Positions 1 to 64,000 of a stretch of 64,000 nucleotides of DNA are shown piece by piece. This DNA comes from Candidatus Babeliales bacterium (GTDB lineage: Bacteria; Babelota; Babeliae; Babelales; JACPOV01). Within the stretch, counting starts at the first letter, position 1; every line of letters starts with the position of its first letter. The notes below the pieces were generated by a model. That model did no database searches. It was not told the DNA's origin and was given only the letters and a program-made list of their open reading frames with translations. A program made the position numbers and the translations under genes. The stretch is from the NCBI GenBank assembly GCA_050250855.1, contig JBFWNW010000001.1, positions 409,357-473,356 of the forward strand, in the 5' to 3' direction.

Positions 1-497
1 AGAGAATCACCATCCGTGACACGTAATTGGCGTGCTAACTTGCAGCCAAGAATTACTTTATTACCAGTAAGTTGTTGCGATAATGCGTGCTGCTGCTGTA
101 CGGTCAGACTAGCAAGAGAACTTGCTGAATGCTCAAGCTGAGGATCAATTCCTTTTATAAGAACAACAAGTGGTTTTTTTTGGAAAGATTGTACAAGGCC
201 TTGATGCATATCACTCGGGCTGCAGCCAGTAATTTCAGGAAATTCATCGTGTATAACTTTTTGTAGAGCTGGAAAATGTATGTGATGATTTTTGCGTGCT
301 TGTATAATAATATCTGCATGCATCCCTTTAAGCGCAGTATGCGTTGCTTGCTCAAATCCTTCCATAATAAACATGACAAGAGCAAGAGCTGTTGTTGCTA
401 CAAAAATGCCAAAAAAGCATACGTAAAGCATAGTGCGAATAGTTGAATGATGCGCTCCGGTTATATAGCGCCATGCAAGAAGCCAGGGTACAAACAT
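1..497 (-). CDS. ABC-transporter permease, LolC/LolE (FtsX/MacB) family, N-terminal part; gene continues past the window start
   Basis: Not in the ORF track because it is open at the window edge. Manual minus-strand translation from the ATG at ~497 gives MFVPWLLAWRYITGAHHSTIRTMLYVCFFGIFVATTALALVMFIMEGFEQATHTALKGMHADIIIQ... This fits the LolC/E N-terminal pattern: RYxxG, TM1, an MNGFE-like motif, then a periplasmic domain. Confidence 0.6.
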   Translation of the reverse strand, partial: MFVPWLLAWRYITGAHHSTIRTMLYVCFFGIFVATTALALVMFIMEGFEQATHTALKGMHADIIIQARKNHHIHFPALQKVIHDEFPEITGCSPSDMHQGLVQSFQKKPLVVLIKGIDPQLEHSASSLASLTVQQQHALSQQLTGNKVILGCKLARQLRVTDGDS

Positions 498-511
498 AAA
501 TTCCTTGATTG

Positions 512-592
512 CCCTTCGACTTACTTTGTTCGCTCAGGGTGACTGCAGTAACGGTCATACTGAGCGAGGGCTAGCCCGAGTCGAAGTAAAGT
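512..592 (-). repeat. Palindromic intergenic repeat, 'tcgaagg/ctgagcg' module; inverted copy of 5117-5196
   Basis: The reverse complement aligns almost base-for-base with 5117-5196 (cttcgactcg...ctcgctcagtatgac...ccctgagcgaaca.agt.agtcgaaggg). It has internal inverted arms. Confidence 0.8.
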
Positions 593-651
593 ACACAAGA
601 GTTTAATATATGTTAAACTTAAAAAAATAATGATTTCTTATAATAACGTAA

Positions 652-1335
652 ATGCTGAATTCTATGAAGCTATATTTTTTGGTAACCATTCTTTTTTTAT
701 TACCAAGCTGTACGCCGTATGCACCGTGGTTTAAAGATGTTTTTTATCAAGGTGAACATACTGAATATCATAAAGATACCGTGCGGCAGTATATTCGTTC
801 AGAGCATGTGTATGATGCTTTCTCAACGCTAGCGCATTTTGATGCCGTATGGCTTTCTTGCGAACTGCTCGATGCGTATGCTCAAGCGCATGCGCAGAAG
901 TACTGTTTGGATGAATGTGCTTATAATTCTTTTTTGCGTGAGCAACATGCTGCTGTGCTCAACAAAACTTCTTTTTACGTGCTGAGCGCAATTCCTGATT
1001 GTTATGCAACAGCGCTTGATGATAAAAATCCTGTATGGTCAGCATACTTGGTTGTTGATAATGTATGCTGCCAGCCGACTATAATCAAAGAATGTAATAT
1101 GCCTGTTGAATATCGTTCTTTTTTTGCGCGTGCATATAATCGTTTTAAAAAATCGTATGAAATAGTTTTTGAGCAGGTAGATGTTCAGCATGCAAAGATG
1201 ATGCAGCTGATTTTTGCACGTACTGATCGTAAAGTTGTTTTAACGTGGCAGCTTGATGGGTGCGGTAAAGTTATTTATCAAAAACTTGAGCGTCATCCAG
1301 ATATTTTGGTGTACGATTTAGAATGTTGTCCATAA
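652..1335 (+). CDS. Hypothetical lipoprotein/secreted protein
   Basis: 227-aa ORF. The N-terminal hydrophobic segment ends in a lipobox-like LLPSC. I recognise no family. Confidence 0.5.
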   Translation: MLNSMKLYFLVTILFLLPSCTPYAPWFKDVFYQGEHTEYHKDTVRQYIRSEHVYDAFSTLAHFDAVWLSCELLDAYAQAHAQKYCLDECAYNSFLREQHAAVLNKTSFYVLSAIPDCYATALDDKNPVWSAYLVVDNVCCQPTIIKECNMPVEYRSFFARAYNRFKKSYEIVFEQVDVQHAKMMQLIFARTDRKVVLTWQLDGCGKVIYQKLERHPDILVYDLECCP

Positions 1336-1344
1336 AAAAAGGAA

Positions 1345-1794
1345 ATGAAGAATATGATAACGATTGCATTAGGTGCTGATCATCGCGGTTTTGCATTAAA
1401 AGAATTTTTAAAGCAGCAAAAAATTACCCAAGAAATTGTTACATGGCTTGATTGTGGTGCACAAAATGATGAGCGTTCAGATTATCCATTATTTGCTCTA
1501 GAAGTAGCCAAAGCAATACAAGCAAAAAAAGCTTCGTGCGGTATTTTATTATGCGGCACTGGTGTTGGTATGGCCATAGCAGCAAATAGATTTTCTGGTA
1601 TTTATGCTGGTGTTGCATGGAATCAAGAAATTGCGCGTAAAGGTAAAGAAGATGATAACATTAATGTTTTAGTTATTCCTGCAGATTTCATACAACAACA
1701 CGATGTGCTTGCAATTGTACAAGCGTGGCTTGGTGCTTCCTTTAAAGAAGGGCGTTATGCGCAACGCTTGGCAATGATTGATGCAATAAAATAA
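1345..1794 (+). CDS. rpiB: Ribose-5-phosphate isomerase B (LacAB/RpiB family)
   Basis: 149 aa. IALGADHRGFALKEFL and LLCGTGVGMAIAANRFSGIYA are typical RpiB motifs. Confidence 0.85.
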   Translation: MKNMITIALGADHRGFALKEFLKQQKITQEIVTWLDCGAQNDERSDYPLFALEVAKAIQAKKASCGILLCGTGVGMAIAANRFSGIYAGVAWNQEIARKGKEDDNINVLVIPADFIQQHDVLAIVQAWLGASFKEGRYAQRLAMIDAIK

Positions 1795-1824
1795 GAAACA
1801 TAAATTTAGTCTAAGAAATTAAAT

Positions 1825-1958
1825 GTCCCGTCCTGAGCTCGACGAAGGGTCGAACCATAGGGACATTCTAAAAAACGTAATTTAATATGCGAATCCTGAA
1901 AGCTTGTCGAAGGCGGCATTCGGGATGAGCGAGATAATTAAAGAGCGCTCATGGTGAG
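1825..1958. repeat. Composite palindromic repeat (modules gtcccgtcctgagc..cgaagggtcgaaccat and cctgaaagc..gtcgaagg..gatgagcgag)
   Basis: Shares modules with the repeats at 43500-43562, 17961-17996 and 44930-44960. Contains the hairpin gtccc...gggac. Confidence 0.65.
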
Positions 1959-2006
1959 TGTTTTTCCGTTAGGAAAAATATATCGAACCATAAAGCGCTT
2001 ACATAA

Positions 2007-4409
2007 TTATTTATTTTCCTCAACCGGCTCATCATTGATTTTTAGAATTTCCATCAAATCAACAGATGTTAACGTAAGTTTTTCTTCCAATGCGTCAGCA
2101 ATTGCTTTCAGCTGTTGCTTGTGCGTTTCAAGAAGATGAGTAACCTGTTTTTCGCATGCCTCTAGAAGTTCATATGCTTTTTTATTAAGAATATTGCGTG
2201 TTTCTTTTGGCAATTGATCTTCGTACATTCCTTCATACACAACGTAGCGTGCTATATTTAATGCAATTGCTCGTTCATTGCCGTGGTAGCAATAACCAGA
2301 AGAGCCGAGTAATATTTTTTCAGCAATATGACCAGCAAGAACATTTTTTAATTCATTAATAACTTCTTCATGCGTTTTAATGGTATCATTATGCTGTGGC
2401 TTTGAACTAAATATTTTACCATACTCAATATATTGTTTTGGTAACGTTTTTTCTTTGCCGCCACTATTATATTTAGAAAAAATACTTTCTTCTTTGATTT
2501 CTGTATTAATTGCTTTGATCGTTACTTTAGTAAGGTGTGGTTCTTTATCAAGTAACAAGCGTGCAAGAACGTGACCTGCTTGGTGCGTTGCTAATATTTT
2601 CTTTTGATCATCAGGCAAATTAATAGCATCACTAATAATGTGGCGAATTGTTTCATCAAATGCTTCTTCCAGATGATCTTGCTCAAGCGATTGGCTGCGA
2701 TTTTTTGCTTTTTGCATAGCGTTTGTTAAAATTGCTTTTAAATCCTCAAACGTGCAGCGATCTGTTTCATGTGCAAGTTTTTCAAGATAACTTTTTTTGA
2801 TAGACATAATAGTTCTATTTTCTAATTCTCGCACCAAATAGTTCAAGCGATCATCATAGGTAGGATAATCAGAATACAAGTGCTCACCAAAACGTCCGCG
2901 ACGCTTGAGGGCCTTATCAATATTTTCAGGATTGTTGGTAGCACCAATAATGATAACTGTTTTTGAGCTATCAGAAGAAATATTCATGCAGCCACTTAAT
3001 GCGGTAAGAGCATTTGCTAATCCAGCACCATCGCGTTCATTTTGCCATGAGCACAAATGAATTTCATCAATAAATACAATGCACGGTGCATTTAATTTTG
3101 CGTATTTAATAATAGTATCTAAACCATGCAGTTGAACGTCAGCTGCGCTGAATACTAAGAATTCAAATTTTATACCTAATTTACGTGCACTGCCGGCAAG
3201 CGCTTCTACCACAAATGTTTTACCCGATCCTGGCGGCCCATACAAAAGATAGCCGGGTGAAGGAGCAATGCCCGCACGGTCAAAACGTTCTGGGTTACGA
3301 ATATAATCAATTAAAAGCTGGAATGTTTCTTTGATATGATCTTTACCAATAATATCATCAAGGGTTGCTCGCGGCTCTTTTTTACCGAAATCAATTTTTC
3401 CGGTACCAGGACCACCGCGTAAATAACTGCGCACACCTTCCCAACGCAAGGAGCACCAATTTTTAAACTCTTGCCATGTTTCTGGATAAAATGAAACAAG
3501 AAGTGGCCAGGTAACGATAGTAGGAACGGCGAGGTTTACAAAGCCGATTTTTTCAAGCACATAATGTATTTTTGCTACGATGGTGGCATCTTTGTTAGGT
3601 TCTAGTATTTTATTGCCATGCTTATTGTGAGTATCGCCAATCCAATCTTTGATTTTCGATAATGGTTTTCCTATAAATGTTTTTTTATCGAACCATTCTT
3701 TTTTGGAATTAGCAATTACTTGATAACCAAAAAGACAACCAAGACCTGTTAAGAAAGCCTTTTTGCCAAGATTGTAACGCGTATAAAAATTTTCTAGCGT
3801 TCTATATGAACGATTCATAAAAGAGAGACCGACCATTTGTGTTTCTTGCACAAGAAGAGCCATGTTTTGTTGGCACTGGCTAATCTGTTCATCAATTTTT
3901 TCAAAATCAATATCATCATGAGCCATGCTGCGTTTAATGACCATCTGAAGATTAGGTTCTTCGAGTGTCTTAAGATTGTAATAAACAAGATTACGCATAT
4001 GGTCTATATATGCTTGGGCGATATCCAAAAGCACTTTAATGCTATAAGGATCAACAACAACATACGATCCTTTTTTGATTTCTTGGATGGTGTTACGTAT
4101 TTTTGAAATATGTTTGATAACCATTTTTTTATCAATATTACGCAACTGATTATTGTTTACCACCTGGGCAAGGTGTTCACAGTTTGCATCAAGGCCCTCA
4201 AAAAGTCTGAGTGTTGGCTGAATTTTCTCCTCAAGAAAGTCATTCTTCATTTTTTTTAATTCAGCTTGAACTTCAGGCGGTAGCTGCTTGGGATCAATCT
4301 TTCCATGCTCTTGTGCCGCTGCGTCTGCTGCATGCAACAGGGTAGAAGGTGCTAAAAAGCTCGAAACTACTAGGGCAAAGAAATAAATTCTAATATAATT
4401 TTTTATCAC
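2007..4409 (-). CDS. FtsH-family AAA+ protein with a long N-terminal extension and a degenerate M41 zinc motif (HQAGH)
   Basis: 800 aa. Walker A is GPPGSGKT, Walker B is IVFIDEIH, and ATNNPENIDKALKRRGRFG is SRH-like. In the C-terminal M41-like domain, HEXXH reads HQAGH (cac caa gca ggt cac, nt ~2571-2585). An N-terminal region of ~380 aa carries hydrophobic segments. Confidence 0.8.
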   Translation of the reverse strand: MIKNYIRIYFFALVVSSFLAPSTLLHAADAAAQEHGKIDPKQLPPEVQAELKKMKNDFLEEKIQPTLRLFEGLDANCEHLAQVVNNNQLRNIDKKMVIKHISKIRNTIQEIKKGSYVVVDPYSIKVLLDIAQAYIDHMRNLVYYNLKTLEEPNLQMVIKRSMAHDDIDFEKIDEQISQCQQNMALLVQETQMVGLSFMNRSYRTLENFYTRYNLGKKAFLTGLGCLFGYQVIANSKKEWFDKKTFIGKPLSKIKDWIGDTHNKHGNKILEPNKDATIVAKIHYVLEKIGFVNLAVPTIVTWPLLVSFYPETWQEFKNWCSLRWEGVRSYLRGGPGTGKIDFGKKEPRATLDDIIGKDHIKETFQLLIDYIRNPERFDRAGIAPSPGYLLYGPPGSGKTFVVEALAGSARKLGIKFEFLVFSAADVQLHGLDTIIKYAKLNAPCIVFIDEIHLCSWQNERDGAGLANALTALSGCMNISSDSSKTVIIIGATNNPENIDKALKRRGRFGEHLYSDYPTYDDRLNYLVRELENRTIMSIKKSYLEKLAHETDRCTFEDLKAILTNAMQKAKNRSQSLEQDHLEEAFDETIRHIISDAINLPDDQKKILATHQAGHVLARLLLDKEPHLTKVTIKAINTEIKEESIFSKYNSGGKEKTLPKQYIEYGKIFSSKPQHNDTIKTHEEVINELKNVLAGHIAEKILLGSSGYCYHGNERAIALNIARYVVYEGMYEDQLPKETRNILNKKAYELLEACEKQVTHLLETHKQQLKAIADALEEKLTLTSVDLMEILKINDEPVEENK

Positions 4410-4525
4410 AGGTATTCCTCAAAAAGTACTTTGATGCTTCTTTAAAATCTATACAAAGATGGTACTAAAGAGGGAGTTTTTGTCAATTGCCTAAGGGGTT
4501 TTGAGGGGGTTTGCAGGCTAAAAGA

Positions 4526-4550
4526 AAGGGCTTTGGAAGCCAAAGCCCTT
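4526..4550 (-). terminator. Rho-independent terminator downstream of the 4559-4939 gene
   Basis: Perfect 11-bp stem aagggctttgg/ccaaagccctt with a 3-nt loop, followed on the minus strand by a T-rich run (tttctttt). Confidence 0.65.
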
Positions 4551-4558
4551 GAATTGGT

Positions 4559-4939
4559 TTATTGTAGACCTAGTGCGTTTTCTACTGAGTTAAAGAGTGA
4601 ATTGAGTGGTCCTTGAACATAGTCTTTATAAACAGATTTTACCGATTCAAAGATAATAACGCCTGCCAGAAGATCAAGGGCTTTTTCCGCTGTTTTTCTT
4701 CTTACAGCATTTTCTTGTGAGTCGGTTGTATTTGCATATTGATCAGGAAGGTGCAATGTGTATTTATAGAATAAGTAAAGACCAGCTAAAGGTAATACGG
4801 TTGATTTACCTAATTGATAAATACTTGCAATAGGAGAGCCAGAGCGTGGCATCATTGGTTTCATTGGCATATCTTTGTCGCATGTTTTAGCATTGATGCT
4901 TCCGGCCACCAAAAGTGATGCTAGGAGTAATTTTTTCAT
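4559..4939 (-). CDS. Hypothetical secreted protein
   Basis: ORF 4559-4987. I prefer the internal start MKKLLLASLLVAGSINA (signal peptide) at 4939. Confidence 0.5.
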   Translation of the reverse strand: MKKLLLASLLVAGSINAKTCDKDMPMKPMMPRSGSPIASIYQLGKSTVLPLAGLYLFYKYTLHLPDQYANTTDSQENAVRRKTAEKALDLLAGVIIFESVKSVYKDYVQGPLNSLFNSVENALGLQ

Positions 4940-5116
4940 AAGAACCCTTTTTTTGTTAAAAATGTTAAAAGAAATGTCTCTTGGCAAGCAAGCCTATGTC
5001 AATTGACAGTTTTGTCAATAGTAAGAAAATCAGATAAAAATTCTTGTGTCTTTTTGAATGAGTGTGTACGCTTTTTGGTGAATTGCTTATCGCAAATTAA
5101 AAACGTTTACATGTTT

Positions 5117-5196
5117 ATACTTCGACTCGAGTTGAAACTCTCGCTCAGTATGACTGGTTTCTCGGTCTCCCTGAGCGAACAGAGTGAGTCGAAGGG
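5117..5196 (+). repeat. Palindromic intergenic repeat; same family as 512-592
   Basis: Near-identical to the reverse complement of 512-592. When read through, it translates to the low-complexity LSLSMTGFSVSLSEQSESKG. Confidence 0.8.
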
Positions 5197-5224
5197 TAAA
5201 TATAATTTTAAAAGGAGTTTTTTT

Positions 5225-6670
5225 ATGACTATGTCTAACCGTGTTCTTATATTTTGTGCATTAGCCGCGGCGCTGTCATTGGGTATTGTAGGTATAGTCA
5301 AAACTAAAAAAACAAAAGCTGAAAAATATGCTTTAAAGGCCGTTAAGAGTTTGAAAAATGTAGTACCACTTCTTATTAGTGGTTCTGGGGCTGCAGGAGG
5401 GTCGGCTGCTTTGTATGGATCGCGCTCTGACTTAAAAACTATTGTCATTGGGGGTGAAAAGCCAGGCGGTGCGCTGACAGAAACAAGTTATATTGAAAAT
5501 TGGCCGGGAAGAGTAAAAGTACTCGGTTCAAAATTAATGGATGATCTGCATGAACAAGCAAAATCGTTTGGTGCAGAATTTTTAAATGATACCGTTTTAT
5601 CTATAGATTGTTCTGAGTGGCCATATACGGTAAAAACTGAAGGTGGTTTGACGTTGCGTGTACTTGCGCTTATTTATGCAACCGGTTCTACGCCGCGCAC
5701 ACTTGGTATTCCGGGAGAAAAAGAGTTTTGGGGCAGAGGTGTTACAACCTGCGCTATTTGCGATGCTCCTTTTTGCAAAGGATATGATGTTGCCGTTGTT
5801 GGTGGTGGCGATACCGCAGCTGAAGAAGCGATGCAACTTGCTCCGTATGCAAAACATATTACTATTTTAGTAAGAGGTTCTGCTATGCGCGCTAGCGCTG
5901 CAATGCAGGAACGCTTGAAAGAGTATCCTAATATTGCTATTGCATATCATAAAGAAGTTAAAAAAATTAATGGCACTGATGGTCATGTTAGTTCAATTGA
6001 CGTTTTGGATAACCAAAGTAATACAATGCAAACAATGCCAATACGAGGATTCTTTTTGGCAATAGGTCATGATCCCAATGTTGCTTTAGTAAAAGATTGT
6101 GTAGCGCTTGATAAAGAAGGATATGTTGCATTGGATAGCAGATCACAACGCACGTCAGTTCCTTTCATATATGCAGCAGGAGATGTCGCCGATAAACATT
6201 ACAAGCAAGCGGGCGTTGCAGCAGGAGATGCTATAAAAGCGGCTCTGGATGCATTGGCAGATTTGCAAGAGCTTGGTTATTCAACTAAATTTGCCAAAAG
6301 TATTGAAAAGAATTTCTTTAGCCCGTCACAGGCAGAAGCAAAAGAGGTAGCATTAGTTTCTTCCGTCAGTGAATTTGAAAAGATAATGATGAGCTCAGAT
6401 GCGCCAGTGATACTGGACTTTTTTGCTGAATATTGTCCAAGCTGCATGCGCATGATTCCGGTTGTAGAATCGGTTGCTTTTGAACTTGGCAACGATGCTT
6501 CTTTTTATAAAGCTGATATGGAACAGGCGCAAGAGCTTGCTCGTACATATAATGTTGAAAGCATTCCAACTCTTTTAGTGTTCAAAAAAGGAAAATTAGT
6601 CGGCCGCTATACGGAGGCTATGAATAAAAGTCAGCTTCATGAAACGGCAAAAAAACATATTGAAAATTAA
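5225..6670 (+). CDS. trxB: Thioredoxin reductase fused to a C-terminal thioredoxin domain, with an N-terminal hydrophobic anchor
   Basis: FAD motif GSGAAGGSAA, redox CAIC, NADPH motif VVGGGDTAAEEA, and AGDV. The C-terminal Trx fold has an active site YCPSC. I moved the start to ATG 5225 (aaaaggag RBS) because 5003-5224 reads through repeat 5117-5196. Confidence 0.85.
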   Translation: MTMSNRVLIFCALAAALSLGIVGIVKTKKTKAEKYALKAVKSLKNVVPLLISGSGAAGGSAALYGSRSDLKTIVIGGEKPGGALTETSYIENWPGRVKVLGSKLMDDLHEQAKSFGAEFLNDTVLSIDCSEWPYTVKTEGGLTLRVLALIYATGSTPRTLGIPGEKEFWGRGVTTCAICDAPFCKGYDVAVVGGGDTAAEEAMQLAPYAKHITILVRGSAMRASAAMQERLKEYPNIAIAYHKEVKKINGTDGHVSSIDVLDNQSNTMQTMPIRGFFLAIGHDPNVALVKDCVALDKEGYVALDSRSQRTSVPFIYAAGDVADKHYKQAGVAAGDAIKAALDALADLQELGYSTKFAKSIEKNFFSPSQAEAKEVALVSSVSEFEKIMMSSDAPVILDFFAEYCPSCMRMIPVVESVAFELGNDASFYKADMEQAQELARTYNVESIPTLLVFKKGKLVGRYTEAMNKSQLHETAKKHIEN

Positions 6671-6691
6671 CTATTCAACGAGATATTTTGC

Positions 6692-7768
6692 ATGAAGCAA
6701 CTTGGTTTACTTCTTATTATTTTAGCGTTGCATACGGTGGGCGTGAGCTTAAGCATGCAGCAGCCCAAGCCTTGGCGCAGCAAAAGCTATGGTAAAATTC
6801 TAAAAAAAGTCGGTATAGATGGGGTTAGAGAGTTCGTTAATCAAGGCTGGGATGTTAACGAAAGGGATATTGATGGCGATTCAGTTCTTACGCATGCGCT
6901 TGGTTATGCACGAACTTTTAAATATTTGATTGAGAATGGTGCGAATATACATCAAAAGACTGATAAGCGTTATGGTCGTTATAATCATGAAGGAGAAACC
7001 TTTCTTCATCAAGCCGCTGAGTCTGCCTATTCTGATACGGTCCTCATACTTATTCAAGCAGGCGCTGATGTCAATGCGCTTACAAAGAAGGGAGAGACAC
7101 CCCTTTTTTATGCTTGTAATGGCATGTATGAAGATGAAAATCATGATGAGGATAGAATTAAGACTGTGCAGCGATTGCTTGCGCATAGTGCAGACGTAAA
7201 CAAAAGGCCTGATTGTGGCAGTTCTGTGCTCCATAAACTGACTGGTGAATGGGGTAGAGGGGTAAAGGTAACTGAGTTACTTCTTGCTTATGGTGCGGAT
7301 GTAGGTCTGGTAGATAATAAAGGCAAAACATGTCTATCTTATGCTGTGGGTCGGGTGTATGGATTATACATGAAATATAGTTTGGCTCATAGTAATGTTG
7401 ATTTAAAAAAAATGGAAGAGGATATTGGCCGGGGCTTTTTGATCACGCTTGAAGGCGGCATGCAATCTCTTATGAATAATACAGCTTCTAAAATGCGCGC
7501 ATCGTATTTTTTACGCGATACTCTTACAGAGCTTTGTTTAATACGTGAACATGGCGGCGATTCTGTTTTTGGAAAAGATTTTTTGCCGCTTGATATGTTC
7601 AAACTTATTTTGAAAGAGACAAAAGATCAAAGTCAATCAACAAAAGTTTCTTTGCGCCCATCAGCAAGGCGCATACAAGAGATTATTACTTTTTTTAAAG
7701 ATGAAGGTTTTGATCAAAGAGATCCCGGTTTTATGCAGCAGTTAGAAGAATATAAAAATAAACAATAA
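6692..7768 (+). CDS. Secreted ankyrin-repeat protein with conserved C-terminal F-box/PRANC-like module (paralog 1 of 6)
   Basis: Has a signal peptide (LLIILALHTVGVSLS) and ANK repeats (GANIH..TFLHQAAESAYSDTVLILIQAGADVN). The C-terminal block is LCLIREHGGDSVFGKDFLPLDMFKLIL...RIQEIITFFKDEGFDQRDPGFMQQLEEYKNKQ. Confidence 0.8.
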   Translation: MKQLGLLLIILALHTVGVSLSMQQPKPWRSKSYGKILKKVGIDGVREFVNQGWDVNERDIDGDSVLTHALGYARTFKYLIENGANIHQKTDKRYGRYNHEGETFLHQAAESAYSDTVLILIQAGADVNALTKKGETPLFYACNGMYEDENHDEDRIKTVQRLLAHSADVNKRPDCGSSVLHKLTGEWGRGVKVTELLLAYGADVGLVDNKGKTCLSYAVGRVYGLYMKYSLAHSNVDLKKMEEDIGRGFLITLEGGMQSLMNNTASKMRASYFLRDTLTELCLIREHGGDSVFGKDFLPLDMFKLILKETKDQSQSTKVSLRPSARRIQEIITFFKDEGFDQRDPGFMQQLEEYKNKQ

Positions 7769-7778
7769 GAGAAAGAGC

Positions 7779-8909
7779 ATGATGTATATAAAACAGCGTG
7801 GTTTACTTTTTATTTTGGCGTTGCATACGGTGGGCGTGAGCTTAAGCATGCAGCAGCAACCTTGGCCTTGCAAAAATTATTATAAAGCTCTCAAAGATGC
7901 CAGCGTAAAAACGATTGCCGACTGGCTTAAACAGGGCTGGGACATGAAGCAAAAGGATGAAACGGGCTATTCAGTTCTTTGGCGTGTACTAAATCGCCCT
8001 GATATGATTACCTTTTTGATTGAGCAGGGTGCTGATATACACGAACGTGATCATATGGGAAAAACCTTTCTTCATGAAGCTGCTTGGCAGGGTTGTCCGG
8101 AGGTTGTTGAGCTTCTTATTGCAAACGGTATTGAGGTAAACGTACTTACTAGTAATGGAACTACGCCACTTCTTGATGCTTGTGAGCGAACGCATGCAAA
8201 GGAGGAGGGTGATACGAGATTTAAGATTGCCCAACAATTGCTTGCTCATGGTGCAGATGTAAACAAAAGGCCTAATTATGGCTATTCAGCGCTCCATAAA
8301 TTGGCTTACAGTGGTTTGACAAAGGTAGCTGGGTTACTTCTTGCTCATGGTGCAGATGTGAGTTATGTACATACCAGTCAAGATTCCAGATGGCCCAGTG
8401 CAGGATCCATGCTGCGTCGTGCTCTGCAGGAAGGAAACAATGACATTGCTCATTTATATATACAGTATAGTTTTGCTCATAATAATGTTGATTTAAAAGA
8501 AATGAGAGAGGATGTTTCTTGCGGGTTTATGGATCGAAATAGAAAATTTTTTTCTGGGAATGATGTTTCTGCTTGCTCTCTGCACATGCTCAAAGAGGGC
8601 ATGAAATCTCTTATGAATGGTACAGATTGTAAATTGCATGCAACATGTTTTTTAGGCGACATGCTTACAAAGTTTTGTTTAATGCGTGAGCATTGTGAAG
8701 ATTCTGTTTTTGATAAAGATTATTTGCCGCTTGATATGTTCAAACTTATTTTGCAAGAGGTAAAAGATCAAAGTTCACTAACAGAAGTTCTTTTGCGTCC
8801 ATCACGAAAGCGCATACAAGAGATTATTACTTTTTTTAAAGATGAAGGCTTTGATCAAAGTGATCCTGATTTTATGCAGCAGTTAGAAGAATATAAAAAC
8901 AAACAATAA
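7779..8909 (+). CDS. Secreted ankyrin-repeat protein, paralog 2
   Basis: Same architecture as paralog 1. ANK repeat GADIHERDHMGKTFLHEAAWQGCPEVVELLIANGIEVN; C-terminal DYLPLDMFKLILQE...DPDFMQQLEEYKNKQ. Confidence 0.8.
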   Translation: MMYIKQRGLLFILALHTVGVSLSMQQQPWPCKNYYKALKDASVKTIADWLKQGWDMKQKDETGYSVLWRVLNRPDMITFLIEQGADIHERDHMGKTFLHEAAWQGCPEVVELLIANGIEVNVLTSNGTTPLLDACERTHAKEEGDTRFKIAQQLLAHGADVNKRPNYGYSALHKLAYSGLTKVAGLLLAHGADVSYVHTSQDSRWPSAGSMLRRALQEGNNDIAHLYIQYSFAHNNVDLKEMREDVSCGFMDRNRKFFSGNDVSACSLHMLKEGMKSLMNGTDCKLHATCFLGDMLTKFCLMREHCEDSVFDKDYLPLDMFKLILQEVKDQSSLTEVLLRPSRKRIQEIITFFKDEGFDQSDPDFMQQLEEYKNKQ

Positions 8910-8920
8910 GAGAGAGCATA

Positions 8921-10027
8921 ATGTACAGAAAACAGCGTTGGTTATTTTTTATTTTAGCGGTGCATACAGTGGCTGTGAGCTTAAGTATGCAGCATCCTTG
9001 GGATTGCAATAGCTATTATGATGCTCTCAAAGATGCAAATGAAAAAACGATTACCGAATGGCTGGAGAATGGATGGGACATTAACCAAAAGGATAAAAGA
9101 GGCTATTCTGTTCTTCGGTCTGTAATTCGGCGTCCTGATATGCTTACATTTTTGATTGAGAAGGGTGCTGATATACATGAACGGGATGATAAGGGAGAAA
9201 CCCTTCTACACAAAGCTGCTTGGCATGGCTGTCCGGAGGTTGTAGAGATTGTTATTGCAAACGGTATTGAAGTAAATGCACTTTCTCATGATGGAACTAC
9301 GCCACTTCTTTGTGCTTGTGAGCGAACGCACGTAGAAAAGCAGAAGGAGGAGAGATTTAAGATTGTACAAAAATTGCTTGCGCATGGTGCAGATGTAAAC
9401 AAAAGAAGTTGTTGTGGTAGATCAGTGCTTCACGAGCTGGCTTCTAAAGATTTAGTAGATATAGCTAAATTGGTTCTTGCTTATGGTGCGGATGTAAGCC
9501 AGATAGATAATAAAGGTAAAACCTGCCTATCTTGTGTTGCGAGGAATAACGTAAAAATGGCTCATTTATACATCAAGTATAGCTTGGCTCATAGTAACGT
9601 TGACTTAAAAAAATTGAGAGAGGATGGTTCTGGCTTTCTGCATAAATATATTGGATCGCAACCAGCGCTATCTCCCGAAAGTATTTTTTTCTGTTCTCTT
9701 CCAATGCTCAGAGAGCAAATGCAATCCGTTATGAATAATACAGATTCTAAAATGCGGGCATCGTATTTTTTATGCGATACACTTACAGAGCTTTGTTTAA
9801 TACGTGAACATGGCGGCGATTCTTTTTTTGGAAAGGATTTTTTGCCGCTTGATATGTTCAAGCTTATTTTGCAAGAAGCTCGCACCATAAGTCAATCAAC
9901 AGAAGTTCCATTGCGTCCATCGCTAAAGCGCATACAAGAGATTATTACTTTTTTTAAAGATGAAGGCTTTGATCAAAGTGATCCCGATTTTATGCAGCAG
10001 TTAGAAGAATATAAAAATAAACAATAA
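8921..10027 (+). CDS. Secreted ankyrin-repeat protein, paralog 3
   Basis: Same architecture. The C-terminal ~60 codons are nearly identical at the DNA level to paralogs 1 and 2. Confidence 0.8.
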   Translation: MYRKQRWLFFILAVHTVAVSLSMQHPWDCNSYYDALKDANEKTITEWLENGWDINQKDKRGYSVLRSVIRRPDMLTFLIEKGADIHERDDKGETLLHKAAWHGCPEVVEIVIANGIEVNALSHDGTTPLLCACERTHVEKQKEERFKIVQKLLAHGADVNKRSCCGRSVLHELASKDLVDIAKLVLAYGADVSQIDNKGKTCLSCVARNNVKMAHLYIKYSLAHSNVDLKKLREDGSGFLHKYIGSQPALSPESIFFCSLPMLREQMQSVMNNTDSKMRASYFLCDTLTELCLIREHGGDSFFGKDFLPLDMFKLILQEARTISQSTEVPLRPSLKRIQEIITFFKDEGFDQSDPDFMQQLEEYKNKQ

Positions 10028-10040
10028 GAGAGAAGGCGTG

Positions 10041-11144
10041 ATGTACAGAAAACGGCGTGGTTTAGTTTTTATTTTAGCGTTGCATGCGGTGAGCGCGAGC
10101 TTGGGGATGCAGCCTCCAAAAAGCTATTATGATGCTCTAAAAGATGCCAGTATAGAAACGATTGATAAGTGGCTTGAACAAGGCTGGGATATTAAGCAAA
10201 AGGATCAAAGAGGTTTTTCAGTTTTTTCGTCTGTACTAAATCGCCATGATATGGTTACCTTTTTGATTGAGAAGGGTGCTGATATACATGAACGTGATCA
10301 TAGGGGAGAAACCCTTCTTCATAGAACTGCCTGGGAGGGCTGTTCGGAGGTTGTTGAGATTCTTATTGCAAGAGGTATTCAGGTAAATGCACTTTCTCAT
10401 GATGGAACTACGCCACTTCTTTGTGCTTGTGAGCGAACGCATGCTAAAGAGCAGAATGAAGAAAGATTTAAGATTGTACAAAAATTGCTTGCGCATGGTG
10501 CAGACGTAAACAAAAGGCCTAATTATGGCAGTTCAGTGCTCTATAAACTGGCATATAGTGGTTTGATAAAGGTAGCTGAGCTACTTCTTGCTCATGGTGC
10601 AGATGTGAGTCATGTACATTCCTGTGAAGGATCCATGCTGCGTCGTGCTCTGCAGGAAGGGAACAATGACATTGCTCATTTATACATACAGTATAGTTTT
10701 GCTCATAGTAACGCTGATTTAAAAAAAATGAGAGAGGATCTTTTTTGCGAGTTTATACGTAAATATGCAAAATTTTTTTCTGAGGAGGGCGCTTCTTCTT
10801 GTGCTCTGCAAATGCTCAAAGATGACATGAAATCTCTTATGAATAATACAGCTTCTAAAATGCGCGCATCGTATTTTTTACGCGATACGATTATAGAGCT
10901 TTGTTTAATGCGTGAGCATTGTGAAGATTCTGTTTTGAGAAAAGATTATTTGCCCCTTGATATGTTTGAGCTGATTTTGCAAGAAGCTCGCACCATAAGT
11001 CAAACAACAGAAGTTCCTTTGCGTCCATCGCCAAAGCGCATGCAAGAGATTATTCGCTTTTTTGATTCTGATGCTGAAGAGTGTCGTCAAAATAGTTCTA
11101 GTTTTATGCAGAAACTAGAAGGATATAAAAGTAAGGAACAGTAA
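10041..11144 (+). CDS. Secreted ankyrin-repeat protein, paralog 4
   Basis: Same architecture. The ORF track starts at GTG 10038; the ATG at 10041 matches the starts of the paralogs. The C-terminal tail has diverged (FMQKLEGYKSKEQ). Confidence 0.75.
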   Translation: MYRKRRGLVFILALHAVSASLGMQPPKSYYDALKDASIETIDKWLEQGWDIKQKDQRGFSVFSSVLNRHDMVTFLIEKGADIHERDHRGETLLHRTAWEGCSEVVEILIARGIQVNALSHDGTTPLLCACERTHAKEQNEERFKIVQKLLAHGADVNKRPNYGSSVLYKLAYSGLIKVAELLLAHGADVSHVHSCEGSMLRRALQEGNNDIAHLYIQYSFAHSNADLKKMREDLFCEFIRKYAKFFSEEGASSCALQMLKDDMKSLMNNTASKMRASYFLRDTIIELCLMREHCEDSVLRKDYLPLDMFELILQEARTISQTTEVPLRPSPKRMQEIIRFFDSDAEECRQNSSSFMQKLEGYKSKEQ

Positions 11145-12142
11145 TGCATAAGTACTATATTTTTTATTTAGCTGCAAGTCTGGTGAGCGTTAATTTTGGT
11201 ATGGATGAAACGTCAGAAAAACCAAAATCATTACTTGACGCGGCAGGGCAAGGAAGCTTGATGCACGTTCAAGAATTTTGTAACAATGGCGCTAATGTAA
11301 ATCAACGAGGTAAATATGGCCATACGCCCCTTGAAAAGGCTTTTTTGGGTAATCATCTAGATATCGCTCAATTTCTTATTGAAAATGGTGCTGATGTAAA
11401 TCAAAGCGGTCAATATTTTACCCCGCTATTTCAGGCCATTCAAAAAGATAGCTTAGATGCTGTAAAATTTCTTATTGCACAGGGTGCCAATGTAAATCAA
11501 CCATGTAATGACGATACAGGACTTCGCTTGGCAGCTGGAAGAGGCTGTTTAGATATCGTTCAATTTCTTGTTGCCAAAGGAGCTGAGGTAAACCCATTAC
11601 CTACTAAATATGGGAAGCAAACGCCACTTCTTTCTGCCTTAGAAAATGGGCATCTAGAAGTTGCTGCCTATTTGCTTGCGCATGGTGCAGATATAAAGAT
11701 CCCACTTGGAAAGGTAAAAGGGTTAATAGCTACTGAAAATTTAAAAAAGCTTCTACAGGAAGGTAAGTCAGCTATAGATCGTGAAAATTTTAAAAATGGG
11801 CTTAAAAATGAAGATTTGGATTATCATAAGGATGCAATCAATTCCTTAACAAAAAATCTAAAAGAACTAGCTGAAGAGTTTATTAATAATAAATTCTTTA
11901 TCCCACTTGAACAACAATCATTGCTCACCTTATGCTGTACGCGTGAGCTGTGTCAGAATTCTTTGTTTTATAAAGATTTCTTGCCGTCAGATATATTCAA
12001 GATCATTATTAAGCAGGCAGAGATATTAGCATTATCAAATGTGCAAGCAACGGAGTTAGTGAGCTTTTTTAGGGAGATTGAGTATGAGCAAACTGATCCT
12101 GATTTTATGCAGAAGTTAGAAGAATATAAGAACAAGAGATAA
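11144..12142 (+). CDS. Secreted ankyrin-repeat protein, paralog 5 (divergent)
   Basis: The ATG overlaps the previous stop. Contains ANK repeats (HTPLEKAFLGNHLDIAQFLIENGADVN). C-terminal DFLPSDIFKIIIKQ...DPDFMQKLEEYKNKR. Confidence 0.75.
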   Translation: MHKYYIFYLAASLVSVNFGMDETSEKPKSLLDAAGQGSLMHVQEFCNNGANVNQRGKYGHTPLEKAFLGNHLDIAQFLIENGADVNQSGQYFTPLFQAIQKDSLDAVKFLIAQGANVNQPCNDDTGLRLAAGRGCLDIVQFLVAKGAEVNPLPTKYGKQTPLLSALENGHLEVAAYLLAHGADIKIPLGKVKGLIATENLKKLLQEGKSAIDRENFKNGLKNEDLDYHKDAINSLTKNLKELAEEFINNKFFIPLEQQSLLTLCCTRELCQNSLFYKDFLPSDIFKIIIKQAEILALSNVQATELVSFFREIEYEQTDPDFMQKLEEYKNKR

Positions 12143-12144
12143 CT

Positions 12145-12906
12145 ATGAAGCTCTATATTTTTTGTTTTGTCATAAGTTTGGTGAGCGTTAACTTTGGAAT
12201 GGAAAGAAAACCAGGGCATTTTAGTTATGATGATTATCTTTTATTTGCAATTTCTGACGATTTAGTTAGAACTAGCAAGGTTATTCTTTTAGCGCAAAAA
12301 ATTGAGCCATATGAATTAATTCAAAGTCAGTTCATAGAAAAACCATCTCATATTACTTCGATAGACAAGTTTGATATTATCAAATTATTTATTGAGAAAG
12401 GCTCTCAAGCAAGCGAAACAGGACGCTTAGATCTCGTTAAATTTCTTATTGAAAAAGGCGCTCGAGTAAATCAATCACCTTCTAGACTTAGTCCTTTTAT
12501 TATGGCTTTGGAAAAAGGTTATTCAGATATTGCTGCATATTTACTTGTTCATGATGCAGATACAACAAGGCTTAAAGATTTAAAAGAAAATTATATAAAT
12601 ATTAAGCCATTGATAATAGAAACTCTTCAAAAAGCAGTAATCAGTATTATTGTAGGTAGTTTCTTCAACAAATTAGAACAACAGTCATTGCTTGCCTTGT
12701 GCCTTATTCGTGAATATTGCGATGATTCACCCTTTGGTAAAGATTATTTACCCCTTGATATGTTTAAAGAAATTAAAAAGCGGGCAGAGGCTTTATCGCT
12801 TTCCGTTTGGCAAACATTGGAATTAATAAGTTTTTTTAGGGAAATTGGTTGTGAACACAGTGATCCTGATTTTATGCAGAAACTAGAGCAGTATAAAGGT
12901 TTATAA
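12145..12906 (+). CDS. Short ankyrin-like protein, paralog 6 (reduced ANK region)
   Basis: 253 aa with ~2 degenerate ANK units. It retains DYLPLDMFKEIKKR...DPDFMQKLEQYKGL. Confidence 0.65.
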   Translation: MKLYIFCFVISLVSVNFGMERKPGHFSYDDYLLFAISDDLVRTSKVILLAQKIEPYELIQSQFIEKPSHITSIDKFDIIKLFIEKGSQASETGRLDLVKFLIEKGARVNQSPSRLSPFIMALEKGYSDIAAYLLVHDADTTRLKDLKENYINIKPLIIETLQKAVISIIVGSFFNKLEQQSLLALCLIREYCDDSPFGKDYLPLDMFKEIKKRAEALSLSVWQTLELISFFREIGCEHSDPDFMQKLEQYKGL

Positions 12907-13033
12907 AACAAAACTACTTTAAAAAAGCTTGAAAGTTCTTTTTCTTTTTATGTACTAATATATTTTATTGCAATCTGAAATTACTATTTGGTATTGTAAG
13001 AAGTGAATACGATTAGTAAAAAGGAAAAAGGCT

Positions 13034-14137
13034 ATGCTCTTTATAAAAAAACCTTATACATACGCTCTTTTTTTGCTCTGCGCCCTATGGAGCGGAGGAG
13101 TTTTTTTATTAAGAGCAGAATCGCAGGATTCTTTTGCTCCTCATATGCCGGGGACTGAAATTCTTACCGGAACAACGCAAGATTATCTTGATAAACAAGG
13201 TAAATATTTATATGGCGCTAAGCTTGAATATGTCGTTTTTCCCTCTCAGCAGGCGCATGATTCTGATAAAATCCTTCATCGTCATGGTATTTTGTATCTG
13301 AAGCCTGATGCGCGTGGCACTATACTCGTGTGCCACGGTTTTAGCTGTGATAAGTTTGATATAGCCTTTATTCGCCGCGTTTTATTTGCGCAATACAATG
13401 TAATGTTATTTGATTTTCGTGCCCATGGCGTTAACGTAGCGCATGATGATTGCTGTACGTTTGGTAAAGATGAAGCGCTTGATGTAATGGGTGCCGTTTC
13501 GTATATAAAGCAGCGAGCAGATATACAAAATCTACCCCTTATAGGGTACGGTTTTTCTATGGGAGCCGTTGCTGCTATTCAGGCACAAGCAACAGATTCT
13601 AGTTTATTTGATGCGCTTGTTCTTGATTGTCCTTATGACAAAAGTGAAAATGTTATTAAGCGAAGCTTAGAGCATCTTAACTTTACTGTTTTTGGCTATA
13701 CTTTTGAAATGCCAGGAAAACAGCTTCTTGAAAAATTTGCCTTTAATACCTATGTACAATCAGTACTTAAATTTCTTCTTAAAATAGTAGCGCGTCTTGA
13801 TGCCACCGCAACAAGAACGTTTATGTATCCGCTTAGTCCTGTTGATTCTATTAAAAAAATAGATATTCCTTGTTTTTTCATTCATTGCAAACATGATGAA
13901 AAAGTTCCGGTGCAAGCAGCAAAAGCGCTTTATGCAAATGCAGGAGGCTATAAACGGCTGTGGTTAACGGATGGGCGTCGCCATTTTGATTCGATTTTTT
14001 ATAATCCAGAAAAATATATTTATAAAGTAAATAAGTTTATTGATCACGTTTTAAATCAAGAGTTAGCACAGCGAGTGCAAAGTAAAGTATATATCGATAA
14101 TCGTAATAAGAGGAGAAGATATGAAGCGTATCTTTAG
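13034..14137 (+). CDS. Alpha/beta-fold hydrolase, secreted or membrane-anchored
   Basis: 367 aa with an N-terminal hydrophobic segment. The nucleophile elbow is GFSMGA, and there are downstream conserved D and H residues (CKHDEKVP; RRHFD). Confidence 0.6.
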   Translation: MLFIKKPYTYALFLLCALWSGGVFLLRAESQDSFAPHMPGTEILTGTTQDYLDKQGKYLYGAKLEYVVFPSQQAHDSDKILHRHGILYLKPDARGTILVCHGFSCDKFDIAFIRRVLFAQYNVMLFDFRAHGVNVAHDDCCTFGKDEALDVMGAVSYIKQRADIQNLPLIGYGFSMGAVAAIQAQATDSSLFDALVLDCPYDKSENVIKRSLEHLNFTVFGYTFEMPGKQLLEKFAFNTYVQSVLKFLLKIVARLDATATRTFMYPLSPVDSIKKIDIPCFFIHCKHDEKVPVQAAKALYANAGGYKRLWLTDGRRHFDSIFYNPEKYIYKVNKFIDHVLNQELAQRVQSKVYIDNRNKRRRYEAYL

Positions 14138-14825
14138 TATGAGCATATTACTGCTCATTGGAACATCATCATTATTTGCAAAATTTTATGAACCTATGAG
14201 TGATGCACAATTTTATAAGCAAATAGAGCGCCATCCATTTACCGTTGTTTTCTTTGTACCCTATGCAGAAAGTCCTGCTGATGAAAAAAAGCTTGATATG
14301 ATGGATGATGCTTTTGAGCGTTTGAGCAGAAGAGAGCGTTACAAAAAAACCGATGTTGCTTTTATTGTTATAGATTTAGCAGAACTTTCTGGGCTTGTTG
14401 CTGATTTTATGCTCAATATAAAAGTGCCAACCATGATGCTTTTTAAAGGTGGTAAAGTTGTCAAAAAAGCAGATGGTTCTATTTTAAAGCAAGAAGGCTT
14501 TCTTGATAAAACTGAAATACAAGAACTTATTGAAGAATATTTTGGGCAAGCATTGAACGATAGAATACGCCGTATGATTGATATAGCAAAAACACGTGAA
14601 CAAGAACGCCAGCGCTTAGCACAGCAAGAAGCGCAGGCACAAGCTCAGCAGCAAGAACAAGCAACTACGCAAGTGGAATATGTAACACAGCCAGCAACAA
14701 CCTATACAACGTATTCATATCCTCGCTATCGAAGATATTATGGACCACGATTTGGTGTAGGTTTAGGCTTTGGGCCATTCTGGGGCGGCGGCTGGCGAGG
14801 TAGAGGCTGGCGACGTCGTTGGTAA
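14121..14825 (+). CDS. Secreted protein with a thioredoxin-like N-terminal region (no CxxC), a Q-rich linker and a Gly/Trp/Arg-rich C-terminal tail
   Basis: Has a signal peptide and the RBS aagaggag. The tail reads YGPRFGVGLGFGPFWGGGWRGRGWRRRW. Confidence 0.5.
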   Translation: MKRIFSMSILLLIGTSSLFAKFYEPMSDAQFYKQIERHPFTVVFFVPYAESPADEKKLDMMDDAFERLSRRERYKKTDVAFIVIDLAELSGLVADFMLNIKVPTMMLFKGGKVVKKADGSILKQEGFLDKTEIQELIEEYFGQALNDRIRRMIDIAKTREQERQRLAQQEAQAQAQQQEQATTQVEYVTQPATTYTTYSYPRYRRYYGPRFGVGLGFGPFWGGGWRGRGWRRRW

Positions 14826-14852
14826 TATAAAAATTAAAAAAGGGGCGTTGTT

Positions 14853-15236
14853 ATGAATAAAAAAATTTTTGTGCTTGGATTATTATTGGGTGTTTCATTA
14901 CTCCATGCACGTTTATATATAACAGAAGATGAATCAGAATTCTATCAACGCCTTACGTGTCCTTCATGTACTCGCGCACAATCAGTGCCCTATGAAGCAT
15001 CGGTTAAAAATAATAATGGTTCAAGAACCTTAATTGCACGAATCACCGAAGATGGGCGTTGCTATAATGCATGTAGTTCTGAAGAATGTTGTTGCTGCAT
15101 TGATTATCGTCACCCGCGTGGTATGTATGGCTTTATGGGCTATCCATATGGTTATTGGCCAGCATTTGGTCAAGGCTTTGGTTTTGGTGGTTACCGAAGA
15201 CCGGGGTCAGATTTCGGCTTTAATTGGGGCTGGTAA
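14853..15236 (+). CDS. Small secreted Cys-containing protein with a Gly/aromatic-rich C-terminal tail
   Basis: 127 aa with a signal peptide. The tail reads YGFMGYPYGYWPAFGQGFGFGGYRRPGSDFGFNWGW. Confidence 0.5.
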   Translation: MNKKIFVLGLLLGVSLLHARLYITEDESEFYQRLTCPSCTRAQSVPYEASVKNNNGSRTLIARITEDGRCYNACSSEECCCCIDYRHPRGMYGFMGYPYGYWPAFGQGFGFGGYRRPGSDFGFNWGW

Positions 15237-15348
15237 GAATTTTTGTCCGATAATGCTTCGGCGTTGCTATGTAATAAAAAATTAGAGCAATTTTCTCCTT
15301 TGCGGTATACTTTCCTTATATGTTTTTTATTAATAAGGAAATATACGC

Positions 15349-16863
15349 ATGAATACCATTACCCTTTCTCATGAATCATTATTAGAAAGTAAAAAACAGG
15401 GTTGTGCATTGTTTGTAGAACAAGATGCCCTGAATACGCAAGAAATTAAAGATATAGCAAAAGCATATTTCCCCTCGTTAACAACCTATTTCAAAGCGCA
15501 TGATTTTACTGGTCAAGCAGGAAAAATAGTTGCATTGCCGGTTGCTGATGGCAAAGCAGTAACTATGATTTTTTTTGTTGGGCTTGGTGCACCAAAACAA
15601 AAATCGATTGATATTGAAACATTTCGTCGAGCATTAGGACTTTTAATAAAAACATTGCAACGACAAAAAATTGATAGTTGTTCATTGGTAACGCCAGAAG
15701 CATCATTATTTAGTGTTTCAAAAGAAACCTTAGCAAAAGAAGTTGCTATAATTTCTAATATGGCCGCGTATCATTTTGATGAATATATCACCAAAGAAGA
15801 TAGAAAAGTAAATCAGAATCTTGATCTTACCTGGATTGTAAAAGCAGCTGATGCAAAAGAGTACAAAAAGGGTTTAGAGGTTGGTTCTATTATTGCAAAA
15901 TCAATTAATAAAGTTCGTCATTGGATTGATTTACCACCAGTAGCATTAACACCTACCGAATTAGCAGGCAAAGCACAAAAGATTGCCAAAGAGCAGGGAT
16001 TAAAAGTTACTGTTTTTAGTGAGCCTGAAATTAAAAAAATGGGAATGGGTGGTCTGGCAGGAGTTTCTGCTGGTTCTGAACAAGATTGCAAATTTGTTAT
16101 TTTAGAATATAAAGCAAAAAAGAAAAATGCGCCGACTATTGCGTTAGTTGGTAAAGGAATTACGTTTGATTCTGGCGGCTTGAGTTTAAAACCAGCGCGC
16201 TACATGGAAACGATGAAAGAGGATATGTCAGGCGCTGCGGCAGTAATTGGCACGATGGAAATTCTTGCACAGTTGCAACCTGATGTGAACGTTTTGGGGA
16301 TTACACCACTTTCTGAAAATTTACCCAGTGGTAAAGCGACAAAGCCTGGCGATATTCTCACCTTTTATAATGGTATGACGGCAGAAGTAAAAAATACGGA
16401 TGCAGAAGGTCGTTTAATTTTAGCTGATGCGCTTTCATATGCGGTAAAACATTATAAACCTGATGTAATGATTGATATTGCAACATTAACGGGAGCTTGT
16501 GCGTATGCGCTTGGGCCATTCTTTACTGGCATAATGGGTAAACATCCAGAAGTTCTTCAAAAGATAAAAGATGCGGCCAAAAAATCTGGCGATTATGTTT
16601 GGGAACTTCCTTTTATTGATGACTATAAAGTTGCTATAAAATCTCCTGTTGCCGATATGTGCAATAGTGGTAACGATAAATATATGGCCGGTGCAATTAC
16701 CGCAGGATTCTTTTTGCAGAATTTTGTAGGCGAAACGCCATGGGCGCATTTAGATATTGCTGGTACTGCATTTGATGTTCCTGATATTAGTTATTATGGC
16801 GGCAGTGGTGCAACTGGTGTAGGTGTTCGCTTATTTGTGGAATTAGTACTTAATTGGCGCTAG
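15349..16863 (+). CDS. pepA: Leucyl aminopeptidase (M17)
   Basis: 504 aa. Contains the M17 signature NTDAEGRLILADAL, plus VGKGITFDSGG. Confidence 0.9.
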   Translation: MNTITLSHESLLESKKQGCALFVEQDALNTQEIKDIAKAYFPSLTTYFKAHDFTGQAGKIVALPVADGKAVTMIFFVGLGAPKQKSIDIETFRRALGLLIKTLQRQKIDSCSLVTPEASLFSVSKETLAKEVAIISNMAAYHFDEYITKEDRKVNQNLDLTWIVKAADAKEYKKGLEVGSIIAKSINKVRHWIDLPPVALTPTELAGKAQKIAKEQGLKVTVFSEPEIKKMGMGGLAGVSAGSEQDCKFVILEYKAKKKNAPTIALVGKGITFDSGGLSLKPARYMETMKEDMSGAAAVIGTMEILAQLQPDVNVLGITPLSENLPSGKATKPGDILTFYNGMTAEVKNTDAEGRLILADALSYAVKHYKPDVMIDIATLTGACAYALGPFFTGIMGKHPEVLQKIKDAAKKSGDYVWELPFIDDYKVAIKSPVADMCNSGNDKYMAGAITAGFFLQNFVGETPWAHLDIAGTAFDVPDISYYGGSGATGVGVRLFVELVLNWR

Positions 16864-16939
16864 TATTATTGACAAATATTGCAATGAATCTATAATAAGC
16901 CCACAGAGATAACCTTTTTATAGCTTAGGAGTATTTGCA

Positions 16940-17086
16940 ATGATGTTAAAGCAGCTAACATTTTTACTATTTCTTTTTTCTGCGACAACTTTTGTGTCAG
17001 CATACAATGGTGATCAAGGAGAGGTTATTGTAGTAATTGGTACTGGTAATGGTGGTGAGACTAAACAAACAAGTGTTGCGCCATAA
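16940..17086 (+). CDS. Possible 48-aa secreted peptide (below the ORF-track cutoff)
   Basis: An aggag RBS lies ~8 nt upstream. Translation: MMLKQLTFLLFLFSATTFVSAYNGDQGEVIVVIGTGNGGETKQTSVAP. Confidence 0.35.
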   Translation: MMLKQLTFLLFLFSATTFVSAYNGDQGEVIVVIGTGNGGETKQTSVAP

Positions 17087-17137
17087 TACATAGAATTATT
17101 ATCTATCGTTTTTATAAATACATTGAGGAAAAACAAC

Positions 17138-17749
17138 ATGGTTTCATATTCTCCTAAAAAACTGTTCTTTTTTATGATTTTTTCTGCATCATGCATGCAG
17201 GGTTCAGATCAATCCTTTGATGCTTTGAAGGAAAAAACTAAGACTAAATGGCGACACATACAATCTCAAGTTTATGAGTTTGCAGATACTGTTAAAGAAA
17301 AAGCTCCTGAATTTTTCAATACTATGAAAAACAAAGCTTTTGAGTTTAAAGATAAATATTTACCGCAGCAAGAAGCGCAACAATCTGAGTCTAGCGCTAT
17401 CAAAGAATCTGTGCCAGGAGCTGCAGCGACCCCTGCTGATGTTTTACCAGCTCAAGAGACAGCAGCGGCAAAAGAAGTTGCTATGTCTGATAACGCGGTG
17501 CAAACCATTCAAGGTCTTGAGCAAAATAAAGATGTAAAAGTTGCTTGGTTTTCAAAGCGCACGGCATTGTTTTTTGGCGCAGGTGCAGTAGCCCTTATTT
17601 CAGTTGGTGCGATTGTTTATATTCTTTATGAGGATGGTACGCTTACAAAACTCGCTGATGTAGTCAAAGAACATCCGGTCAAAACTGGTTTGGCGTGTTT
17701 AGCTACAGCACTTACTTTTTATGCAGGATATAGTTACTGCACGAAGTAA
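17138..17749 (+). CDS. Hypothetical protein with an N-terminal signal and a C-terminal membrane region
   Basis: The track ORF starts at TTG 17123. I prefer ATG 17138, which is preceded by gagga. C-terminal TM segments are present (ALFFGAGAVALISVGAIVYIL). Confidence 0.5.
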   Translation: MVSYSPKKLFFFMIFSASCMQGSDQSFDALKEKTKTKWRHIQSQVYEFADTVKEKAPEFFNTMKNKAFEFKDKYLPQQEAQQSESSAIKESVPGAAATPADVLPAQETAAAKEVAMSDNAVQTIQGLEQNKDVKVAWFSKRTALFFGAGAVALISVGAIVYILYEDGTLTKLADVVKEHPVKTGLACLATALTFYAGYSYCTK

Positions 17750-17771
17750 GTAGTTTACTCGAGAATTTTTT

Positions 17772-17806
17772 AAAGAGCTCTGGTTTTTCCAGGGCTCTTT
17801 TTTGTT
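17772..17806 (+). terminator. Rho-independent terminator after the 17138-17749 gene
   Basis: aaagagctctgg-ttttt-ccagggctcttt followed by tttgtttt. Confidence 0.6.
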
Positions 17807-17823
17807 TTATAGGATATTAATAA

Positions 17824-17996
17824 CCGTTCGAATGCTTCGACGAGCTCAGCACGAACGGAGTAAATATTTTACTACTGTATGACCTGCGCAGGTATTTGTG
17901 CAAAATTTGGGAATCTATCGAAGTATTAGTACGAACGGCTTTAATAGAAGTCTTTTTTCCCGTTCGCCCTGAGCCTGTCGAAGGGTGCGAACGAAG
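17824..17996. repeat. Cluster of palindromic repeat modules (ccgttcg...cgaacgg; cgttcgccctgagcctgtcgaagggtgcgaacg)
   Basis: Hairpin ccgttcgaatgcttcgacgagctcagcacgaacgg, and a second unit that shares ctgagcc.gtcgaaggg with 44930-44960. This cluster accounts for the spurious ORF 17817-18035. Confidence 0.75.
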
Positions 17997-18315
17997 TAAA
18001 GTAAATGCAAGAATCATATTAATCACTGTCGACATGAATCTTGTCCGATAACGCTCAGCTGATAATTTAATATAAAACCAATTTTTGGCGACTCATTTTC
18101 GAGGATTGAGCAGGGCGTTGAAGTTTATTTCTAAGCTCAATCCTCTTACCTGAGTCTTAGATGAAACGAGAAGCTTTTTTAAGAAAAGTTTTTGGGGCTA
18201 TAAAAAATATTGCAAACACAAAGCAGATAAGAGTAGGGTGATAGCATAAAAAAAGGAATATATGTCATATAAAATTATTATGTATCTTTTTTTAATAGTG
18301 AATATAGGAGAAGTA

Positions 18316-18912
18316 ATGGCGGAAAAAAAGGATGTATTAAAAACATATAGAAAAAGAAGGGATTTAACAATCTCTCCAGAACCAAAGGGTACGGTTGCTA
18401 AAAAAAGATCAAAAAAACCTATTTTTGTTATTCAAAAACATGCAGCATCACATTTGCATTACGATTTTCGTTTAGAAATTGATGGCATATTAGTTTCTTG
18501 GGCTGTGCCTAAAGGTCCATCAATGAATCCAAAAGAAAAACGCTTGGCCATGCGTACTGATGATCATCCTATGGAATATGCAAAATTTGAAGGCATGATT
18601 CCGGAAGGCACCTACGGTGCCGGTACTGTTATGATCTGGGACTATGGAACCTATAAGAACATAAAAAAGAAAAACGATAAACTAGTTCCTATGACAACGT
18701 GTCTCAAAAACGGGCAAATCGAAATCTTTTTATATGGAAAGAAACTAAAAGGAGGCTATGCTCTCCATAGATTTAAGCCAAAAGAAGATGCGTGGCTTTT
18801 AATAAAAATGAATGATGAGTATGCAAGTGCTCGACGCAATCCAACGAACACAGAAAATAAATCCGCACGTACCAATAGAACGATGAACGAAATTAAAAAG
18901 GAAGAATCATGA
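18316..18912 (+). CDS. LigD-type 3'-phosphoesterase domain protein (stand-alone)
   Basis: FVIQKHAASHLHYDFRLEIDGILVSWAVPKGPS is the LigD-PE signature. I prefer the start at ATG 18316 (aggag RBS) over 18262. Confidence 0.8.
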   Translation: MAEKKDVLKTYRKRRDLTISPEPKGTVAKKRSKKPIFVIQKHAASHLHYDFRLEIDGILVSWAVPKGPSMNPKEKRLAMRTDDHPMEYAKFEGMIPEGTYGAGTVMIWDYGTYKNIKKKNDKLVPMTTCLKNGQIEIFLYGKKLKGGYALHRFKPKEDAWLLIKMNDEYASARRNPTNTENKSARTNRTMNEIKKEES

Positions 18913-19859
18913 ACTCCTTAAAAGTAGGTCGTTATAAGGTAGCTATTACTCACCCTGAGCGTACACTTTTTCCAAAAAGTAAAATAACAAAAGAGGATTT
19001 AATTGAGTACTATAACGATATTGCTTCTTATATGGTACCGTACCTTAAAGATAGACCCTTGACTATGCACCGTTATCCCGAGGGAATTACTCAAGAAGGA
19101 TTTTACCAAAAGGATATGCCGGATTATTTCCCTGATTTTATTAAAGGAAAAACAATCCCTAAAAAAGAAGGTGGCAGCACCACCTACGTGGTCTGCAATA
19201 ATGCAGCAACGCTTGTATACTTAGCAAACCAGGCGTGCATTACACCCCACGTATGGTTAAGTAAGATCGATAAACTAAAATACCCCGACATGCTTATTTT
19301 TGATATGGACCCACCATCAACAACCAAGAAAAGTTTTAACCTTGTACGGCACGCGGCTCTTTCGCTCAAAAAAATTCTTGAAGATATTGGTTTGGTTCCT
19401 TTTGTAAAAACGACAGGATCTCGGGGCTTACATGTTGTTGTGCCCATAAAAAGAACGGCCACCTTTGATGCCGTACGTACCTGCGCACAAAAAATTGCGC
19501 AGATCTTAATTGATAATGACCCCAAACATTTTACGATGGAAATACGTAAAGAAAAAAGAGGCAATAAAGTATTTATTGATACGCTACGCAACGCGTACGC
19601 GCAAACGGCCGTTGCTCCTTATGCGGTGCGCGCTAAAGAAAAGGCGCCCGTGGCAACCCCTATTTTTTGGGATGAAGTTGAAGATGCAACCCTTACTTCA
19701 CAGCGCTATAACATAGATAATATTTTTAACTATCTTAAAAAACATAAAGATCCTTGGAAGAATTTCTTTAAAAGTGCGCGGGATATAAAGAGTGCTTGTA
19801 AGAAATTAAAACGTTCGTATGGTTTCCAGCCTTCGTCAAGACTTCGGCGGACAGGCTAA
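18909..19859 (+). CDS. LigD-type polymerase/primase (AEP) domain protein (stand-alone)
   Basis: LIFDMDPP, VKTTGSRGLHVVVPI and FIDTLRNAYAQTAVAPYAVR match the LigD PolDom. The start overlaps the upstream stop (ATGA). The last ~16 codons come from a repeat element. Confidence 0.8.
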   Translation: MNSLKVGRYKVAITHPERTLFPKSKITKEDLIEYYNDIASYMVPYLKDRPLTMHRYPEGITQEGFYQKDMPDYFPDFIKGKTIPKKEGGSTTYVVCNNAATLVYLANQACITPHVWLSKIDKLKYPDMLIFDMDPPSTTKKSFNLVRHAALSLKKILEDIGLVPFVKTTGSRGLHVVVPIKRTATFDAVRTCAQKIAQILIDNDPKHFTMEIRKEKRGNKVFIDTLRNAYAQTAVAPYAVRAKEKAPVATPIFWDEVEDATLTSQRYNIDNIFNYLKKHKDPWKNFFKSARDIKSACKKLKRSYGFQPSSRLRRTG

Positions 19860-19943
19860 TCAGCTCAAATATCATTAAAATTTATAAATACCGTTATGGT
19901 TCGAGACGCAAACTAAACAAGTTTGCTCCTCACCATGAACGGT
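19811..19943. repeat. Composite palindromic repeat overlapping the 3' end of the LigD-Pol gene
   Basis: 19811-19857 matches the reverse complement of 44972-45020 (cagccttcgt.aa.acttcggcgg.caggct). 19891-19943 matches atggttcgagacgcaaacta..aagtttgctcctcacca.gaacgg, which is also seen at 22392-22440 and 45058-45104. Confidence 0.8.
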
Positions 19944-19970
19944 ATTTTAGTTGAATTTATAATGGATCCT

Positions 19971-21083
19971 TTAAAACCTCCTATTGTCAGCAACGCAGTT
20001 CATAACAAGCCCGACCATGCAAAGGCCACAAATAAGAGCAGAGTTACCATAGCTGACAAAAGGAAGCCCTATTCCTTTGGTAGGAGCAAGGCCGGTTGTT
20101 ACCGCTAAATTAATAACAGCCTGCAAACTTGTTAAAATAACAAATCCCAATACAACCAATACAGAAAAAAGATCTTTAAGTTGCCAAGCAATGCGCATGC
20201 CAACATAAAGAAATACTACATATAACGCAATAAGTAGTGTTGCGCCAATAAAACCTGTTTCTTCAGCAATAATAGAAAAAATAAAATCAGTATGCTGCAT
20301 AGGTAAATAAAAGAATTTTTGTTTTGAATGAGAAACTCCGGTACCCCAAAAGCTGCCAGAACCAATAGCAATTAATGATTGTATAATTTGAAACCCGGCC
20401 CCTTGCGGATCATTCCAAGGATTTAGAAAAATAGCAATACGTTTAAGACGATAAGGATATTTAAAAATTAATAATAGAATAACAGGAATTGCTATACCAA
20501 GTGTGCCAAAAAAAAGATACGAACTAAAATGTATAACAAAAAAGAGCATAAATGAGGTAGAGGCGATAGTAACCGCCATGCCAAAGTCTGGCTGCGCAAG
20601 TAGTATTAAACATGGTGCTCCTACTATTATTAAAAAAGGAAAAAAACCAGAAAAAAATGAACCAAGTTTTCCCTCTTTTTTACTCAAAAAATAGGCAAGG
20701 TATATAATAAGAAAAATTCTAAGCAGCTCGCTTGGCTGGAACGATAATCCCGGTAAAGAAAGCCAGCGGTTTGATCCATGAATGCGTAATGAAAGTCCTG
20801 GAACAAACGTAAGCATTGTTGCCACTAAGGAACTTAAAAAAAGATACGGGCTTGCATTTTTTATCAGCTCAAGAGGAACTATGCGAAAAAGTAAAAGGCC
20901 GATAAGTCCTAAGGACAAACCTATAAGTTGCTTTTTTACAAAATAAAAGCTTGATCCTAACCTTTCAAAAGCAAAAACAGAGCTTGAGGAATAAATAAAA
21001 AGTAAGCCAATGACAATAAGAGCAGCAATGCTACTTAAAAATATATGAAGATCTGCCTGTAACTTTTTTTGACTTTGTATCAT
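19971..21083 (-). CDS. ftsW: SEDS-family peptidoglycan glycosyltransferase FtsW/RodA
   Basis: 370 aa, multi-TM. Contains QPDFG and GLAPTKGIGLPFVSYGNSAL. It lies on the same strand as murD, 4.8 kb away. Confidence 0.8.
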   Translation of the reverse strand: MIQSQKKLQADLHIFLSSIAALIVIGLLFIYSSSSVFAFERLGSSFYFVKKQLIGLSLGLIGLLLFRIVPLELIKNASPYLFLSSLVATMLTFVPGLSLRIHGSNRWLSLPGLSFQPSELLRIFLIIYLAYFLSKKEGKLGSFFSGFFPFLIIVGAPCLILLAQPDFGMAVTIASTSFMLFFVIHFSSYLFFGTLGIAIPVILLLIFKYPYRLKRIAIFLNPWNDPQGAGFQIIQSLIAIGSGSFWGTGVSHSKQKFFYLPMQHTDFIFSIIAEETGFIGATLLIALYVVFLYVGMRIAWQLKDLFSVLVVLGFVILTSLQAVINLAVTTGLAPTKGIGLPFVSYGNSALICGLCMVGLVMNCVADNRRF

Positions 21084-21136
21084 AAGCTCTCCCGTTTTTC
21101 TTACCTTACTCCAGGAGGCCGAGAGCTGTCAAAAGT

Positions 21137-22177
21137 TTATGGTTGGCATTGAGCAAGAATGGCATCACCCAACATGATCTTTTCCGGATTATACGGCAAC
21201 CCGTACTTTTTATAAAACGCATGAACTACTGATTCATAAAATAATGCATCGTATTCATTATCGTTCATATAGTGAGGATGACGTGAATGTTTGAGCTCTA
21301 GAATATATAGATGAGGATGGCCTGCTTTTTTAAGCTCATGATACAGATTCCAGGTGCATACGGCAGGAACTATTTTATCAATCTTTGAAGTAATAAGTAA
21401 AAGAGGTACATCATGAGGGAACTGCTCAACAACTTTTATCGGTTGAATACCATCAAGGTTATGATTTGGATAGATACAAGAAAAAAGTTTTTGTGCCGCA
21501 TACTGTGCGTATGAAGATGATGCATATGAACCCAATTTACTTTTTAGGATTGATACTGTTTGGTCAAAGCAACCTTCAAGAATAACCGCTTTAACCGTTT
21601 TTATTTCTTTTTTGAGGTATTCGGTTGCCATAAAATTAAAAATGGTTGCAGCACCACGTGAAGCACCGTAAAGAACCATGGCGTTATCATGTTTAGCTTG
21701 CGCGTCGTATGTTTGTGATAAACAGTCAATATCAGCTTCTTGCGCTAATGAAAGCGCTTTGCGATTAATAGAAGGATTTTTTACGCATTCAGTTGAAGAT
21801 GCTTTTTGAATAAAAGTGTTTTCATACGAATCTTCAAGCAGGCGGCGTATTTGTGCAATGCCCGTATAGAGCTGATTAAACATATAATGAGGACATGCAA
21901 TATGCGCCCCAAAAGAGAAGCTATTGGTTGAATCTAGATTAATTTCAGGGAAATTGATCGCCGTGGCATTACTGCCGATAACATTAATATGTTTGCCCAC
22001 GTAGACACGTTGGCCCGTTGAGGCGTCATAGGAATTGCAATATTTTGCTATTTGCCGCTCAGTTGCATGAATGCCGGGAGCAAAAAGGTACGTGGTCTGT
22101 TTGCCATTCGGATGCACCCAGGTTTCTGAAAAGCAGTTAAAGCAGGAAAGAAGGAGCAATAAAAGTATATGGTACAT
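21137..22177 (-). CDS. Secreted alpha/beta-hydrolase-like protein (G-A-S-R-G-A-A-T nucleophile elbow)
   Basis: Has a signal peptide. LYGASRGAATIFNF matches the motif GISRGAATVVNL in the 43575-44729 protein. Confidence 0.5.
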   Translation of the reverse strand: MYHILLLLLLSCFNCFSETWVHPNGKQTTYLFAPGIHATERQIAKYCNSYDASTGQRVYVGKHINVIGSNATAINFPEINLDSTNSFSFGAHIACPHYMFNQLYTGIAQIRRLLEDSYENTFIQKASSTECVKNPSINRKALSLAQEADIDCLSQTYDAQAKHDNAMVLYGASRGAATIFNFMATEYLKKEIKTVKAVILEGCFDQTVSILKSKLGSYASSSYAQYAAQKLFSCIYPNHNLDGIQPIKVVEQFPHDVPLLLITSKIDKIVPAVCTWNLYHELKKAGHPHLYILELKHSRHPHYMNDNEYDALFYESVVHAFYKKYGLPYNPEKIMLGDAILAQCQP

Positions 22178-22295
22178 AAAAACCTACTATTAATGTTATT
22201 ATATACCTCTACTGTAACGCTATTTGGCCTTATGAGCAAGAGGGTCAAGCTTTCTATATTCTGCTTAGTGTTTTTTAATATGTATTATTTAAAAT

Positions 22296-22440
22296 CCCGT
22301 TCGTGGTGAGGGTTTTTCGAAGAAAAACGTCTCGAACCATTCGAACTCAGAATTAAAATATAATTTTTTATCTTTTTTAATAGGCTCCCGTTATGGTTCG
22401 AGACGCAAACTAAAATAAGTTTGCTCCTCACCACGAACGG
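22296..22440. repeat. Composite repeat: two inverted units (ccgttcgtggtgagg..gtctcgaaccat / atggttcgagac..cctcaccacgaacgg)
   Basis: Read directly from the sequence. The same modules occur at 44863-45110, 43439-43497, 59077-59143 and 19891-19943. Confidence 0.85.
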
Positions 22441-22477
22441 AATAGAGAGCTTTGAATACTTTCTTTTAGAGAGAATG

Positions 22478-24481
22478 TTACTTAACTTTACTACCTATCT
22501 CCTTACACAAATTATCAAAGGTAGTACTTGAAGGAGCCGGTACATTGAGGATATCTGCCAGGGTTGGCGTAATCTGTTGGACCCAGATTTTTTGGCATAC
22601 TTCCTTCTTTTCATAGCTATCCGGTTGATACAGCATTAAGGGGACATGGGTATCATAATGATATGGCGATTTGTGGCTGGTGCCGCGCATATTTTTACCC
22701 ACCAAGGTGTATGGATATACTTGAATAATCAGGTCGCCGCTGCGGCCTGGGAAATATTGATTTTGGAAATGGTTCTTGAACTGATTGTCATCGTAATAAC
22801 GTTTTTGTAATTGCCGCGGCGTCCAGACTTGTTTTATGCCCGGTTGTTTTTTAAGCTCTCGTTTAAGCGTGTTAATAACTGCTTTTTGTTGTTTTGGTGG
22901 TAATGTATCAAAAACAGCATGATTCAGATAAAAATCGGGCGTATCAATATACCGTATTATATTTTTAAGATTAAATTTTTTCTCAAGCGTGGCATTGATT
23001 TCCTTTTTTAAAATGTTTTTATCAATGCGCTGTGCCGATGAATAACCTTTTTTTTGTACATTTTCAATTAAAGGCATACTCGCATGATCTGCTGTCAGAA
23101 GCCATACTATATTTTCAGGATCTGCTTTTGTATGCATAAATGCCATAAATTCTGCAATTTCTTTATCAAGGTGATATAAAATATCTATATATTCTATGCT
23201 TTGTGCTGTAAAATGGTGCCCAATTTTATCGGGCGTACTGACGCTCAAAAACATAACAAAAAGATTGTCATCAGGGTTATACTCATTATCAATACACGTT
23301 TTGGCAAGTTCAAAAAGTAATGCTTGTGCGTGCGGCGTTTTTAAATAGTTTTTAGGAGCAACTACGGTTTGGTGTAAAGCTGGTTGTCTGCTGAATGCAT
23401 ATACGTCATGAGCTGCATCATACGCTACATCTGATTTATCATAGGCAAGATGCCAGAAATTTTTTTCTGGCGCTTGATGATTTTTATTAAACTCTTTGAG
23501 CCAAGCAGGCAACGTGTCAAAATAGGCTTTGCTTGAACTGAATTGCATTGCTTTTTCATCAAACCAAACAGCTTTTCCTGCTTTGCCAGCGCACAGTGCC
23601 GCTGCACGATCTTTATGCGAAAAACAAAATACTTTATTTTTCTTGTTTGCTGTTGCTTGCAGCATTATTTGATCTGCAAGCGTATCAACCATAAGATAGT
23701 GTGATGAAACACCAAATGTATAAACACCATCAGGAGAAAAAACGGCTGAGCATGGGTTATTATCTTGAGCTGCATTAATTTCATTGCCATTATAATCGAT
23801 CCAACCATTATCAACAATGCCGTGATTGCGTGCATGTGTTCCTGTTGCAAGGCCGGCATGATTGGTTGCTGTTGCTGGCATTGACGAAGGCCAGTAAGCA
23901 TTATTAAAGATAATGGCATTATCAAAAAATGTTTTAAAGCCGCCCGTAAAGTATGGTTTTAAGTTGTGTAATGTTTGTTGCCCGAGTTGATCAATGACTA
24001 AAATAATGGCAACCTTGGGTGTAGTTTTTTTAGTATAATGATGAGTCCCATAAGTATCGGTAAGATTTGCATGCTCTAAATTAGCATATTCAAAATTTGT
24101 GTTTTTAAGATTTGCTCTTTCAAAAATAGCATATTTTAACGAGGCTCCCTTGAAATTCGCATGTTCCAGAGAAGCTAATAAGAAATTAGCTCCTTCTAAA
24201 TTTGAACATTCAAAATTTGCAGAGGCTAGATTAGTATTGCCAAAGTTTGCATTTTTCAGATTGCTATAAGAAAAGTTTGTTCCCTCTAAATTTGAGCTTT
24301 CAAGAAGGATAGGGATATTTTTTTTCTGTAATTCGTTTACAACGCTTCTTAAATCACAAAAACTTAGATCGCCAGCAATGCATTCTCCGGTTTTTTTAAA
24401 TATTTCTAAATGATCAGAATTATAGGCTATTATTAAATTACAGGAGAAGAAAAAAAATAAAAAAAACTTTATTTTATTCAT
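22478..24481 (-). CDS. Secreted pentapeptide-repeat domain fused to an alkaline-phosphatase-superfamily (PafA/NPP-like) phosphatase
   Basis: Has a signal peptide and ~20 pentapeptide units (NLEGTNFSYSNLKNANFGNTNLASANFECSNLEGANF...). The AlkP core follows: VAIILVIDQLG, MPATATNHAGLATGTHARNHGIVDNGW, LTADHASMP. Confidence 0.7.
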   Translation of the reverse strand: MNKIKFFLFFFFSCNLIIAYNSDHLEIFKKTGECIAGDLSFCDLRSVVNELQKKNIPILLESSNLEGTNFSYSNLKNANFGNTNLASANFECSNLEGANFLLASLEHANFKGASLKYAIFERANLKNTNFEYANLEHANLTDTYGTHHYTKKTTPKVAIILVIDQLGQQTLHNLKPYFTGGFKTFFDNAIIFNNAYWPSSMPATATNHAGLATGTHARNHGIVDNGWIDYNGNEINAAQDNNPCSAVFSPDGVYTFGVSSHYLMVDTLADQIMLQATANKKNKVFCFSHKDRAAALCAGKAGKAVWFDEKAMQFSSSKAYFDTLPAWLKEFNKNHQAPEKNFWHLAYDKSDVAYDAAHDVYAFSRQPALHQTVVAPKNYLKTPHAQALLFELAKTCIDNEYNPDDNLFVMFLSVSTPDKIGHHFTAQSIEYIDILYHLDKEIAEFMAFMHTKADPENIVWLLTADHASMPLIENVQKKGYSSAQRIDKNILKKEINATLEKKFNLKNIIRYIDTPDFYLNHAVFDTLPPKQQKAVINTLKRELKKQPGIKQVWTPRQLQKRYYDDNQFKNHFQNQYFPGRSGDLIIQVYPYTLVGKNMRGTSHKSPYHYDTHVPLMLYQPDSYEKKEVCQKIWVQQITPTLADILNVPAPSSTTFDNLCKEIGSKVK

Positions 24482-24568
24482 ATGGATCCTTTTTAATGGT
24501 TTGTAATTTGTTATACTTTAGCAACAAGATACCTTGTAAATAAAGATAAAAGTGAAAGGAAGTTTCTT

Positions 24569-25207
24569 ATGATTAAAAAAATTATATTCAGCACGCTGGT
24601 GTTTACTACTATGAATGCGATGGATGAGAATTCTTTGTTTATGCAATCGTATAAAAAAACTCTTGCCGCTATAAATGCCTATCAGAAGGTAGAGCCTAAT
24701 CAGATGAATTTTCTGTATGCTATGAAGGAAGATACTAAAAAAATCGTACTTAAAGATTTTTTATCCTGTGCTGAGCTTAAAAACGCAAGGGCTCAAACAT
24801 TTACTCTGGCTCAATATATACATCTTAAAGAGGCGGCAAGAGGTAATGCTTTGTTTAACGCTCAGACTACAGTTATACTGGCCGGGCTTTATTCTTATTG
24901 GTCTATTTTCGATATCAATTGGGATTTGAATTATGATTGTTTTATGGACGAAAGATACCATTGGCATCGTAGGTGGAAGGTAAGTCAAAGATCCACAGAT
25001 GAGAAAATAGAATTTTTCAGAGATAAAGTATTATGGTGGGGAGGTATTTTAGCTTTAGCTGTAATTTTTCGAAAACATTGTCGTTCTGAGTATCTTCTAA
25101 ATACAGAAAAAGTAAATAATGCTCTTTCTCATGTTATGAGCAAAAAAGAAGCTGCTAAATATAACGAAACGTTGATGCGTAATATGGTTGATCGAGAAAA
25201 GTTATAA
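24569..25207 (+). CDS. Hypothetical secreted/membrane protein (paralog A)
   Basis: 212 aa. The N-terminal 60 aa and C-terminal 25 aa are nearly identical to the next gene. Confidence 0.5.
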   Translation: MIKKIIFSTLVFTTMNAMDENSLFMQSYKKTLAAINAYQKVEPNQMNFLYAMKEDTKKIVLKDFLSCAELKNARAQTFTLAQYIHLKEAARGNALFNAQTTVILAGLYSYWSIFDINWDLNYDCFMDERYHWHRRWKVSQRSTDEKIEFFRDKVLWWGGILALAVIFRKHCRSEYLLNTEKVNNALSHVMSKKEAAKYNETLMRNMVDREKL

Positions 25208-25217
25208 GGAGGTTTCT

Positions 25218-25877
25218 ATGATTAAAAAAACTATATTCAGTACGCTGGTGTTTATTACCATGAATGCTATGGATAATAATTCTTGTTTTATGCAATCGTA
25301 TAACAAAACGCTTGCCGCTATTAATGCTTATCAAAAAGTAGAACCTAATCAGATTAACTTTTTGTATGCCATGAAGAATGAACCGTTAAGAAAAGGTGCG
25401 CAGCAAGATCTTTTATCATGTGCGGAGCTTAAGAATGCGAGAGCTCAAGGTTTTACTATTGACTCATATAGATCTAGAATTTTTACCAATCAATGTATTC
25501 CTTTTATTACAGGTCTTTTTATAATCGGAAATGCTGGTATTGTTTCGAATAAAATCATACAAGACATACAAAAAAATAGAAAAGAGCTCACAGCTGCTTG
25601 GGATTCGGATACAGGTCGTAGGTATGAATATACATCACAATACACAGCTTTTATAGATTGGGAAAATGATCGATTAATAAAAATCACGTTTGATAAAGTA
25701 CTTTTAGGAGGACTTTTAGTTTTCACCGCACTACTTACTAAAAAGTTTAGCATTAATCCTTTTTTGATGAATAAAAAAAAATGTACCGATGCACTTCTTC
25801 ATGTCACTAGTAAAAAAGAAGCTGCTAAACATAACGAAACGTTGATGCGTAATATTGTTGATAGAGAAAAACTATAA
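25218..25877 (+). CDS. Hypothetical secreted/membrane protein (paralog B)
   Basis: The start at ATG 25218 follows the RBS aaggagg. It shares MIKK.IFSTLVF..MNAMD.NS.FMQSY.KTLAAINAYQKVEPNQ and KKEAAK.NETLMRN.VDREKL with paralog A. Confidence 0.5.
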   Translation: MIKKTIFSTLVFITMNAMDNNSCFMQSYNKTLAAINAYQKVEPNQINFLYAMKNEPLRKGAQQDLLSCAELKNARAQGFTIDSYRSRIFTNQCIPFITGLFIIGNAGIVSNKIIQDIQKNRKELTAAWDSDTGRRYEYTSQYTAFIDWENDRLIKITFDKVLLGGLLVFTALLTKKFSINPFLMNKKKCTDALLHVTSKKEAAKHNETLMRNIVDREKL

Positions 25878-25878
25878 G

Positions 25879-27180
25879 CTAAAAACTGTGCACCAGCTTT
25901 TTAAAATAAGCACCGCGTTCTTGATAGTTTTTAAATAAGTCAAAGCTTGCCCCGGCCGGTGAAAAAAGTACAGCATCGCCGCCTTGTGCATTATCCATAC
26001 AAACAGAAAATGCTTGCTCAAGGGTAGAATATGCTTCTGCTGGAATTGTATATTCTGCGCAAGCGGTAAAAAGCTGTTCAGCTTCTTTGCCAAAACAGTA
26101 CACTTTTTTGACCTTACCTTGTAACTCTTTGATCATGGGCTTGCGGTCAATACCTTTGCTAATACCACCCAAAAATAAAATAACTGAACTGTTACCAAGG
26201 GCATTCAGCGCAGTAAGCGTTGCTTGAGGAACGGTAGATTTTGAATCATTATAAAACGTAATATTATTTTTTGTAGCAACCTTTTCTAAGCGATGTTCAA
26301 TAGTTTGTTCTTGTGCAAGAAATGAAATATCAGGAGCAATACCCAAAAGATTGAGCGCTGCGGCAACAATAAGAATATTTTCTTGATACAGATGCGGTGG
26401 TAATGCAGCAATGTCGCATAATTCTTTTTGCGTAACGCCATCTATAATTTTTTTATTATCCAGATAATAAAGATTATTTTCAAAACTATTTTGCTTTTTA
26501 CAAGAAAAGAATCGTGTAGCCTTGGGCCACACAGTGTCATTTTTAAAAGTAAGCGGCACCAGTGATTTTTGATCTTCTTTTTGGTAAGCAAACATATTTT
26601 TTTTTGCAGCAAAATAATCCTGCAGCGTTGTATGCCGATCTAAATGATTCGGGAAAAAATTTGTCAGGATCGCTAAATCTGGGGCAAACAGTGTGCAATG
26701 CTCCAGCTGAAAGCTAGAAACTTCTAGAACAGCATAATCAAGTTCATCTTGCTTTTCTAATAGATCGCATAATCCCACACCAATATTGCCGCCGCAAACG
26801 ACACGTTTGCCAGCATGCGCAAGCGCTTTGGTCAACAGCGTGGTAACCGTTGTTTTGCCTAAGGTGCCGGTAATGGCAATAATCGGTTTTTTAAAATAGA
26901 GCGCAAAAAGATCCAGCTCTGGCAATAATTTATGGTGTACCGATGCAAAGGGGCGCAGATCTATGCCGCCGCTCGGGATAATAATATCCTGCGTTTGTAA
27001 AAACTGCTCAAGGTTTTGCTCATGAGCAACATTCAGCTTTTGTAATGTTGCTTCTTCATCTAAAGAAAGCGCTCGTTGATCAAAAATGGTTACGGCATGG
27101 CCAGCAGCCAAAAAGGCGGCTGTTGCTTTGCCCATAATGCCGTAGCCCCATATGCCAATTTTTTTATTATTGAGGTTCAT
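25879..27180 (-). CDS. murD: UDP-N-acetylmuramoyl-L-alanine--D-glutamate ligase
   Basis: 433 aa. Contains an N-terminal Rossmann motif GIWGYGIMGKA and the Mur ligase P-loop ITGTLGKTTVTTLL. Confidence 0.85.
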   Translation of the reverse strand: MNLNNKKIGIWGYGIMGKATAAFLAAGHAVTIFDQRALSLDEEATLQKLNVAHEQNLEQFLQTQDIIIPSGGIDLRPFASVHHKLLPELDLFALYFKKPIIAITGTLGKTTVTTLLTKALAHAGKRVVCGGNIGVGLCDLLEKQDELDYAVLEVSSFQLEHCTLFAPDLAILTNFFPNHLDRHTTLQDYFAAKKNMFAYQKEDQKSLVPLTFKNDTVWPKATRFFSCKKQNSFENNLYYLDNKKIIDGVTQKELCDIAALPPHLYQENILIVAAALNLLGIAPDISFLAQEQTIEHRLEKVATKNNITFYNDSKSTVPQATLTALNALGNSSVILFLGGISKGIDRKPMIKELQGKVKKVYCFGKEAEQLFTACAEYTIPAEAYSTLEQAFSVCMDNAQGGDAVLFSPAGASFDLFKNYQERGAYFKKLVHSF

Positions 27181-27183
27181 AGA

Positions 27184-27672
27184 TTATTGATAATATTCTT
27201 CAAAAGTAGTTTGTAAAAGTAAAATTTTGAAAAAATACTTTATACTTATATATAAACCATACCCAGGTAATTTTTCAATAAATGATATGACTGGGTATCT
27301 TTTTCTAACGATTTTTCCATCACAGCTTCCATAATAAGAGGAAATGATTATATTTTCAGTTTCCTTATCAACCATTCCCTCATGCATAAGTCCAAGCTTT
27401 TCAAAAGTATTAATTGTTTCTTGTTTAAAGCGTTTATATTCTTCCTTTTTTTGATTTTCTGCCTCTTGGGGACTTAGATCTGGGTCGTTTGTGTAAAAAC
27501 AATATTGAACTAAAAAGAAGTAGGGCCATTTATCAATTTCATGTAAAGCTTCCCATACCTTGTCTATTTTTTCTTGTGGAACATCGACACCATTGCGTAA
27601 TACTGTTGCTTCAAGGACATTATTATTTAAAAAATTAAGAACTAAAAACACAATAAATAGCTTTTTTTTCAT
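27184..27672 (-). CDS. Hypothetical secreted protein
   Basis: 162 aa. The signal peptide MKKKLFIVFLVLNFLNNN is shared with the two upstream genes. Confidence 0.45.
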   Translation of the reverse strand: MKKKLFIVFLVLNFLNNNVLEATVLRNGVDVPQEKIDKVWEALHEIDKWPYFFLVQYCFYTNDPDLSPQEAENQKKEEYKRFKQETINTFEKLGLMHEGMVDKETENIIISSYYGSCDGKIVRKRYPVISFIEKLPGYGLYISIKYFFKILLLQTTFEEYYQ

Positions 27673-27686
27673 AAGGACTACTTAGC

Positions 27687-28226
27687 TTAACTTTTTAAAT
27701 GCCAAGATAAGCAGACACGGTCTTTGCATTCACCATTTTCATCCAAAGGCCAAAATTCTTGGTTTGGTTCTTGTTTAAAAAGTTCCTGATAGAGATTTAT
27801 TAAATTTTCTTTTTGCTCGGGAGTCGCTGGCTCAGGTTTTTCAGCTGGCACATGATGCATGAATTTCCCCAATAATTTTTTGCAGAAATTTTTATATTCA
27901 TGTGTAAATAATATAAATGTATGCCAATAATCATCAAGCTCTTTATGAAACATAGGTAGTGGCATAGTTGATACAGAACCTGCTATTGCAAATTTTTTAA
28001 ATTCTAGATCAAGAATCTTTAAACGTTCATTAGATACTTCTTCATGTTCTTTTTTATAACGATTCATGACAAATGTTGTATCGTAAGCAAATATTTTTTC
28101 TCTAGATTCTATTGATATGGTACTAGGCGCAGACTTTGGTACCCCACATGTCATAACAGAAAAATTATTGCCGTTATTATTTAAGAAATTAAGAAGTAAA
28201 AACACAATAGATAATTTTTTTTTCAT
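27687..28226 (-). CDS. Secreted protein with a conserved DDYWHTFILFTHEYKNFC...HHVP motif (paralog 1)
   Basis: 179 aa with a signal peptide. Highly similar to the 28370-28972 protein over ~140 aa. Confidence 0.5.
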   Translation of the reverse strand: MKKKLSIVFLLLNFLNNNGNNFSVMTCGVPKSAPSTISIESREKIFAYDTTFVMNRYKKEHEEVSNERLKILDLEFKKFAIAGSVSTMPLPMFHKELDDYWHTFILFTHEYKNFCKKLLGKFMHHVPAEKPEPATPEQKENLINLYQELFKQEPNQEFWPLDENGECKDRVCLSWHLKS

Positions 28227-28369
28227 GATAAAGCCTTTGCTGTTTAATTAAATAGCAGCAACACCAATCGTTACTGCTATTATTACTTTTACTGTTAATA
28301 GTTTAATATTTAGTGAGCTAAATATCCATTGAATAGAAGGCGCAATACCATTGTTTCAAGCTTGAAATA

Positions 28370-28972
28370 TTAAAAATCACAACTTTCACTTTCACAGTTG
28401 AAGTTACAAGCTCTACCACAAATGGAACCACACCAGCTTGTACAGTCGCTAAATTTCTCATTTTTACTCAAGGGCCAAAATTCTTGGTTTGGTTCATGAT
28501 TAAAAAGCTTCTGATATAAATTTATTAAATTTTCTTTTTGCTCAATGCTTACTGGTTCTGGATTTTCAGCAGGTACATGATGCATAAATTTCCCCAATAA
28601 TTTTTTGCAGAAATTTTTATATTCATGCGTAAATAATATAAATGTATGCCAATAATCATCAAGATCTTTGTTGCACATAGGTAATGGCATAGTTGATACA
28701 GAACCTGCTATTGCAAATTTCTTAAACTCTAGATCAAGGATTTGTAAGCGATCATCAGATACGTCTTTATGTTCTTTTCTATAGCGATTCATGACAAATG
28801 TTGTATCGTAAGCAAATATTTGTTCTCTAGATTCTATTGATAGGTTACTAGGTTCAGATTTTGGGACGCCACATGTCATAACCGGTGCATAGCAATCCAT
28901 GCTTGAAGAATTATTACCGTTATTATTTAAGAAATTAAGAAGTAAAAACACAATAGATAATTTTTTTTTCAT
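28370..28972 (-). CDS. Secreted protein with the DDYWHTFILFTHEYKNFC...HHVP motif and a Cys-rich C-terminal tail (paralog 2)
   Basis: 200 aa. The tail reads CTSWCGSICGRACNFNCESESCDF. Confidence 0.5.
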   Translation of the reverse strand: MKKKLSIVFLLLNFLNNNGNNSSSMDCYAPVMTCGVPKSEPSNLSIESREQIFAYDTTFVMNRYRKEHKDVSDDRLQILDLEFKKFAIAGSVSTMPLPMCNKDLDDYWHTFILFTHEYKNFCKKLLGKFMHHVPAENPEPVSIEQKENLINLYQKLFNHEPNQEFWPLSKNEKFSDCTSWCGSICGRACNFNCESESCDF

Positions 28973-29039
28973 AATGCTCCTTTTGTGGATTCGTTATATA
29001 AAAATCTTTATGCAATTTTGTATGAAAGTGTTTTTTTTG

Positions 29040-30467
29040 TCAATATTTTTCTGAAAATAAGCTGAAATTACCATCCTTAACCTCATAAATCGTAGAAATT
29101 GATAATTCTTTTAAAAATTCTAGATCATGAGTTACTATAATCATTGCTCCTGAATAAGCATTAAGAACTTTTATAACATGCCTCCGTATTTCAAGATCAA
29201 TATTATTAGTTATTTCATCAAGCAGTAAAAGAGAAGGATTACGTGCTGCAAGTTGCGCTAAGCATAACCGTGCTTTTTCACCACCTGATAGCGATGAAAT
29301 TTTAGCTGCGATGCTTTCCTGAGCGCTGAAAAGAAAATCATTTAAATGTTTGCGCACTTGTTGACTTGACCACATAGGAGCAGCATCTTGTATGATTTCT
29401 TCAACTGTTAAGTTGCAGTTAAGTGTTGAATAGTGTTGATCTAAATAACCAATATCATTTTTTTCTGGTATTAGCCATTCTCCTTGCAATAGTATTGCTG
29501 AATCTTGTAAAATAGCTTTTAATAGTGTTGATTTTCCAGTGCCATTATCACCTATAATTGCAATTCTAGTATCGCCTTGTAGTTGGAGATTTATATCTTT
29601 AAGCAAAGGATTTTTATAACCACAACTTCCATGATTAATAGAGACAATTGATTTTTTTGAAGGTGTTTTGCATGCTTCAAGATTAAATTTAGGCTCTAGC
29701 TCTTTATGAATAAAGTTATTGGTAAATTGTTGTTGTATATTTTCTTGAGACCTAGATAATCGTTTTAAATTTTTTCCGATAGTTTGTGATCCACTTTCTT
29801 TCATAGCGCCCAATAAACTACGATCATTTTCATTTTTATTACGGGATTTGCTTTGAGAGGCTCTTTTATTTTCTTGTTCTATCAATTTACGCAACTTGCG
29901 TTTTTCCTTGAGCAAATACTCTCGCTGGAGTTCAAGAGTATTTTTTTTGAGATCATGTTCTTTGAGATATTTTTTATAGTTTCCTCGAAAAATACTTATT
30001 AAGCTATGTTCAATATGCCAAATTTCATCAAATTCTAAGTTTAATATATCGGGGTCATGTGAAACTATTATTAATGTCCCAGAATATCGCTGTAACATGT
30101 GAATTAGTGATCTCTTGTTATTTAGGTCTAAATGATTAGTTGGTTCATCAAGGCATAAAATATCAGGATTAAGGCTGAGGGCTTTTGAAAGTTCTTTATT
30201 AAATCGTTGCCCTCCACTTAATTCAGTATACTCTTGAATTGTTTGAGGAACGTAACCAAATACTAAACTATCTGGAATAGTAACAGTCCCCTCGATGGGA
30301 TTTACAAGTCCTTGAATTATTTTAAGCAGGGTAGATTTTCCAGCACCATTAATCCCCATAATAACTATACGCTTTTTGGGATAAATTTGTGCATTAAAGT
30401 TTTCAAAACAAATTTTGTTATGAATAGAAAAAGAAATATTATTAATGCTAATTGGTTTTTTATTCAT
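29040..30467 (-). CDS. ABC-F family ATPase (two fused ABC domains, no TMD)
   Basis: Walker A motifs GINGAGKST and GDNGTGKST; signatures LSGGQ and LSGGEKARL; a basic coiled linker (KEKRKLRKLIEQENKRASQSKSR). Confidence 0.8.
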   Translation of the reverse strand: MNKKPISINNISFSIHNKICFENFNAQIYPKKRIVIMGINGAGKSTLLKIIQGLVNPIEGTVTIPDSLVFGYVPQTIQEYTELSGGQRFNKELSKALSLNPDILCLDEPTNHLDLNNKRSLIHMLQRYSGTLIIVSHDPDILNLEFDEIWHIEHSLISIFRGNYKKYLKEHDLKKNTLELQREYLLKEKRKLRKLIEQENKRASQSKSRNKNENDRSLLGAMKESGSQTIGKNLKRLSRSQENIQQQFTNNFIHKELEPKFNLEACKTPSKKSIVSINHGSCGYKNPLLKDINLQLQGDTRIAIIGDNGTGKSTLLKAILQDSAILLQGEWLIPEKNDIGYLDQHYSTLNCNLTVEEIIQDAAPMWSSQQVRKHLNDFLFSAQESIAAKISSLSGGEKARLCLAQLAARNPSLLLLDEITNNIDLEIRRHVIKVLNAYSGAMIIVTHDLEFLKELSISTIYEVKDGNFSLFSEKY

Positions 30468-30524
30468 AAAAATAACTCCTACTTATAGCATTAAGTTTAA
30501 ATTATTTTTTAAAACGAGTATATC

Positions 30525-30548
30525 AAACAAGAGTCCGGACTCTTGTTT
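30525..30548 (-). terminator. Perfect 24-nt palindrome between padR-like and ABC-F genes (terminator or attenuator, or an operator)
   Basis: aaacaagagtcc/ggactcttgttt. There is no clean T-run, so its function is uncertain. Confidence 0.3.
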
Positions 30549-30558
30549 AGTGCTTCTA

Positions 30559-31110
30559 CTATGGTAACTGATCCTTTTTTACTTTTTCAAGAGCAGATTC
30601 AATCCATGCTATTTCTGCATTCATATGCGCAATTTGCAGTTGAAAATTCTCAGAAATGTGGCGAGGTGCTTTTGTCTCTTTCATGCGCAAGGGGGTTAAG
30701 TGTTGCATAGAGTCAACAATTGACTTTAAAATGCGCACTCTATTTTCTAAAGCAAGAACAATCTCTTCTTTTGGCAGCATATTCATAAATGTCAATGCAA
30801 CTTGAAAAGGATCGATGATTGGCTTTATTTCCCACCATTGATTACGCAGAAGGCGCTTAAACTCCTCCTTACCACTTTCTGTTATTTCGTAGATTGTTTT
30901 GCCTGATGCTTCTTGTACCGTTGCATCACTGCATACCGGTTGTACAAGACCTTCTTCTGCCATAGATTTAAGGGCAAAATAGAGAGACCCATAAGCAATG
31001 TTCGCCCACTTTTCTGCATTCCATGATTCAAGCTCTTGCCGAATCTCATAGCCATGCTTAGGGCCACGTTGTGCCAATACTCCTAAAATGAGTATACGTG
31101 CTGAAGACAT
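30559..31110 (-). CDS. PadR-family transcriptional regulator
   Basis: ILGVLAQRGPKHGYEIRQELESW...YGSLYFALKSMAEEGLV is a PadR winged-helix signature. Confidence 0.8.
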   Translation of the reverse strand: MSSARILILGVLAQRGPKHGYEIRQELESWNAEKWANIAYGSLYFALKSMAEEGLVQPVCSDATVQEASGKTIYEITESGKEEFKRLLRNQWWEIKPIIDPFQVALTFMNMLPKEEIVLALENRVRILKSIVDSMQHLTPLRMKETKAPRHISENFQLQIAHMNAEIAWIESALEKVKKDQLP

Positions 31111-31262
31111 AAAAACTCCTTGGTGTTAAAAATTAAATATAAACTTATATACAAGTTTGTATAAAATATTGATCATTGTCAAGATATTGTTAATTAATTT
31201 GAAAATTCGTTTGATATGTATTAATATTATATGCATACAAATCATTTTGAGAAGGATAAAAT

Positions 31263-31700
31263 ATGCTAATTATTGAGCACTGTGTTGAAACGGCGGCCCG
31301 ACCGGAGACTGTTTGGGCGTTATACCAAGATGTATCGGCGTGGCCTTTATGGGATAAGGAAGTTGAATATGCGAAATTGCTTGGTCCTTTTGCTCTAGGT
31401 ACCAAGGGTAAGCTTAAGCCGGTTGGCGGTCCCGAGGTGCCGTTTGAGATTACGCACTTAGAACCTTTTAAAATATTTTCAGATACATCGTATGTACCTC
31501 TTGGTACGTTAATGTTTATGCATACGTTAAAAAAGCAGGCCAATGGCAAAACTGAAATATGCCATAAGGTTGAAATAAAAGGTTTTCTGAAATATTTTTG
31601 GGCGTTTGTCATTGGTAGGAATATAAAAAAAGGGCTCCCCCATGCAATGCAAAGTTTAGCAGCATTAGCAGAAAAGAAAGAAGCCAATGAAAGAAAATAA
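31263..31700 (+). CDS. SRPBCC (START/polyketide-cyclase-like) family protein
   Basis: 145 aa. The N-terminus is IEHCVETAARPETVWALYQDVSAWPLWD. The RBS is gagaagga. Confidence 0.65.
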   Translation: MLIIEHCVETAARPETVWALYQDVSAWPLWDKEVEYAKLLGPFALGTKGKLKPVGGPEVPFEITHLEPFKIFSDTSYVPLGTLMFMHTLKKQANGKTEICHKVEIKGFLKYFWAFVIGRNIKKGLPHAMQSLAALAEKKEANERK

Positions 31701-32139
31701 ATGGGAATTAAGCCGTTTTACCTCAGCTCAAGAAAGTCCAGGGTTTCTTTTGTGGCAAGTATATCTTGTATGGAAGCGTAAGATTGAATCTCGTTTAGAG
31801 TTTTTTAATCTTACCCATATACAGTTTGTGTTGCTTGCCGGGCTTGCTTATTTGCAAAAAAATAATGCTGACGTCAGTCAAGTGGAACTGGCTAATTTTA
31901 CTCAATGTGATGTTGCCATGACGTCTCAAGTGTTACGAACCCTAGTAAAAAAAAATTTAATAGAACGTTATCAAAAGCCAGACGATGAGCGCGCTAAATA
32001 TCCAAGACTCACCGCTCATGGTTTAAAAACATTGGAATCTGCTATTAAGGAGGTTGAATCAATAGATCATAATTTTTTTAATCTAGGAGCTGATTATAAA
32101 ATATTTTTAACATGTTTGCAGCAATTAATAACACGATAA
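31687..32139 (+). CDS. MarR-family transcriptional regulator
   Basis: 150 aa. LTHIQFVLLAGLAYL...VSQVELANFTQCDVAMTSQVLRTLVKKNLIER...DERAKYPRLTAHG is a MarR wHTH. Confidence 0.75.
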   Translation: MKENKWELSRFTSAQESPGFLLWQVYLVWKRKIESRLEFFNLTHIQFVLLAGLAYLQKNNADVSQVELANFTQCDVAMTSQVLRTLVKKNLIERYQKPDDERAKYPRLTAHGLKTLESAIKEVESIDHNFFNLGADYKIFLTCLQQLITR

Positions 32140-32166
32140 TATTTAATTATTCATTAAAAAGGATTT

Positions 32167-32880
32167 ATGATGACGACACTTTTATATTTACAAGATCCCA
32201 AGCAATTGGAAAGCAAGGTTACTATTCTTTCAGAAGGAATGGATGAAAGAGGAAAGTATTTTATTACTGATAAAACGCCATGCTATCCTCAAGGCGGTGG
32301 ACAACCTGCAGATCAAGGCCTCCTAGCTTTGCATGATGCTTCTTACACCATTAAAGATGTTCGCAAGGTTGAAGGAGAGATTCGTCACTATTGCGACCAG
32401 CAGATTTCTTTGCAAGAACCAGCTTTTTTGACGGTTGATGCAGCACGAAGAGTTCTTAATACCCGTTATCATACTGCAGGACATTTACTCAGCCTTATAG
32501 TAGAAAATCTTGATAGTACCTTGAAAGCGATCAAGGGTCATCAATTTCCAGGGGAAGCATATGTTGAATTTGTAGGAACACCACAAAACAGCGAACAGCT
32601 TTTGACCGACGCACAAAATTATATTAATAGGGCCCTAGAACAGAACTTTGGTGTAGTAATTAAAAATCTTGAAGGACAAGAAGCATGCGATTACATGCAA
32701 CACAATCCAGGCGGGGAATTTTTAGCAACGAGCAATGTTCGTTTATGCATTATTGGTGACTTTAAACCAGTTGCTTGTGGTGGAACCCATGTAGAAATCC
32801 TAAGCTCTCTTGGTACGGTGCAGATAACAAAAATAAAAACAAAGAAAGGTAATACTAAAATTTCTTATATGTTACCGTAG
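32167..32880 (+). CDS. alaX: AlaX-type Ser/Gly-tRNA(Ala) editing deacylase
   Basis: 237 aa. The HxxxH motif (RYHTAGHLL) and CxxxH motif (ACGGTHV) match the threonyl/alanyl-tRNA synthetase second additional domain. Confidence 0.75.
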   Translation: MMTTLLYLQDPKQLESKVTILSEGMDERGKYFITDKTPCYPQGGGQPADQGLLALHDASYTIKDVRKVEGEIRHYCDQQISLQEPAFLTVDAARRVLNTRYHTAGHLLSLIVENLDSTLKAIKGHQFPGEAYVEFVGTPQNSEQLLTDAQNYINRALEQNFGVVIKNLEGQEACDYMQHNPGGEFLATSNVRLCIIGDFKPVACGGTHVEILSSLGTVQITKIKTKKGNTKISYMLP

Positions 32881-32889
32881 GTAAATTTT

Positions 32890-34830
32890 TTATAACTTGT
32901 TTTTATCAAGAATTTTAGAACTTGCTTTATACTCTTGATAACATTCCCATGGTGTTTTTTCTGAACCAAATTTGGGTTGCGTCACTACAACGTCTTCTTG
33001 AACAAGTTTTTCTAAAAGAGTATCGAGCTTATGCATCACGCGAGCAAAGCTTTCAGGATTCGCTGTATTGAATGATTGTATTTGCACGCCATCCCCTATT
33101 GCTTTTTGGACGGTATCTTCAGTAACAATCCATGCAAACTCTTTTTCATCTGAATTAATTATTTTCTCAGGATTACTTTTGAGGGTTTCTAGCAGCTCTA
33201 AAACATTATCGCTATTCCTCGTTTCAAACAAATAGCTCAAAGGTCCTTCTCGTTTTAATTGAGCTTTTGCTTTATAGCCCCCAGATTTTGCTAGGTATAT
33301 ATGTTTTTCCAGATGGTTTTTTGGTACAGAAATCTGAATAAGATTGCCATATATAGAAAGATTATTAAATTCTTCTTCTAATGAATCAATCTCTTTTTTA
33401 TGCTTTAGATAAAAGCTTCCTTGTTTGAATTTCTCAAAAATTTCTTTTGACTGAATGTTAAGTTTCGAAATATTTGAATTGTTCAGAAAATATTGAGGTG
33501 TAGAGCTTCCTAGATTAGTGGTATTTGCAAACAATGCATAGTTGGTAAATAGTAATGCTTGACGTGAATTCTTATCAAATCTTCCTTCACGCAAGATTTT
33601 TCGACGTAGTTCCTTTTCTTGTGCAATGTGTTGAGCACTTTGATTACAGTCACTATTCTCAGGAAAGCGAGTAAAAATATAGTTATCAAGTTGTTTGGTA
33701 TGCTTTAATTGCCATAATTTTGTATATAAAAGCTCGAGCCAATAAATATTCCACATTTGTGCATGATAAAATACATAGTGTTTTTTTTGTATAAGCTCAG
33801 CTTCATATTCCATAGCTTTATTGAATACCTCAAGAGTAGTATTAAGATGTTCAAAGGATTCAGTGAATTCTGAAATGTTTTCTTGCAGGTGATTACCACT
33901 TTGTGTATTTGGTATTATCCTAAAATTGAAGTTTTGAGCTAAAAAAGGAAATAATAAACTTTTTTGTTTTTCATTTGACAGCGCATATATGACAGGAAAA
34001 TGTTTGATTTTTTTTTCATTTTTGAGCATTTTAATAATATTTGAGAGAATAATATTTCTTTGCTCTTCATTTGAATGGTGATAGATCCAAAGCAAATCTT
34101 CAATTTCACGGTCTTGTTTAAGTATTTGTAGCAATACATCTTTTTGTTCATCAGTTGACTCTTCATAAATCCAACCTAAATGGCAAACTTCTTTACCTTC
34201 TTTGAATGCTTGTACAATAGCTGAAATTACTATATCTTTTTGTTCTTTAGATGAATGAGAATAGATCGAAGGTAAAACCTGAATATCTTTGCCTTGTTTA
34301 AGCTCTTGCACCATATCTGAAAGCATGACATCCTTTTGCTCAGTTGTTAATGAACAATAGAGGTTGATATCATCTCCAAACCACCATCGAAGACCTTTGA
34401 CATACATTGTTGCCCACAGGCCGGCACTCGCAGGCATGATTTTATTATTGGAGAGTTGAGAGTGGGCGGTAGTTTGTAAACCAAGCGGCAATTGTTTTTT
34501 GTTGTGTTGATAATTCATAGCACGTACTGCTTGCAAGCCAAGAGCAGATTGATTATGTGCTAAGGTTTTGCCAAAGTTTGCAAAAAGAGAGAGGTTGTTT
34601 AAGGTCGTCGGCAGCATAGCAGTTTTTGGCTGCTTGCCAAGAACTTGTGCTGCTTTTTGTGCACCAAGAGCTCCTTGGTCTTTGAGCCAGGTTTGCGCTG
34701 CTTTATTGAAAAAGCCTTGAGCGCTTTGGGTGCTTTTTTGTACCAATTTTTGTAGGGCCTGCATAGGATAGGCCGATTGTTGCATGAAAACCAAACCTGT
34801 GCAAACAGCTATTTTAACCAGTTTATGCAT
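32890..34830 (-). CDS. Secreted protein: conserved N-terminal region, ~32-aa 'IY.xS.EEQK..L' repeats and a unique ~320-aa C-terminal domain
   Basis: 646 aa. The N-terminal ~160 aa are nearly identical to the 35691-37280 protein. Repeat examples: LPSIYSHSSKEQKDIVISAIVQAFKEGKEVCH and LLWIYHHSNEEQRNIILSNIIKMLKNEKKIKH. Confidence 0.55.
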   Translation of the reverse strand: MHKLVKIAVCTGLVFMQQSAYPMQALQKLVQKSTQSAQGFFNKAAQTWLKDQGALGAQKAAQVLGKQPKTAMLPTTLNNLSLFANFGKTLAHNQSALGLQAVRAMNYQHNKKQLPLGLQTTAHSQLSNNKIMPASAGLWATMYVKGLRWWFGDDINLYCSLTTEQKDVMLSDMVQELKQGKDIQVLPSIYSHSSKEQKDIVISAIVQAFKEGKEVCHLGWIYEESTDEQKDVLLQILKQDREIEDLLWIYHHSNEEQRNIILSNIIKMLKNEKKIKHFPVIYALSNEKQKSLLFPFLAQNFNFRIIPNTQSGNHLQENISEFTESFEHLNTTLEVFNKAMEYEAELIQKKHYVFYHAQMWNIYWLELLYTKLWQLKHTKQLDNYIFTRFPENSDCNQSAQHIAQEKELRRKILREGRFDKNSRQALLFTNYALFANTTNLGSSTPQYFLNNSNISKLNIQSKEIFEKFKQGSFYLKHKKEIDSLEEEFNNLSIYGNLIQISVPKNHLEKHIYLAKSGGYKAKAQLKREGPLSYLFETRNSDNVLELLETLKSNPEKIINSDEKEFAWIVTEDTVQKAIGDGVQIQSFNTANPESFARVMHKLDTLLEKLVQEDVVVTQPKFGSEKTPWECYQEYKASSKILDKNKL

Positions 34831-34895
34831 AACACTCCATATTGTTAATTTTCTTGCTTTGCTTAAGAGCTTTCTCTAATGAAACAAATAATTAC

Positions 34896-35666
34896 TTAAA
34901 TATCTTTTATGATATTAGTAATTTTTTTACATACTTCTTCTTGTCCGTATCTCTGATTTCCATAAAATAGTTTACCTAGCCCTACCGTTAACAATCGTAC
35001 AATTTTTGTTCCATCACAAGTTCGAGACAAAGGTAAAATATTTGAAATAATATTTGAAATGATATGCAAACCCATCAAAAACTTGATTAAACTTGTATTA
35101 AATCTTTTTTCATCTTGTTCATCATGCAATGATTCATAATAAGAACATCCCTTGAATGCCGTATAAGCATACATCAATCCGGCTAATGGCCCTGCTGCAA
35201 GCATAGTTGACAATGTCAAGATAGGGTACTTAGGTATACTTAACGATGAAGCATCAGCTCTGACAGATCCATTACCTAATGGAATTGGTGAAATATACAT
35301 AGATGGACCCGAATATTCTAAAGCTAAAGATTTTTTAAAAAACAACTTCTGAGGAAATTGCCCATAAAGTGATAGTATTGCAGCATGCCCCATTTCATGA
35401 ACTAATACTCCACCCCTCTCAAGAGCATAGAGCAATACTCCATTTTCCATAGTATTTCCAATAATATTTTTATTACGTTTAAAATATTCTAGTATTGTTT
35501 CATCTTTAGATTTACTCAATTCCCGTAATGTTTCAATCGCTTTATCTTTACATTCCATAGCAATAATGCTCACTGGATTTTCTTTGTTACAATCTTGCAT
35601 GGCTACCAGTGAAAAAACATTAAGGCACAATAACGTAATTAATTTTATTCTTTTCATGAACGCCAA
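34896..35666 (-). CDS. M50 (site-2-protease-like) membrane metalloprotease
   Basis: 256 aa. Contains an HExxH (LVHEMGHAAI) and a distal NxxPxxxxDG motif (NILPLSRTCDGTKI), with hydrophobic segments. Confidence 0.6.
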   Translation of the reverse strand: MAFMKRIKLITLLCLNVFSLVAMQDCNKENPVSIIAMECKDKAIETLRELSKSKDETILEYFKRNKNIIGNTMENGVLLYALERGGVLVHEMGHAAILSLYGQFPQKLFFKKSLALEYSGPSMYISPIPLGNGSVRADASSLSIPKYPILTLSTMLAAGPLAGLMYAYTAFKGCSYYESLHDEQDEKRFNTSLIKFLMGLHIISNIISNILPLSRTCDGTKIVRLLTVGLGKLFYGNQRYGQEEVCKKITNIIKDI

Positions 35667-35690
35667 ACCTGTTGTTTGTAATCCTATTTT

Positions 35691-37280
35691 TTATTTCATA
35701 TAGGGAAGTAATTTTTTTTTCTGTTCTTCAGTTGAACTATAATAGATATCGGATAAATTATAAATTTTTTTGCCTTCCTTAAGTGTATGTATTATATGTG
35801 GAAATAAGATATCTCGCTCTCCAGTCGAATTATAATAGATGTTCGATATCTTTAATTCCTTGCCTTCTTTAAGCGCTTTTATAATTTCTGGTAGTAAGAT
35901 CTTTCTTTGTTCTTTGGTTGACTTGCTATAAATGACATTTAAATCTTCAATTTCATCACCCCGACAAATTATCTTGCCTATGATGCTAGGAAATAAAATA
36001 TTTCTTTGCCTGTCAGTTGATCTAGCATAAATCCTAGCTAAACCATCAATTTTTTCACCCTGGTTGAGCATTTTAACAATAAATGGAAGTAATATATCTC
36101 TTTGTTTTTCAGTTGAATGCTCATAGGTCCAAAATAAATTAAGTTGATGTACAATAAATGGAAGTAATATATCTCTTTGTTCATCAGCTGAATGCTCATA
36201 GATCCAACGTAAACCATCAATATTTTTGCCTTGTTTAAGCGCTTCAGCAATACTCAGAAGTAATGTATTTTTTTGATCATAGGTTGAGAACAAATACATC
36301 ATACCTAATCCTTCAATTTTTCTGCCTTGTTTAAGTGCTTTCCCAATACTTGGCAGTAATATCTTTCTTTGTTCATCAGTTGAGTCATTATAGATTGTTC
36401 CTAAGCTTTCAATTTCCTTGCCTGTTTCAAGGGCTTGTACAATATCGGGAAGTAATATATTTTTTCTATATTCGTTAGGTGCCTTAATATAGATATTAGA
36501 TGGGCAGAAGCCTTTAATTTTCTTGCCTTGCTGAAGGGTTTGTACAATAAAAGGAAATAATATATTTTTTTGCTTTTCAGTTAAGGGGCTATAGATTAAA
36601 TCTAAATCTTCAACTATCATATTTTGCTTAAATGCTTCTGTAATGCCCGAACATAATATATTTTTTTGTTCTTCAGATAAATGCCAACAGATGGAATGTA
36701 AAGAATTAAGCTTCTTAGCGCACAGTGTTCCTTGTTTAATCTCTTGAGCAATATCTGCAATCACAACGTCTTGTTGCTCATTAGTTAATGAACGGTAGAA
36801 ATCAGGTTCATAAATATCATCCCCATACCACCATCGAAGACCTTTGACGTACATTGTTGTCCACAAGCCGGCGCTAGCATGCATGATTTTATTATTAGAA
36901 AGTTGAGAGTAGGTTGTAGTTTGTGTGCCAAGCGGCAATTGCTTTTTGTTGTGTTGATAATTCATAGCACGTACTGCTTGCAAGCCAAAAGCTTGAGATT
37001 GATTATGTGCTAAGGTTTTGCCAAAGTTTGCAAAAAGAGAGGGGTTGTTTAAGGTGGTGGGCAGCATAGCAGTTTTTGGCTGCTTGCCAAGCACTTGTAC
37101 TGTTTTTTGTGCACCAAGAGCTCCTTGGTTTTTGAGCCAGGTTTGCGCTGCTTTATTGAAAAAGCCTTGAGCACTTTGGGTGCTTTTTTGTACCAATTTT
37201 TGCAGGGCCTGCATAGGGTAGGCTGGTTGCTGCATGAACACCAAACCTGTACCGAGAGCTATTTTAACCAGTTTATGCAT
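35691..37280 (-). CDS. Secreted ~32-aa-repeat protein (about 11 repeats)
   Basis: The start MHKLVKIALGTG matches its paralog. Repeats follow the pattern L..IY..ST.EQ+.ILLP.I...L+.G..I.. Confidence 0.55.
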   Translation of the reverse strand: MHKLVKIALGTGLVFMQQPAYPMQALQKLVQKSTQSAQGFFNKAAQTWLKNQGALGAQKTVQVLGKQPKTAMLPTTLNNPSLFANFGKTLAHNQSQAFGLQAVRAMNYQHNKKQLPLGTQTTTYSQLSNNKIMHASAGLWTTMYVKGLRWWYGDDIYEPDFYRSLTNEQQDVVIADIAQEIKQGTLCAKKLNSLHSICWHLSEEQKNILCSGITEAFKQNMIVEDLDLIYSPLTEKQKNILFPFIVQTLQQGKKIKGFCPSNIYIKAPNEYRKNILLPDIVQALETGKEIESLGTIYNDSTDEQRKILLPSIGKALKQGRKIEGLGMMYLFSTYDQKNTLLLSIAEALKQGKNIDGLRWIYEHSADEQRDILLPFIVHQLNLFWTYEHSTEKQRDILLPFIVKMLNQGEKIDGLARIYARSTDRQRNILFPSIIGKIICRGDEIEDLNVIYSKSTKEQRKILLPEIIKALKEGKELKISNIYYNSTGERDILFPHIIHTLKEGKKIYNLSDIYYSSTEEQKKKLLPYMK

Positions 37281-37298
37281 AATAAATTCCATTTATTT

Positions 37299-38216
37299 TT
37301 AGAATAACCCGTGTTTATTCATATAGGGATGCAATATATTTTTCTGTTCATTAGTTGAAGAACCATAAATCTCAGATAAACCTTCAACTTCCATACCTTC
37401 ATTATATGCTTGCAGAATGCTAGACAATAATATATTTTTTTGCTCTTCAGTTGAGTGGCAATAAATGTCATCTAAATAATCAATTTTCTTGCCTTGATTA
37501 AGTGATTGTACAATATATGGAAATAATGTATTTCTTTGTTCTTCAGTTGATTTTTTATAGATATCCGATAAATATTTAATTTCTATATCTTGTTTAAGAG
37601 CTTGTATAATAGCTGGAAATAATATGTTTTTTTGCTTTTCAGTTGAGTAGAAATAAATGCCAGCTAAATTATCATTTTTTATATATGGAAGTAATCTATT
37701 TCCTTGTTCTTCAGTTGATTTTTTATAGATATCCGATAAATATTTAATTTCTATACCTTGTTTAAGGGCTTGTATAATAGCTGGAAATAATATATTTTTC
37801 TGCTTTTCGGTTGAGTGGCAATAAATGTAATCTAAATAATCAATTTTCTTGCCTTGATTAAGTGATTGTACAATATATGGAAATAATATATTTTTTTGCT
37901 CTTCAGTTGAATGGTAATAGATAAGACCTAGCCATTCAGCTTCAATACCTTGTTTAAGTTTCATTAGAATATATGGAAATAATATATTTTTTTGCTCTTC
38001 AGTTGAATCTGTATAGATCTCACCTAATTTTTCAATTTCCATACCCTGTTTAAGTTTTTCTGCAAAATATGGAAATAGTATATCTCTTTCTTCCTTAGAT
38101 GAATACCTATAGATTTTATTTAAATCATTAATTGAATGTTCACAGTTTATAGGCATAGAACTCTGTAAAGCAAACACCAAACCTGTAAAGATAGCTATTT
38201 TAACCAGTTTTTGCAT
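37299..38216 (-). CDS. Secreted ~32-aa-repeat protein (about 9 repeats, highly regular)
   Basis: 305 aa. Repeat examples: LGEIYTDSTEEQKNILFPYILMKLKQGIEAEW and LDYIYCHSTEKQKNILFPAIIQALKQGIEIKY. A ~120-nt segment is duplicated almost exactly (approx 37541-37660 vs 37708-37827). Confidence 0.55.
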   Translation of the reverse strand: MQKLVKIAIFTGLVFALQSSMPINCEHSINDLNKIYRYSSKEERDILFPYFAEKLKQGMEIEKLGEIYTDSTEEQKNILFPYILMKLKQGIEAEWLGLIYYHSTEEQKNILFPYIVQSLNQGKKIDYLDYIYCHSTEKQKNILFPAIIQALKQGIEIKYLSDIYKKSTEEQGNRLLPYIKNDNLAGIYFYSTEKQKNILFPAIIQALKQDIEIKYLSDIYKKSTEEQRNTLFPYIVQSLNQGKKIDYLDDIYCHSTEEQKNILLSSILQAYNEGMEVEGLSEIYGSSTNEQKNILHPYMNKHGLF

Positions 38217-38366
38217 AACAACTCCATCATTTATGGGAAATAATATATAAATACATAGTAATAATACCTCAAAAAAAGCCTTTTTTCAAGGGGTTTAAGA
38301 CTTATACCTTGCTTCAATTCTATATTTTGCTATGGTTATGCAAATAATGTTTAAAGGATAAAATTT

Positions 38367-38855
38367 ATGAATATACTCTCTATTTTACAAGGAACCCCCT
38401 ATTGGGTCTGGAATATACTTGCCTATCTTATTATATCAGGAGCAAAGGCAACGAAACCTGTTGTTTTTCCTCTCTGGCGTTTTGGCATAATGCCATTAGT
38501 TTTTGTAGTATGGTCACTTACTTCTTTGCATACGCGTTGCGGTAGTTGTTTATCATTGTATGCTTTTTGGGTTGCAGCATTATTTTTTGGAATAGGAGTA
38601 GGGTATTGTTTACTGCAAAGAACATCAATAACTTTCGATGCGCAAGGATCAATCCATCTTCCAGGAAGCTTTGTTCCTTTGCTTTTGTCGTTATTATTTT
38701 TTGCTGGTAAATATAGTTTAGGCGTTACGTATGCACTTAATCCAGCGTTAAAAACAAGCTTTTTATTGGGTTTTGATGTGGCATTATCAGGTGTTATTTC
38801 AGGAATTTCTTTAGGAAGATTTTTGAATATTGTTTATCGGTATAAGAAAGCATAG
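38367..38855 (+). CDS. Hypothetical integral membrane protein
   Basis: 162 aa with 4-5 hydrophobic helices. Confidence 0.45.
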   Translation: MNILSILQGTPYWVWNILAYLIISGAKATKPVVFPLWRFGIMPLVFVVWSLTSLHTRCGSCLSLYAFWVAALFFGIGVGYCLLQRTSITFDAQGSIHLPGSFVPLLLSLLFFAGKYSLGVTYALNPALKTSFLLGFDVALSGVISGISLGRFLNIVYRYKKA

Positions 38856-38859
38856 TACA

Positions 38860-39687
38860 ATGTTGTATCTTTTTATTATAACTACTTACTGTATATCATG
38901 GACATTATTGTATTATGCTGTTGCACCAGATTTAGTGATGTTTGTGCCTGGGCTTACTGCTTTTTTTTTCATGATAGTTGAAAGGAAAAGCTTTTTTGCT
39001 ATAGTGCATTCTTTGCGCCTAGGATCTTTTAGAAATCTTTTTTTGGGATTTTTAATTTCTTTATCAGCATTTTTATTATATATAAGTTGCGCTCATCTTA
39101 GTTTGTCGTGTGTTTTTGGTTTATCTGAACAAGCATTAGCTTACCATGGCAATAGTGCATTCAAGGCCTGGATTAGCTTTTTTACGATAGGTTTTCCTTC
39201 TCTTTTTGCAGTTAGCTTATTCTTTGCTTTTTTTGAAGAAATTGGATGGCGAGGTTATTTACTCAAAAAAATCAATCAAAGATATTCAATGTCAATTCTC
39301 AAGAAAAGCAGTATAGTAGGATTACTTTGGGGGTTGTGGCATATTCCTCTTTACATAATTTCTCCTACTGAGCCAGTAAGAATTGTTATATTTCTCTGCA
39401 ATGTTGTTTTAATAGCTATTCCGTACACCTGGCTTTATGAAGGTGAATATTCTGTTTGGCCTACTACCATTGCTCATGCTCTGCATAATACCTTATTTAA
39501 CGTTGTCCTTTCTGCAATAACTTTGCATTCATCGAGTTCTTTGTGGCTTTATGGTGAAGAAGGGCTTCTTGTGACCGGAGTTTATAGCATACTTATTATT
39601 ATTGGCTTTCTGGTCAATAAGTTTATACAAGCTGACAAAACAGAGTTTCTTCTATATACTAGGGTCAAAAACTTTGTAAAAAATTAA
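38860..39687 (+). CDS. CPBP-family intramembrane glutamic endopeptidase (CAAX protease-like)
   Basis: Has the EExxxR motif (FFEEIGWRGYL), a FxxxH-like motif (LWGLWHIP) and HxxxN (HALHN). The track start, TTG 38830, overlaps the upstream gene, so I prefer ATG 38860. Confidence 0.75.
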   Translation: MLYLFIITTYCISWTLLYYAVAPDLVMFVPGLTAFFFMIVERKSFFAIVHSLRLGSFRNLFLGFLISLSAFLLYISCAHLSLSCVFGLSEQALAYHGNSAFKAWISFFTIGFPSLFAVSLFFAFFEEIGWRGYLLKKINQRYSMSILKKSSIVGLLWGLWHIPLYIISPTEPVRIVIFLCNVVLIAIPYTWLYEGEYSVWPTTIAHALHNTLFNVVLSAITLHSSSSLWLYGEEGLLVTGVYSILIIIGFLVNKFIQADKTEFLLYTRVKNFVKN

Positions 39688-39708
39688 GACTGCCAAACAA
39701 GGATTCGT

Positions 39709-42645
39709 ATGTCCAACGATACAAAAAAACCTGAAAAAGTAAGCTTTAAGGATACTCTAAACCTGCCAACGACCGATTTTCCTATTCGTGCTAACCCAAA
39801 AGTTGATGATTTGGCGTTGCTAGAGCGTTGGCAAGCAGAAGGTCTTTATGAAAAATCTTTTACGCATAATGAAGGCAATGAAAAATTCATTTTTCATGAC
39901 GGGCCGCCGTATGCTAACGGTAATATTCACTTGGGCAGTGCTTATAATAAAATTTTAAAAGATATTGCCTGCAAAGGTCAGCGCATGGCCGGCAAGCAGG
40001 TGCCGGTAACACCCGGTTGGGATTGCCATGGTTTGCCAATTGAACTGAAGGTAACCAAAGAATATCCAGGTCTTGCTCCAGAGGCACTCAAAAAGCAGTG
40101 CCGTGCGTATGCGCAAAAGTGGGTTGACATTCAACGTCAAGAGTTCAAAAGTTTAGGAGTTCTTTTTAATTGGCAACATCCTTATTTGACGATGGCTCCA
40201 ACCTATGAGGCGCAAGAGTTGCGTGCATTGGGTGAATTTATTGCACAAGGATATATTGCTAAAAAAAATAAAACAGTACCATGGTGCGCTTCGTGCCAAA
40301 CGGTACTTGCTTCTGCTGAAATTGAATATCATGAGCGCAAAGATCCTTCTATTTATGTAAAATTTCCTTTATTGCAGCCTGACGTTGCAAAGCTTTTTGC
40401 CAAGCATGCAGCTATGCCTGTTAGCATGTTAATCTGGACAACAACGCCGTGGACGTTGCCGTTAAATAGAGCGGTGCTCATAAAGCCTGATGCAACCTAT
40501 GAATTACTTGAAGCTGACGGACAAGGTATTATTGTGGGCGCAGCTTTGGCAGACAAAGTAATGGCGTTGCTTGAAAAACCCAAAAAAGTTTTAGCACAAA
40601 TTCCAGCGCAAGCGTTGGCTGGTTTAAAAGTTGCGCATCCATTTATTCAAAATTTCCATGTGCCCGTTATTCTTGACCAATCAGTTTCATTGACCGATGG
40701 TACTGCCTGCGTACATTGCGCACCCGGATGTGGCCCAGAAGATTATGAAACCGGTATTCGTAACAAATTAGAAATTTTTTCACCAATAAGTCCTGATGGC
40801 AAATATCAGCGTGGTATTGAGCCAAACGTGCTGGAAGGTATGCCGGTTGCTGATGGCCAAGGATGGGTGATAAAAATGTTACAAGAAAATGGCAACCTTC
40901 TTGCAAAACAATCTATTAAACACTCGTATCCACACTGCTGGCGCTGCCGCAATGGTTTAATTTTTAGAGCAACCAAGCAGTGGTTTTTAGATTTGTCGCA
41001 TAATAATTTACGTCAAAGAGCATTAGATGCTATTGAAAAAATAGAGTTTGTACCAGATCGTACGCGTAACTTTTTAAAAGCAACCGTTTCAGGCCGTTTA
41101 GAGTGGTGTATTTCGCGCCAACGCACGTGGGGCGTGCCGATTCCTGCCTTATTATGTACAACGTGTGAATATGCTGTTATAAGCAAAGAATTTGTTGATC
41201 GCGTAGCGCAGGGAGTAGAAAAAGATGGCATTGAATATTGGGATACGGTAAACCTTGCTGATCTTGGCGTGAAAGATCTACAATGTCCACAATGTACTGG
41301 CCTTGCATTTAAAAAAGAAAAAGATATTTTGGATGTTTGGTTTGATTCTGGTGTAAGCCATTATGCAGTCCTTTATAAAAATCCAGCACTTGGTTTTCCA
41401 GCCGATCTTTATTTAGAAGGTCTTGATCAACATCGCGGGTGGTTTCAAAGTTCATTACTCACCAGTTTAGTACTTGAGCAAAAAGCTGCGATGAAAACTA
41501 TTGTAACGCATGGTTTTACCGTTGACCAAAAAGGTCATAAAATGTCCAAATCTTTGGGCAATGTAGTAACGCCACCAGAAATTATAGAAAAACTTGGCAC
41601 TGATGGTTTACGCCTTTGGGCTTCCAGTATAGATTTTGGCGGAGACGCAATTGTTTCTGATGTGCTGTTAAAAAACGTTGCTGAGGTGTTTCGTAAAATT
41701 CGCAATACGTTACGCTTTTTACTTTCAAACTTATACGATTTTGATATTGATAAGGATGCCGTTACGCTTGAAGATATGCTCATGATTGATCGCTATGCTA
41801 TGGAGCAACTATTCCACGTCAATTATCGCATTATCAAAGCGTACCATGCGTATGATTTTACGGCAGTATTTCATGAACTTGCTGATTACACAGCAAAAGA
41901 GTTAAGCTCACTGTATTTGGATATTATCAAAGATCGTTTGTATGTTGAAAAGAGTGATGGCTTTTTGCGTAGATCAGCGCAAACGACATGTTGGCATATT
42001 CTTGATACGCTAACGCGTGCGATTGCGCCGATTTTATCATTCACTGCAGAGCAGGTTTCTGATCATTATCAAAAAAATAAAAAGGAATCTATTCATTTGC
42101 AAAACTTTGCACCATTGCATGACGTATGGCGCGCTGTTGCTGATGCTGCAAAAATTGACGTTCCTGAAATTCCAGGAACTAATTGGTACCCGCTGCATGG
42201 CCACATTGATGAGACGGTTAAAAAGATTGAAGAAACAACGTTCCATCAAGAACGTACGTTGCAATGGGATGTGGTTTTTGAGCTGCGCGATGCATTGCTC
42301 AAAGCAATTGAAGCGCAGCGCGAAAAAGGGTTAATTAAACATCCTTTAGAAGTAAAGCTCACTGTATGCTTAAAACTTTCAAAAGAATATATGCAAGCGT
42401 TGAATGCATTCTTTACTGACGTCAAAAAGACACAAACAAAAGAACAGTTTTTCCAAGAGTTGCTCGTTATCTCTCAGTTTATAGAACAAGCATCTCATGA
42501 AGGACTGGAAGAATCTAAAGAGCTTTCTGGCTTGTGGACAAAGGTTGAGCATGCAGAGGGCCAAAAATGCCCACGCTGCTGGAAGTGGGAAGTAACGCAG
42601 CATCCTGATGCATTGTGTGTGCGATGCCAAGAAATTGTTGGTTAA
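39709..42645 (+). CDS. ileS: Isoleucyl-tRNA synthetase
   Basis: 978 aa. Contains PPYANGNIHLGS (HIGH), GWDCHGLPIE, KMSKSLGN and a C-terminal zinc knuckle CPRCWKW...CVRC. Confidence 0.95.
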   Translation: MSNDTKKPEKVSFKDTLNLPTTDFPIRANPKVDDLALLERWQAEGLYEKSFTHNEGNEKFIFHDGPPYANGNIHLGSAYNKILKDIACKGQRMAGKQVPVTPGWDCHGLPIELKVTKEYPGLAPEALKKQCRAYAQKWVDIQRQEFKSLGVLFNWQHPYLTMAPTYEAQELRALGEFIAQGYIAKKNKTVPWCASCQTVLASAEIEYHERKDPSIYVKFPLLQPDVAKLFAKHAAMPVSMLIWTTTPWTLPLNRAVLIKPDATYELLEADGQGIIVGAALADKVMALLEKPKKVLAQIPAQALAGLKVAHPFIQNFHVPVILDQSVSLTDGTACVHCAPGCGPEDYETGIRNKLEIFSPISPDGKYQRGIEPNVLEGMPVADGQGWVIKMLQENGNLLAKQSIKHSYPHCWRCRNGLIFRATKQWFLDLSHNNLRQRALDAIEKIEFVPDRTRNFLKATVSGRLEWCISRQRTWGVPIPALLCTTCEYAVISKEFVDRVAQGVEKDGIEYWDTVNLADLGVKDLQCPQCTGLAFKKEKDILDVWFDSGVSHYAVLYKNPALGFPADLYLEGLDQHRGWFQSSLLTSLVLEQKAAMKTIVTHGFTVDQKGHKMSKSLGNVVTPPEIIEKLGTDGLRLWASSIDFGGDAIVSDVLLKNVAEVFRKIRNTLRFLLSNLYDFDIDKDAVTLEDMLMIDRYAMEQLFHVNYRIIKAYHAYDFTAVFHELADYTAKELSSLYLDIIKDRLYVEKSDGFLRRSAQTTCWHILDTLTRAIAPILSFTAEQVSDHYQKNKKESIHLQNFAPLHDVWRAVADAAKIDVPEIPGTNWYPLHGHIDETVKKIEETTFHQERTLQWDVVFELRDALLKAIEAQREKGLIKHPLEVKLTVCLKLSKEYMQALNAFFTDVKKTQTKEQFFQELLVISQFIEQASHEGLEESKELSGLWTKVEHAEGQKCPRCWKWEVTQHPDALCVRCQEIVG

Positions 42646-42665
42646 CTATAAAAAAAGGAATAATC

Positions 42666-43436
42666 ATGTTAAAAACTGTTTGCGCTCTTGTTTTGTGTAG
42701 TAGTTTGGTAAGCTTCTGTGCAATAGAGTATCATCCCGAACTTGAAAGAACAGCAGAAGAAGTTGCCTGTTTTAATGAAACAGATGATAATGCTGAACGC
42801 TATTTGGCGTATCGAGATCTTCCGGAGCTTTTTAAACAATATACATCTGGGCCAAAAGCATTAGATTTTGGGGCAGGAACAGGAATTTCAACAAAGTTAC
42901 TACTCAATAACAATTTTTCTGTTTGCGCCGCAGACGTAAGCACAGAGATGGCAAAGCAGTTTAGGATTAATTATCCTGAAGTTCCTTTGTATATGATAAA
43001 TAATAATGAACTGCCATTTGCCGCGCATAGTTTTGATCTAGTATTTTCAAGCCTTGTTATTCTTGAAATTGCAAGCAAAGAGGCCCTCAAAGAATACTTT
43101 AAAGCCGCTCATGGCATTTTAAAAAAAGATGGTATTTTTGTTATTCTCAACACCAGTGATACTGCCTATACCAAGAATTGGTTTCTTTTTGGCAACGATT
43201 ATCCAGAAAACAAAAATCTAAAAAGTGGCGATTTAGCTACTATTTTTCAGTACGAAGGAAATATTAAATTTAGCGATTATTATTGGCTTGAGTGTGACAT
43301 AAAAGCTTTAGTTGAAGAAGTCGGTTTTGAGATGATAACAATTCATCATCCATTAGGAAAGAGCGATGAGCCTTATGCATGGCGCGATGAATTAGAAGAT
43401 TCTCCCTTTGTGCTTTTTGTAGCACGTGCACTGTAA
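42666..43436 (+). CDS. Class I SAM-dependent methyltransferase with an N-terminal signal-like segment
   Basis: Motif I is ALDFGAGTGISTKLLL. I prefer the start MLKTVCALVLCSSLVSFCA at 42666. Confidence 0.65.
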   Translation: MLKTVCALVLCSSLVSFCAIEYHPELERTAEEVACFNETDDNAERYLAYRDLPELFKQYTSGPKALDFGAGTGISTKLLLNNNFSVCAADVSTEMAKQFRINYPEVPLYMINNNELPFAAHSFDLVFSSLVILEIASKEALKEYFKAAHGILKKDGIFVILNTSDTAYTKNWFLFGNDYPENKNLKSGDLATIFQYEGNIKFSDYYWLECDIKALVEEVGFEMITIHHPLGKSDEPYAWRDELEDSPFVLFVARAL

Positions 43437-43438
43437 AG

Positions 43439-43562
43439 TGTGGTTCGAGACGTCCAGGCTTCATTAAAACTACGCCGGACTCCTCACCACGAACGGAGAG
43501 TTAAATTTTCGCTCATCCTGAGTGATTTGTGAAACAAATTGTATCGAAGGATTTGAGCGCTT
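43439..43562. repeat. Composite palindromic repeat
   Basis: tggttcgagacgtccaggcttc..ctacgccgga.tcctcaccacgaacgg matches 59083-59140. It is followed by the module cgctcatcctgag...tcgaagg...gagcgc. Confidence 0.8.
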
Positions 43563-43574
43563 TAATTGAAATTG

Positions 43575-44729
43575 TTACGCAGTTTTATGATACTGCTCAA
43601 GGGCTTCATGTATAAATGCACTATCAGCAAATGTCGTTAGCATACCGCCTTGGATTTTGTCACTCGGTGAACTAATAATCATGCGATTATTTCTGTACTT
43701 TTCTTCCAGAGTTTTATCATACGCAGAGCCGGTTATGCATTTGAAAAGGTGAACTGTTTTTGACAAAGCTTCATGCGTATGTGCGTGGCCACCATCATTA
43801 CCCATAACAACGTATACATTGTGCAAATTATTTTTTGCCAATGATGCCAGATAGGCGGCTTCATTATTGTTTGAAACAACAACATCTTTATGTTGAAAGT
43901 GCACTAATATTTTGAGGGGAAGATTGCCAAGAAGCGCTGCATTTTCAAAAGCATCGAGACCATCAAGTTTATACTGTGTTACTTTTGAAACCAAAGAAAG
44001 TGGCGCAGCCGTATCTTTCATAGAGCGTAACGGGATGTCTAACACTATTGAGCCATTAAGTATAACGCTGAGCAGATGAGCTCTGTCTTGTTGTGTGATA
44101 CCAATTTCAGCAAGTTCCTTTTCATGGTTTTTAAAAAGAGTATCGTCATGCAAGAGCGCAATCAGATTTACAACAGTAGCGGCACCACGAGAAATACCAA
44201 AAAGATCTATTGCCGTAAGATTGAGTTCATGTACTACGTGCTTTAACGTATAAAGTGCCGGCAATACGTCAGGGAGCTGCCCAAATGATGATTTCCAAAA
44301 TGGCGCAAAAGCTGTCTTTGCATCAGGAAAATTGAAAGTAATAATATCACCGGGAAGTATTTTAAAGTAACGTTTTAAAATTTTAGCGCTATTTTGTTGG
44401 TTTTGCCAACCGTGGAAAAATAAGGTTGGGTGATGGGCTTCTTTATATTGCATATCTTTTATATAAGATATTTTTAAAGGATAGCCAAATAACTTTTTTT
44501 CAGTTTTTTTATCTCTTCTGATTGTTTTGTATTCCCATGCCTCGTCAAGCTTATTTGAACTGAGGAGTAGTTGTATACCATAAAAAATTTCTTTCATGCC
44601 AGTGCCAAATGATGGGAAAAATTCTTTAAAAGGGGCATCAGGTGATTTAAACTGCTTTAAGCCAATAAGTGGTTTGGTGCTTGGTGTGGAAAGAATAAAA
44701 AGGGATAATAAAAGTAATTTTTTGTTCAT
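43575..44729 (-). CDS. Secreted alpha/beta-hydrolase-like protein (G-I-S-R-G-A-A-T motif)
   Basis: 384 aa with a signal peptide. DLFGISRGAATVVNLIALL and a late H (GGHAHTHE). Distant paralog of the 21137-22177 gene. Confidence 0.5.
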   Translation of the reverse strand: MNKKLLLLSLFILSTPSTKPLIGLKQFKSPDAPFKEFFPSFGTGMKEIFYGIQLLLSSNKLDEAWEYKTIRRDKKTEKKLFGYPLKISYIKDMQYKEAHHPTLFFHGWQNQQNSAKILKRYFKILPGDIITFNFPDAKTAFAPFWKSSFGQLPDVLPALYTLKHVVHELNLTAIDLFGISRGAATVVNLIALLHDDTLFKNHEKELAEIGITQQDRAHLLSVILNGSIVLDIPLRSMKDTAAPLSLVSKVTQYKLDGLDAFENAALLGNLPLKILVHFQHKDVVVSNNNEAAYLASLAKNNLHNVYVVMGNDGGHAHTHEALSKTVHLFKCITGSAYDKTLEEKYRNNRMIISSPSDKIQGGMLTTFADSAFIHEALEQYHKTA

Positions 44730-44862
44730 AAGGCAACCTCTAAAGCATTTCTATTTGTATAAACTATTCTATTTGTATAAACTATAATAATATATTTTAT
44801 ATAATTTGTCAAATTGAGCCATGAGTGGTTCTGAATGTAAATTTTACCTAGGTTATATACAT

Positions 44863-45175
44863 CCCGTTCGTGCCCCTCGATACACCGAGCAACGCTCGGC
44901 ACTCGGGGTGATCGGGGCAACTGGTGAGCCTGTCCTGAGCCCTGTCGAAGGGGGTTTTTCGAAGAAAAACGTCTCAGCCTGCCCGCCGAAGTTTTAACGA
45001 AGGCTGGGAACCATTCGAACTCAAAATTTAAAAATTATATATTTTTTAGGATTTCGTATGGTTCGAGACGCAAACTAAATAAGTTTGCTCCTCACCACGA
45101 ACGGAATTTAAATAATTCTTAATAACTCGATTGATTCATTTTTATTAAAAATCCTTAGATTGAGTTTACGTCGGT
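44863..45175. repeat. Largest mosaic of palindromic repeat modules in the window
   Basis: Contains, in order: ccgttcgtgcc..., cctgagccctgtcgaaggg, ggtttttcgaagaaaaacgtctc (as at 22311-22332), cagcctgcccgccgaag..cgaaggctgggaaccattcgaac, atggttcgagacgcaaactaaataagtttgctcctcaccacgaacgg, and an ~80-nt tail shared with 59932-60006. Confidence 0.85.
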
Positions 45176-45181
45176 TGTGAA

Positions 45182-45218
45182 TAAAAAAACGGCGTGGCAG
45201 ATAACAATGCCACGCCGT
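45182..45218 (-). terminator. Rho-independent terminator of the 45244-47319 gene
   Basis: 11-bp stem acggcgtggca/tgccacgccgt, followed on the minus strand by ttttttt. Confidence 0.7.
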
Positions 45219-45243
45219 AACGATTCTTATTACAAGTAAAAAC

Positions 45244-47319
45244 CTATCTTCTTGTAGGTACCGCAGGTTTCTTTTCTTGCTTAAATTGGTTATCTAATGA
45301 GGTAAAAGCATTAAGGAAATCCGCTAAGAAATTCTTATCAGAAACCGGTGAATCAAGGCGTATTGCATTGATTATTCCTTTTGTTTTTTCATCGCGGGTA
45401 GATTTTAATGCTTCTTCTTCTGGTTGTCCCATGAAAAGATAACGGTTCAAAGGAGTTATGTTAATTACTTGAGCACCACGTTTTAATTGATTGCTCTGCC
45501 TGTCATAGCTCAAATTCAAAAGATTACCAAGAGATTCACGCAGAGATTCTTTCTTTTTCTCTTTTTCCTCTTCACCTTTTTCTTCTGTTGGCTTTATTTC
45601 TACAGGCTGAACCTTTGTAGCATCCTTTTTGTCTTTATCCTTTGGAGGGAAATATTTATGCCATAGTTCACGTGTTTGCGCTTCAATAAGTTTTTTATCA
45701 GCATCTTTTATTTTAAGCATGCGATGAGGACTTAATTCATTTTTAATAGCACGCAAATGGCGCTCCATTTCAAGAAGTCTGTTATTTATATTTTTAGCTT
45801 TTTCATACTCAGTATTCTCAGAAGGATCTTTTTCTAGGAAAGCAGCAAATCCTTTAAAGAGTTCTTTGCCTGCCGGAGCTCCCATACTTTCTTCATTAAT
45901 ACTTCTTTCAAGCGCTTCAAAGTTTTTGGTTATAGTTTTCAGTTTATCTTCACCAGCTTTAGTATCTGGTTTTCTGGGTGCCGGCTTTTTAGGTTGTTCG
46001 CCTTTGTCTTTACCTTTTTCATCTTTCTTTGCTTCAGGTTTTTTTGCTGATGCTTTCGATGGCTCTTTTCCTTCATCTATTTTTGTTGGCTCAAATGCTG
46101 GTTTTCCTGTTTGTCCAGCAGGGCCATCAAAACTGGGCTTGAATGAATCACGCCCTTCGTAACCAGGAAGAAAGTCAGAGCCGCCAAAAAATCCTGTATC
46201 TAAATCTCGTGCTCGAGGTGAGAATGAAGGATAGCGTACACGCAGCGCTTCTTCTTGTGCTTGGCGTGCCTTCTTTTCAAGCTCTTCTTGTTCTTGTTTT
46301 AGCTTAAGCGCTTCCGGTTCATATTTACTCAGGACGTTTACCATTTCCTTAATAAGGTTATTTTGGTAGATCGCCTTGTTGTAGTTTTGCAAAATAGAGT
46401 CAAACACTTGTTTTGTTTGTTCTTTTTGCATAATGATATTATATGCTTCAGAGAATGTTTCGCGTTCTTTTTGTGCTTCTTTGACCGCTTCTTTAATTTC
46501 AGTCTCTGATTTGCCTTCGCTTTTGAGTTCTTTTTCAAGAGCTTGAGGGCTTTTTTCTGTATATAATTTTTGATACGATTTATTGACCTCTTGCCATGAA
46601 GCATCAGTAGTTGTTCCTAATAAGGTATACGGATTTACTTCTTCTAGCTCTACTTCTTTTACAATAAAGAGTGGTTCAAGATAGTTTAATGCTTGTTCAA
46701 GCTCGCGAAGCGTTTTGCACAGAGGAGCAAACTCTTTTTCTGGCAGATATTTAAGAAGTTTGTCTTCTGCCAATGCATGGAAGTAATACAGCATATCTTG
46801 GATATTGTATTTCCATTCTTTAAGCTTATCAGCATATGCTCGATTTGATTCTGCTTTATGAGAAATAGCATTGATTTTTGCAATAAGGTTTTTAAGAATG
46901 CCCTGTAACTCTTTTGACTCCAAACACATTTTTGGCAGTTCAATCGGTTTTGGTTGTTCTAATTTTGGTAGTTCTGGCATAGGCTGCGCAACAGGAGCCG
47001 TTTGCTGTTCTTTTAATTCTGGTGGCGTAGGAACACCAAATAATTCTTGGAAAGGATCTTTCCCTTGAGATTCCATTTCTTTAATGTAGTCTTCACCAAT
47101 TTTTGCCAATGCATCAAGTGTTTCTTGGTCTAAAGTTTCCAGTACCTGTAACATTTCTTGTAATTCAGCTTCTGAAATGGGGGGCATTTTAGCACCCGGT
47201 GCTGGTCGCGCAGGAGCGGCTGGTTTCTTTTGTGGTGGCGCTTGTACAGGACGTTGAGCACTGTAGGAAAAAAAGTTTAAACTGAGTAGGGTTAGGAAAA
47301 AAATATTAAAAATCTTCAT
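45244..47319 (-). CDS. Secreted Lys/Glu/Pro-rich protein with a J-domain-like segment lacking HPD
   Basis: I prefer the start MKIFNIFFLTLLSLNFFSYSA (47319). It has Pro-rich and KE-rich low-complexity regions. Residues ~243-325 of the track ORF resemble a J domain: NPYTLLGTTTDASWQEVNKSYQKLYTEKSP...ETFSEAYNIIMQKEQTKQVFD. Confidence 0.55.
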   Translation of the reverse strand: MKIFNIFFLTLLSLNFFSYSAQRPVQAPPQKKPAAPARPAPGAKMPPISEAELQEMLQVLETLDQETLDALAKIGEDYIKEMESQGKDPFQELFGVPTPPELKEQQTAPVAQPMPELPKLEQPKPIELPKMCLESKELQGILKNLIAKINAISHKAESNRAYADKLKEWKYNIQDMLYYFHALAEDKLLKYLPEKEFAPLCKTLRELEQALNYLEPLFIVKEVELEEVNPYTLLGTTTDASWQEVNKSYQKLYTEKSPQALEKELKSEGKSETEIKEAVKEAQKERETFSEAYNIIMQKEQTKQVFDSILQNYNKAIYQNNLIKEMVNVLSKYEPEALKLKQEQEELEKKARQAQEEALRVRYPSFSPRARDLDTGFFGGSDFLPGYEGRDSFKPSFDGPAGQTGKPAFEPTKIDEGKEPSKASAKKPEAKKDEKGKDKGEQPKKPAPRKPDTKAGEDKLKTITKNFEALERSINEESMGAPAGKELFKGFAAFLEKDPSENTEYEKAKNINNRLLEMERHLRAIKNELSPHRMLKIKDADKKLIEAQTRELWHKYFPPKDKDKKDATKVQPVEIKPTEEKGEEEKEKKKESLRESLGNLLNLSYDRQSNQLKRGAQVINITPLNRYLFMGQPEEEALKSTRDEKTKGIINAIRLDSPVSDKNFLADFLNAFTSLDNQFKQEKKPAVPTRR

Positions 47320-47406
47320 GAATTTGTCATCCTTTGGTATGAATACAGAGAGGAGATTCCTCAATCGATTGCATCTATTTCAAATACAGAGGTCGTAAGA
47401 AAGCAT

Positions 47407-47820
47407 ATGTACATAAATTATAACGCCTTCTTATTTCTATTATTAAATTACCACAGAGTAAAAAAAAGTTCAAGGGGTACCCTCAGGGGTGGCTTTTTAC
47501 TCCTTGAGCTTTTAGTTGCCTTTATTATAGCTCTTTTGCTAGGTACTGTAACTATTCTCTGGCAAAAAAATAGTATAGATGCTCTTGCAAAGCTCCAAAA
47601 ACAGCTCTCTGTTCTCCAAGAAACTAGCCAAAATCTCAGGCGCATGCAAAGGGATGCGGCCTATGCAAAAAGGGCTCAAAGCGCTCTTGAGCAGGTACAT
47701 CTTCTGGCATCTATTGATACATTTTTAGTGCTCAAAGAGCCGCATCACTTCAAGCTTGTTACGGTACGCGCACCAGATTCTGGTCTGTATCTTATGGGAG
47801 GGGTTCTGCATGAAAAATAG
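47407..47820 (+). CDS. Pseudopilin/minor-pilin-like protein (prepilin-type N-terminal motif)
   Basis: G/FLLLELLVAFIIALLLG, with Glu at +5 after the putative cleavage Gly. The leader is unusually long, so the start is uncertain. Confidence 0.5.
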   Translation: MYINYNAFLFLLLNYHRVKKSSRGTLRGGFLLLELLVAFIIALLLGTVTILWQKNSIDALAKLQKQLSVLQETSQNLRRMQRDAAYAKRAQSALEQVHLLASIDTFLVLKEPHHFKLVTVRAPDSGLYLMGGVLHEK

Positions 47821-48322
47821 TCCCGGCTTTTTATTGATAGAGCTTCTTGTCTATATTGCGGCCTCTTTGTTTCTTGCTGTTGTTGTGCTGCGTAGTGCGA
47901 TTTCTTATACGCAACAATTAACCACAACCAGAAATGCCGTACAAAAAACATCGAGCATGCAGAGCGCACTTGTGGCATTTAAGCGAGATATTGAACAAGC
48001 ACCTTGTGCTTGCGATGCATGGTATGTTATCAATGATCATGAGCTTATATGGCGCGGTGATCATGATGCATGCGGATGGTCTTATGAAAAGAAATCTTTA
48101 ATACGGCGCCAAGGAACGTATGATCATAAAAAAAAGAATTGGGGGAAAAAAACAAAAAGTGTAGCCGCTCAGGGACTTGAACACGTTATATTTTCTGTGC
48201 ATAAGAGTGATACTGCGATTCAAGAAGTTGATTGCATGCTTTCTGCACATAAGGAAGGTACTAAGAAATCTTTTACCATGAACGTACAAGTACCTTTATG
48301 TAATGGAGAGATTTTGGTATGA
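47810..48322 (+). CDS. Pseudopilin/minor-pilin-like protein
   Basis: MKNSPG/FLLIELLVYIAASLFLAVV is a canonical prepilin cleavage/methylation motif. The RBS is gggagggg, and the gene overlaps the upstream gene. Confidence 0.6.
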   Translation: MKNSPGFLLIELLVYIAASLFLAVVVLRSAISYTQQLTTTRNAVQKTSSMQSALVAFKRDIEQAPCACDAWYVINDHELIWRGDHDACGWSYEKKSLIRRQGTYDHKKKNWGKKTKSVAAQGLEHVIFSVHKSDTAIQEVDCMLSAHKEGTKKSFTMNVQVPLCNGEILV

Positions 48323-48753
48323 AGCAAAAAGGTTTTATTGTCCTTATAGTGCTTGCTTGCATGAGCATGATACTTCTTTATAGTACGCTTGTATGGCGAT
48401 CAGCAGCGCTTATTCATGCTTTAGTTGCTGAAAAAATAATGTATGAAAAACATAACGCTCTCCATCAAGCATTGGCGTTGTGGAGCATTGATCTTTGTAA
48501 AGAAAATTTTGACTATCTGTTAGCATCGCTTGATAAGGATGCTCAAGCACTTGCTATTCCACAATGGCCCCCGCGCAAAAAAGAAGCACTCCCCGGGTTG
48601 CTAAAACTGAGCAAACGGTCATATAATGAAATTGATATGGCAATACATCTTATGCTGGGCAAAAAAAGTAAAATTATTACGTGTACCTTAACCCGTAAAG
48701 AAAAAAATGCTCAGGAATATAGTTTTCATGTATCAGCATGGCGCTATTCATGA
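48319..48753 (+). CDS. Minor-pilin-like protein lacking Glu5 (GspK/PilX-like position in the operon)
   Basis: MKQKG/FIVLIVLACMSMILL. The ATGA start overlaps the upstream stop. Confidence 0.4.
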   Translation: MKQKGFIVLIVLACMSMILLYSTLVWRSAALIHALVAEKIMYEKHNALHQALALWSIDLCKENFDYLLASLDKDAQALAIPQWPPRKKEALPGLLKLSKRSYNEIDMAIHLMLGKKSKIITCTLTRKEKNAQEYSFHVSAWRYS

Positions 48754-48767
48754 GCCAGGAGCTTGCT

Positions 48768-49604
48768 ATGAAAAAATTACTCTTGTGCTTGCTGCTCTTT
48801 GTAGCTAATGTATGCGCTCAAGAAAATCTTTCCTTATTTGATATCCATCCAGACGTACTTAATAAAAACATCCTTGATTATTTACTGTCAGAAAAGCCAT
48901 TCTCAAGATACCATAAAAAATTTGAAAAATTAGATTATCAAGAGGTTCATACAAACGAATGTATTTTGAATCATATGCAAATTCCAACACAGCAACATAT
49001 AACCTATTTAAAGTTTGAACCGCCTACCGTATTAGGACTATCTGATAATAAAGCATTAATTGGTTTTGCTATGTCAACGTATATAAAAGTTTTTAAGTCC
49101 GGTGATCCAAAAAATAACGTGTACTATAAAAAAATTTCATTACCTAGTGAGTGCGTAGGAATTCTTCTATGTTCAAAAAGTAATCGGGGTGTTTTCTGTA
49201 TGGCACAACAAGATAGGTATGAACTCATGCTGGCTAACTTTGATACTCAAAAAGAACTCTCTTTGATGAATTTTAAAAAATACCCTAATGATAATTTAAC
49301 TGCACCAAAACTTTTACTACATACTTCAGAGCAAAAAATCTATATAAAGATTCCTGAGAGCGCAGAGCGATATATTGATATTTCTAATGAAGATCCCTGG
49401 GCACGACTTTTGGCAAAGCAACGTTTTATGCATCAACCCCGGTTCTGGGAACAGCAGAAGCCTAAAACACTCAGAAATCTTTTCCATCGTCTTCGTATTT
49501 GTGCAGATCCTGCTACCTTGCGTGAACAGCAGGAAAAAAGGGTATTACCGCAAAATCTTGTAGGACTCTATCTGCGTCTAACAGGAACAGATACGCAACA
49601 GTAA
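48768..49604 (+). CDS. Hypothetical secreted protein downstream of the pseudopilin genes
   Basis: I prefer the start MKKLLLCLLLFVANVCAQ. I recognise no family. Confidence 0.45.
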   Translation: MKKLLLCLLLFVANVCAQENLSLFDIHPDVLNKNILDYLLSEKPFSRYHKKFEKLDYQEVHTNECILNHMQIPTQQHITYLKFEPPTVLGLSDNKALIGFAMSTYIKVFKSGDPKNNVYYKKISLPSECVGILLCSKSNRGVFCMAQQDRYELMLANFDTQKELSLMNFKKYPNDNLTAPKLLLHTSEQKIYIKIPESAERYIDISNEDPWARLLAKQRFMHQPRFWEQQKPKTLRNLFHRLRICADPATLREQQEKRVLPQNLVGLYLRLTGTDTQQ

Positions 49605-49691
49605 AAAAAGAGTGGTTAAGACTGTCTTTTTTTGGCAGTATGGTTATACTTAATCTCTAGACTTATTATTGATTATAGCTGAAAGGTTTTT

Positions 49692-50138
49692 ATGAAAGTA
49701 TACTTACGTAAAGATGTTGAAAGAATAGGCATGCAAGGGGAAATTGTAAAAGTATCTGATGGCTTTGCCAAAAATTTTTTATTTCCTAAGCAATTAGCTG
49801 TAGAAGTAACTCCTGAAAATGAATCGTTTTATATTACACGCCAAAGAAAAGTAGAAAACCGTAAAGAGGTTATAGCTACGCAATCTTCATTATTGGCAGA
49901 AAAAATTAAAACAACGCAGCTTGTTTTAAAAAGAAAACTTCATGACGGCAGCAAGCTTTATGGCTCTATTTCTCCGGTTGAAATAGTTGATGCATTAGCA
50001 GAAAAAGGCATTAAGGTTGCAAAAAACCAAATTCTTTTTGATAAATCAATCAAAGAAAAAGGCAGCTACGAAATAACTATCAAGCTTTCTTCCCGCTTAC
50101 AACCAAAAGTTAAGATTTCAGTTGTAGCCGAAGGCTAA
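49692..50138 (+). CDS. rplI: 50S ribosomal protein L9
   Basis: MKVYLRKDVERIGMQGEIVKVSDGFAKNFLFPKQLA is a typical L9 N-terminus. It precedes dnaB, which is the usual arrangement. Confidence 0.9.
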   Translation: MKVYLRKDVERIGMQGEIVKVSDGFAKNFLFPKQLAVEVTPENESFYITRQRKVENRKEVIATQSSLLAEKIKTTQLVLKRKLHDGSKLYGSISPVEIVDALAEKGIKVAKNQILFDKSIKEKGSYEITIKLSSRLQPKVKISVVAEG

Positions 50139-50169
50139 GAAACATTCTCTAAGGAGAGGTCATTTTTTA

Positions 50170-51549
50170 ATGGCACAAGAAACACGCTGGGGCACCAAGT
50201 CAGCAGCTCAAGTATCTGCTGAAAAATTACTTGGTAAGGCTTTGCCTTTTAGCTTAGAGGCAGAAAAATCTGTATTGGGAGCTTTATTGCTCAATGATGA
50301 ATCTATTCATCAAATTTCTGAAATGTTGTTGCCTAGTGATTTTTATCAGGTAGCGCATAAGCTTATTTATCAAGCTATGCTTACACTGGTTGAGCATTAT
50401 AAACGCATTGATATTGTTTCTTTACAGGATTTTCTTGAAAAGCAGAAAAACTTAGAACATGTTGGTGGCATTACCTATTTGCTTTCATTGCAAGAGGATA
50501 TTCCTTCTATAGGTATGCTCAAGCAGCATGCACAGATTATTAAGGAAAAATCGGTATTACGCGATTTGATTAATTCTGCAACGGAAATTATTACCCAGTG
50601 CTATGACCAGAATGATAAAGAAATTGATGCCGTTTTAGATCAAGCAGAGCAACACATATTCCAGATTGCAAACAAGCGTACTAATCAGAATTTTGTACAG
50701 CTTAATATTTGGCTCAAAAAAACTTTTGAACATCTTTCTGATATTAAAAATCATGCAAAAGGAATTACTGGTGTCCCATCGAGTTATAAAAAGCTTGATA
50801 AAATGACCTCTGGCTTTCAGAAAGGAGATCTGATTGTTTTAGCCGCACGTCCTTCTATGGGAAAAACGGCACTATCATTAAGTTTGGCAGCACAAGCTGC
50901 ACAGGTACCCTTGAGTGTTGGTTTCTTTTCTTTAGAAATGTCAGCCGAGCAGCTCACGTTGCGTCTTCTTTCTATGCAAGCTGGTATTTCACACCAAAAT
51001 ATTCGTAATGCAGCTATTTCTTCTGAAGAATGGCTTGAATTGACCAATGTGGCAGCACAACTTGCTGGTATGAAGCTTTTTATTGATGATACGGCCATGC
51101 TTTCCATTATGGATTTGCGTGCCAAAGCGCGTAAATTAAAAGCTGAGCATAAACTTGATTTACTCATCATAGATTATTTACAATTATTGCGTACCGCGCG
51201 CAAACATGAAAATAGGCATCAAGAGGTTTCTGAAATTTCTCGTTCACTGAAGGCATTAGCAAAAGAATTGGAAGTTCCTATTATTGCGCTATCTCAGCTA
51301 TCACGTGCTGTTGACTCGCGCGTTGATAAACGACCAATGCTTTCAGATTTGCGTGAATCTGGTGCTATTGAGCAGGATGCTGATTTGATTATGTTTTTGT
51401 ATCGTGATGTGGTGTATAATCCTGATACAGAAAACCCAGCTCTTTCAGAGCTTATTATTGGCAAACAACGTAATGGCCCAACAGGTACTATTTATATGAA
51501 CTTTATTCGAGAGCTGACAAAATTTGAGGAAACGGATTATGAAGAATAG
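50170..51549 (+). CDS. dnaB: Replicative DNA helicase DnaB
   Basis: 459 aa. Contains PFSLEAEKSVLGALLL, Walker A ARPSMGKTALSL, IIDYLQLL and LSQLSRAVDSR. Confidence 0.95.
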   Translation: MAQETRWGTKSAAQVSAEKLLGKALPFSLEAEKSVLGALLLNDESIHQISEMLLPSDFYQVAHKLIYQAMLTLVEHYKRIDIVSLQDFLEKQKNLEHVGGITYLLSLQEDIPSIGMLKQHAQIIKEKSVLRDLINSATEIITQCYDQNDKEIDAVLDQAEQHIFQIANKRTNQNFVQLNIWLKKTFEHLSDIKNHAKGITGVPSSYKKLDKMTSGFQKGDLIVLAARPSMGKTALSLSLAAQAAQVPLSVGFFSLEMSAEQLTLRLLSMQAGISHQNIRNAAISSEEWLELTNVAAQLAGMKLFIDDTAMLSIMDLRAKARKLKAEHKLDLLIIDYLQLLRTARKHENRHQEVSEISRSLKALAKELEVPIIALSQLSRAVDSRVDKRPMLSDLRESGAIEQDADLIMFLYRDVVYNPDTENPALSELIIGKQRNGPTGTIYMNFIRELTKFEETDYEE

Positions 51550-51874
51550 AACGATATTCCTTTTTGTTTTTTCTATGTTGAGTTTATTTTTCATTACCTA
51601 TGCCGCTGAGTTTAATGAACCACATCAATTGACTCTTTTTGACGAAAATCTCACTCAACCCCAAATAAACTCCGTTCAACAAAATCAAAATCCTCCTCAA
51701 CAAAATATACCGCTATTCTCAACTATTTCTGAAATGCTTGAAGTTATCACATGTGGACCAACAATCACCGGAATGCTTTATGATAATTTAGGTGGAGAAA
51801 CGATTGCTCGCATACTTTTTCAATGTTTTAACAATTCAAGCGACGAGAAGGAACACCATGAAAAATATGATTAG
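51539..51874 (+). CDS. Hypothetical small secreted protein (Q/N/P-rich)
   Basis: ATG 51539 is preceded by gagga. Signal peptide MKNRTIFLFVFSMLSLFFITYA. Confidence 0.4.
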   Translation: MKNRTIFLFVFSMLSLFFITYAAEFNEPHQLTLFDENLTQPQINSVQQNQNPPQQNIPLFSTISEMLEVITCGPTITGMLYDNLGGETIARILFQCFNNSSDEKEHHEKYD

Positions 51875-52163
51875 ATTCTGTTCTATACTTCTTATTTTCT
51901 CTGCAAGGGCTATGGATCAAAGTAAGCCGCACAAACAGCTTTTTGATGCTATTGAAGAACAAGATTTAGATTCTGTAAAAAATTATTTAAATGCAACTGA
52001 CATTGATTTGGCAACACTCAAAAAAGCATCCGATAATGCCCAAGCAGTATTTTTTGGGTATTGGAAAGCTTATAAAAATTCTGATATTCATTTTACCTCA
52101 AAGCATAATTCAATACGCTATTTTATTACTAAAAAGATTAACGAAATAGATTTAAATAACTAA
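51858..52163 (+). CDS. Small secreted protein with the 'LF.AI...D...VK.YL' motif (family member 1)
   Basis: MKNMIRFCSILLIFSARA signal, followed by KQLFDAIEEQDLDSVKNYLNATDIDLATLKKA. Confidence 0.45.
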   Translation: MKNMIRFCSILLIFSARAMDQSKPHKQLFDAIEEQDLDSVKNYLNATDIDLATLKKASDNAQAVFFGYWKAYKNSDIHFTSKHNSIRYFITKKINEIDLNN

Positions 52164-52174
52164 GAAGGGATTTC

Positions 52175-53107
52175 ATGAAAAATACACTCAAACTACTTTT
52201 TGCAACATTAGTTATTTCTGTACACGCTATGGAAATCAAAAAAGCTAAAATAGAAATAGAAAAAAGTCAGCATCAAGAGCTTTTTAATTTTATTAAGGAA
52301 ACCGATATGCATGGTGTAAAAGAATATTTAGAAAAAAATTATTTTGATGAAGAAACTCTAGAAAAAGCTCGTTGTCTAGCTGCTAATAAATGGAGTAGTA
52401 AAAATGAGCTGGTGCGAGAAGCTTCACAAAGAATCGTGAGTAATCTTGATGCTAAGATTAGGGAACTTTATCCTAATCGACCGCATGAAAAATTGTATGA
52501 AGCTATTCAATACGTAGACATAAAATCTGTAGAAAAATACTTAGAAAATAATACTCTTGATTCGGTAACTCTTGCTATAGCCAAAAACCGCGCTACAGCA
52601 AAATTGTGGCATGGATTTAATGGTAGTTTTGATAAAAGGCCTCTTGACATTATTGATTTGATTGATAAAAAAGATTGCAATGAAAGGCAGCATCAAGAGC
52701 TTTTTAATTTTATTAAGGAAACCGATATGCATGGTGTAAAAGAATATTTAGAAAAAAATCATTTTGATGAAGAAGCTCTAGAATTTGCTCGTTATCTAGC
52801 TGCTGATCAATGGAGTAGTAAAAATGAGTTCGTGCGAGAAGCTTCACAAAGAATCGTGAGTAATCTTGATGCTAAGATTAGGGAACTTTATCCCAACCGA
52901 CCGCATGAGAAATTGTATGAAGCTATTCAATACGTAAACATAGAATCTGTAGAAAAATACTTAAAAAATAATACTCTTGATTCGGTAACTCTTGCTATAG
53001 CCAAAAACCGCGCTACAGCAAAATTGTGGCATGGATTTAATGGTAGTTTTGATAAAAGGCCTCTTGACATTATTGATTTGATTGATAAAAAACAAGAAAA
53101 GGAATAA
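52175..53107 (+). CDS. Secreted protein built from a tandem 140-aa duplication of the same motif family
   Basis: 310 aa. The two halves are nearly identical (QHQELFNFIKETDMHGVKEYLEKN...DKRPLDIIDLIDKK). Confidence 0.5.
   Translation: MKNTLKLLFATLVISVHAMEIKKAKIEIEKSQHQELFNFIKETDMHGVKEYLEKNYFDEETLEKARCLAANKWSSKNELVREASQRIVSNLDAKIRELYPNRPHEKLYEAIQYVDIKSVEKYLENNTLDSVTLAIAKNRATAKLWHGFNGSFDKRPLDIIDLIDKKDCNERQHQELFNFIKETDMHGVKEYLEKNHFDEEALEFARYLAADQWSSKNEFVREASQRIVSNLDAKIRELYPNRPHEKLYEAIQYVNIESVEKYLKNNTLDSVTLAIAKNRATAKLWHGFNGSFDKRPLDIIDLIDKKQEKE
52268..53095 (+). repeat. Tandem direct duplication, 2 x ~420 bp, inside the 52175-53107 CDS
   Basis: cagcatcaagagctttttaattttattaaggaaaccgatatgcatggtgtaaaagaatatttagaaaaaaat recurs at 52268 and 52688. 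The copies differ at only scattered positions. Confidence 0.85.
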
Positions 53108-53110
53108 GTT

Positions 53111-53638
53111 ATGCATAGCAAAAAAATAGCTGCCGCTCTGTGCTTTCTGTGTTGTGCAACCTATGCAATGGAACAAAATTTAAATCGGCACAAAGAGCTT
53201 TTTGCTGCAATTTTAGAATCTGATACTAAAAAAGCGCAAAGTTTTCTCTTGAATAATGATTATGCAATTGGTAGTGATACGTTACAAGATGCAGGACTCT
53301 TGGCAGGTCAAATTTTAGAAAATAAGAGAAATGCCGATAAAAATTGGTTGACCTGGGATCGAGGTTATGATCTTTTAAATGCTGTAGGCTATGGTATTTT
53401 GCTCGGAACAAATCTGTACCTTACTCACGATGGCTCTGCATGGATTCAAACACCTGCTATTTTGATTCCTCTGGCAGGATGTGTTTTTAATTTTGTTAAA
53501 TGTTTCCCGACAGGAACATCACCGGAAGTACACAAGGCTCAGCTTGTTAAAGACACCATTTTTGCTCGTTCACTTGGCAACTTGGCAGCATCAGTAACTG
53601 GCTATCAAAATGCTGTGCCAATCGCTCTAGAGGAGTAG
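53111..53638 (+). CDS. Secreted/membrane protein with one copy of the 'ELFAAILESD...FLLNN' motif and a hydrophobic C-terminal half
   Basis: 175 aa with signal peptide AAALCFLCCATYA. Confidence 0.45.
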   Translation: MHSKKIAAALCFLCCATYAMEQNLNRHKELFAAILESDTKKAQSFLLNNDYAIGSDTLQDAGLLAGQILENKRNADKNWLTWDRGYDLLNAVGYGILLGTNLYLTHDGSAWIQTPAILIPLAGCVFNFVKCFPTGTSPEVHKAQLVKDTIFARSLGNLAASVTGYQNAVPIALEE

Positions 53639-53658
53639 AAAATAAAAAAGGATGAGTA

Positions 53659-54144
53659 ATGATTATTCTAGGGATAGATCCAGGCTTTTCATTTACCGGT
53701 TTTAGCGTTATCAAGCAAGAAGAACGCAAAACCTACCTGATGGATTATGGTTATCTTTCTTTACCACAACAAAAACATCTTTCACAACGCGTGGGTATTT
53801 TTTATAGTTTTTTTCAGGAAAAAATTATACGACACAAAATAACAGACCTAGCATTAGAGACGCCATTTTTAGGAAAAAATGCCCAAAACTTTTTGAAGCT
53901 TGGGTATTTGCGCGGCATTTTATATTTACTTGCAGACCAACATGGACTTATCTTGCATGAATTTTCTCCACGCGAAGTCAAGCAAGCCGTGACGGGATTT
54001 GGTGGCGCACAGAAAGATCAAGTTGCACGAGTTATCGGCCAGCTTTTTCCACAGTTAAAAACACCGGTAAAGGCTGATGTAACCGATGCTTTGGCCGTTA
54101 CGCTGTGTGGATTGTGGCGCATGAAGCGTTCTTCTTTTTTCTAA
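53659..54144 (+). CDS. ruvC: Holliday-junction resolvase RuvC
   Basis: MIILGIDPGFSFTGFSVI, ...LALETPFLGKNAQNFLKLGYLRG..., and DVTDALAVTLC carrying the catalytic acidic residues. Confidence 0.9.
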   Translation: MIILGIDPGFSFTGFSVIKQEERKTYLMDYGYLSLPQQKHLSQRVGIFYSFFQEKIIRHKITDLALETPFLGKNAQNFLKLGYLRGILYLLADQHGLILHEFSPREVKQAVTGFGGAQKDQVARVIGQLFPQLKTPVKADVTDALAVTLCGLWRMKRSSFF

Positions 54145-54229
54145 TATACTTGCCTTCATGGGTTCCAATAGTGTAGAGTGCAAATGTGTAGAAAAACCCG
54201 GTAAGGTTTTTAATCAAAAAGGAGAGCGC

Positions 54230-54712
54230 ATGAGATACAGCAATACAACCGCTCATCGCAAGACTCCGGCTCTTGTTAAGGCAAACTTGCTTGCTTTGTC
54301 ACGTATTATTCCGCATACTTTCACAGAACAAGATATTATAGCATTGCACGATGACTTTCTTACTCATGGCTTTCATTATCTTAAAGTGCCAGATGTACGT
54401 ACGGGAAGGCGTATGATGGAAACGTTTTTATATTCACTCAAAAATTACTACCTTGATGTTGCTTGCTTGAGTATGGAAGAGCTTCCTCTGCCGGCAGCTG
54501 TTGCTGATATATATGAAACACTGGAGTGGTATGGATATATTCGTCATGCATGTCTTGAGAGCTTTTTCCTTGAGCAATGGTACTTTGATTTTATATGGAT
54601 TGAGGCAACAGAAAATCTTTTACGCTCACCATGGTTTTGTAATTTTTCACAGTTGCTTGAAGAGTTTTTGATTAATGATGAAATACCAATATTTATCATA
54701 TCTTATTATTAG
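54230..54712 (+). CDS. Hypothetical protein
   Basis: I prefer the internal start after the RBS aaaggagag. I recognise no family. Confidence 0.4.
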   Translation: MRYSNTTAHRKTPALVKANLLALSRIIPHTFTEQDIIALHDDFLTHGFHYLKVPDVRTGRRMMETFLYSLKNYYLDVACLSMEELPLPAAVADIYETLEWYGYIRHACLESFFLEQWYFDFIWIEATENLLRSPWFCNFSQLLEEFLINDEIPIFIISYY

Positions 54713-54720
54713 GAAATAGA

Positions 54721-64000: not shown

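Follow-up and report, generated by a model that had tools for sequence, protein, structure and literature searches.

Dependentiae are widespread obligate protist parasites, and much of their genome encodes ANK proteins of unknown function. The passages of PMC6561590 that deal with these proteins describe them as numerous in the phylum and regard them as host-manipulating effectors; Chromulinavorax destructans is credited there with 98 ANK proteins, 78% of them with signal peptides. No C-terminal module shared by such proteins is mentioned in the passages on ankyrin, F-box and signal peptide of PMC6561590 and PMC4776705. An F-box is a domain of 40-50 aa with three helices (PMC9414399), for which the minimal poxviral consensus is phi-P-x2-phi-x3-phi (PMC6232478).

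Layout and evolution of the array

The analysed window is a stretch of 64,000 nucleotides from the genome of a Babeliales bacterium (Dependentiae/TM6). Six ORFs lie back to back on the + strand at positions 6692-12906 (Table 1). They are separated, in order, by 10, 11, 10, -1 and 2 nt, copy 5 starting on the last nucleotide of the copy 4 stop codon, and the original prediction of six tightly spaced genes on one strand was thus correct. The spacers contain GAGA-rich, Shine-Dalgarno-like sequence, and no terminator-like hairpins were found between the array genes. The six genes are probably co-transcribed. The start of copy 4 is more likely the ATG at 10041 than the GTG at 10038, and the gene called in assembly L001 encodes 367 aa. 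The window also contains genes for IleRS, DnaB and TolB.

Table 1. Genes, core motifs and repeated junction of the array (window coordinates)
Feature	Position	Strand	Description
Copy 1	6692..7768	+	358 aa; signal-peptide-like N-terminus, ANK repeats, C-terminal block; ANK Pfam 3.4e-22; identical to homologue P0002
Copy 2	7779..8909	+	376 aa; ORF and ANK Pfam match; present also in assembly L001
Copy 3	8921..10027	+	368 aa; ORF and ANK Pfam match; one residue apart from homologue P0001
Copy 4	10038..11144	+	368 aa from GTG start; ORF and ANK Pfam match
Copy 5	11144..12142	+	332 aa; divergent subclade; best ANK score; equals homologue P0004
Copy 6	12145..12906	+	253 aa; few ANK repeats, intact predicted signal peptide and C-terminal block; equals homologue P0003
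Core motif, copy 1 (DTLTELCLIREHGGDSVFGKDFLPLDMFKLILKE)	7517..7618	+	family-specific tail 7619-7765
Core motif, copy 2	8658..8759	+	tail 8760-8906
Core motif, copy 3	9776..9877	+	tail 9878-10024
Core motif, copy 4	10884..10985	+	tail 10986-11141
Core motif, copy 5	11915..12016	+	tail 12017-12139
Core motif, copy 6	12682..12783	+	tail 12784-12903
Homogenised junction unit	7630..7854	+	copy 1 3' tail, 10-nt GAGA-rich spacer, copy 2 signal-peptide region; from repeat analysis

The region 7743-24137, which starts at the 3' end of copy 1 and includes copies 2-6, is present with 99.988% identity in one independent assembly, and the region 10907-17801, which begins in the 3' end of copy 4 and takes in copies 5 and 6, is present with 100% identity in another. 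Copy 1 and its junction with copy 2 are found only in the window's own assembly, as the assembly that matches from 7743 onward breaks at that position. Therefore the copy 1 part of the mosaic signal described below could be an assembly chimera.

All six N-termini have a K/R-containing start and a 12-residue hydrophobic stretch (Kyte-Doolittle hydropathy 1.9-2.5), followed by SLS/MQ or NFG/ME, where small residues precede a plausible cleavage site. By hydropathy and residue pattern, each of them looks like a Sec signal peptide, as had been predicted. The six proteins match Pfam ANK families above gathering scores (E 4.3e-39 to 3.9e-06, copy 5 being the best at 4.3e-39). They have two to five ANK repeats each, and the variation in repeat number anticipated in the original prediction is real.

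Copies 1-3 were expected to have nearly identical termini and differing ANK cores at the DNA level, and segment identities agree with this. The last ~80-90 nt are 94-98% identical among these copies, and a 52-nt signal-peptide segment is identical to that of copy 1 at 96% (copy 2) and 85% (copy 3). The ANK core of copy 1 is 52-69% identical to those of copies 2 and 3, and copy 2 is 77-85% identical to copy 3 in this region. The tail of copy 4 is the most diverged among copies 1-4. The junction unit is repeated at 9889-10113 (88% identity) and at 8771-8995 (68%). Among copies 1-3, dS is 0.18-0.21 in the tail versus 0.47-0.62 in the ANK core, and incompatible sites are clustered (27 runs observed versus 47.6 +/- 3.9 expected, p<1e-4). 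In sequence comparison, the mosaic identity and the clustered incompatible sites together show ectopic recombination among copies 1-4. The clustering and the low synonymous divergence of the tails support the proposed diversification by duplication and gene conversion or ectopic recombination.

The last two copies had been described as progressively degraded, and this description does not hold. Copies 5 and 6 are intact ORFs, unchanged in independent assemblies, and copy 5 is the one with the best ANK score. Their C-terminal block is under purifying selection: between the two copies dN is 0.26-0.35, dS is ~2.7 (saturated), and dN/dS is about 0.1. They form a separate subclade, nearer to the second array of the same genome.

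The C-terminal block and its core motif

The six proteins share a C-terminal block in which 23 columns are invariant (over the last ~100 aa), and the consensus previously proposed for it recurs in all six copies. The block follows a helical linker and is predicted to be all-helical, with a length of about 85-105 residues. It opens with a core motif of 34 residues, xLxxLC[CL]IRE[YH]xxDSLFxKD[YF]LPLDMFKxIxKE, for which modelling predicts a helix-loop-helix. The AF2 model of the block (secondary structure predicted on copy 6) has moderate confidence (pLDDT 75.8, pTM 0.40), and a Foldseek search with this weak model gave no match below E 4.8.

An exhaustive search with a profile, covering 1.84 billion representatives, yielded 40 matches: nine to the whole block, about 29 to the core motif alone, and two spurious repeat proteins. 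All nine carriers of the whole block come from this one Babeliales organism; the source name of homologues P0001, P0004, P0045 and P0047 is Candidatus Babeliales bacterium. A second tandem array, of five genes with the same architecture, lies elsewhere in the same genome, and the block is common to 11 ANK paralogs with predicted export in the two arrays.

The motif family is rare. Clustered at 50% identity it comprises about 38 groups, and the majority of its members are from short metagenomic contigs of uncertain origin. Beyond this organism the motif occurs in ANK proteins, in one RCC1-domain protein and in unannotated proteins. Two proteins of Legionella sp. W05-934-2 (WP_367607236.1 and WP_367607119.1) each contain two internal copies of the motif and have no Pfam domains. 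Motif-bearing ANK arrays sit on AT-rich, virus-like contigs, and on one such contig, with 28% GC, about seven ANK genes follow in succession, each ending in the motif. Other motif-bearing contigs are ORFan-rich and contain Z-alpha, dsRBD, RING, Ras/Arf, WW and UDG genes.

The unit that is kept in distant relatives extends from ~22 residues before the LP dipeptide to ~12 residues after it, and at least nine proteins among the 40 matches terminate 13-20 residues past LP. As the conserved unit is mostly upstream of LP and these proteins end soon after it, the LP helix closes the module and does not open it. The core motif is an autonomous, portable module.

Possible roles of the block

We give an even chance to the reading that this chromosomal tandem array is a bank of exported effectors, in which variable ANK cores are combined with a constant, novel docking module. 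The variable cores would bind different host proteins, whereas the constant block would dock all paralogs onto one host factor or site, the array working as an adaptor bank in the manner of poxviral ANK/PRANC, poxviral ANK/BC or cellular ASB proteins. Duplication and ectopic recombination (gene conversion) shape the array and keep the unit of 3' tail, spacer and signal-peptide region uniform while the ANK cores diverge, and the locus is a clear example of gene conversion keeping the termini of putative effectors alike alongside diverging binding surfaces. At the level of profiles, the block has no detectable relationship to the F-box, PRANC or SOCS/BC-box, and its core is shared with proteins of Legionella and with virus-like proteins, so that the block may be a new host-docking module. 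Sec export brings a protein to the periplasm, and a host-cytosolic partner is therefore an assumption.

One possibility, which we put forward tentatively and consider rather less probable than the effector bank itself, is that LCxIRE-DSLF-LPxDxF represents a new portable box for host docking, exchanged among protist parasites that are unrelated to one another (Dependentiae, Legionella and giant-virus-like elements). In function such a box would parallel the F-box, BC box and U-box, linking variable binding domains such as ANK and RCC1 to one conserved eukaryotic factor. The constant module of 11 ANK paralogs offers a concrete handle on what these proteins do. With the core also present in Legionella and in ANK arrays of virus-like contigs, a single peptide of 34 residues could serve as bait for the host factor on which these proteins would converge. 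A new host-hijacking route is a possible outcome, depending on which host factor the motif binds.

The block may instead serve the bacterium or virus, in sorting, export or recognition by a chaperone, in anchoring or oligomerisation, or by capping the ANK stack. All Babeliales members have a predicted signal peptide, so sorting to the envelope or to outer-membrane vesicles is conceivable, and the homogenisation of the tails says that they must stay alike and nothing on their role. However, the core motif is also present in proteins without a signal peptide, and in Legionella it lies mid-protein, twice per protein. It also follows an RCC1 propeller and occurs on virus-like contigs, which makes a shared export or capping role unlikely. 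The hhalign probability of the block against ANK repeats is 1%, and thus the block is no recognisable ANK cap. On balance, a role within the bacterium or virus seems unlikely.

The original prediction suggested that the block may be a divergent F-box or PRANC domain, with LPLDMFKLIL as helix 1 and the proteins acting as SCF substrate adaptors; two further helices would then complete the F-box, and host Skp1 would be bound. In favour of this, the block is C-terminal of the ANK repeats, as in PRANC proteins, and in the Babeliales family LP is followed by 51-61 residues, 52-61 in the window proteins, with three main predicted helices and a short one of 4 residues, about the size of an F-box. LP.D.F..I agrees with the minimal poxviral pattern in 37 of 40 motif segments and in all six window proteins, although the specificity of this pattern is low, its chance rate being about 0.6 per 350-aa protein by our own estimate. 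On the other hand, Pfam F-box (PF00646, PF12937) and PRANC (PF09372) families had no match in the six proteins at E<=1, and F-box, F-box-like and PRANC families had none at E<=10 in the isolated tails or the 40 motif segments. The same scan matched 10 of 10 reference F-boxes and the PRANC tail of Wolbachia phage WO (2.4e-08), so that the Pfam check of the last ~100 residues by which the prediction was to be judged was negative with positive controls. Against the F-box, hhalign gave the motif a probability of 0.2% and the 11-sequence block one of 0.1%, with only the LP.D region aligned, and the block against the phage WO PRANC tail had 0.05%; the alignments to F-box and PRANC spanned only 4-10 columns around LP. 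Foldseek matches of the weak model (pTM 0.40) included no F-box structure. Moreover, distant relatives conserve mainly the part before LP (the LCxIRE..DS segment), the helices after LP are not conserved outside this organism, and the proteins that stop 13-20 residues after LP, at least nine in number, have no space for F-box helices 2 and 3. We consider an F-box or PRANC identity quite improbable, given the negative Pfam and hhalign results and the position of LP at the end of the module. The adaptor bank suggested along with it is supported as far as the variable ANK core, the constant C-terminal module, duplication and gene conversion are concerned, and is not supported in its F-box identity.

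Slightly less probable still is a cryptic BC-box or SOCS-box-like element, in which xLxxLC would bind Elongin C and LPLD would be a degenerate Cullin box, making the proteins analogues of ASB and poxviral ANK/BC proteins. The layout is SOCS-like, with an L-x3-C helix, a linker of 10-15 residues and an LP-initiated helix, often then the C-terminus; [TSP]L-x3-[CSA], the first half of the BC pattern, occurs in 10 of 40 segments, and viral BC boxes are known to be truncated and difficult to detect (PMC6232478). The only columns aligned by hhalign pair SLxxLCxxR with SLQxLCR (E 0.015-0.054), 5-9 columns in all, and the probability against the SOCS box is 1-3%. The full BC pattern [TSP]-L-x3-[CSA]-x3-[AILMFVPG] (PMC6232478) is found in 0 of 40 segments, because its last position is occupied by the near-invariant Glu of 'RE', and the Cul5-box LPxP occurs in one of 40, the motif family having LPxD. 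Pfam SOCS_box (PF07525) matched 13 of 13 controls and none of the proteins, tails or 40 segments, and there were no ASB or SOCS structures among the Foldseek matches (AF2 query, pTM 0.40).

Comparison with known systems

The array resembles the ANK/PRANC genes of poxviruses, Wolbachia and Orientia in its N-terminal ANK repeats, conserved C-terminal tail and expansion by duplication into a multigene family; the LP-initiated helix fitting phi-P-x2-phi-x3-phi is a further likeness to the poxviral proteins. Unlike ANK/PRANC proteins, those of the array have no PRANC or F-box profile match, their conserved core is upstream of LP, and they have predicted Sec signal peptides. With Legionella AnkB and other eukaryote-like effectors they have in common an amoeba-parasitising bacterial source and the combination of ANK repeats with a small host-docking element, putative in the array. 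AnkB has a canonical N-terminal F-box, whereas the motif-bearing Legionella proteins have two internal motif copies and no Pfam domain.

In poxviral ANK/BC proteins (ECTV 010; PMC6232478) and cellular ASB proteins, as here, the ANK repeats precede a short helical element with L-x3-C at the C-terminus, and SOCS boxes share with the array motif a downstream LP-initiated helix near the C-terminus. In contrast to both, the BC pattern is absent from all 40 motif segments, LPxP is not the rule, and neither the SOCS_box profile nor profile-profile comparison gave a match. Closest by phylum are the ANK expansions of Babela massiliensis and Chromulinavorax destructans, which, in the relevant passages of PMC6561590 and PMC4776705, have the combination of signal peptide and ANK repeats that is predicted for the array, and the same presumed role in host manipulation. 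The array differs from these expansions in that its 11 paralogs have a common C-terminal module, the core of which recurs outside the phylum.

Organisation and evolution of the ankyrin array

The window is bacterial chromosome from the phylum Dependentiae. Identical or near-identical proteins carry the source name 'MAG: ... [Candidatus Babeliales bacterium]', and IleRS, DnaB, TolB, an FtsH-like AAA protein and a TrxB-Trx fusion are also encoded here. No RNA family from Rfam was found within it.

The original prediction described six genes for exported ankyrin (ANK) proteins with a common C-terminal block, and this observation is largely right. The six genes, W1 to W6, are plus-strand ORFs, all six products match Pfam ANK families (E-values from 4.3e-39 in W5 to 3.9e-06 in W6), and the C-terminal block with the predicted consensus is seen in the alignment of all six proteins. 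The N-termini have a K/R-containing start and a hydrophobic core followed by SLS/MQ or NFG/ME, a pattern compatible with Sec signal peptides.

According to the ORF listing, the successive intergenic spacers are 10, 11, 10, -1 and 2 nt. The three spacers of 10-11 nt read TAA-GAGAAAGAGC-ATG and similar, and are purine-rich and Shine-Dalgarno-like. No terminator-like hairpins were observed between the genes, and the counts of promoter-like and terminator-like signals in the array region are not above those in shuffled sequences, which makes co-transcription of W1-W6 plausible. As the upstream TrxB-Trx gene stops 21 nt before W1, the array may be co-transcribed with this gene as well.

Downstream of the array, two adjoining genes encode products with signal peptides and unusual Gly/Trp/Arg/Phe-rich C-terminal tails (…GFGPFWGGGWRGRGWRRRW and …GFGFGGYRRPGSDFGFNWGW); no Pfam family is on record for them in a related locus. 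Further downstream there is a LigD_N and LigD primase-polymerase gene pair, notable for a reduced parasite genome.

Coordinates of the ankyrin arrays, their neighbours and other loci with the core motif (positions of the window unless a contig handle, L, is given)
Feature	Location	Strand	Description
TrxB-Trx	5003-6670	+	thioredoxin reductase fused to C-terminal thioredoxin, hydrophobic N-terminal segment ahead
W1	6692-7768	+	ORF, 358 aa
W2	7779-8909	+	ORF, 376 aa
W3	8921-10027	+	ORF, 368 aa
W4	10038-11144	+	ORF, 368 aa; GTG start, ATG one codon later
W5	11144-12142	+	ORF, 332 aa
W6	12145-12906	+	ORF, 253 aa
Gly/Trp/Arg/Phe-rich tail gene	14121-14825	+	product with tail …GFGPFWGGGWRGRGWRRRW
Gly/Trp/Arg/Phe-rich tail gene	14853-15236	+	product with tail …GFGFGGYRRPGSDFGFNWGW
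One entry, two features	22478-24481; 18262-19859	-; +	listed first, fusion of a pentapeptide-repeat segment and a PafA-like alkaline phosphatase; listed second, LigD_N and LigD pair
Second ANK array	L085 1-3165; L091 1-2200		GCA_050181685.1 JBFXCY010000121.1, JBFXCY010000099.1; Logan SRR27751816
WP_367607236.1	L089 10001-11605		Legionella sp. W05-934-2, 534 aa
WP_367607119.1	L094 10001-11476		Legionella sp. W05-934-2, 491 aa
ANK genes of JACCDM011612545.1	L060 218-8213; L046 1-666		GC 28% over the 8.2-kb L060 stretch

The DNA identity along W1-W4 is mosaic. In sliding windows, the identity of W1 to W2 and W3 is 79-96% towards either end and falls to 52-69% within the ANK core; W2 and W4 share 88-94% in alignment columns 181-285, W3 and W4 about 90% in columns 121-180 and 92% in columns 361-390, and W1 and W3 96% in columns 331-360. 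The 79 informative sites of the W1-W4 quartet are split 26:42:11 over the three possible groupings and are strongly clustered along the genes, forming 27 runs where permutations give 47.6 +/- 3.9 (not one of 10,000 was as low). At synonymous sites the W1-W3 tails differ much less (0.18-0.21) than the ANK cores do (0.47-0.62). One repeat unit runs from the 3' tail through the spacer into the following signal-peptide region; its copies at 7630-7854 and 9889-10113 are 88% identical. Together these data show that the gene termini are homogenised by ectopic recombination or gene conversion, as had been proposed.

The ANK cores have dN/dS of 0.4-1.0 and are thus relaxed or diversifying. For the blocks of W5 and W6, dN is 0.26-0.35 at saturated dS (about 2.7), hence dN/dS is about 0.1 and the block is under selection. 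The two last copies had been described as progressively degraded. This does not hold: W5 has the best ANK score of the array, and the two intact ORFs recur without change in independent assemblies.

GCA_050181685.1 matches window positions 7743-24137 at 99.988% identity, and a Logan assembly matches 10907-17801 at 100%. The contig of the former stops at 7743, within the repeated tail of W1, so that the window's own assembly is the only source for W1 and the W1/W2 junction. The second ANK array of this organism is likewise divided between two short contigs. Homogenised tails evidently defeat short-read assemblers, and therefore copy numbers of such arrays in MAGs are probably underestimated.

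A portable core motif

When 1.84 billion representatives were searched exhaustively by HMMER, the six tails together produced 40 matches. The whole block is present in nine, all from the window's own organism: four are window genes, and the other five form the second tandem array. Two matches (P0009, P0029) are spurious low-complexity repeat proteins. The remaining matches, about 29, cover only profile positions ~12-60. The resulting core motif has 34 residues, xLxxLC[CL]IRE[YH]xxDSLFxKD[YF]LPLDMFKxIxKE, with R, E, S, L, P, D and F each conserved in at least 90%. The conserved stretch runs from about 22 residues upstream of the Leu-Pro pair (LP) of LPLDMF to about 12 downstream, and is modelled by AF2 as a helix, a loop of 10-12 residues and an LP-capped helix. 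Only this Babeliales family has the helices that follow LP in the window proteins (…IQEIITFFKDEGFDQSDPDFMQQLEEYKNKQ).

The motif family is rare. Neither Pfam nor NCBIfam contains a model of the motif or the tail, and literature searches for LPLDMF and CIREY strings returned only unrelated papers that do not mention it; the assembly and run accessions likewise appear in none of the papers searched. A word-index protein search gave no matches with the tail alone and two with the motif alignment; with full-length proteins it was swamped by generic ANK matches. Among 185,579 species representatives of bacteria and archaea, which do not include the window's species, a scan for DNA that could encode D[YF]LPLDMF found no genuine copy: all 33 matches were out of frame or without upstream context, as expected by chance. 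The same scan of viral contigs gave a single match, also due to chance. Only four of the 48 metagenome matches were real loci (L046, L060, L068 and L075).

The second array consists of five tandem genes (255, 190, 271, 322 and 266 aa), each encoding a signal peptide, ANK repeats and the block, and is followed by the MIOX, TspO and YchF genes. In P0038, the first of the five, the LP.D.F core is gone (…DSFSYDDFLYV…), an example of genuine decay.

Beyond the Babeliales, two hypothetical proteins of Legionella sp. W05-934-2, WP_367607236.1 and WP_367607119.1, contain two internal motif copies apiece and no Pfam domain. Their genes lie in ordinary chromosomal contexts (LeuRS, LptE, flagellar genes), and they are candidate Dot/Icm effectors using the motif. 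The motif also occurs at the C-terminus of an RCC1-domain protein, in small membrane proteins (P0011, P0026), and in ANK proteins at the extreme end or between repeats; it is portable across unrelated scaffolds and organisms. The 27-kb metagenomic contig JACCDM011612545.1 carries a run of about seven ANK genes lacking signal peptides, each ending in a degenerate motif copy, adjoining an AAA ATPase and a P-loop kinase-like gene; it resembles DNA of a giant virus or of some other AT-rich intracellular parasite. Other motif genes lie on gene-dense, ORFan-rich contigs (L086, L095 from GCA_034680565.1 JAXOUH010018292.1, and L096), where neighbours encode WW, Rv2179c-like exonuclease, dsRBD, Z-alpha, RING, MIP, Ras/Arf and UDG domains, a gene repertoire that recalls giant viruses. 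In the 171-aa metagenomic protein P0040 the Nudix-box 'REFEEDS' continues directly into a perfect copy of the motif's second half (…REFEEDSLFFQDYLPLDMFKLII…); the protein may be chimeric, or the two motifs may overlap by chance.

Comparison with known domains

In the original prediction LPLDMFKLIL was read as a possible first helix of a divergent F-box, and the array, if so, as a bank of SCF substrate adaptors with an F-box/PRANC-like tail. The idea of an adaptor bank is reasonable; the domain assignment found no support. Pfam hmmscan yielded no F-box, F-box-like, PRANC or SOCS_box match to the whole proteins (E<=1), to four isolated tails or to the 40 motif segments (both E<=10). The controls scored: 10 of 10 reference F-boxes matched PF12937/PF00646, 13 of 13 reference SOCS boxes matched PF07525, and the PRANC tail of a Wolbachia phage WO ANK protein matched PF09372 at 2.4e-08 and F-box weakly. 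Every member of the SOCS-box and F-box reference alignments was confirmed by Pfam before use.

In hhalign comparisons with the F-box, the motif gave 0.2% probability over 10 columns around LP.D..I, and the 11-sequence block 0.1% over four columns (LP.D). The block aligned with PRANC at 0.05% over seven columns. For the SOCS box the values were 1% for the motif (five columns, LxxLC) and 3% for the block (nine columns, SLxxLCxxR).

Truncated viral BC and F-boxes are known to evade profile methods (PMC6232478). Of the patterns in that study, the BC box [TSP]-L-x3-[CSA]-x3-[AILMFVPG] is present in none of the 40 segments, since its last position is a near-invariant Glu; the loose poxviral F-box pattern phi-P-x2-phi-x3-phi is present in 37, and LPxP in one. 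An F-box has three helices in 40-50 residues, and the truncated poxviral form still needs two (PMC9414399). At least nine proteins among the matches terminate 13-20 residues past LP, leaving space for one helix at most. These sequence-based tests lower the claim that the block is an F-box, PRANC or SOCS box; that it may work like one is compatible with them.

The AF2 model of the W6 tail from a 38-sequence alignment (pLDDT 75.8, pTM 0.40) has helices at residues 2-28, 38-50, 63-75, 80-92, 95-98 and 100-110. Foldseek with this model against PDB and BFVD found nothing below E 4.8, a weak negative because the tertiary packing is uncertain. In a full-length model of W1 from six sequences the tail pLDDT is below 50.

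Other identities are rejected. A C-terminal translocation signal, Dot/Icm-type or other, does not fit a motif that lies inside the Legionella proteins, twice in each, and occurs on virus-like contigs. A degenerate ANK repeat or cap is rejected, as hhalign gives 1% (motif, 13 columns) and the motif also occurs in proteins without ANK. Reading DYLPLDMF as a LIR, YxxPhi, clathrin-box or DxF short linear motif, as these are generally defined, is rejected as well: Tyr is not conserved, and the region is predicted to be helical with buried hydrophobics. LIR moreover excludes Pro at the position it occupies here. The sole resemblance in a PDB sequence-profile search, to residues ~262-288 of mouse NAIP5 (5yud_A, 6b5b_A, 7rav_A; YCNDSVFANEELRMDMFKDW, which we take to lie at the start of a BIR domain), is probably due to chance (E 0.25-0.43).

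A putative docking module

A constant module combined with interchangeable protein-binding scaffolds such as ANK and RCC1 is characteristic of adaptor proteins. The core motif is found in three mutually unrelated kinds of intracellular protist parasites, the virus-like contigs being classed by inference. Given both, the block most likely docks every paralog on a single conserved host factor or site, with Skp1 and Elongin C among the possible partners, and the ANK cores would pick different targets. With a 34-residue bait common to Babeliales, Legionella and virus-like elements, the question of this putative docking function is directly testable. The ANK proteins of Dependentiae usually have signal peptides and are considered effectors of host manipulation (PMC6561590, PMC4776705). 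The array would be a variant of the known theme of ANK repeats with a C-terminal docking module, and the module is novel in sequence.

What the first reader, a model, noticed from the sequence alone, without database searches (positions are those of the whole stretch)
32890..38216. Novel ~32-aa tandem-repeat protein family (three genes) wrapped around an M50-type membrane protease
Seen in sequence:
- Three minus-strand genes encode secreted proteins made of 5-11 copies of a ~32-residue unit, consensus L..IY..ST(E/D)EQ(K/R)(N/D)ILFP.I(V/I)Q.LKQG..I...
- The 32890 and 35691 genes share an almost identical ~160-aa N-terminal region (MHKLVKIA..GLVFMQQ.AYPMQALQKLVQKSTQSAQGFFNKAAQTWLK.QGALGAQK...). 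This indicates a recent duplication that brackets the protease gene (34896-35666: HEMGH plus NILP....DG).
- The 32890 protein additionally carries a unique ~320-aa C-terminal domain.
- The 37299 gene contains a ~120-nt near-exact internal duplication.

Inference: the repeat probably forms an alpha-solenoid (HEAT/ARM/TPR-like) scaffold. The embedded S2P-like protease might process or regulate these proteins. I do not recognise the repeat as a named family.
Basis: partly seen in the sequence, partly recalled or inferred. Interest (0 to 1): 0.6.

Follow-up and report, generated by a model that had tools for sequence, protein, structure and literature searches.

The report
Exported helical-repeat gene cluster in Babeliales
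A protist-parasitic bacterium (Babeliales) carries three locally duplicated genes for exported proteins built from a new 32-residue helical repeat. One gene ends in an uncatalogued domain that is common across Babeliales and, by predicted fold, matched here only two giant-virus proteins. The small protease-like gene between them is a chance neighbour, not a conserved partner.

Summary
Three minus-strand genes (A 32890-34830, B 35691-37292, C 37299-38216) carry 5, 12 and 9 copies of a 32-residue unit. A and B share a 5' end at 88% nucleotide identity, and C has 95%-identical internal duplications.

AlphaFold2 predicts a two-helix alpha-solenoid (pLDDT 83). Its best fold matches are Pumilio (PUF) domains. 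No Pfam, NCBIfam or PDB sequence family reaches significance.

The interpretation needs two corrections.

- **A's C-terminal domain is not unique.** It defines an uncatalogued family found in 93 of 261 Babeliales genomes, often in tandem arrays. Its nearest clade uses a related 31-residue repeat. The modelled fold (pLDDT 89) matches no PDB structure, only two uncharacterised giant-virus proteins.
- **The M50-like gene is not a conserved partner.** It has HEMGH, AAGPLAG and NILP...DG motifs and scores below Pfam's cut-off. No M50-like gene lies beside the 25 relatives' loci examined. Its two distant relatives have unrelated neighbours.

All four genes lie in a 12.5-kb accessory insertion between murD and ileS.

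Best reading: one Babeliales solenoid-plus-domain gene that duplicated locally into two headless solenoid paralogs, probably exported host-binding proteins. Function is inferred, not shown.

The parts
37299..38216 (-). Gene C (305 aa): signal peptide directly followed by 9 units of the 32-residue repeat. It has no N-region and no C-terminal domain.
   Evidence: ORF. Nine HMM units. AF2 alpha-solenoid, pLDDT 83.4. Foldseek top hits are PUF domains.
37428..37880 (-). Recent internal duplications within gene C: 111 nt at 95.5% identity and 93 nt at 95.7% identity, arranged as a mosaic.
38261..38289 (-). Best sigma-70-like promoter match upstream of gene C (TTGAAA-17-TATTAT). It is a candidate promoter for co-transcription of C, B, the M50-like gene and A.
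   Evidence: a consensus match only. No minus-strand terminator-like site lies inside 32890-38216. Intergenic gaps are 6, 24 and 65 nt.
35691..37292 (-). Gene B (533 aa; it may instead start at the ATG at 37280): signal peptide, basic N-region shared with A, then 12 repeat units. It has no C-terminal domain.
   Evidence: 5' end shared with A. dN/dS 0.17 over the shared 150 codons.
34896..35666 (-). Divergent M50/S2P-like membrane protein (256 aa from the TTG start, or 253 aa from the ATG at 35657). It has HEMGH (35385-35399), AAGPLAG, and NILPLSRTCDG (35010-35042).
   Evidence: Pfam PF02163 E 3.5e-5, 23.7 bits, below the 27.2-bit cut-off. Motif positions. Hydrophobic segments. Distant relatives share HE(M/L)GHA and AGPLxG.
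34831..34895 (-). Spacer upstream of gene A. One frame reads FVSLEKALKQSKKINNMECYA, a possible relic of a repeat-gene 3' end. The RBS context is shared with B and C.
   Evidence: It is the best non-genic hit of the repeat HMM, but at E 0.1, which is not significant.
34375..34830 (-). Gene A residues 1-152: signal peptide plus a strongly basic N-region (14 K/R against 1 D/E) shared with B.
33907..34374 (-). Gene A residues 153-308: 5 more divergent units of the 32-residue repeat.
32893..33918 (-). Gene A residues 305-646: conserved alpha/beta C-terminal domain of an uncatalogued Babeliales family. Invariant residues are H356 (33763-33765), N430 (33541-33543) and N436 (33523-33525).

Best explanation
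The block is an operon-like cluster inside a 12.5-kb accessory insertion between murD and ileS of a Babeliales (Dependentiae) bacterium, an obligate intracellular parasite of protists.

**Gene A** is the founding gene. It belongs to a Babeliales-wide, often multi-copy family with this build:
- a Sec-type signal peptide;
- a basic N-region;
- an alpha-solenoid of roughly 31-32-residue helical repeats;
- a conserved ~300-residue alpha/beta C-terminal domain with an invariant His and two invariant Asn. The predicted fold matches no solved structure, only two uncharacterised giant-virus proteins.

**Genes B and C** arose locally. B took A's 5' end (RBS, signal peptide, N-region) and amplified the repeat to 12 units. 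C kept only the signal peptide and 9 units, and is still being reshuffled by unequal recombination. Both lack the C-terminal domain.

**Shown:** the gene structures, the duplication history, the solenoid prediction, family membership of A, the accessory context, and purifying selection on the shared N-region.

**Inferred:** all three are exported and act as binding scaffolds toward host (or envelope) targets. The binding surface would be the variable face made of the short helix and one side of the long helix. A would deliver a catalytic or docking head, and B and C would act as headless adaptors or competitors.

**The M50-like gene** is probably a real but divergent intramembrane metalloprotease that landed in the cluster. 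Any role in processing A or B is unsupported beyond likely co-transcription.
For: - **Gene structures and repeats:**
- **Solenoid:** AF2 pLDDT 83.4, pTM 0.73, one 6-residue and one 16-residue helix per unit.
- **Variable face:** variability concentrates at unit positions 1, 3, 4, 7, 8, 20, 22 and 24. L2, I5, Y6, S9, Q13, L17, I21, L25 and G28 are fixed.
- **Duplication:** 88-94% nucleotide identity of the A and B 5' ends, including the RBS. The signal peptide is found only in these three genes. dN/dS is 0.17 and dS 0.24 over the shared 150 codons.
- **Family of A:** P0002-P0004. Found in 93 of 261 genomes of the phylum, with up to 9 matches per genome.
- **Related arrays:** 4 full paralogs plus 1 truncated paralog in tandem in a Babeliales MAG, OY970310.1.
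- **Conserved residues:** a 28-sequence alignment has invariant H, N, N.
- **C-domain fold:** AF2 with that alignment gives pLDDT 89, pTM 0.87. There is no PDB fold match (best E 0.18). Two giant-virus hits score E 2e-9 and 2e-7. No member hits Pfam.
- **Repeat relatedness to the 31-residue repeat of A's nearest clade:**
  - BLAST aligns A residues 162-635 continuously.
  - hhalign gives E 0.003, in register across two units.
  - Weak cross-hits of the repeat HMMs run in both directions.
  - The C-domain tree groups A with that clade at 100/100 support.
- **Accessory context:** murD and ileS are directly adjacent in three relatives. AlaX and the CPBP gene are also absent from relatives.
- **Background:** published work says many Dependentiae proteins carry signal peptides and repeat-protein families are candidate host effectors (PMC6561590; PMC4776705).
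Against: - No expression, export or host-contact data exist.
- The signal peptides were judged by eye and by hydrophobicity only. A Kyte-Doolittle scan flags only C's.
- Several family members carry a short Gly-rich hydrophobic segment after the N-region. If that segment is a stop-transfer anchor, the solenoid and C-domain would stay on the cytoplasmic side.
- The C-domain has no known function, so calling it a 'head' is inference.
- The same-genus genome lacks the whole cluster, so the cluster is dispensable for the lineage.
- Repeat-to-repeat homology with the 31-residue repeat is weak (hhalign probability 10%).
Confidence: 0.6

Rival explanations
1. One reading: the M50/S2P-like intramembrane protease and the flanking repeat proteins form one functional module. 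The protease would process or regulate the repeat proteins, for example by cleaving their shared N-terminal region.
For: - All four genes are on one strand with gaps of 6-65 nt and no internal terminator-like site.
- A and B share a conserved N-region under purifying selection.
- The protease-like protein keeps HExxH, AGPLxG and NxxP..DG motifs.
Against: - No M50-like gene lies in the flanks examined at the other 25 loci of gene-A relatives.
- The two distant relatives of the M50-like gene, in G004 and G126, have unrelated neighbours.
- The gene has no close relative by word-indexed search among 5.8 billion proteins.
- A's and B's N-region has no clear transmembrane helix for an intramembrane protease to cut.
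- The genome already has two canonical M50 genes.
Confidence: 0.12
2. The solenoids are PUF-like nucleic-acid binders. Each 32-residue unit would read one base of an RNA, host or bacterial, as Pumilio repeats do.
For: - The top 28 Foldseek PDB hits for C are all PUF domains (best E 5.4e-5, TMq 0.58).
- Pfam PUF gives weak whole-protein hits (E 0.0027 for C, 0.27 for A).
- The closest outside repeat protein, P0007, also carries a faint PUF hit.
- A Gln is conserved on the long helix (position 13; position 23 in about half of the units).
Against: - The unit is 32 residues with two helices, not 36 with three.
- The Pfam score of 17.9 bits is below the 26.3-bit cut-off, and no single stretch passes.
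- The repeat profile finds no PUF in PDB sequences.
- The repeat regions are neutral to acidic (net charge -6 in C, -5 in A, +3 in B), unlike basic RNA-binding surfaces.
- Alpha-solenoids match each other readily. TM scores are only 0.35-0.58 at 6-12 angstrom rmsd.
Confidence: 0.1
3. They are bacterial envelope or surface proteins (periplasmic scaffolds, an S-layer-like coat or adhesins), not proteins delivered into the host cytoplasm.
For: - They have Sec-type signal peptides and no recognised secretion-system signal.
- Membrane-protein genes are neighbours: the M50-like gene, DUF6622 and a CPBP/Rce1-like gene.
- Rapid repeat turnover is typical of surface proteins.
Against: - There is no anchor motif (no lipobox, no C-terminal hydrophobic tail).
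- The C-domain's only fold matches in the two libraries searched (PDB, BFVD) are giant-virus proteins, which share the protist host but have no bacterial envelope.
Confidence: 0.15
4. B and C are decaying by-products of duplication (pseudogenes in the making), or the duplication is an assembly artefact.
For: - The cluster is absent from the same-genus genome.
- B and C lack the conserved C-domain.
- Repeats are hard to assemble.
Against: - All ORFs are intact, each with an RBS and a signal peptide.
- dN/dS is 0.17 between the A and B N-regions.
- The copies differ by 6-12% at the DNA level, so they are not collapsed or duplicated reads.
- A truncated, headless paralog also occurs in the array of another Babeliales genome.
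Confidence: 0.03

Closest known systems
Pumilio/PUF repeat domains (for example PDB 5ykh, 1m8w, 3h3d; Pfam PF00806)
   Same: Both are curved alpha-solenoids of roughly 8-9 short helical repeats of similar length. PUF domains are the best fold matches to the model of C, and Pfam gives faint PUF hits.
   Different: The unit here is 32 residues with two helices, not 36 with three. The Pfam score is below cut-off and there is no PDB sequence match. The repeat regions are neutral to acidic. These proteins are exported bacterial proteins, not cytosolic eukaryotic RNA regulators.
HEAT/ARM solenoids (importin-alpha, karyopherins)
   Same: Both use two-helix hairpin repeats stacked into a superhelix for protein binding. 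Importin-alpha and Kap114 appear further down the Foldseek list. The best outside sequence hits, P0005 and P0017, look HEAT-like with an 'LY..LT.EQ' motif.
   Different: The unit is shorter (32 against about 40 residues), with a very short first helix. No Pfam HEAT or ARM hit appears at E up to 1.
Exported repeat-protein arrays of Dependentiae and other amoeba parasites (ankyrin, LRR, TPR, WD40, F-box proteins; PMC6561590, PMC4776705)
   Same: These are also signal-peptide-bearing tandem-repeat proteins, locally amplified in a reduced intracellular-parasite genome and presumed to act on the host.
   Different: The repeat type here is not among those reported for the phylum. The attached C-terminal domain is uncatalogued.
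Site-2 protease family M50 (RseP, SpoIVFB; Pfam PF02163)
   Same: The 34896-35666 protein has HExxH in a hydrophobic segment, a GP-containing middle segment (AAGPLAG against AGPxxN), and NxxP....DG in the last hydrophobic segment.
   Different: It scores 23.7 bits against a 27.2-bit cut-off. There is one extra residue between the P and the DG. It has no PDZ domain. It is a third, orphan copy beside two canonical M50 genes.
Uncharacterised giant-virus proteins A0A481Z173 (Mimivirus LCMiAC02) and A0A1V0SG32 (Hokovirus HKV1)
   Same: In the two libraries searched (PDB and BFVD), these are the only structures, and they are predicted ones, that match the C-terminal domain model. Foldseek gives E 2.2e-9 and 2.0e-7, probability 1.0, TM 0.48-0.54.
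   Different: Identity is 15-19%. No function is known for either. No sequence-level relative was found in viral contigs.

Membership tests
PUF / Pumilio repeat (PF00806) | Pfam model reaches the gathering score | tested here: not met
   C scores 17.9 bits and A 11.5 bits against a 26.3-bit cut-off, and no single stretch passes.
PUF / Pumilio repeat (PF00806) | 36-residue, three-helix unit | tested here: not met
   The period is 32 residues (96 nt). DSSP on the AF2 model gives two helices per unit.
PUF / Pumilio repeat (PF00806) | Overall fold resembles the PUM-HD crescent | tested here: met
   The top 28 Foldseek hits are PUF domains, with best E 5.4e-5 and TMq 0.58. This rests on a single-sequence model, and solenoids cross-match easily.
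PUF / Pumilio repeat (PF00806) | Basic RNA-binding concave surface with base-reading side chains | tested here: inconclusive
   Net charge of the repeat regions is -6, -5 and +3. No model coordinates were available to map the surface.
Sel1 / TPR / HEAT / ARM / ankyrin / LRR (named Pfam repeat families) | Any Pfam or NCBIfam repeat model hit | tested here: not met
   None is listed at E up to 1 for A, B or C.
Peptidase M50 (site-2 protease) | HExxH zinc motif in a hydrophobic segment | tested here: met
   HEMGH at residues 90-94.
Peptidase M50 (site-2 protease) | NxxPxxxxDG motif supplying the third zinc ligand, in a C-terminal transmembrane segment | tested here: met
   NILPLSRTCDG at residues 209-219, overlapping the end of the last hydrophobic segment (193-211). 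It has one extra residue compared with the genome's own canonical NVLPIPLLDG and NIIPVPIMDG.
Peptidase M50 (site-2 protease) | Pfam PF02163 gathering score | tested here: not met
   23.7 bits (22.4 in the genome search) against 27.2, E 3.5e-5.
Peptidase M50 (site-2 protease) | Proteolytic activity | not testable with these tools
Unnamed Babeliales 'solenoid + C-domain' family (defined here) | C-terminal ~300-residue domain alignable end to end, with invariant His and two invariant Asn | tested here: met
   A aligns at 23-37% identity to 27 homologues. H356, N430 and N436 are invariant.
Unnamed Babeliales 'solenoid + C-domain' family (defined here) | N-terminal signal peptide followed by a helical-repeat region | tested here: met
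   Seen in A, in the OY970310.1 paralogs and in other members, by inspection. B and C share the signal peptide and repeats but lack the defining domain, so they are derivatives, not members.
Sec-exported protein | Cleavable N-terminal signal peptide | tested here: inconclusive
   A positive n-region and a 10-13-residue hydrophobic core are seen by eye. The Kyte-Doolittle scan flags only C. No SignalP was available.

The most novel reading that the evidence does not exclude
The C-terminal domain of gene A is a previously undescribed enzyme or docking fold. Babeliales bacteria and amoeba-infecting giant viruses share it for acting on the protist host. It is carried on interchangeable, fast-evolving solenoid arms. 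The headless paralogs B and C compete for the same targets and so tune its activity.
Probability: 0.25. Interest if true: 0.7.

Novelty: new variant of a known kind. Interest (0 to 1): 0.5.

Why it matters
Dependentiae/Babeliales are widespread, almost uncultured parasites of protists. Their host-manipulation toolkit is known only as lists of ankyrin, LRR, WD40 and F-box proteins.

This locus points to a further, uncatalogued family found in about a third of the genomes sampled. The family joins a helical-repeat arm to a confidently modelled domain that has no solved structural relative and whose only fold matches found here are giant-virus proteins.

If the domain is an enzyme, it would be a new effector activity shared by two unrelated kinds of amoeba parasite.

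The locus also gives a clean example of how such genes diversify, through partial duplication, loss of the head domain, and repeat amplification.

The repeat itself is an idealised 32-residue solenoid, which could interest protein engineers.

Tried and rejected
- **Pfam, NCBIfam, PHROGs and PADLOC scans of all four proteins:** nothing significant except the weak M50 hit.
- **Word-indexed search of gene C against 5.8 billion proteins:** no hit.
- **Gene C against 40 relatives' genomes:** no hit.
- **Full-length A against genome contigs:** no hit, because the chosen peptide patterns were too specific.
- **Exhaustive repeat-profile search of 1.84 billion cluster representatives:** only 14 weak hits, best E 8e-10.
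  - The hits were HEAT-like proteins, one 33-residue-repeat protein, Firmicutes 'LT.EQK' surface repeats, and eukaryotic junk.
  - The repeat is therefore effectively lineage-restricted.
- **Repeat profile, C-domain profile and M50-like protein against PDB sequences:** nothing.
- **C-domain model against PDB folds:** nothing.
- **C-domain family against IMG/VR viral contigs:** nothing. Two alignment-based scans failed for lack of a conserved stretch.
- **TALE-like reading:** considered because of the 'LT.EQ'-type motif and the 32-35-residue period. Rejected because no TALE appears in the top 50 fold hits and there is no hypervariable residue pair.
- **Lipoprotein reading:** rejected. Only A has a Cys in the signal region, and in a non-canonical context.
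- **Mobile-element signals around the island:** no tRNA and no Rfam family.
- **Relic of a repeat gene upstream of A:** not significant (E 0.1).

Full report
**1. What is in the sequence**

Four minus-strand ORFs fill 32890-38216:
- C (37299-38216, 305 aa)
- B (35691-37292, 533 aa)
- an HExxH membrane protein (34896-35666, 256 aa)
- A (32890-34830, 646 aa)

The gaps between them are 6, 24 and 65 nt. The best promoter-like site lies just upstream of C (38261-38289), and no minus-strand terminator-like site lies inside the block. Co-transcription is therefore plausible but not shown. No ORF of 80 aa or more lies on the opposite strand.

A unit HMM built from the proteins finds 9 units in C, 12 in B and 5 in A, and nothing else in the whole 1.2-Mb, 11-contig genome. 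The DNA period is 96 nt. The consensus is xLxxIYxxSTxEQKNILFPxIxQxLKQGxxIx.

Unit identity is highest within C (55%), lower in B (42%) and lowest in A (27%).

C contains two near-exact internal duplications, of 111 nt at 95.5% identity and 93 nt at 95.7%. They are arranged as a mosaic, which indicates ongoing unequal recombination.

A and B share 551 nt of 5' sequence at 88% identity, with sub-blocks at 90-94%. This stretch includes the RBS context and the signal peptide. C has the same RBS and signal peptide but goes straight into repeats. That signal peptide occurs nowhere else in the genome.

Over the 150 shared codons of A and B, dS is 0.24 and dN/dS is 0.17. Both copies have therefore been kept under purifying selection.

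**2. Fold of the repeat**

AlphaFold2 on C alone gives pLDDT 83.4 and pTM 0.73. The model is an all-helical solenoid with one 6-residue and one 16-residue helix per unit.

The fixed positions are L2, I5, Y6, I16, L17, I21, L25 and I31, plus the S9/T10 helix cap and G28. These fit a buried core. Variability concentrates at positions 1, 3, 4, 7, 8, 20, 22 and 24. These lie on the short helix and, as inferred from helical periodicity, on one side of the long helix. That pattern is expected of a binding surface.

Foldseek against the PDB returns Pumilio/PUF domains for the top 28 hits (best E 5.4e-5, TMq 0.58), followed by importin-alpha. Pfam gives only faint PUF signals below the cut-off. The repeat profile finds nothing in PDB sequences. 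The repeat regions are neutral to acidic.

I therefore file the repeat as a PUF/ARM-like alpha-solenoid by shape only. It is not a member of any named family.

**3. How far the repeat extends**

- A word-indexed search of C in 5.8 billion proteins found nothing.
- No hit appeared in 40 relatives, including the same genus.
- An exhaustive HMM search of 1.84 billion cluster representatives gave only 14 weak hits, best E 8e-10.
- The nearest are HEAT-like proteins with an 'LY..LT.EQ' motif, and one bacterial protein with a 33-residue repeat that also carries a faint PUF hit.

The repeat as such is lineage-restricted.

**4. Gene A is not an orphan**

Its C-terminal 340 residues found three metagenomic proteins at 33-37% identity. 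They then found matches in 93 of 261 genomes of the phylum, often several per genome and often in tandem.

Named records are Candidatus Babeliales MAGs. This agrees with earlier notes of this scan that the window is from Babeliales.

In OY970310.1, four full paralogs and one truncated paralog sit in tandem. Each has a signal peptide, a basic N-region and a 31-residue repeat (L..ILEAS...NQ.IIT.AI.QNI.KY). The four full paralogs also carry the same C-domain; the truncated one lacks it.

Four results link that repeat to the one in this window:
- BLAST aligns A residues 162-635 continuously with one of these paralogs, through repeats and domain.
- hhalign of the two repeat profiles aligns them in register over two units (E 0.003, but probability only 10%).
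- The repeat HMMs cross-hit weakly in both directions.
- A maximum-likelihood tree of the C-domain puts A with this clade at 100/100 support, not with the copy from A's own taxonomic family.

Other family members have different, less regular helical N-terminal regions. No member hits any Pfam model.

**5. The C-domain**

A 28-sequence alignment has an invariant His and two invariant Asn (A residues 356, 430 and 436). Nearly invariant are E343, F354, G416, F434, D561 and F565.

AlphaFold2 with this alignment gives a confident alpha/beta model (pLDDT 89, pTM 0.87). The invariant residues sit at the ends of predicted strands, which is where active sites of alpha/beta enzymes usually lie. This is inference only.

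Foldseek finds no PDB match (best E 0.18, TM about 0.1). The profile finds no PDB sequence.

Against predicted viral structures there are two clear matches: uncharacterised proteins of Mimivirus LCMiAC02 and Hokovirus (E 2e-9 and 2e-7). Sequence-level relatives in viral contigs were not found.

**6. The protease-like gene**

Pfam M50 matches at E 3.5e-5 but below the gathering score (23.7 against 27.2 bits).

The protein has HEMGH, an AAGPLAG segment at the position of the S2P AGPxxN motif, and NILPLSRTCDG overlapping the end of its last hydrophobic segment. The genome's two canonical M50 genes show the standard forms of these motifs.

It has no close relative by word-indexed search in the 5.8-billion set. 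It has two distant relatives in 150 other genomes of the order. These share HE(M/L)GHA and AGPLxG, but their neighbours are unrelated, for example a SecD-like gene.

No such gene lies in the flanks examined at the 25 loci of gene-A relatives (168 kb scanned, which includes the window's own locus; flanks were 1.5-8 kb each side).

I accept it as a probable divergent M50-like membrane protein (about 0.7). I reject a conserved functional pairing with the repeat genes.

**7. Context**

In the same-genus genome and in two genomes of the same family, murD and ileS are directly adjacent and divergent. They are 29 bp apart in the closest genome.

In this window they are separated by 12.5 kb (27184-39708). 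That stretch holds the following:
- the secreted paralogs at 27687-28972 noted earlier in this scan
- PadR and ABC-F
- SRPBCC, MarR and AlaX
- this four-gene cluster
- DUF6622
- a CPBP/Rce1-like protease

The stand-alone AlaX and the CPBP gene are also missing from the four closest genomes. No tRNA or Rfam element marks the borders. GC content is slightly below the window average.

**8. Mechanism**

*Shown:* local partial duplications of one family gene produced two headless solenoid genes that remain under selection.

*Inferred:*
- The proteins are exported through Sec. Published work on Dependentiae reports that about 44% of one genome's proteins carry signal peptides and that repeat proteins are the presumed host effectors (PMC6561590; PMC4776705).
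- The proteins bind targets through the variable solenoid face.
- A brings the conserved domain to that target, and B and C act as adaptors or competitors.

*Main uncertainties:* whether export is real, what the topology is (given the Gly-rich hydrophobic segment seen in relatives), and what the C-domain does.

**9. Verdict**

The solenoid inference is right. The protease-module idea is not supported.

The repeat is a new variant of a known kind of thing, namely exported solenoid repeat proteins of intracellular parasites. The more interesting product of the follow-up is the widespread C-terminal domain, which has no solved structural relative and matches only two giant-virus proteins by predicted fold.

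Noticed in passing
window 27184-39708: The whole 12.5-kb stretch between murD and ileS is accessory. In the same-genus genome the two genes are 29 bp apart and divergent, and they are adjacent in two further family members. No tRNA, integrase or Rfam element was seen at the borders.
   Followed up: partly
window 38367-39687 (+): A DUF6622 membrane protein and a CPBP/Rce1-like intramembrane protease (Pfam E 1.3e-15) sit divergently next to gene C. The CPBP gene is absent from the four closest genomes. It is the second membrane-protease-type gene in the same island.
   Followed up: partly
G000 C1:221129-222106 and C4:32306-32947: The genome has two canonical M50 proteases (180 and 143 bits). The island copy is therefore a third, divergent one.
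   Followed up: yes
L019 977-11667 (OY970310.1, Candidatus Babeliales MAG): A tandem array of four full paralogs and one truncated paralog of the gene-A type. Each has a signal peptide, a basic N-region and 31-residue repeats, and the four full ones also carry the C-domain. The truncated one (320 aa) lacks it, like genes B and C here.
   Followed up: partly
L025, L028, L029, L036, L019 proteins: Many family members carry a short Gly-rich hydrophobic segment (for example AIAIGLGLTAQHA, FGGLISGIFGAVYG) about 100 residues after the signal peptide. It could be a membrane anchor and would change the predicted topology.
   Followed up: no
L053 5001-6116 (P0007): An unrelated bacterial contig encodes a 371-aa protein with 33-residue repeats (KI.A...IFQHC.E.QK.ELFN.I). 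It is among the nearest outside hits of the repeat profile (E 3e-7), carries a faint Pfam PUF hit, and has no signal peptide.
   Followed up: partly
window 34831-34895 (-): One frame of the 65-nt spacer before gene A reads FVSLEKALKQSKKINNMECYA, which resembles the end of a repeat unit. It may be a relic of a repeat-gene 3' end, but the HMM E-value is only 0.1.
   Followed up: yes
window 34375-34755 and 36813-37205 (-): The N-region shared by A and B is very basic (14 K/R against 1 D/E in 127 residues), rich in Gln and Ala, and under purifying selection. It has no family match, and its role is unknown.
   Followed up: partly
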